The notes under the pieces: model-generated
The model's database searches: none
The model's input: the letters and a program-made list of their open reading frames with translations, nothing else
Told to the model about the DNA's origin: nothing
Virus record (IMG/VR): IMGVR_UViG_3300048606_000054
Reading direction: 5' to 3' (one strand)
Length of the DNA: 24,700 nucleotides
Origin: a virus
In this document: one piece after another, positions 1-24,700 of the stretch
Position numbering within the stretch: position 1 is the stretch's first letter
Layout: every line of letters begins with the position of its first letter
Made by a program: the position numbers and the translations under genes

Positions 1-262
1 TCCAGCCGTCACGTTGCACGATGAGTACATTAGGTGTTTCAATGTACTCGAAAAAGCGTGTCAACATAAAAATGGAATAAGCAATAAGAGAGTTAAGCGG
101 CATTATTCGTACCCTGTGTTCGTAATCTGAAGGTATAGAGGTTAGAAACTTTACATCTGCAAAGTCAACCATGCTTTTGCAATGTTCAAGGACGCGGATG
201 GCTCTTTTAGAATCAATGCAATCAATGCAAATTAAACTTGTAGTTGGTAATTGTAGCCTCAT
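1..262 (-). CDS. Glycosyltransferase-like protein (DUF5672-like), runs off the left edge
   Basis: Not in the ORF track. Hand translation from ATG at 262: MRLQLPTTSLICIDCIDSKRAIRVLEHCKSMVDFADVKFLTS...YSIFMLTRFFEYIETPNVLIVQRDGW. The 'Y(I)ET..VLIVQxDGW' motif recalls DUF5672. The start overlaps the stop of 259..927 (ATGA). Confidence 0.7.
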   Translation of the reverse strand, partial: MRLQLPTTSLICIDCIDSKRAIRVLEHCKSMVDFADVKFLTSIPSDYEHRVRIMPLNSLIAYSIFMLTRFFEYIETPNVLIVQRDGW

Positions 263-927
263 AATCCGTAGTTATTCGCTTGAAGTTTTAAATACGTTTC
301 TCTATCTATCCTGTAATTTTCTTTAGCTTCCGTCTTTCTGTATTGCTCATCCCAGGGAACAACCCCCCAAATAGGATGCAGATGAGAAAAGATTCTTTTG
401 TCTATAAAAACATACTTTCCTATAGCCCTTGTCATTTCTGTAAAATGGTTGTCTGCGTAAACACTTATAAAGGATGGGTGATATAGATAACCGAGCCTTC
501 TAAAAAGATTTACGCCAAGTATGGAGACAATTATCGTTCTGTTCTTTGCGTTAAATTCTGGATAATGAATTGTGCCACTCAGGTCTGGAAAATATTTCAC
601 AAATGCTTCTCTTATTTCTTTATCGAATCCAGCTACATCCCAGACTATATCGTCAGATTGAATTATTATTATGTCACATTCTGGCAAGTCATCGAGATTT
701 CTATTTATCGCATCAATCTTGTTCTTGCTCCAACCCCATTTTACTGTTACTTCTGGATACTCCTTTAGTTTTTCTTTTACTTCCCCATTATTCATTGAAG
801 GATCATCTTCGTCGAGTTTTGACCACACGAAGTAATTGTCAGATTCAGAAAGTTTTCGAATATTATCTAAGGTAGAGAAGAACCTGTTTGGCCTAGTTCG
901 ACTTGGAAATACGTAACAGATTCTCAT
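259..927 (-). CDS. GT-A fold (GT2-like) glycosyltransferase
   Basis: N-terminal strand 'RICYVFPSRTRP', 'KIDAINR', DxD-like 'IIIIQSDD', 'YADN..TE' and a late His (HLHP) fit GT-A enzymes. Confidence 0.75.
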   Translation of the reverse strand: MRICYVFPSRTRPNRFFSTLDNIRKLSESDNYFVWSKLDEDDPSMNNGEVKEKLKEYPEVTVKWGWSKNKIDAINRNLDDLPECDIIIIQSDDIVWDVAGFDKEIREAFVKYFPDLSGTIHYPEFNAKNRTIIVSILGVNLFRRLGYLYHPSFISVYADNHFTEMTRAIGKYVFIDKRIFSHLHPIWGVVPWDEQYRKTEAKENYRIDRETYLKLQANNYGL

Positions 928-1271
928 TGGTTAATCTTATTTTCTGGTTGCGTATAGCCTATTGATTCTAATCTGTTTATCATTGCGCTAAACTGTTTCA
1001 ACTCATAAGTGGCCCTCCCTTCTGGAAAACTTGAAGTTATATGATCTTTTACTTCCTGTTTGAATTTCTCCCAATCCTTCCGCGCAAACGCCTGCACTTC
1101 CAATCTTAAGTGCATTCCTTTATTTGGAATTTCTTCAAAGCCTATGTTATCGCCTATAAGCAAACCCATATTTGCGGCTGATCTTTCTTTCTCCCACCTA
1201 ACTCTTCCTTCCAGATTTGTTTCCATGCCAATAACATCTGGAGCTATTTCAAATTCTGTTTTATAGATCAT
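924..1271 (-). CDS. Hypothetical protein
   Basis: 115-aa ORF overlapping both neighbours by 1-4 nt. Confidence 0.75.
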   Translation of the reverse strand: MIYKTEFEIAPDVIGMETNLEGRVRWEKERSAANMGLLIGDNIGFEEIPNKGMHLRLEVQAFARKDWEKFKQEVKDHITSSFPEGRATYELKQFSAMINRLESIGYTQPENKINQ

Positions 1272-2110
1272 TATGCGGCTTGGTTTACTGATTGATAAAG
1301 TCTTCCTTTGAAATCTTGAACGGCTCTAACTCCCAATTTGGTTATCGTATATTCTCTTTTCTGCCAGTCCGGGTGTTTTTGAATTAACTGCCGCTCTTTC
1401 ATTTTTCTCATGGCTCCGGCGATAGCCCTCTTCATTAACTTGCTTCTGAAATGATCGCAAATATCCTGGTATGATTTATATTTTCCAATATTCTTTTTAA
1501 GGTACAGCAACACTTTGAACTCCTCCTTTTCAACGTTGGCTGCCGCTTCCACCATATCAATTATGTCAAGGGTTCCGGCGATAAGATCATCAACCAGTTC
1601 ATCACTTTCATATAATTCGCTCACTTCTGTTGCGTTTTTATTGACAAGCGTTTTTGGCCATTTTTTTAGCTGGTAGCCAATTCTTCTTAATTGCATATGC
1701 ATTTTATATGAGGCGCTGTTTTTGGCAACCGACAGCAGGGTAAGGGCATGTGCAAAATCAAGGTCAGAAGAAATATAAAAGCCCTTCTTAACCATTTCTT
1801 CTACCATTGATTTAGGCTTTTCCCGTTTTATCTCCTTAAAGACCTCCCTGAAGTTGATTGGAGTAATGTCCTTCCCATCAATTAGTGTAAAAAAGCTATA
1901 GAACCCCAAGTAAGACAAAAATTCTCTTTTTTGTTCCAAAGAGCTTTCTATAGCAAACTTAGCCGCTCTGCTTGCAGTATTAAATTTCTTTAGAAAGACC
2001 AGCGGGATTTCCCGCTTTTGCTCTCTGCTCAATTCCATGATTAGTGTGTAAATCAACTCACTAAGCTCAATCTCTGGAATGCAGTCTAAGGTCTCTTTTA
2101 CTATGGGCAT
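1271..2110 (-). CDS. Protein with C-terminal winged HTH (MarR-like), possible regulator
   Basis: C-terminus 'EFKVLLYL...SYQDICDHF...AIAGAMRKMKERQLIQK...REYTITKLG' is a wHTH signature. It lies divergent from Cro-like genes. Confidence 0.65.
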   Translation of the reverse strand: MPIVKETLDCIPEIELSELIYTLIMELSREQKREIPLVFLKKFNTASRAAKFAIESSLEQKREFLSYLGFYSFFTLIDGKDITPINFREVFKEIKREKPKSMVEEMVKKGFYISSDLDFAHALTLLSVAKNSASYKMHMQLRRIGYQLKKWPKTLVNKNATEVSELYESDELVDDLIAGTLDIIDMVEAAANVEKEEFKVLLYLKKNIGKYKSYQDICDHFRSKLMKRAIAGAMRKMKERQLIQKHPDWQKREYTITKLGVRAVQDFKGRLYQSVNQAA

Positions 2111-2164
2111 TCGGGTTCAAAACTGGTTTTTAGCTTGCCAAAATGCAAGCTGTTTTAGGAAAAT

Positions 2165-2246
2165 AATAATACAAGTGTATTATTTTTAATCCAGAATACA
2201 AAATAATTCCTGTATTTCGTTTGATTCATGGATTATTTATAATACA
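2165..2246. promoter_or_regulatory. Palindromic operator cluster in the divergent intergenic region
   Basis: TGTATTA-TTTT-TAATCCA (2176-2193), TGGATTA-TTTA-TAATACA (2229-2246), and a perfect inverted repeat AATAATACA-AG-TGTATTATT (2165-2184). Confidence 0.6.
2172..2202 (-). promoter_or_regulatory. Leftward Bacteroidetes-type promoter (-33/-7)
   Basis: On the minus strand: TTTG (2202-2199), 19 nt, TACACTTG (2179-2172; one mismatch to TAnnTTTG). Confidence 0.5.
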
Positions 2247-2250
2247 TTTG
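2220..2250 (+). promoter_or_regulatory. Rightward Bacteroidetes sigma-A-type promoter, probably leaderless
   Basis: TTTG (2220-2223), 19 nt, TACATTTG (2243-2250); the ATG follows at 2254. Confidence 0.75.
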
Positions 2251-2253
2251 AAA

Positions 2254-2472
2254 ATGGATGTAAGATTGCAAATTAAGGAGAGGTTGAGGAAGGAGGGCAG
2301 AAATATTATCTGGCTGGCTCATAAATTTGATGTCACCCCTAACCATCTTAGAATGGTTTTGAGATGTGAGCGCCCTCTTTCCCAGGCCAATCTCAAAGCA
2401 GCCAAAGACCTATGGCCTGATAACGATTTCTCAGAAGACAAACCCTTATTCAAAGATGACAACAAAGACTGA
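2254..2472 (+). CDS. Cro-like HTH regulator
   Basis: MDVRLQIKERLRKEGRNIIWLAHKFDVTPNHLRMVLRCERPLS is an XRE/Cro-like HTH. Start moved from TTG 2221 to ATG 2254. Confidence 0.75.
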   Translation: MDVRLQIKERLRKEGRNIIWLAHKFDVTPNHLRMVLRCERPLSQANLKAAKDLWPDNDFSEDKPLFKDDNKD

Positions 2473-2689
2473 ATACAAACCATTAACCCTTGATTTAGCA
2501 AAGTTTGCTCTTGACTCATATACTTATAGAACAGAAAGAAATTATACAAGAGAGAACTTAGCAGATATTGTTGATTGTTCTCAGCATATGATCAATTCAT
2601 ACGAAGCAAAAGGTATACTTCCAAGAGTAGATGTCTTTTATAATGTATGTTTATTAATGGGGAAAGATGTTTCAGAATATTTTAAATGA
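2456..2689 (+). CDS. XRE-family HTH regulator
   Basis: 'YRTERNYTRENLADIVDCSQHMINSYEAKGILPRVDVFYNVCLLMG' matches HTH_3. ATG 2456 preferred. Confidence 0.8.
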   Translation: MTTKTEYKPLTLDLAKFALDSYTYRTERNYTRENLADIVDCSQHMINSYEAKGILPRVDVFYNVCLLMGKDVSEYFK

Positions 2690-2693
2690 TTTT

Positions 2694-2993
2694 ATGATAA
2701 TAGAAACAAAATTTAACAAGGGTGAAGCTGTTTGGGTGATGTATTACAATAAACCAAGACAGGTACGAATAGATGGAATAGCTTTCGCAATAGGATCGGT
2801 AAATCCATCTCTTTCTGAAATTCCGGAAATAGAAACAAAAAGTAAAGATGTATTGATGTTAAGCACTCCTAAGTTAGTATACACCATCTCTTTCCCTACA
2901 GCTATGTCAGACTACTCTGGAAACTATTTTCATGAACGTTACACTGAAGACAAGTTATTCTCAACTAGAGATGAGCTTATAAAATCATTATAA
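2694..2993 (+). CDS. Phage hypothetical protein (IETK family), paralog of 3595..3846
   Basis: MIIETKFNKGEAVWVM...KLFSTRDELIKSL. Confidence 0.75.
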   Translation: MIIETKFNKGEAVWVMYYNKPRQVRIDGIAFAIGSVNPSLSEIPEIETKSKDVLMLSTPKLVYTISFPTAMSDYSGNYFHERYTEDKLFSTRDELIKSL

Positions 2994-3250
2994 TGAATAG
3001 CAAAGAAAAGGCAAAAGAACTACTAAAAAGGTTTAGCCGGTTCTCCGATTCCACTATTCAGGGGAGGCGTGGAGGAGAATATTCAAGAACTACCGAAATG
3101 CAATCTGCGAGACAATGCGCCCTTATATGTGTAGAAGAAATCCTTTCTCTTAGAATGATTGATAATATGGGTAGGGGATTTGACTCTGAGATGGGTGAAG
3201 GAGAATTTTGGAGACAAGTAAAAAAAGAAATACAAACCTACAAGCCATGA
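2993..3250 (+). CDS. Phage hypothetical protein
   Basis: TAATG-coupled; KEKAKEL...ARQCALICVEEIL...FWRQVKKEI pattern. Confidence 0.75.
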   Translation: MNSKEKAKELLKRFSRFSDSTIQGRRGGEYSRTTEMQSARQCALICVEEILSLRMIDNMGRGFDSEMGEGEFWRQVKKEIQTYKP

Positions 3251-3591
3251 ACCCAATAAAGATACGCTACACCTGGAAGAGAAAGTCTGATGGAGGCTTG
3301 CGGCAGGAGATTATGACACTTGAGGCAATCGAACCATTTGGATATACTACAGGAATGGAACTTATTGCAAGGGACTTGTGGACTGGGAAAGTGGATATGT
3401 TTGGGAACGAAATATATGGCGGAGATGAATTATCAATCCCAAGAAAGGGGAAAGAGCCTTATGGAGGAACGGTTATCTGGGATGGGTTCGGTTGGATTAT
3501 TACTCCTAACCTATCGAAGATAGCCGATTCCCGATCTATGGTATTGGCAATTAAATCAACCGTAATTAGCAACATACACATTAAACCATAA
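3247..3591 (+). CDS. YopX-like phage protein
   Basis: 'KIRYTW' N-terminus and 'WTGKVDMFGNEIYGGDEL' match the YopX motif QxTGxxDxxGxEIYEGDI. ATGA-coupled start at 3247. Confidence 0.7.
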   Translation: MNPIKIRYTWKRKSDGGLRQEIMTLEAIEPFGYTTGMELIARDLWTGKVDMFGNEIYGGDELSIPRKGKEPYGGTVIWDGFGWIITPNLSKIADSRSMVLAIKSTVISNIHIKP

Positions 3592-3594
3592 ATA

Positions 3595-3846
3595 ATGACA
3601 ATAGAAACTAAATACAATTCAGGAGACGAGGTTTGGTTTATGTTTAAAGACAAGCCAGTGAAAGAGAAGGTTACAAACTTTGATATAAAATGCCACTATG
3701 CTGGAGGGTCTGGGTCTGATTGGGGAAGCTCTACCTTCCCAATAGTCATTACCTATGATTTCACCCCATCTGGACAGGACAAAATGACCACGGTCAATGA
3801 AGCCAAATGCTTCCCATCCAAGGAAGAACTCCTTAAATCATTATAA
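3595..3846 (+). CDS. Phage hypothetical protein (IETK family), paralog of 2694..2993
   Basis: MTIETKYNSGDEVWFM...KCFPSKEELLKSL. Confidence 0.75.
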   Translation: MTIETKYNSGDEVWFMFKDKPVKEKVTNFDIKCHYAGGSGSDWGSSTFPIVITYDFTPSGQDKMTTVNEAKCFPSKEELLKSL

Positions 3847-3849
3847 CAA

Positions 3850-4089
3850 ATGAATGTATTTGATCTACTAAAGGGAAAGAAAGTAAAGGTGATGACCGAT
3901 GCAAAGGTTGAAGTGGAGCTTGAAATAAAAGAAATTAAGCAACACAATCATTCTACGGAAATCGGAGAATCAAATGCAGCCAATGATTGGTGGCCCGAGA
4001 CGAGGGATTGGACTACTTTCTCCGTCACCTTTACTAATGGCTTTGTAAAAGAATATTCCTCACTTAATGATATAAATGTTTTGCCATGA
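3850..4089 (+). CDS. Hypothetical protein
   Basis: Tightly packed in the operon, A-rich start context. Confidence 0.75.
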   Translation: MNVFDLLKGKKVKVMTDAKVEVELEIKEIKQHNHSTEIGESNAANDWWPETRDWTTFSVTFTNGFVKEYSSLNDINVLP

Positions 4090-4910
4090 ATTTTTTACCA
4101 CCATATATTATATTTAAAAGAATTGAACAAAAAAGAAAAGAAATGGATACAAATACACCAGTAACAGATGAAATGGTTAAAGAATTTGCCAATCTCAGGG
4201 TCAAGCGAGCCTTAGCCTCCATATCTAAAACCCCTTGGCCAAATATGGAAGAGGTAACAAGCGCGGAGTGGGAAGCCTTCAAGAGCCAGCATTCTTCATC
4301 AGGAAGAGACTGGGAAATAATCAAAGTTATCAAGAATGGGGCTATTTCATTTTTTTCCTCTGGAAGAGGATACGCAATGGATGAGATCGACGGGTACAGC
4401 ATTTACCAAGTAAAGCGCGGGTCAGATGGGCAACTCTTTACTGTGGGAGATGAATTATGCAATCTGGGAGTATTCTCCGATGAAACACACAAAATAACCT
4501 CCATTCAACTTATAAACGGAACGATTGCCCTTAATTACGGGAATGGTGGTTCGATTGTAATACAAGCAGCAAAGAAAGCCCCCATCCCACCGCCAAAGCC
4601 AGTGTTGCTTACCACCGAAGAGGGGGTGGATAAGTTTAATGGCGATAGTACTTATTTCGTAAACACGGATAATTACAGGATGAGTATCCTTTACAACCTA
4701 GCCGGAAATGTCCTTGAGAACTTTCCAAGTTATTTATTCTTCCATTCCGAAGTAGCAGCTAGAGAATATGTCTTCATGCACAAGCCTTGTCTTAGCGTAA
4801 ATGACGTAACATCCGTTTTGACTCTTTTTGAAAATCTTTCCGCAAAGGTTATGTGGCCTAACTACGAAGAAAAATTTAAACAACTCGCCAAATCCAAAAT
4901 AACCCTATAA
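4086..4910 (+). CDS. Hypothetical protein
   Basis: 274-aa ORF, ATGA-coupled; an alternative start at 4143 is possible. Confidence 0.75.
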   Translation: MNFLPPYIIFKRIEQKRKEMDTNTPVTDEMVKEFANLRVKRALASISKTPWPNMEEVTSAEWEAFKSQHSSSGRDWEIIKVIKNGAISFFSSGRGYAMDEIDGYSIYQVKRGSDGQLFTVGDELCNLGVFSDETHKITSIQLINGTIALNYGNGGSIVIQAAKKAPIPPPKPVLLTTEEGVDKFNGDSTYFVNTDNYRMSILYNLAGNVLENFPSYLFFHSEVAAREYVFMHKPCLSVNDVTSVLTLFENLSAKVMWPNYEEKFKQLAKSKITL

Positions 4911-4923
4911 CCCCTATCTTACT

Positions 4924-5244
4924 ATGAGTGAAGAAATAACCAAATATCTTATGGAGGAGTGCGGGTTTAGAAAATATTACAAACCACGGGAAAAGGACAT
5001 TTTAGATCACAATCACTTCTCCTGTGTTATCCGAATCCATGAGATACATTACTTGTATTGGAGCGAAAGTTTAAAATATTTTACATTGGGAGTAATGCAT
5101 GAAAGAGCAAAAGGAAAAGCCGGAGGAGGGTTTGAATCATGGGCCTATATGATGATACCCAAGCCGATCCATACGATTGAAGAAGTCGCTAAATTAATTG
5201 AAGGAATTGTTGATTTTAAATACATGAAAGTAATTTGTCAATGA
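4924..5244 (+). CDS. Hypothetical protein
   Basis: Operon packing. Confidence 0.7.
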   Translation: MSEEITKYLMEECGFRKYYKPREKDILDHNHFSCVIRIHEIHYLYWSESLKYFTLGVMHERAKGKAGGGFESWAYMMIPKPIHTIEEVAKLIEGIVDFKYMKVICQ

Positions 5245-5765
5245 GTGAAGAATATCAAATGCCATATAGGGAAAGGCTTAATTTAATCCGCCAAGGTTTG
5301 GCTCCAAAGACCACTGGCCCTAAACCTAAGAAACCATTAAAGCAAGTAAGTGACAAGAAGAGGAAAGAGGATGCTGAAGCCAAAGAAGCCAGGGGAGGGG
5401 ATGACAGTGAAATGGATTTGTTTTTTAAATCACTGAGGAAGGGCATGAAAAATAAGTGTCTTTTCTGCGGAGGAGCGACAATGAAGAATGATGATGAAAA
5501 GTTCCATTTTAGTTTAGCGCACTTACTCCCGAAAGCTATTTTCAAAAGCGTAGCAACTAACCCAGACAATATCATTGAGTTGTGCTTCTGGAATAACTCT
5601 TGCCATACCCAATTCGATAACGGGAGGATTACTTGGGAGTTCATAAAAGACAGTAAAGAATGGGAGATAATAAAAGAAAAACTTCTCAATGTCCTCCCTT
5701 TGGTATCTATGGAGGAGCGTAGTCACAAATTATATTCAAAGTTGGAATCATTAATATACAAATAA
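5241..5765 (+). CDS. HNH-like Zn-binding endonuclease (NinG/Ref-like recombination nuclease)
   Basis: Basic N-terminus, then CLFCG...LAHLLPK...PDNIIELC...SCHTQFD. ATGA-coupled start at 5241. Confidence 0.65.
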   Translation: MSEEYQMPYRERLNLIRQGLAPKTTGPKPKKPLKQVSDKKRKEDAEAKEARGGDDSEMDLFFKSLRKGMKNKCLFCGGATMKNDDEKFHFSLAHLLPKAIFKSVATNPDNIIELCFWNNSCHTQFDNGRITWEFIKDSKEWEIIKEKLLNVLPLVSMEERSHKLYSKLESLIYK

Positions 5766-5771
5766 TAAAAA

Positions 5772-6473
5772 ATGAAAAGTTTAAAATTAACCACTGGCGC
5801 AGGAGATACATTTTCCGAAGTATCAAAAAAGGCAAAGGAAGTCGCTCAAAATACCGAATTAGTAGAATTTGAATTTAATGGGGTTACGTGCTTCGTAAAT
5901 AAGGACACAAATATTGAATGCCTTAACAGGGACTATATGAACTCTTGGACAATGAAGTGGAAGGAAGTTGGGCCAATTTGTGTTGAAAATTATGATCCTA
6001 AAACGCAAAAAGAACTGGACAAAAGAAAAGCTGATGCAGAAAGGAAGCGCGATAAGGCCGCCAAAAAACAGGCTGAAGAAGATGCTGCCGCCAAATCTGA
6101 AGTTGATGAAAAAACAAAGAATGTCAAACTTCTGATTTGGCCTGAAAAGCTGGAAGAGTACCAAAAATATGTGGAAACAAATAGCAGTGATGGATATAGC
6201 AGGGGTGTTGTAGACTATGCAGAACAATGGGCCAAACTAATGCAAATTGCGATAGCTGATGGCAAAACCAACATAAGAGATATTGCTGAAGAAACCCAGA
6301 AACCGCTTTCCTATCTTGGAATTACCGGATTCATGTATGGCTGCGTAATACAAGCCCTATCCCACTTCTGGCTTTTTGGAGAAGAGTTAAGAATTTGGCA
6401 TAACAAAGAATACGGTGTATCAGAAGACAAAGAAGGAGTTGTAAACCCCGCAATACTGACCATTAATACATAG
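5772..6473 (+). CDS. Phage hypothetical protein with central coiled coil
   Basis: 233-aa ORF with a 'GITGFMYGC...GEELRIWHN' C-terminal domain. Confidence 0.8.
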   Translation: MKSLKLTTGAGDTFSEVSKKAKEVAQNTELVEFEFNGVTCFVNKDTNIECLNRDYMNSWTMKWKEVGPICVENYDPKTQKELDKRKADAERKRDKAAKKQAEEDAAAKSEVDEKTKNVKLLIWPEKLEEYQKYVETNSSDGYSRGVVDYAEQWAKLMQIAIADGKTNIRDIAEETQKPLSYLGITGFMYGCVIQALSHFWLFGEELRIWHNKEYGVSEDKEGVVNPAILTINT

Positions 6474-6564
6474 TTTAATCGAGCATACGATTAGATTGGC
6501 GCTTTGATCTTTGAATTATTGTCGCCAGAAATATGCGATTTCATTTTTCAATTTGGTTTACAAC

Positions 6565-6593
6565 GGGGGTCGTTTCTACTTCCCCCTCTTTTT
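6565..6593 (+). terminator. Probable intrinsic terminator
   Basis: GGGGG-tc-gt(TTCT)ac-tt-CCCCC followed by TCTTTTT. Confidence 0.5.
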
Positions 6594-6606
6594 AAACTTT
6601 GTTAAA

Positions 6607-6780
6607 ATGTATCACGACAAATTCACATTAGCGGTATTAGAAGCGAAAGAGAAGAGATTAAACGCGGAGATCAATATTTTGAAGAAACGGATACAGGAAA
6701 AGGAGGGTCTTCGCGACAAAGTAAAATTTGAAAAGCTGGCCCAGGAATACAGACTTTATAAAATAATAAACGAATCATGA
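6607..6780 (+). CDS. Small coiled-coil protein
   Basis: ATG at 6607, downstream of the terminator: MYHDKFTLAVLEAKEKRLNAEI... Confidence 0.65.
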   Translation: MYHDKFTLAVLEAKEKRLNAEINILKKRIQEKEGLRDKVKFEKLAQEYRLYKIINES

Positions 6781-6974
6781 CCAAGGAAGAAGCCCAACAA
6801 GCCGCAATGATCGGAAAGAAGATAACGCATGAGTATTTTGCTCCTCACGAATACGTAACAGTTACAGGCAAGGTATTTTTTGATGAGAATAATTGGCAAC
6901 TGGACTGGGATGATTTCTGGAATATCAGAAACTGCGGAAGATGGGAAACAGGATGGGAAATTTATAAACCTTAA
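6777..6974 (+). CDS. Small protein, distantly DUF2829/Tad2-like
   Basis: MTKEEAQQAAMIGKKITH...GWEIY resembles the M.F.EAL.A...GKKV.R..W...DW.IV frame. Confidence 0.5.
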   Translation: MTKEEAQQAAMIGKKITHEYFAPHEYVTVTGKVFFDENNWQLDWDDFWNIRNCGRWETGWEIYKP

Positions 6975-6979
6975 ATAAA

Positions 6980-7204
6980 ATGGCACAAACAAGAAAAGAA
7001 CACCTTGACTGGTGTAAACAAAGAGCAATGGAATATTGCAATACAGGCGATTTAACTACCGCTGTGGCCTCCATTATATCCGACTTAGGAAACGATGAGT
7101 CAACCGAAGATCACCCTGCCATAGCGTTAATAATGAGCTTATCAATGGGCGGCCACCTGTCCACCCAGGCACAAATGAAAGATTTTATTGAAGGAATAAA
7201 TTAA
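6980..7204 (+). CDS. Phage hypothetical protein
   Basis: TRKEHLDWCKQRAMEY...ASIISDL...T pattern; operon packing. Confidence 0.75.
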   Translation: MAQTRKEHLDWCKQRAMEYCNTGDLTTAVASIISDLGNDESTEDHPAIALIMSLSMGGHLSTQAQMKDFIEGIN

Positions 7205-7210
7205 TTCGAT

Positions 7211-7342
7211 ATGGCAAAGAAAATAACCATTCCTGAATTATTAACCATAATTACCATTGTAGACCTTATCTGGGGTTCTGGGGGATTAGCTCTTTGCCTT
7301 TGGGTGGGGTATGGGATTTATAAACTATTTACAAACGATTAA
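7211..7342 (+). CDS. 43-aa membrane peptide
   Basis: Not in the track: MAKKITIPELLTIITIVDLIWGSGGLALCLWVGYGIYKLFTND. It fills the gap between its neighbours. Confidence 0.65.
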   Translation: MAKKITIPELLTIITIVDLIWGSGGLALCLWVGYGIYKLFTND

Positions 7343-7346
7343 GAAT

Positions 7347-7646
7347 ATGGCTAAGACAAAAAAGAAAATAACCTGTACTGCCGAGATAGAACTCTCTTAT
7401 AATGAAAACTCAAAGGCTTTTAAAGAGGGGTTTGAATCATACAAAAAACATATTTACGATGGGGCTGTAGAAGATTTCTTAACGCACATCTGCCACAATA
7501 TGCTCCATTTTGGAAGTGACGTATGGGTAGATGGAGTGGGCCACGTAAAACACAAAAAGCAAAAACTATCTGAGGTTCGAACTCCCTATGCGGGTGTTGA
7601 ATTGCTCAGTGACCCTTTCTGGGATTTTGATTACGAAGTTGAATAA
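7347..7646 (+). CDS. Hypothetical protein
   Basis: ATG 7347 preferred because it lies just after the 7342 stop. Confidence 0.75.
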   Translation: MAKTKKKITCTAEIELSYNENSKAFKEGFESYKKHIYDGAVEDFLTHICHNMLHFGSDVWVDGVGHVKHKKQKLSEVRTPYAGVELLSDPFWDFDYEVE

Positions 7647-7676
7647 AAAAAAAGCCTGGCGATAACTAACCAGGCT
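7645..7676 (-). terminator. Minus-strand intrinsic terminator
   Basis: Minus strand reads AGCCTGG-ttagttatcg-CCAGGCT then a run of about 8 T. Confidence 0.75.
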
Positions 7677-7770
7677 GCGTGAACGTTCTCGTAGCTAATT
7701 TGCGCATCATTTTTTTAGGCTTCCGCCTTGTGATCTATCAGTATATCGGGGTGTTGTTATAGTGAGTGAA
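7645..7770 (-). ncRNA. Candidate ~125-nt small RNA (may encode the 14-aa peptide MMRKLATRTFTQPG)
   Basis: Bounded by a consensus promoter (7775-7805) and a terminator (7645-7676). Confidence 0.55.
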
Positions 7771-7774
7771 TGAT

Positions 7775-7805
7775 CAAAATTAAGGCAGAAATTAAAATCT
7801 GCAAA
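7775..7805 (-). promoter_or_regulatory. Leftward Bacteroidetes promoter
   Basis: Minus strand TTTG (7805-7802), 19 nt, TAATTTTG (7782-7775). An inverted repeat GCAGA-N8-TCTGC spans the spacer. Confidence 0.7.
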
Positions 7806-7823
7806 AGTTCTTTGATAAAAAGT

Positions 7824-7855
7824 TTTGGAAGTTCCAACCGGCTTCATTAGGTTTG
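7824..7855 (+). promoter_or_regulatory. Rightward Bacteroidetes promoter for the ncRNA/replication module
   Basis: TTTG (7824-7827), 20 nt, TAGGTTTG (7848-7855). Confidence 0.75.
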
Positions 7856-7859
7856 TCCT

Positions 7860-8280
7860 GCTTTCGACAAAATCTTAATTAATGGGATTAATTTATTTTT
7901 ATTACATTTGCATACTAGGCGAAACCCGCCAATTTCCATATAAGATTTTTCAAAGCTGACATTCCCCGGATTTATTCGGGGTTTTGTCATTATACGAGCC
8001 TCTAATCCAATGAGGAACTCAGAGACGGGAACACCTTTTGTATAGCCCGAAAGGATTTCTATACAATCGCCTGTCTTTGAAGTGGCAAGCTACTCCATTA
8101 GCCTCTGTTAAACCGATAAAAAGGGAACCGTGCGCGTAGTGTGTTAAATGATCTGCCTGGATGTTAACATTTTCCGAGATCAGCCAAAGCATTTCCGATA
8201 CTGGCTCCGTTAAACTAATTTTTTGGTCATAGATTATGTTTATTCCTTTAGGGGTAGGGGTAAACATTTTCTGTGGCCTG
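7860..8280 (+). ncRNA. Candidate large structured ncRNA or structured leader
   Basis: Consecutive stems with G.U pairs: 7860-7956, 7957-7989, 8019-8080 (GAAA tetraloop), 8081-8094, 8150-8181, 8182-8206 and 8225-8278 (GGGGUAGGGG). No credible ORF. Confidence 0.65.
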
Positions 8281-8311
8281 CGAAATCCGAAAACTTTCCA
8301 TTAAACTAATT

Positions 8312-8821
8312 ATGGGGCCAACAAAAAGAATAATGAAGGAGTTTGGAATTAGGGAATATTCCTTTAACAACAAGGTTAGATTTATAAAAGTAAAACTAAG
8401 GCATTCCCTAAGGCAGAATGGGCTACTTTCTATGAAGGGACATTCTTTTGAAGACTTGGTTATGTATTTTAGAGAGTTTACGGATGAAAAACCATACAGA
8501 TTAACCAAATATGAATGTTATAAGTGGCTTTTTACTATTTGGCATGACAGCTCAAATGAGTTTATTCGTAAAACCGATCCTCTTAACTTTTATATTTCAA
8601 AAGAATGGAGGGATTTGAGGGCTAAGTTTTTGAGAGACTTTTATCCGCGCTGTATGAATTGTGGTAGTTGCGAAAGAATTTCAGTAGATCATATAAAACC
8701 AAGATCATTATACCCAGAATTAGAATTGGATTATGAAAATCTTCAGGTTTTATGTACTCCATGCAATAGCAGGAAGTCAAACAGAGATATAATTGATTAC
8801 CGATCCTTACAACCGTTTTGA
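8312..8821 (+). CDS. HNH endonuclease with ~90-aa N-terminal extension
   Basis: FYISKEWRDLR...RCMNCG...VDHIKPRS...LDYENLQVLCTPCNSRKSN. ATG 8312 preferred over GTG 8273. Confidence 0.9.
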   Translation: MGPTKRIMKEFGIREYSFNNKVRFIKVKLRHSLRQNGLLSMKGHSFEDLVMYFREFTDEKPYRLTKYECYKWLFTIWHDSSNEFIRKTDPLNFYISKEWRDLRAKFLRDFYPRCMNCGSCERISVDHIKPRSLYPELELDYENLQVLCTPCNSRKSNRDIIDYRSLQPF

Positions 8822-8822
8822 T

Positions 8823-9176
8823 ATGCCGTCAAAAAAAACAATAGAATGGCTCCCCGAAACCGCCCCCACTCCGTTTGATGGAGCAGGATTTAAGGAACTT
8901 TGGCAAACTTTGCTGAAGATGTCAAAATGGAAGAAAAAGCCATTGTCGGCTATTGAAATGGCCTGTAAACGACTGAAGCGGTTTGATGAATGCTTTGCCA
9001 GTCAGTTGGTGGAAAATGCGATAGAAGGGAATTACCAGGGAGTAGTATTTACGGATAGCCAAATGAAATTCGAACAATATAAACGCAACTTAAATGGAGC
9101 AAAAAATTTCGGAAATATTAAAGACAAGCCTATTGCCACAACTCAGCCTAAAGGAGGTTTTGGACAGCTACAGTAA
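8823..9176 (+). CDS. Replication-initiator C-terminal-like domain protein
   Basis: 'FKELWQ...KWKKKPLSAI...L......A..VENAIEGNYQGV' resembles the C-terminal helical domain of phage replisome organisers. It lies directly before the loader ATPase. Confidence 0.55.
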   Translation: MPSKKTIEWLPETAPTPFDGAGFKELWQTLLKMSKWKKKPLSAIEMACKRLKRFDECFASQLVENAIEGNYQGVVFTDSQMKFEQYKRNLNGAKNFGNIKDKPIATTQPKGGFGQLQ

Positions 9177-9939
9177 CATCGAGTTAACTGATGATGAGGT
9201 CATGGAGGCCATGATATGGAGAAAACAAAAGAAGGCCGGAGAGATGGAGGGGGCAAAAATTAGAGAACAGGAAGCGGAAAATAGAAAACGACTTACCGCG
9301 CCAACCACGTATGATCTTGTAAAATCGCTAATGCTATACAGGGCAGAAAAAAGATTTGGTGCTGCATTTGTAATTGACAAGACTAACGAGGTAATATTTG
9401 AATCCCTGTGCAGATATTTTGGGAATGATAAGGAGTTCGTAGCTATGATGGCTGCTATTGGAGTCGAGAACCCTTCTTTGGATAAAGGGATATTCTTAGC
9501 CGGAAATTTCGGATGTGGTAAAACCTGGATGATGAACCTTTTTAAACAGAATCAAAGACATTGTTTCGCTCTTAAACCAGCCAAGGAAATTGCCAATGGG
9601 TATCGTGATAGCGAAGAACCAGAACGTTTTTTAACAGACTGGGCTACACCCCTCAAAAATGCCTATAATGATGCCACTGTGTTTTTCCAGCCATTCTTGG
9701 GGGTATGCATAGATGATATTGGTTCGGAGGACTTGAAGAACACCTATGGGAATAAGGCTAATGTTATTGGAGACTTAATTGAGCTAAGGTATGCTGCCGG
9801 TTATTGTGGGCCAGGATTTCATGCTACAACTAACCTTACAGCAGATCAATTGCTACAGTATTACGGGGGAAGGGTGACAAGTAGAATGAAGCAGATATTT
9901 AACTTTATTGAGCTTCCGGGAGCCGACAGGAGGATATAA
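9094..9939 (+). CDS. DnaC/IstB-like AAA+ ATPase (helicase loader)
   Basis: Walker A GNFGCGKT, Walker B VCIDDIGSE, HATTNL and YGGRVTSRMKQIFN...GADRR. Confidence 0.85.
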   Translation: MEQKISEILKTSLLPQLSLKEVLDSYSNIELTDDEVMEAMIWRKQKKAGEMEGAKIREQEAENRKRLTAPTTYDLVKSLMLYRAEKRFGAAFVIDKTNEVIFESLCRYFGNDKEFVAMMAAIGVENPSLDKGIFLAGNFGCGKTWMMNLFKQNQRHCFALKPAKEIANGYRDSEEPERFLTDWATPLKNAYNDATVFFQPFLGVCIDDIGSEDLKNTYGNKANVIGDLIELRYAAGYCGPGFHATTNLTADQLLQYYGGRVTSRMKQIFNFIELPGADRRI

Positions 9940-9980
9940 CCCTATTATTCAATTTATATTAATCACTAAACTGGATAAAT

Positions 9981-10403
9981 ATGCAAGTCGATTTCACCTC
10001 TCTTTATGAACAAAAGAATCTAAACTTTCTAAATGAAGATGAAATAAATTATATTATATCCCATAATGATATTGACAGAGGAAAGATAAGAGATGAATAC
10101 CATTCCTTCAGAGAGCTATACGACTTCAGGAAAATGTATAATTCTGCGCTATTCAATGAATGGTTTTTGGCTGAAAAATATCAAGTTCATAAATCAATTA
10201 GGCATAATGATGGTGAGCTTTGTTTTGGAGGCGGATGGTTTATTGTAGTGGCCATGCTTCCATCGGGTCAAATAACAAACCATTACAAAATGGAAGATTG
10301 GGATTTGTTTGATATTCCTGCGGACGATATTGCCAGGTTTCCTTTCGATGGCCATACTCCAGCAGATGTATTAGATAGACTGCATAAACTTGTAACAACA
10401 TGA
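9981..10403 (+). CDS. Conserved phage protein with (W/F)DGH motif
   Basis: YHSFRELYDFR...KSIRHNDGE...GWFIV...GQITNHY...WDLF...FDGHT. Confidence 0.7.
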   Translation: MQVDFTSLYEQKNLNFLNEDEINYIISHNDIDRGKIRDEYHSFRELYDFRKMYNSALFNEWFLAEKYQVHKSIRHNDGELCFGGGWFIVVAMLPSGQITNHYKMEDWDLFDIPADDIARFPFDGHTPADVLDRLHKLVTT

Positions 10404-10624
10404 CAAAAGATAAAAAATTAAAGCAGGAGATGGATGCAGATTACCCCTTAATCCCAATGATGGACATAACCGATGAAGCAAGATTACTTGCAGTAGCTTG
10501 GGTTGAAGGTTATGAGGCTCAAGGAATGGATATTCCAGGAAAACAAAAACTGGCTTCGGATATTATGAACTATGCAAGAAGATATGCGAATAAAATTGTA
10601 TCGGATGAAAAAAAGACAACATAG
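10400..10624 (+). CDS. Hypothetical protein
   Basis: ATGA-coupled. Confidence 0.7.
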   Translation: MTKDKKLKQEMDADYPLIPMMDITDEARLLAVAWVEGYEAQGMDIPGKQKLASDIMNYARRYANKIVSDEKKTT

Positions 10625-10946
10625 GGCCACATCCATAGAAGCCCACGAATCCGTGAAAGAGCACAAGGAGGCTATGTATGACAAGATCGTGGAAGGATTG
10701 AGAAAGCTAAGAGTAGGAGGTCATTTTGAAGCTATAGCTGAAGCTGCGGGACTAGAACCAGCCCAAGTATGGAAGAGATTACCCGAAATGATAGAGTTGG
10801 GGCTTGTGTACAATGTTGGCACTACAAGAACTACTTCTTCAGGCAGAAAGGCAATGGTGCGGCAGCTTGTCGAAATAAAGATATTGCAACAAAATAATAT
10901 CCAGATTAAGCCAATGCCGATTTTAAAACAACCAGATTTATTTTAA
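10605..10946 (+). CDS. Winged-HTH phage protein
   Basis: TSIEAH...IAEAAGLEPAQVWKRLPEMIELGLV...RTTSSGRKAMV. Confidence 0.75.
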   Translation: MKKRQHRATSIEAHESVKEHKEAMYDKIVEGLRKLRVGGHFEAIAEAAGLEPAQVWKRLPEMIELGLVYNVGTTRTTSSGRKAMVRQLVEIKILQQNNIQIKPMPILKQPDLF

Positions 10947-10956
10947 ATATAATTTT

Positions 10957-12108
10957 ATGGAAGCAGTAAAGGAACAGGTTGCAACTAAGAAAGCGTTCTC
11001 ATTTTCAATAGATGTTAAAAAACATAAGCGCCTTTTTGATCCGCTATTTTCTGCAATAAATGCAAGTACGGTATTGCCCATCTTAGAGGACGTACTTATA
11101 AACAATGAAAATGGGAAGATTTCTTATTCTACAACTGATCTTGAAAATATAGTTACTATTGAGCTTCCATCTGAAAGTTTAAATAAATTCACTATTGTTT
11201 TTCCTCGAATTGAATTAAAATACCTTTTAAGGCATTCTGTTTCTGATCTTCTTGACATTTCTCTAGCCGGGGATATTTCGGAGCCAAATATTATAGTGAG
11301 GTCGGAAGCCTTCACATTGAAATTAAATGCGCACAGGGCAAATGATTATCCGAAACTAGTTACAATAGAAAAGGAAAGGTCTTTTACTATTGATGTTAAA
11401 GAAATCGCGCCTATTTTAGTAAACGCCTTAAAGTTTGTGTCAAATGATTGGCTAAGACCCGCCATGACTGGTATATTCTTCACGAATATGGACGGGTATT
11501 TAACTGTTGTTTCCACAGATGCGCATAAACTTTATTGGCAGACAATTTGCAAGACCCCTGTAGGATTCGAAAATAACGAGTTCCTTATATCGGCAAAGGC
11601 GGCTGGTATAATTATAATGCTTTGCAAGGGAGAAAATGAAGTTCGCTTGGATTTGACCGAGCATCATCTTGGGGCAAGATTTGATGGGAAGTATATTATA
11701 TCCAGAATAATGGATGAGAAATACCCGAACTTTAGAGCCATACTCCCGCAGGCATTTCCACTTAACTTCTACATAAATAGAAAGAATCTAACCTCCTCTT
11801 TAAACCTCTGCCTTCCCTTCACAAATAAATCGACTTACCAAATAAATATAAGCGTATCGCCAGGTCAGATTGTTATTGATGGAGGAGATAAAGACTTTAG
11901 CCTTGATTTTGCACACCGAATACCTTTGGCAGGAACAAATCTTGACACTTTTAAACCTTTCTCATTCGGCATGAACGCAAAGTTTTTATTAACGGCTCTT
12001 TCATGCTCTAATCAAGAATTGGTTTGCATAAACTCCTCAATGTCTCCAACAAAGGCAATTATTGTAGATGAGCATTGCTTACTTATGCCATTAATGCTAA
12101 ATCAATGA
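10957..12108 (+). CDS. dnaN: DNA polymerase III beta sliding clamp homolog
   Basis: 383 aa; TVLPILEDVLI, TTDLE, DYPKL, RPAMTGI, VSTDAHKL, ISRIMDEKYPNFRAILP, MNAKFL and C-terminal LLMPL. Confidence 0.9.
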   Translation: MEAVKEQVATKKAFSFSIDVKKHKRLFDPLFSAINASTVLPILEDVLINNENGKISYSTTDLENIVTIELPSESLNKFTIVFPRIELKYLLRHSVSDLLDISLAGDISEPNIIVRSEAFTLKLNAHRANDYPKLVTIEKERSFTIDVKEIAPILVNALKFVSNDWLRPAMTGIFFTNMDGYLTVVSTDAHKLYWQTICKTPVGFENNEFLISAKAAGIIIMLCKGENEVRLDLTEHHLGARFDGKYIISRIMDEKYPNFRAILPQAFPLNFYINRKNLTSSLNLCLPFTNKSTYQINISVSPGQIVIDGGDKDFSLDFAHRIPLAGTNLDTFKPFSFGMNAKFLLTALSCSNQELVCINSSMSPTKAIIVDEHCLLMPLMLNQ

Positions 12109-12530
12109 CACAAAAAATAAATACAATTATTCATAACTACGAATATGTTAAAGTCCATAAATGGATAAAAAAACAATTGGGGGCCGCCTCGTATTGCGCA
12201 AATGATAGGTCTCATAAAGGAAAAAGATTTGAATGGGCAAATATTTCAGGGGAATATAAATTTGATATTAACGATTTTAAGCCATTGTGCCCATCTTGTC
12301 ATAGAAAAATGGACTTTACTGATTCTCAAAGAGAAAAGCTAAGAAAGATAAACATGGGGAATACAAATCGTGCTAGAAAAGTATACCAATTTGGGTTGGA
12401 TGGGAGGTTGATAAAAGAATGGGATATGATAAAAGATGCTAATGAAGCTCTGGGGTTGTCTACCACAGCAATATGTAATGTATTAGCTGGAAGGGCTACA
12501 ACAGCAGGAGGATGGATATGGAAAAAATGA
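12105..12530 (+). CDS. HNH-like/NUMOD1 homing-endonuclease-type protein
   Basis: VHKWI...EWANISGEY...LCPSCHRKMD plus a NUMOD1-like tail KVYQFGLDGRLIKEW...ICNVLAGRATTAGGWIWK. ATGA overlap with dnaN. Confidence 0.75.
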   Translation: MTQKINTIIHNYEYVKVHKWIKKQLGAASYCANDRSHKGKRFEWANISGEYKFDINDFKPLCPSCHRKMDFTDSQREKLRKINMGNTNRARKVYQFGLDGRLIKEWDMIKDANEALGLSTTAICNVLAGRATTAGGWIWKK

Positions 12531-12763
12531 CATTTGAAGAGGTCGTAATCCTGCTTCAGTTAAATCATATTTACCCGATAACATTGACTGAGTTGGGGAA
12601 GGATGGCAAAAAGATCACTGGCCTAGAGGTTCCGGTAAATCCATTTACCTACGAATCAAAAAAGGGACACATTGAACAGGTAGTAAAAGAAAGGGGATTC
12701 CGTGTTGACTATCTATCAAATCAGCAGATTTTGTATATAACAAAGTTAAAATCGAAGAAATGA
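12527..12763 (+). CDS. Hypothetical protein
   Basis: ATGA-coupled start at 12527. Confidence 0.7.
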   Translation: MTFEEVVILLQLNHIYPITLTELGKDGKKITGLEVPVNPFTYESKKGHIEQVVKERGFRVDYLSNQQILYITKLKSKK

Positions 12764-13110
12764 AGACAATAAAAGAGATAAATGAGGATTTATCCGCAAT
12801 AGTTGCTCGCATTAAAAACAAGGATAAAGAAGAGCTAAAACCCGCTATAGAAAAGAGACTCCGGAAAAGAATTACATTTCTTAACACCTGCATAATGTAT
12901 TTGGAGCATGAGCCAACTTCGGCTTTTATTAAAAGCGAAATAGAAAAGGTAAGAGCTAAGATAGACAGAAGAATGGGACTTTTTATTTTCGATGAAGTCA
13001 TGGTGGATAAAAAAACTGTAGCAAAAATGAGGAAGGCCCATGAGAAACAATACGAAGTCCCTCATCTCAGAGATCAATTGTATGCATTGAGATTTTTACT
13101 TAAAGATTAA
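12760..13110 (+). CDS. Hypothetical helical protein
   Basis: ATGA-coupled. Confidence 0.75.
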   Translation: MKTIKEINEDLSAIVARIKNKDKEELKPAIEKRLRKRITFLNTCIMYLEHEPTSAFIKSEIEKVRAKIDRRMGLFIFDEVMVDKKTVAKMRKAHEKQYEVPHLRDQLYALRFLLKD

Positions 13111-13114
13111 ATAT

Positions 13115-13387
13115 ATGAAATCAGGAACCGTGAAGTTGGTAAATGCCGTTGGCGGAGTGGTTGATACAGCCCTCTATAAATCCAGTGAACAGTGGAAGAA
13201 AGTTATAGATCACTGGAAAATGGTTTACGGTGATAGGCTAATCATCCAATTCGCCCCCGATCCCGGCCCTACCGACTTCATAGTTCCCATCAAAAAAACT
13301 AAAAGATTGGTCAAGCCCACCAAGACTATAGGAGGCATAAACAGCATCAGGATACCAAAGTCCTCACCACGAACGCATTACCTATAA
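13115..13387 (+). CDS. Hypothetical protein
   Basis: Operon packing. Confidence 0.7.
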   Translation: MKSGTVKLVNAVGGVVDTALYKSSEQWKKVIDHWKMVYGDRLIIQFAPDPGPTDFIVPIKKTKRLVKPTKTIGGINSIRIPKSSPRTHYL

Positions 13388-13460
13388 TAGGGATCGACTG
13401 GCCCTCTTATTGACCCCTATATATACCAGTAGAAAAAAGATCACAAATTTGACAAATAAA

Positions 13461-13492
13461 TTTGGAAACGACATTTCGGTGTCATATATTTG
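13461..13492 (+). promoter_or_regulatory. Bacteroidetes promoter with operator-like palindrome, probably leaderless
   Basis: TTTG (13461-13464), 20 nt, TATATTTG (13485-13492); GACA-tttcgg-TGTC in the spacer; ATG at 13497. Confidence 0.75.
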
Positions 13493-13496
13493 ACTT

Positions 13497-13688
13497 ATGA
13501 AGAAAGATTGGGAGGTAAAACTTGTTCAGATGGCCGCTAATGATGCAGAAAGGGGCAAAATTTCGAAGGAAATGGATTTGACGATGGAAGCCCTTGCAAA
13601 AAGAATAGAGCGTTTAAAGAGGAAATGGGGCTGCAAATCGGTTGCCGCCCTGGTAGCAATATTTTTCAGGAATAATCTCATAAAATAA
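13497..13688 (+). CDS. Stand-alone LuxR/GerE-type HTH regulator
   Basis: ISKEMDLTMEALAKRIERLKRKWGCKSVAALVAIFFRNNLI matches the LuxR C-terminal pattern. Confidence 0.7.
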   Translation: MKKDWEVKLVQMAANDAERGKISKEMDLTMEALAKRIERLKRKWGCKSVAALVAIFFRNNLIK

Positions 13689-13694
13689 AAAACT

Positions 13695-14264
13695 ATGGCA
13701 AATAAACAGCAGTCAATGACCGCAAAAAACAAGGCTTTCTGGAAACTCCCAAAAGCAACGCAGAGAGTGGCTATAGCTAAAGATGTTATCGCAAGTTTTA
13801 AAATTGGGTTCTATAAAGCCAGAACTGGTGCATATTTCCGTGTGCTTGATCTCGCAAATCCAATAAAAGATGCTCCTGAAAAACTGGATGCTGTTTTGGG
13901 TATGTTTAAAAAAGAAGGGGCTACCTGCCAGGTATGTGGAATTGGAGCTTGCTTTACCAGTATGGTAAATATTGGGAACAGGGCCAAAACTACTGATTTT
14001 TTGAGCTCCTGTATTGAGGAGGGAGAAGGTATTAATGACTCTTCAATGAGAGGGTTACTAAGAAAGGTGTTCTCTTCTACGCAATTAACTCTTATTGAGA
14101 ACGCTTTTGAAATAGATGCTAGCTTCGAGGATAATGATGCCTCGGTGCCTTATAAAAAAAGATATGAGGCGGAATCCTTTGGACAAAAATTCGATGATAA
14201 TGCAGAAAGGCTAATAGCCATAATGAAGAATATCATCAAAAACAAAGGAGAGTTCATCCCATAA
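13695..14264 (+). CDS. Phage hypothetical protein
   Basis: RVAIAKDVI...CQVCGIG...QLTLIENAFE...RLIAIMKNIIKNKGEFIP. Confidence 0.8.
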   Translation: MANKQQSMTAKNKAFWKLPKATQRVAIAKDVIASFKIGFYKARTGAYFRVLDLANPIKDAPEKLDAVLGMFKKEGATCQVCGIGACFTSMVNIGNRAKTTDFLSSCIEEGEGINDSSMRGLLRKVFSSTQLTLIENAFEIDASFEDNDASVPYKKRYEAESFGQKFDDNAERLIAIMKNIIKNKGEFIP

Positions 14265-14275
14265 ACTCATTTTAT

Positions 14276-14701
14276 ATGTCACTACTTAGCTTCTTGTTTG
14301 GAAGTAAACAGAAAAAGAAATTCGTAAAACCCGATGCCAATAAGCATTGGGCTTACACTCCGCGAACAAATTATAATAGAAGTCTTAGAAATGCGGATAA
14401 AGAAGATGAGGAATACCAAAAAAGGAAAAGGCGGCAAGATGAGGACGACAACCTGTTGAACCCAATGAATCCATTCAATCCAATAAGCCCCCTTTATGAT
14501 TCAGGCAATGATTCTACTCCGCCTGCTTCAAATGATTTCAATGGCTTTGATGGAGGCTCAGGAGGAGGTGGCGGGGCTTCAGGAGATTGGGGTAGCGATA
14601 ATAGCAGCAGCCCATCCAGCGATTCTGGTTCATCTTATGATTCTGGAAGCAGTTCGTCTGATAGTGGTAGTTGTGACAGTGGAGGTTCTTCTAGTGATTA
14701 G
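14276..14701 (+). CDS. Low-complexity Gly/Ser/Asp-rich protein
   Basis: Basic N-half, NPMNPFNPISP, then GFDGGSGGGGGASGDW and DSGSS repeats. Confidence 0.7.
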   Translation: MSLLSFLFGSKQKKKFVKPDANKHWAYTPRTNYNRSLRNADKEDEEYQKRKRRQDEDDNLLNPMNPFNPISPLYDSGNDSTPPASNDFNGFDGGSGGGGGASGDWGSDNSSSPSSDSGSSYDSGSSSSDSGSCDSGGSSSD

Positions 14702-14812
14702 CCCCACCGGGAGCCAAGGGTAGCGAAGATGACTATCGAATCCTGAATCAAGTTCTTTTAAATAACAATCAGCCTCAAGAGGATTGGCGGGTAGGAACAA
14801 CTCGCAAGAGGT

Positions 14813-14922
14813 ATTGGGAGCGTGTCGCGGCTGTATGAACCAGAAGAAACGCATGGAAGATAGGATCGCAACCTGTCGGCAGCAAGTCAATGGTTAGTTA
14901 ATTCAGTCCTGCCGCTCCCAAT
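14813..14922 (+). ncRNA. Candidate structured RNA (tRNA-like closing stem)
   Basis: Perfect 10-bp ATTGGGAGCG/CGCTCCCAAT stem enclosing internal helices. Confidence 0.4.
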
Positions 14923-14967
14923 TTATTTAAAATAAACATTTGATAACAATACTAAAAACAGGTTTAT

Positions 14968-15246
14968 ATGCTAAACGAAAATGATTCACATTATCTGTAT
15001 AACGACTTACTAAATAATGCCAGAATGCAAAACGCATTGGATATTGTCAAAGGAACCGGGGCTGTATTCGGAATAGATGGCGACCGGTTCTATTACGGGT
15101 TTGGTCATATTGCTGAATCAACGGGTGTGTATGGGTTCGGCACAACCCCATCCGGAGCGTTAGACGCATTCGCTGTGGCCTATTATTCGCAAACAGTCAA
15201 TCCTCCTAGCACGAATCAGATAACCCCTAATCAACTAAACAGTTAA
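14968..15246 (+). CDS. Hypothetical protein
   Basis: GVYGFGTTP..A..AF pattern (HicB-N-like fold possible). Confidence 0.7.
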   Translation: MLNENDSHYLYNDLLNNARMQNALDIVKGTGAVFGIDGDRFYYGFGHIAESTGVYGFGTTPSGALDAFAVAYYSQTVNPPSTNQITPNQLNS

Positions 15247-15260
15247 ACTATCATATTGTT

Positions 15261-15527
15261 ATGGGAAGGACTATCTGGAAATTCGAACTAGAAATAAAAG
15301 ACACTCAATTTATTTCAATGCCAAAGGGTGCTGAAATTCTGTGCGTACAAATTCAGATCGGAAATCCGTGTATGTGGGCGCTAGTTGATCCGGACGCAGA
15401 AAAGCAAGATATTGAATTTTCAACCTACGGAACGGGTCGCGCCGTGGATAGCAGACCAAAAACATATGTAGGAACCTATCAGATCATTAACAGGATGCTG
15501 GTATTCCATGTATTTGTTCATCCTTAA
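15261..15527 (+). CDS. Conserved phage hypothetical protein
   Basis: TIWKF...MPKGAEILCVQ...MWALVDP...YGTG...YVGTYQ...LVFHVF. Confidence 0.8.
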   Translation: MGRTIWKFELEIKDTQFISMPKGAEILCVQIQIGNPCMWALVDPDAEKQDIEFSTYGTGRAVDSRPKTYVGTYQIINRMLVFHVFVHP

Positions 15528-15565
15528 CCCACCATTTCAATTACTATATATACAAACCATGTACC

Positions 15566-15997
15566 ATGAGTAACGAAGAAATAAAAGAATATAACCGCAT
15601 AAGAATGGGTAACGTTCTGGATGAATACACACCGGATACTTTGCCAACGTACGAAGATTGCCGCACCCTGCTGTTTAACGAACAATATCGAAAAAAGAAT
15701 GGTGATTATAAGCCAGAAGGCGATGGTATTCTTGATCGAAATCCCACAGAGTTGGAACGATATGTATATGAAGAAACTCCAAAGAATAAGACAGCGGAAA
15801 TTTATTTCAGGGAACGCCTTGCCGATTTGCTTAATTGGCATCGGACAGCAATTGCTGAACACCTCCCCATATTACGGGAACAGGCAGAGAAGATAGCTGG
15901 TGATGCATGGGATGCGGCATTGGATTGGGATAGAAATGTGGGCGAGTGGGATGATAGTTCCCCAGACAAGGAAACCTACCTAAAACAATTCGAATGA
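15566..15997 (+). CDS. Hypothetical protein
   Basis: Operon packing. Confidence 0.75.
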   Translation: MSNEEIKEYNRIRMGNVLDEYTPDTLPTYEDCRTLLFNEQYRKKNGDYKPEGDGILDRNPTELERYVYEETPKNKTAEIYFRERLADLLNWHRTAIAEHLPILREQAEKIAGDAWDAALDWDRNVGEWDDSSPDKETYLKQFE

Positions 15998-16212
15998 GCA
16001 GATACGATCCATCAGACCCGGTAGATCAAGAGAAAATAAGGAACCAGTTTTTGATCATTGAAAACTATAGGGATTTCGTTGGTTGGCTATTTGATGATCC
16101 AGATATGATTGATTGGATGAGTGAGACCGAAGCCTGGGATAAATTCAGAGAATGGCAAGATAAGCAGGCCCAGCAAAATGATTTAGGGAAAGATCAATCA
16201 ACTATTAAATAA
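15994..16212 (+). CDS. Hypothetical protein
   Basis: ATGA-coupled. Confidence 0.7.
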   Translation: MSRYDPSDPVDQEKIRNQFLIIENYRDFVGWLFDDPDMIDWMSETEAWDKFREWQDKQAQQNDLGKDQSTIK

Positions 16213-16221
16213 GATAAAGCA

Positions 16222-16428
16222 ATGAGTACCGAAAAAAGAAAGATCACTTCAGTTCACATAGAAAACGATATAGTGAACGACAGGCCAACTCCGGTATTTA
16301 CTGATGAGCATGGGATAGAATGGGTTTTTGAGGAACAAACCTCTCAATACTCTGGGTATATAACGGCATTCGTTGAAAAAAGCAAGAGCTGGTATTTCAA
16401 ATCTGAAAATAAAACAAACAAGGCTTAA
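16222..16428 (+). CDS. Hypothetical protein
   Basis: Operon packing. Confidence 0.7.
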   Translation: MSTEKRKITSVHIENDIVNDRPTPVFTDEHGIEWVFEEQTSQYSGYITAFVEKSKSWYFKSENKTNKA

Positions 16429-16709
16429 TGGAAACGGCTGTTGATAAAAAGCCATTTGGTAAAAGATTCAAGGTTGGTGACACGTTTTTGACCACAACTC
16501 CAAAGCTGATCAAAAATACAATGTATGGTCCAAAATATAAAAGATACAGAGATGGGGACAAGGATTTATTTCAGAAAGGGAAACGGAAATATTATTGCGA
16601 AGTTGTCTGTTTGGCGGAAACAAAAGTTGGCTGGCACACTACCCCTTTCGATAGACGAGGCCCAAGATACTGGCAATTCACATACTTGGTAAGAATATTA
16701 AATAATTAA
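16428..16709 (+). CDS. Hypothetical basic protein
   Basis: TAATG-coupled. Confidence 0.7.
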   Translation: METAVDKKPFGKRFKVGDTFLTTTPKLIKNTMYGPKYKRYRDGDKDLFQKGKRKYYCEVVCLAETKVGWHTTPFDRRGPRYWQFTYLVRILNN

Positions 16710-16729
16710 ACAGCAAAACAACAGATAGT

Positions 16730-17449
16730 ATGAAATGGATACCAATAGACAAAGAAAGAAAAGGCGAAAACGGAGAAATGCTCTATGCTCGATACAAAGG
16801 GCAAAAGGCAATATTAATATACTTAACATCTGATTTCCCCTGCTGGAATTGGTATTATATGTCAAGGAGGCCTGCTCAAAAAATACAGAATTATGAATGG
16901 AAAGATATTTTGATTCTCGACGAATCCCCCACAGGATATACAGGAGATGATGTAGCAGTAGAAGCCAATAGCCAGGACGTAGAGGAAAAGGCGAAAGCCT
17001 ATGCAGCCGATTGTATGGGAGAATACGATCCAGAACTTCAGGATGAGTTTGATGATATAGTTAGGCATTTCATAGCTGGCTCCAATAGTAACCAGCAGGG
17101 AGGGGATGCGCGATCGTGCCCATGCTTGTATTTAGATGAACCATGCCAACCTCATTGCACATGCAAAAACGGCCTTTGGTCACATGGTTGCCTTTATTGT
17201 TGCCGATATGGGAGCGTTGAGCAAAGAACTGAAAAAGCAAAACAATTGGCCCAAATATTAAAAGCTGGTTATGCCGCCCAATCCACTCCAATCCCTCCCG
17301 GAATAGTAGAGCAGTTACGTGACAAGAATCCGTGGAATAAAACACATCCACTTCAACATGGAGGATATAACGAATGCTGCGACACCCTCTCCTCCCTTAT
17401 TTCAAAACAAGTAGATGGCATAGAGGAGAGGGGAGAGGGGAAAGTTTAG
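16730..17449 (+). CDS. Mosaic hypothetical protein with a Cys-rich module
   Basis: MKWIP start; CPCLYLDEPCQPHCTCKNGLWSHGCLYCC. Confidence 0.75.
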   Translation: MKWIPIDKERKGENGEMLYARYKGQKAILIYLTSDFPCWNWYYMSRRPAQKIQNYEWKDILILDESPTGYTGDDVAVEANSQDVEEKAKAYAADCMGEYDPELQDEFDDIVRHFIAGSNSNQQGGDARSCPCLYLDEPCQPHCTCKNGLWSHGCLYCCRYGSVEQRTEKAKQLAQILKAGYAAQSTPIPPGIVEQLRDKNPWNKTHPLQHGGYNECCDTLSSLISKQVDGIEERGEGKV

Positions 17450-17505
17450 TGTTTTCTGCAAAAAAGTGAAACGCCCCTACACTATATAATAGGAGGACTT
17501 AAATT

Positions 17506-17769
17506 ATGGGAACACTTAGAAAAATATTAGCGACATCAGCCAAGAAAGCAAATCTGGGAGCAAAGGGCAAACCCGGCCGCAGAGCCTATCCGTTGAGAAA
17601 GATAGTTGATTCAGATGGAGAGCATGAAATCCTTGAATGTGGACACAAGGGGCCATCTCACCGTGTAGTAGGCACTGATCTGTTTTCTACTTATCAACCA
17701 GCAAATAGCAGAAGGTGCAGACAGTGTTTTGAAAATAATAAAGTTAACACAATCAATATAAACCTGTAG
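17506..17769 (+). CDS. Small Zn-ribbon protein
   Basis: LECGH...RRCRQC. Confidence 0.7.
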   Translation: MGTLRKILATSAKKANLGAKGKPGRRAYPLRKIVDSDGEHEILECGHKGPSHRVVGTDLFSTYQPANSRRCRQCFENNKVNTININL

Positions 17770-17771
17770 AT

Positions 17772-18062
17772 ATGGCATGGACAAACGTAACAGAGGCAAT
17801 GCCTCCCGCCGGAAGGGAAGTAAAAATGAAGTTCGTGGACGAAGAGGCCGATTGGCATGGCGATCCCGTTGTGGTCTTAATGGACATTGGACTAGATCAC
17901 TATAAAACCCTGCTATGGTGGAATGAATGCCCTGACAGCGCCCAAACCGATCAACAAGCCTTAGCGGTAGAGCTGTTTGAATTCATAACGGGTAACAACG
18001 CTAAGGAATTCAAGGGTACGGTAGAGACGATTCAACGGAGATATACGATAATTAAAAAGTAG
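17772..18062 (+). CDS. Hypothetical protein (DUF551-like start)
   Basis: MAWTNVTEAMPPAGREV resembles the W..V.E.LP motif. Confidence 0.65.
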   Translation: MAWTNVTEAMPPAGREVKMKFVDEEADWHGDPVVVLMDIGLDHYKTLLWWNECPDSAQTDQQALAVELFEFITGNNAKEFKGTVETIQRRYTIIKK

Positions 18063-18067
18063 AAGAA

Positions 18068-18442
18068 ATGGAAAGCAAAGAGGTTAAAATCGAAAGCCCC
18101 TGGAAACGATTCAAAAGTATCAGATTGAGATTAGGCTTAACGTTGAGGCAGATTGAAAACGCAACCGGACTTTCCAACGCCTATCTGAGCCAACTGGAAA
18201 ACGGGAAAATTAATAAGCCATCCTACGAGACAATTGAAATATTAACTAAGTTCTATGAGAGCAGGAAGCAAACAAAGCGCTGCCCCTGCTGTTTTTCAGA
18301 AGATATTAAAGAAGAGAAGTTAACGGGGAGTAACGGAGTTTTCGGCCCCGGACACGCTTCTTGGATTATTCTAAATTTCCATAATTGCCAATCCTGTGGG
18401 GTTATGTTTAAGCTCCTAGATAAACCAGAAACAAAACCATGA
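18068..18442 (+). CDS. XRE HTH regulator fused to a C-terminal Zn ribbon
   Basis: IRLRLGLTLRQIENATGLSNAYLSQLENGKINKPS plus CPCC...CQSCG. Confidence 0.85.
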   Translation: MESKEVKIESPWKRFKSIRLRLGLTLRQIENATGLSNAYLSQLENGKINKPSYETIEILTKFYESRKQTKRCPCCFSEDIKEEKLTGSNGVFGPGHASWIILNFHNCQSCGVMFKLLDKPETKP

Positions 18443-18672
18443 TCCTTTTACTCCTAACAATATTGCTCGATTCCCTTCCTCCCAAATCCTACTATGGCGA
18501 GAGGGCGATACCGACCATAGGTATTATAAAATCTCCCGTGGTGTTTATTGACAAGGTATTGGAACCTGGAGGACTGGACGGGATACCAATAGGTAAAACC
18601 TTTGTCATGTATAAAGAACTTCTGGGGGAGAGGGAGGTGTATTATTTAACCAGTAAAAAAGAGAAGAAATGA
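18439..18672 (+). CDS. Hypothetical protein with hydrophobic N-terminus
   Basis: ATGA-coupled. Confidence 0.6.
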   Translation: MILLLLTILLDSLPPKSYYGERAIPTIGIIKSPVVFIDKVLEPGGLDGIPIGKTFVMYKELLGEREVYYLTSKKEKK

Positions 18673-18917
18673 GAGAGAAAACATGGCAATACGGCACGCA
18701 ATATAAAGCAGAGGTAATTATCGCCACAAAGAACATTCTCGCGGTCAAGGCCGAAAACGACGAAGGGTTTATACCGATGGATCATGGAGTCGAAGAACTG
18801 CCAAAGGAGGGCGATCTCGGAAAGATTGTCTTTATGAAAGGCGGCCCGACTGGCGGGTACTGGAAATGGTTCCCATCTCTCGCAACCCATTCACCTTCTA
18901 AATCTGATAAGCAATGA
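18669..18917 (+). CDS. Hypothetical protein
   Basis: ATGA-coupled; GGPTGGYW motif. Confidence 0.7.
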   Translation: MREKTWQYGTQYKAEVIIATKNILAVKAENDEGFIPMDHGVEELPKEGDLGKIVFMKGGPTGGYWKWFPSLATHSPSKSDKQ

Positions 18918-19120
18918 CAACAGAACAGCAGATTAACATCATTACAGCCAGATACCCGGATGCCTATATGAGGAAATACGCAAAGCTGTCAATGGTTATA
19001 TGGTGTCCAATGCTCGATTGCCGTCTATCTGGGTTCTTTCACACCGGGGAAGAAGCATGGGCCGACGCTGTTGAATGGATAAAAAGAAAAGGTCAGAGTA
19101 AAAAACTTCAAGACAAATGA
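18914..19120 (+). CDS. Hypothetical protein
   Basis: ATGA-coupled. Confidence 0.7.
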   Translation: MTTEQQINIITARYPDAYMRKYAKLSMVIWCPMLDCRLSGFFHTGEEAWADAVEWIKRKGQSKKLQDK

Positions 19121-19530
19121 ACCCAGAACAGCTTTTAATTAAGAGGTTTGAATGTATTGGAACAGATGACGCGCATTATCCAGGAAGCCCCTTTAACGTT
19201 GGCGACATACTTGAAATGTCGGGAGATTGCGCTGGTAATCAGAGAACACAAAGCGGAGTGTTTGAAAATTCAGTGTATATGCCGGAATGGTATCCTCTTC
19301 TCTTCAAGCCCCTAAAATGGTACCAGAAAAGAGAACCAGCCGATCTACCACTATTCGTAAAGATAAAAAAGCAGGTACTACAGGTTAATTACTGGGAACT
19401 TAATAAGGAGGGGCAAGCCCTGATGTGGCTAAAGGAAGAGTGGGGCGGTTCCCTGGATTGGTATCCCGATGAATTCATGCCAGCGACCAGGGAGGAATTT
19501 GATAAATACGTTAAAACTAAAGAGAAATGA
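19117..19530 (+). CDS. Phage hypothetical protein
   Basis: YPGSPFNVGDIL...YPLLFKPLKWY...FMPATREEF. Confidence 0.75.
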   Translation: MNPEQLLIKRFECIGTDDAHYPGSPFNVGDILEMSGDCAGNQRTQSGVFENSVYMPEWYPLLFKPLKWYQKREPADLPLFVKIKKQVLQVNYWELNKEGQALMWLKEEWGGSLDWYPDEFMPATREEFDKYVKTKEK

Positions 19531-19802
19531 GCCATAGGTATAGCATATTTCAATTGATAGAGAAGGCCCACGATCACGGAAGGGATTGTTCTAAAATGTG
19601 GGAAAGGGATAAAAGCCTTCTTGAGTTCTTAAAGCAAAATAACCTCATCAATGAATTTAATTCCTGGAAGGCAAAAAAGAACAAAGACATGCACCCGGCA
19701 ATCGCGAAATCCTTAAAGACTAAAGGTCACACTATTCGCGAGATCGCAAAGTTTCTTGGATATAAACACCCCGGATCAATCAGCCACTTATTATCTAAAT
19801 AG
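19527..19802 (+). CDS. Protein with C-terminal HTH
   Basis: LKTKGHTIREIAKFLGYKHPGSISHLL. Confidence 0.7.
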   Translation: MSHRYSIFQLIEKAHDHGRDCSKMWERDKSLLEFLKQNNLINEFNSWKAKKNKDMHPAIAKSLKTKGHTIREIAKFLGYKHPGSISHLLSK

Positions 19803-19808
19803 TTAAAA

Positions 19809-20192
19809 ATGAATACTGAAAAGAAGATATACATAGCCAGCAAAACAAAGCACGCTGACAAATGGATAAAATTAAGATCGGAAGGGGTTGATATTATCTC
19901 TACCTGGATTGATGAAGCGGGAGAAGGTCAAAGCGAAGATATGGCAGATTTGTGTAAACGCTGCGTAGATGAATGTCTTTCATGCGATTATCTAATTATT
20001 TACCGGGAACCGGATGATTATCTGAGGGGTGCTTTTATTGAAATGGGGATAGCGTTATCCAGAAAGACAATTCCGGTTTTGCTCGTTGGAGAAGTATTGC
20101 CCAAAGGATCAGCGTTTACTTTTGATGACAACGTATTTCTTGGATTCAAATCAGTAAATGACGCTGTTGGCTGGATAGAAGCCTGCTATTAA
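19809..20192 (+). CDS. Nucleoside 2-deoxyribosyltransferase (NDT)-like protein
   Basis: KIYIAS, STWID, CDYLIIY, GAFIEMGIAL (catalytic-Glu helix) and PVLLVG. Confidence 0.7.
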   Translation: MNTEKKIYIASKTKHADKWIKLRSEGVDIISTWIDEAGEGQSEDMADLCKRCVDECLSCDYLIIYREPDDYLRGAFIEMGIALSRKTIPVLLVGEVLPKGSAFTFDDNVFLGFKSVNDAVGWIEACY

Positions 20193-20215
20193 TCAACCCT
20201 TAAAACCCCTCAACA

Positions 20216-20347
20216 ATGAAACTAAAACGACAAGGATACGGCTGGTTAGACAAGGACGGCAATTACACATCTCATCCTCCCGGCTGGTACAAGCCATCAT
20301 TATTTAAAAGGCTATTGCTTTTTATTTCAAAACTATTTAAACAATGA
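20216..20347 (+). CDS. 43-aa small protein with amphipathic C-terminus
   Basis: Not in the track: MKLKRQGYGWLDKDGNYTSHPPGWYKPSLFKRLLLFISKLFKQ; ATGA-coupled to the next ORF. Confidence 0.55.
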   Translation: MKLKRQGYGWLDKDGNYTSHPPGWYKPSLFKRLLLFISKLFKQ

Positions 20348-20445
20348 CATTCTTCCACTACACAACCTCTGATACCCTTGGTAATACCTACATGGTTATC
20401 GGAACGGAAACAACCGCTTGTGAAACTATAAAAATTGAACAATGA
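20344..20445 (+). CDS. 33-aa small protein
   Basis: MTFFHYTTSDTLGNTYMVIGTETTACETIKIEQ; ATGA overlaps at both ends. Confidence 0.5.
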   Translation: MTFFHYTTSDTLGNTYMVIGTETTACETIKIEQ

Positions 20446-21053
20446 TAACGACAAAGCTATTTATTCTCGCCTCCGCCCTTACCCTAACACTTGCCTTCAG
20501 AACCCATCAGCCAGCGGTTCATAAAGAATTGGAACCTCCCGGCTATTTTGAAATAATGAAATGGTATTGGAGCGGCTTCCCTAAAAAGTATAATGGGTGG
20601 GAAGTTGAATTTGAAAAAGGGGGTAATATCCACGGATGGACAGAAGGTGTATACTGGGACAAGGTAAATCTATCCTGTAAAAAATGCGGCTACCTAGATA
20701 GGTATACTTACGACGTAACTTTTTCATACGGGTATAACGATGAGGCAACCCTAAAGGTCACGCAGAATAAAGACACAACAGGTAAATACATGAATAAAAA
20801 ATATCCTAAACCGAAACCTTGTCCCATCCCCGACACAACGGTAAAGCCAGTTTATCGCTACTTCCTTAGAATGGACAACCCACTCAGGTATTTCATGGCC
20901 GTCGATACCGTAAACGTCATAGCGGGCATGGTAGGAAAGGCGAAATCGAAAGACGAGGCCGATCTATTGCTGGAATCAGCCGCCAGGAACCTTAGAATAC
21001 TTTACGATGAGGTGAAAGTGGATAGCGTTAAAATTCAGGGAGGCAAGCCATGA
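20442..21053 (+). CDS. Putative exported protein
   Basis: Signal-peptide-like MITTKLFILASALTLTLAF. Confidence 0.7.
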   Translation: MITTKLFILASALTLTLAFRTHQPAVHKELEPPGYFEIMKWYWSGFPKKYNGWEVEFEKGGNIHGWTEGVYWDKVNLSCKKCGYLDRYTYDVTFSYGYNDEATLKVTQNKDTTGKYMNKKYPKPKPCPIPDTTVKPVYRYFLRMDNPLRYFMAVDTVNVIAGMVGKAKSKDEADLLLESAARNLRILYDEVKVDSVKIQGGKP

Positions 21054-21280
21054 GACAAGCGACAGCGGTAAAAATAAGGCCGTTTACCCCGGAGCAAATA
21101 ACAACCTGCGAAAGAATCGCGGCATTAATGACAAAGCACATCAGAAACCAGCTAACCGATCAAGAACGGGAAGAGCTTCACGAATGGGTGGGCGGAAGCG
21201 AAAAGCGGATTAAGCTGTTCGAGGAAATATCCGATCCGGAAAAGATAGAAAAAGCATTGGCGCTATTTAATTCGAAATAA
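21050..21280 (+). CDS. Stand-alone FecR N-terminal (anti-sigma)-like domain
   Basis: RIAALMTKHIRNQLTDQEREELHEWVGGSEKRIKLFEEI resembles the L..Y..G.LT..E..EL..W...S.EN..LF pattern of Bacteroidetes FecR N-termini. No TM segment. Confidence 0.6.
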   Translation: MRQATAVKIRPFTPEQITTCERIAALMTKHIRNQLTDQEREELHEWVGGSEKRIKLFEEISDPEKIEKALALFNSK

Positions 21281-21281
21281 T

Positions 21282-22220
21282 ATGTCTGAAAAATTAACTT
21301 GGCTGGAAAGGATTCAGAAGGAGTCCAAAGAGAAAAGGGAGCGCGCGCCAATAGTAAAGCTGGCACGAAGAAAGTTGATGAAGAGTTTGGCAAAAAAGAA
21401 AAAAGGGGAGAAAAAAGCTCTTCTGAGAGCCGAAAAAATAGTCATGGCAAATCGGGCACCCACTCCTGAAGTAGAAAAGAAGCCCATGCCACAAAAGCCC
21501 GAAGTTAAGGTCTCTAAAAAGAAGGAACCTGTTTGCCTTTCCGATATGATACTTTCTTTTCAGCAGGGAGGAGAAAAAGGGTTTACTCATTTCTTCAATC
21601 TTTTCTATCCGCCTCTTTTATATTACGCGTCAGGGCTGGTGAGTGATGAAGAAATCGCAAAGGATTCCATATCTGAAGCCTTTGTCAAGGCGTGGGAACG
21701 AAAGGAAATGTTCGTGAATGAGAGGCACCTGAAGGTTTGGATTTATACAGTGACTAGAAATCTGTGCTATTCCAAATGGAAATATTACAATAAGAACCAT
21801 TCTGATATTTTTGAAATGGATGAAATTGAGGCGGGGGAACGGATTGATCATCTTTTGATTAAAGCAGAAGTTTATGACCAGCTATATAGGCGTATTAACA
21901 ACCTGCCCCCTCAATGTAGAAAGATTCTTTGCTTGCTGTATTTTGAAAAGAAAACAACTAATGAGATTTGTGCGGAGTTAAATCTAGCCAAAACAACAGT
22001 CAAAAATCAAAAGGCTAGAGGATTAGCCACTTTAAGAAAGAGATACGGAGTTACAGAAGAACAGTTCCATTCAAACGAAGTAAAGAAAGTGCGGAATATT
22101 CTAAAATCGGAAGCGTCTAATCGTTCAATAGGCAACAGATATGGATTATCCGGAGGCAATATAAGCAGTATACGAATTAATGGTATTAAAAATGTAGGGA
22201 TGATGAGAAAAATAGTTTAA
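21282..22220 (+). CDS. ECF RNA polymerase sigma-70 factor (Bacteroidetes type) with N- and C-terminal extensions
   Basis: Region 2 FYPPLLYYA...AKDSISEAFVKAWE...KVWIYTVTRNLCY; region 4 INNLPPQCRKILCLLYFEKKTTNEICAELNLAKTTVKNQKARGLATLRK. Confidence 0.9.
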   Translation: MSEKLTWLERIQKESKEKRERAPIVKLARRKLMKSLAKKKKGEKKALLRAEKIVMANRAPTPEVEKKPMPQKPEVKVSKKKEPVCLSDMILSFQQGGEKGFTHFFNLFYPPLLYYASGLVSDEEIAKDSISEAFVKAWERKEMFVNERHLKVWIYTVTRNLCYSKWKYYNKNHSDIFEMDEIEAGERIDHLLIKAEVYDQLYRRINNLPPQCRKILCLLYFEKKTTNEICAELNLAKTTVKNQKARGLATLRKRYGVTEEQFHSNEVKKVRNILKSEASNRSIGNRYGLSGGNISSIRINGIKNVGMMRKIV

Positions 22221-22269
22221 GAAGTCCTCGATAGTGACAGTGAATTTTCATAGGTAAGGTTTAAATGAT

Positions 22270-22298
22270 CCCCGCTATTCTTAGCGGGGTGTTTTTTT
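22270..22298 (+). terminator. Intrinsic terminator ending the rightward block
   Basis: CCCCGCTA-TTCT-TAGCGGGG then TGTTTTTTT, at the convergence point. Confidence 0.85.
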
Positions 22299-23490
22299 AT
22301 TGAACAAGGTAATTTGTGGGCTTTATAATTTGGCCATCATTGTCTTTTTCCCTCCCTTTAAGAAAAGGTCTAATCCAGATAGTTCTATCTTCTTTCCAAT
22401 GTTCACCCCTCCGGTATGACCTGAAATGACCTCGTACAGTCCATTTTAAAACATTCATGGGCTTGCCAAGACCTTCCGTTTCTGGATTCTGGGCGTAATG
22501 TAGCCCCTTATCAATTGAGATGTCATATCCTAATGAGCAAACTGGAAATTTACTATCATGGTTTTTGTGCCAGAAAATTGGGAATACTTGTAGTTGATCG
22601 GAGTCCGTTGAATTTAAATATAAAATAGCCGCCAAAATAAACGACGAAACCCCGGAAGCCTCTTTTTTACCTAACGGACTATTGAAAATAGTTTCTATTT
22701 GACTTAAAACCTGATTGATAAACGGCCCATCTGAAATTTCAAACTGTTGGACTTCAATATCCTCTTTGTCGGTAATGTATAATAGTTCAACTATCCTTAC
22801 GTTGTCGCTTTCCCCACCCACCCTTAATCTTTCGCTTATATAGACATACCTGATTATTTCTTTTCTGATGCACAGTTTATTATTAAAGGGGAGGTAAAAG
22901 CAAATAGAAGGAAAAGGGAACCTTAAAAAATCGGAATCGACATTATTTACATCTGTTAAAAACAATTCGTGGGTAAGCTGTTCTTCAATTCTGAAAGTTT
23001 TTTTCCCATACTTATTAAACCTATGGAGAGTCCAAAACATTCTATCAATATCCTTTCTGTCTTTAGCGTGATTTAATGGCTGAATGTTGCCTTCGTCATT
23101 AATGTAATGCGGAGAGTTGGCCATATATAAAGCGTCTAAAAAATCCCACGCCTCATCTCCTTTAATTAAATCCTTATCCTTCAGCCCATTTTTCTCTTTC
23201 CTTTTTTCTAAATCATCAGACAGTCCCTCAATTATATTCATCTCTTTTCGCAAATGATTTAGCTTTATTTGATGTGTATTTTTAAAAGCCTCGTTCATTT
23301 TCATCAATTTCTTCAAGCTAGTAACATTATTATTTTTTGCCCAAGTTGCCTCTTGGGCATCCTTGCTCAGTTGTTTATTTAATTCAACCATATCCGGAAC
23401 ACTCCTCGTAAAGAAAGAAGGACAAAGAATATCTACGGCAGACTTCATTTTTTCAAAAAAAGTAATCGGTATTTTCTCCTTAATAATCAT
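22297..23490 (-). CDS. Phage hypothetical protein with C-terminal VRGH(F/W)R...WIxP..KG motif
   Basis: KWTVRGHFRSY...TIWIRPFLKG; also an 'LRFPFPSICF' segment. Confidence 0.8.
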   Translation of the reverse strand: MIIKEKIPITFFEKMKSAVDILCPSFFTRSVPDMVELNKQLSKDAQEATWAKNNNVTSLKKLMKMNEAFKNTHQIKLNHLRKEMNIIEGLSDDLEKRKEKNGLKDKDLIKGDEAWDFLDALYMANSPHYINDEGNIQPLNHAKDRKDIDRMFWTLHRFNKYGKKTFRIEEQLTHELFLTDVNNVDSDFLRFPFPSICFYLPFNNKLCIRKEIIRYVYISERLRVGGESDNVRIVELLYITDKEDIEVQQFEISDGPFINQVLSQIETIFNSPLGKKEASGVSSFILAAILYLNSTDSDQLQVFPIFWHKNHDSKFPVCSLGYDISIDKGLHYAQNPETEGLGKPMNVLKWTVRGHFRSYRRGEHWKEDRTIWIRPFLKGREKDNDGQIIKPTNYLVQ

Positions 23491-23515
23491 ATCGTCTATT
23501 TTTCACTTTACTTAT

Positions 23516-23698
23516 TTACGAAAACCTTATCTCCGTTGCTCCTTTATCTCTGTAATAATTAACCCGATAGCCAAGATCATGGAGAAGCGTCATTAATTTT
23601 TGTGATTCTGAAAAGGTATCCCACCATATTGTTACATAGGCCGCTTCCTTTGGGAATTTATAGTTGTGGATAGCAGCAGTCATTTCATTTAAGGTCAT
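23516..23698 (-). CDS. Hypothetical protein
   Basis: Fills the leftward operon. Confidence 0.65.
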   Translation of the reverse strand: MTLNEMTAAIHNYKFPKEAAYVTIWWDTFSESQKLMTLLHDLGYRVNYYRDKGATEIRFS

Positions 23699-23722
23699 AT
23701 ACCAATTGTTAATCCAAATAAA

Positions 23723-23935
23723 TTATATGCCGTCTTCTGTATTCCTGATATAACCTGGCTTTGCATCATCATACAGTTCTTGTGAGACAACCTCAGAAAC
23801 TTTCTTTCCGGAAATGGCTTCTATCGCTTCGTCAAGCTCTTGTATCTCCAAGTAATATTTTTCGATCATCTTATCTCTTTCTAAAATTACCTGCTGCCTT
23901 TTTGTGATCAGAAATTCGATTGCAAGGTTGCTCAT
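23723..23935 (-). CDS. Hypothetical coiled-coil protein
   Basis: Operon packing. Confidence 0.7.
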   Translation of the reverse strand: MSNLAIEFLITKRQQVILERDKMIEKYYLEIQELDEAIEAISGKKVSEVVSQELYDDAKPGYIRNTEDGI

Positions 23936-23937
23936 AT

Positions 23938-24312
23938 TTAAAAGTTTGTTTTGCGTGATCCGTTAATAAGTTCATCCTGCTTTCTTGGCGGCAATCCAGA
24001 GTTTTTGACCCGCTTGAAAAAGTCTTTAAACTCGTCAGGGAACTCAAGATTTGGTATCTCGGCAACAAAGCCATCATACACCTGTTTTAAGTCGTGCGCA
24101 GGAATAAAATGCAATGGCTCATCCAGAGCAGTTGACGATGATTTAGGAACATGGTAGGCTTTCTGGTGAGGCGCTTTAAATTCCACTATTAGCAGCTTCT
24201 TTTTATTTTGAGCGTACCGATAATTAGACCGACAGGTATCATTGCAAAACTGTTTGGCCTTTTTACCCGGAGTTTGCTTTACCCATTTCTGACATTGTAA
24301 ACAAAGTCCCAT
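23938..24312 (-). CDS. Zn-finger (CxxC...FCxxxCR) protein, possibly DNA-binding
   Basis: CLQCQK...KAKQFCNDTCRSNY at the N-terminus. Confidence 0.75.
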   Translation of the reverse strand: MGLCLQCQKWVKQTPGKKAKQFCNDTCRSNYRYAQNKKKLLIVEFKAPHQKAYHVPKSSSTALDEPLHFIPAHDLKQVYDGFVAEIPNLEFPDEFKDFFKRVKNSGLPPRKQDELINGSRKTNF

Positions 24313-24316
24313 TGTT

Positions 24317-24358
24317 CAAAGGTATATCAAATCGTGCAAATCGTGCGACTAATCGTGC
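24317..24358 (-). promoter_or_regulatory. -7 promoter element plus three GCACGATT direct repeats
   Basis: TACCTTTG (24324-24317) ends 4 nt before the ATG at 24312. Plus-strand AATCGTGC occurs at 24330, 24339 and 24351. Confidence 0.65.
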
Positions 24359-24418
24359 GAATCCCGTACTCCTCATTCCTCCGGCTTATAGCTTTCCATA
24401 GCCAGGGATACCACAGAA

Positions 24419-24622
24419 CTACTTTTGTGGAATGCTTAGAGTACTGATTCCTAAAGCTAGACATACCTCCAAAAGAGTGTCTATGGTGTAATTGGCACTT
24501 CCCTTTATGATTGATTGAATAGGAGTTATGGGTATTCCAGATTCCTGGGCCAGCTTGTAAACCGACCATTTCCTAATATCCATTTCCTTTTTGATTTGCT
24601 GGCCTATAGCCTTTTTCTTCAT
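24419..24622 (-). CDS. XRE-family HTH regulator
   Basis: IGQQIKKEMDIRKWSVYKLAQESGI...IQSIIKGSANYTIDTLLEVCLALGI. Confidence 0.85.
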   Translation of the reverse strand: MKKKAIGQQIKKEMDIRKWSVYKLAQESGIPITPIQSIIKGSANYTIDTLLEVCLALGISTLSIPQK

Positions 24623-24648
24623 AACAGTCCTCTTTTATAAGTGATTAA

Positions 24649-24700
24649 TTAGTTTTTAACTTCCAGCTTCTCCCCAAGTCTCACAGCCTCCTTTAATAAC
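24649..24700 (-). CDS. Probable 3' end of a gene entering from the right edge
   Basis: An open frame ...LLKEAVRLGEKLEVKN* ends just before the HTH gene. Confidence 0.35.
   Translation of the reverse strand, partial: LLKEAVRLGEKLEVKN

What the first reader, a model, noticed from the sequence alone, without database searches (positions are those of the whole stretch)
7824..8821. Large structured ncRNA directly upstream of an HNH nuclease in the replication module
Seen: a consensus promoter puts +1 near 7860, where a long stem begins (GCTTT..AAAATCTTA..ATGGGA pairing with TTCCAT..TAAGATTTT..AAAGC, 7860-7956). It is followed by TGACA-CCCCGGA/TTCGGGG-TGTCA (7957-7989); TCAGAGACGGG/CCTGTCTTTGA enclosing TTGTATAG/CTATACAA and a CC-GAAA-GG tetraloop (8019-8080); three shorter stems; and a final 21-bp interrupted hairpin (8225-8278). 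The many G.U pairs work only on the plus strand, arguing for RNA-level selection. About 450 nt of non-coding sequence is exceptional in this dense genome. The next ORF is a 169-aa HNH with a basic ~90-aa N-terminal extension and no visible RuvC or PLMP motifs. Known analogues: HEARO/omega RNAs with IscB, and ColE1 RNA II. Inference: either a new RNA-associated (possibly RNA-guided) minimal HNH system, or an origin/primer RNA with the HNH as partner or passenger.
Basis: partly seen in the sequence, partly recalled or inferred. Interest (0 to 1): 0.85.

Follow-up and report, generated by a model that had tools for sequence, protein, structure and literature searches.

The report
Phage RNA beside headless replication initiator
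A soil phage carries a conserved, strongly folding 450-base non-coding stretch in front of a replication-initiator gene that lacks its DNA-binding half, and this predicted RNA likely serves as the replication start signal, while the nuclease gene next to it is likely a swappable passenger rather than an RNA-guided partner.

Summary
The structured region is real: it folds on the plus strand only (z -3.8 vs -0.2), follows a consensus Bacteroidota promoter, has no Rfam match and has two homologues (3' 165 nt 74% identical in L087). The RNA-guided HNH idea is not supported. The HNH has no RuvC, RRXRR or PLMP, and its closest relatives sit behind unrelated RNA families. In one phage lineage 18 of 18 loci keep an RNA of this general type but only 2 keep the HNH. 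The gene after the HNH is only the C-terminal half of a lambda-O-like initiator, followed by a DnaC-like loader. Upstream of 27 of 32 such headless initiators in other phages lies a recurring structured leader, against at most 1 of 9 full-length ones (lineage-confounded). Best reading (0.45): a ColE1-RNA-II-like origin RNA replacing iteron binding. Main rival (0.30): a transcription-control leader. No transcript or function is shown, and the strong covariation is for analogous families, not this one. The scan noted similar RNA cassettes on other DNA before, and a published candidate list has HNH-upstream RNAs whose sequences I could not search.

The parts
7653..7676 (-). Intrinsic-terminator-like hairpin with T tract that would end a leftward transcript
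7645..7770 (-). Predicted ~125-nt leftward transcript; holds a 14-codon ORF (7710-7666) and a 13/15 complement (7746-7760) of 7976-7990; role unclear
7775..7805 (-). Leftward full-consensus Bacteroidota-type promoter, back to back with the rightward one
7824..7855 (+). Rightward full-consensus promoter TTTG-N20-TAggTTTG; predicted +1 near 7861; same motif at the same place in L087 and L076
7860..7956 (+). Long stem, nearly strand-symmetric; encloses a second -7 box (7903-7910) and a small hairpin (7918-7930)
7957..7989 (+). Terminator-like GC hairpin (possible attenuator)
8019..8080 (+). Nested stem with GAAA tetraloop; L087 folds an equivalent stem from different sequence
8137..8294 (+). Conserved 3' core of the RNA: 74% identical to L087 over 165 nt (E 3e-15); includes core hairpin 8149-8182 and the YGGCTCCG motif at 8202-8209
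8225..8278 (+). Terminal hairpin with pyrimidine 5' arm and G4-TA-G4 run (8251-8260); 90% identical to L076 over 39 nt
8312..8821 (+). Free-standing HNH endonuclease, helical basic N-terminal domain plus HNH core; inferred replaceable cargo
8823..9176 (+). Headless replication initiator: only the C-terminal domain of lambda-O-like/Bacteroides-phage initiators, no HTH; starts 1 nt after the HNH stop
9094..9939 (+). DnaC-like helicase loader ATPase

Best explanation
The 450-base stretch is a predicted non-coding RNA that likely acts in cis as the phage's replication origin: its G-rich 3' end would stay hybridised to the template as an R-loop, and the headless initiator with the DnaC-like loader would load the host helicase on the displaced strand, while the HNH is likely a passenger. 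Shown: the folding, the promoter motif, the homologues, the missing N-terminal half of the initiator, the lack of an iteron array, the repeated pairing of headless initiators with structured leaders, and the patchy presence of the HNH in an analogous lineage. Inferred: transcription, R-loop formation, priming or helicase loading, and homing by the HNH. The early terminator-like hairpin would limit how often the full-length RNA is made.
For: The ORF at 8823 aligns only with the C-terminal part of 307-323-aa Bacteroides phage initiators; the two scanned carry an N-terminal HTH_36. ESM Atlas neighbours are ~100-aa stand-alone viral proteins (0.96), and structure matches are to proteins of 278-325 aa. 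No iteron-like array in 7600-9200. Three different headless C-terminal families occur behind HNH-anchored or RNA-anchored leaders of several unrelated sequence families. Starting from the initiator domain: 13 of 32 non-redundant headless loci have family-B RNA upstream on the same strand and 14 of the other 19 match leaders from the HNH-anchored set, so 27 of 32; full-length controls 0 of 9 and 1 of 9 (one 84-nt match). Starting from family-B RNA: the 6 strong initiator-domain matches in 44 whole records lie in open frames of 124-166 aa; 14 loci have a headless initiator downstream and 15 a primase-like gene upstream. In one lineage the RNA start motif is constant (18 of 18 with enough flank) while the slot behind it holds nothing, an HNH (2), or other genes. 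The window shares two 3' motifs with these leaders: YGGCTCCG (10 of 120 HNH-upstream segments vs 3 of 683 downstream windows) and a G4-N-G4 run (18 of 120 vs 6 of 683). A G-rich stretch is essential for R-loop priming in ColE1 and at mitochondrial CSBII (PMC6317783, passages).
Against: No expression, R-loop or origin-activity data. The two homologues of this very RNA family are followed by HNH + PRPP-synthetase-like gene (L087, a 3-kb contig) or HNH + an unrelated gene (L076; no initiator-domain match in its 23.8-kb, 48%-complete record). Family-B models do not hit the window, so the class-level association transfers only by shared architecture and two short motifs. The headless/full-length contrast is confounded: headless loci and the leader library come from one pool of environmental phages, controls from distant prophages with 1.5-kb flanks. 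The B2 subfamily lacks the G-run hairpin. GC skew follows coding strand with no inflection here. No RNA I-like overlapping antisense promoter was found. Column-wise pair counts among the three family members are poor (window to L087: 18 same, 8 changed but kept, 14 broken, 1 gap), though each folds equivalent hairpins alone.
Confidence: 0.45

Rival explanations
1. A cis-acting transcription-control leader: an attenuator followed by a put- or conAn2-like antiterminator RNA that would let polymerase read through the ~14-kb rightward operon.
For: It starts at a consensus promoter, holds a terminator-like hairpin early and precedes a long run of + strand genes (8312-22220). The order promoter, terminator-like hairpin, core, terminal hairpin, start codon recurs in L087 and L076, which have no initiator directly behind the HNH. 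In 34 of 49 family-B loci the next mechanical ORF is on the same strand. A large antiterminator RNA at the start of long operons is known (conAn2; PMC8191782 abstract and outline).
Against: The conserved core lies behind the terminator-like hairpin. In some analogous loci an AT-rich, promoter-like stretch separates the RNA from the next gene (by eye), and 15 of 49 have an opposite-strand next ORF (noisy calls; one confirmed gene, L236). It does not explain the link to headless initiators.
Confidence: 0.3
2. A stand-alone RNA gene that acts in trans (binding a host or phage protein) and sits in the replication module only because of the early promoter.
For: Family B is a modular, pseudoknotted RNA (97.4% cells paired, 17 of 49 pairs with two-sided change, 0 of 500 shuffles as high), tolerates large insertions and occurs in varied gene contexts.
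Against: Recurrent placement beside primase, resolvase or headless-initiator genes; no trans target identified.
Confidence: 0.12
3. The HNH is the origin-recognising or nicking head of a split initiator, with the structured region as its substrate.
For: It sits where the initiator's N-terminus would be, 1 nt from the next start; P0006 is a natural fusion of this HNH family with the same C-terminal domain; L007 and L151 show overlapping stop/start.
Against: 16 of 18 sister loci with a near-identical headless initiator of another family have no HNH; many HNH relatives have no initiator behind them.
Confidence: 0.07
4. A new minimal RNA-bound or RNA-guided HNH nuclease system.
For: All three members of the window's RNA family lie directly before an HNH of this family, and the nearest HNH (L087, 69 of 161 identical) has the nearest RNA. 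The N-terminal domain is basic.
Against: Those three were found through the HNH. No RuvC, RRXRR or PLMP, no RF02033 match. The next-closest HNH (L007, 62 of 141 identical, same N-terminal domain) carries family-B RNA, and others carry unrelated leaders. Family-B RNA has this HNH downstream in 4 of 120 loci (80 with long flanks).
Confidence: 0.06

Closest known systems
ColE1 RNA II primer precursor and mitochondrial CSBII R-loop (PMC6317783, passages read)
   Same: Promoter-driven, several-hundred-base structured transcript with a G-rich run, in a replicon without an origin-binding initiator domain.
   Different: Tailed phage with its own initiator C-terminal domain and DnaC-like loader; no overlapping RNA I-like antisense found; no sequence match; priming untested.
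Lambda O/P-type and Bacteroides phage B40-8 initiator-loader modules
   Same: Initiator C-terminal domain followed by a DnaC-like ATPase.
   Different: HTH N-terminal half and iteron-bearing linker are absent; a structured RNA and an HNH stand in their place.
HEARO/omega RNA with IscB (RF02033; PMC9755519, passages read)
   Same: Structured RNA directly 5' of an HNH-containing ORF.
   Different: 169-aa protein with no RuvC, RRXRR or PLMP; no Rfam match; RNA and HNH not obligately linked in analogous families.
conAn2 (PMC8191782, abstract and outline) and HK022 put (recalled) antiterminator RNAs
   Same: Structured RNA at the head of a long operon.
   Different: Core lies behind a terminator-like hairpin; activity untested; no partner gene tested.
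Candidate structured RNAs of Fremin et al. 2023 (PMC10690425)
   Same: Its supplement lists candidates directly upstream of phage HNH genes, e.g. DNAVirus_1007, _1486, _4303.
   Different: Sequence files were not searchable, so identity with these families is unknown; the main text has no hit for HNH, primase or helicase.

Membership tests
HEARO/omega RNA-IscB | ORF has RuvC as well as HNH | tested here: not met
   Only HNH-type Pfam/PHROG hits; model is a helical N-domain plus HNH, best fold match a small phage HNH, E 2.8e-3
HEARO/omega RNA-IscB | RRXRR / PLMP motifs | tested here: not met
HEARO/omega RNA-IscB | RNA matches RF02033 | tested here: not met
HEARO/omega RNA-IscB | RNA and nuclease travel together | tested here: inconclusive
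   Not so in analogous family B or for L007; the window's own family is known only from 3 HNH-anchored loci
HEARO/omega RNA-IscB | Variable 5' guide directs cleavage | not testable with these tools
   needs biochemistry and close homologues
ColE1 RNA II-type origin | Long structured transcript from a dedicated promoter | tested here: inconclusive
   Promoter motif and folding present; transcription not shown
ColE1 RNA II-type origin | G-rich stretch in the transcript | tested here: met
   8251-8260; conserved in L087 and L076
ColE1 RNA II-type origin | Overlapping antisense RNA I | tested here: not met
   Only leftward promoter found lies upstream and does not overlap the RNA
ColE1 RNA II-type origin | Persistent RNA:DNA hybrid processed to a primer | not testable with these tools
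   needs R-loop and junction mapping
Lambda O-type iteron initiator | N-terminal DNA-binding domain and iterons in the gene | tested here: not met
P1 c4 / P4 CI antisense control | Rfam C4-type RNA | tested here: not met
P1 c4 / P4 CI antisense control | Small RNA complementary to leader targets | tested here: inconclusive
   13/15 match, but 7 of 100 shuffles match as well, duplex ranks 15th of 2458 windows, hairpin not opened
put / conAn2 antiterminator RNA | Located at the start of a long operon | tested here: met
put / conAn2 antiterminator RNA | Confers terminator read-through | not testable with these tools
   needs reporter or in vitro transcription
Free-standing HNH homing endonuclease | Intact HNH/zinc motifs; patchy among sister phages | tested here: met
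   Invariant C114, C117, D126, H127, N143, C148, C151, N152; a family member is present in 2 of 18 sister loci of another lineage
Free-standing HNH homing endonuclease | Cuts the HNH-free allele | not testable with these tools
   needs cleavage assay

The most novel reading that the evidence does not exclude
A widespread class of tailed-phage replicons has discarded the origin-binding half of its initiator and starts replication from interchangeable structured RNAs that form an R-loop; this window is its Bacteroidota-phage version, and HNH genes in the slot behind the RNA drive the exchange of RNA cassettes.
Probability: 0.4. Interest if true: 0.85.

Novelty: new variant of a known kind. Interest (0 to 1): 0.62.

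Why it matters
Headless initiators are common in environmental phages (about 2800 stored stretches matched the pattern for one family, the 80 best all headless), and how they find an origin is unexplained. If the RNA is the origin, it gives a job to several uncatalogued phage RNA families and a simple mini-replicon test for RNA-initiated replication in tailed phages. If it is an antiterminator, it would be a new phage example of one. Either way it removes a false lead for a tiny RNA-guided nuclease.

Tried and rejected
Rfam: no gathering hit in the window or in 20 related loci; only 3 chance hits at E<10. No whole genome is held, and the 5.8-billion-protein search could not be made. blastn of the element and of the L007 leader against 50,697 phages found nothing; the L163 leader gave one 53-nt match. 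Direct scans with the window's initiator and loader found no relative. Pattern scans for the window's own core: 7 of 7 hits were chance, one returned only L076's contig, one a chance Acinetobacter hit. Model R2 found only its 3 seeds in 191 sources. Family-B models do not match the window, so direct homology is rejected. An antisense ORF over the core is rejected: by eye, indels between the window and L087 shift its frame while the bases stay conserved. Trans pairing of the leftward RNA to the 7957-7989 hairpin is weak. An ORF-free-length metric was too noisy to separate headless from full-length loci. GC skew was uninformative. Sequencing runs: no RNA holder listed; the two DNA runs are one sample, possibly the source, and show no variants. 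No Bacteroidota genome handle was obtained, so prophages of that phylum were not searched. The G-run's invariance in alignment A3 is not counted as evidence, because rows were selected for it. The wide structural search was not run.

Full report
Setting. The window is part of a phage genome from a soil metagenome (contig up to 91.8 kb). A Bacteroidota host is inferred from TTTG-N19-21-TAnnTTTG promoters (consensus recalled; papers holding the term were only listed) and from best initiator hits in Bacteroides phages. The gap 7647-8311 lies inside a long run of + strand genes.

Observation. The region folds better than shuffles on + only (z -3.78 vs -0.20), and the last hairpin is the best + strand window of 410. 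G.U pairs are fewer than claimed, and the first long stem is nearly strand-symmetric. Only four full promoter matches exist in 24.7 kb; two are back to back here, 7824 rightward and 7805 leftward. The leftward one would make a ~125-nt transcript ending at a terminator at 7676-7653. Rfam has no match.

Homologues of this RNA. HNH-anchored scans gave 160 loci. L087 has the closest HNH (69 of 161 identical) and an upstream region 74% identical over the 3' 165 nt (E 3e-15); L076 shares the last hairpin (90% over 39 nt) and traces of the core. Both start with the same promoter motif and fold equivalent core and terminal hairpins from different sequence. A column-wise count on the MAFFT alignment is weak, however: 18 same, 3 one-sided, 5 two-sided, 14 broken, 1 gap for window to L087. 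Three sequences cannot establish covariation. A model of the three found no fourth member in 191 sources, and HNH-independent pattern scans gave only chance hits or L076 again.

The wider class. The other HNH loci carry structured leaders of many unrelated sequence families. Two 3' motifs of the window recur across them: YGGCTCCG (10 of 120 non-redundant upstream segments, 1 of 120 on the reverse strand, 3 of 683 downstream windows) and a G4-N-G4 run (18, 2 and 6); the 120 include the window and L087. One family (B) was then collected without reference to the HNH (120 loci, about 170 estimated). It is a well-supported RNA: with one pseudoknot that I added by eye, 97.4% of cells pair and 17 of 49 pairs change on both sides, 0 of 500 shuffles as high (24 sequences chosen from 29). 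Its models do not match the window: it is an analogue, not a shown homologue.

The HNH. Pfam, PHROGs, an AlphaFold model (pLDDT 91.9) and Foldseek show a helical N-terminal domain plus an HNH core, best match the GVE2 phage HNH, and no RuvC. HEARO/IscB proteins have RuvC, HNH and usually RRXRR (PMC9755519, passages), so membership fails. Seven loci share the N-terminal domain: L007 has family-B RNA (80 bits), L096/L060/L066 and L013 have other leaders, and only L087 and partly L076 resemble the window. Family-B RNA has this HNH behind it in 4 of 120 loci, of which 80 were fetched with long flanks, some truncated. In 22 loci of one lineage with a 94-100% identical initiator domain, the 18 with at least 700 nt of upstream flank all hold the RNA start motif; the slot behind it is empty in most, holds an HNH in 2 and other genes in 4. 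The HNH therefore reads as cargo; homing is inference. For the other side: P0006 fuses this HNH to the initiator domain, and all three members of the window's own family lie beside an HNH, though they were found that way.

The initiator. ORF 8823-9176 hits phrog_678 (O-like) and aligns only with the C-terminal part of three Bacteroides phage initiators; the two scanned have HTH_36 at the N-terminus. The Atlas places it among ~100-aa stand-alone viral proteins. A DnaC-like loader follows, a beta-clamp lies 1 kb further, and there is no iteron array. Headless domains of three families stand behind HNH- or RNA-anchored leaders. Starting from one of these domains, all 80 best viral loci were headless and all 12 prophage loci full-length. 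After dropping near-duplicates and loci with under 1400 nt of flank (3 headless, 1 full-length), 13 of 32 headless loci have family-B RNA upstream and 14 of the other 19 match leaders of the HNH set, 11 of them one family with a GTGGCTCC motif; controls score 0 of 9 and 1 of 9. In 44 whole records with family-B RNA (44 of the 80 loci), the 6 strong initiator-domain matches lie in frames of 124-166 aa, and HTH_36 passed its cut-off in 1. This contrast is confounded by lineage and by the source of the leader library. L087 and L076 have no initiator behind the HNH (both fragments).

Mechanism. An initiator without its origin-binding half needs another way to open DNA. In ColE1 and at mitochondrial CSBII a transcript with a G-rich stretch forms an R-loop that primes replication (PMC6317783, passages); T4 R-loop origins are recalled, not read. 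I give 0.45 to the RNA doing this here, with the headless domain and loader loading the host helicase on the displaced strand. Every step after the sequence anatomy is inferred. Against it: no G-run hairpin in subfamily B2, no RNA I-like overlap, no skew inflection. A separately encoded winged-helix protein (10572-10946) could also supply origin binding; I did not test this. The main rival is a transcription-control leader (0.30; conAn2, PMC8191782 abstract and outline; HK022 put recalled). The leftward small RNA has a 13/15 complement to the terminator-like hairpin, but 7 of 100 shuffles do as well and it does not open the hairpin in co-folding, so it is left unexplained.

Novelty. Four searches aimed at this arrangement listed no paper whose title or abstract opening describes it; most subscription journals are not in the library. 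Fremin et al. (PMC10690425: passages, and rows of supplementary file 5) list candidate RNAs upstream of phage HNH genes; files 1, 2 and 4 could not be searched, so these families may already be catalogued as candidates. Earlier notes of this scan describe similar cassettes on other DNA, with readings split between origin and leader; they are leads, not support, and the word 'headless' is taken from one of them. Verdict: a real, Rfam-absent phage RNA of a recurring kind, not an RNA-guided HNH system, most likely tied to initiation of replication.

Noticed in passing
window 7645-7805 (-): Leftward consensus promoter, ~125-nt transcript with a 14-codon ORF in an A-rich start context, and its own terminator; not present upstream of L087.
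   Followed up: partly
window 5772-6473 (+): Protein whose C-terminal half matches the Thoeris inhibitor Tad4 (PF25186, E 1.7e-28): a likely anti-defence gene.
   Followed up: no
window 10957-12108 (+): Phage-encoded DNA polymerase III beta clamp, followed by a second HNH/NUMOD-type ORF at 12075-12530.
   Followed up: no
window 13141-13260 (-), 14281-14400 (+), 24301-24420 (+): Other strongly folding windows (z -7.7, -6.1, -5.3), not examined.
   Followed up: no
L163, L078, L059, L076, L017, L036 upstream leaders: By eye, a short 5' hairpin loop is complementary to an unpaired patch in the following long terminator-like hairpin, with the letters changing together between phages: a recurring kissing or attenuator module.
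   Followed up: no
L014, L029, L331, L360, L374, L380 upstream leaders: A further ~175-nt RNA family with a GTGGCTCC motif and terminal hairpin, common before headless initiators; not scanned against Rfam.
   Followed up: partly
L308-L329: One phage lineage swaps two different RNA cores and several cargo genes at a single site before an almost invariant headless initiator.
   Followed up: yes
L096, L060, L157, L017 upstream of HNH: T-rich tracts that resemble reversed A-rich initiator-linker sequence in place of, or beside, the folded core.
   Followed up: no
L087 2020-2841: The closest RNA+HNH homologue is followed by a PRPP-synthetase-like gene, a different context from the window.
   Followed up: partly
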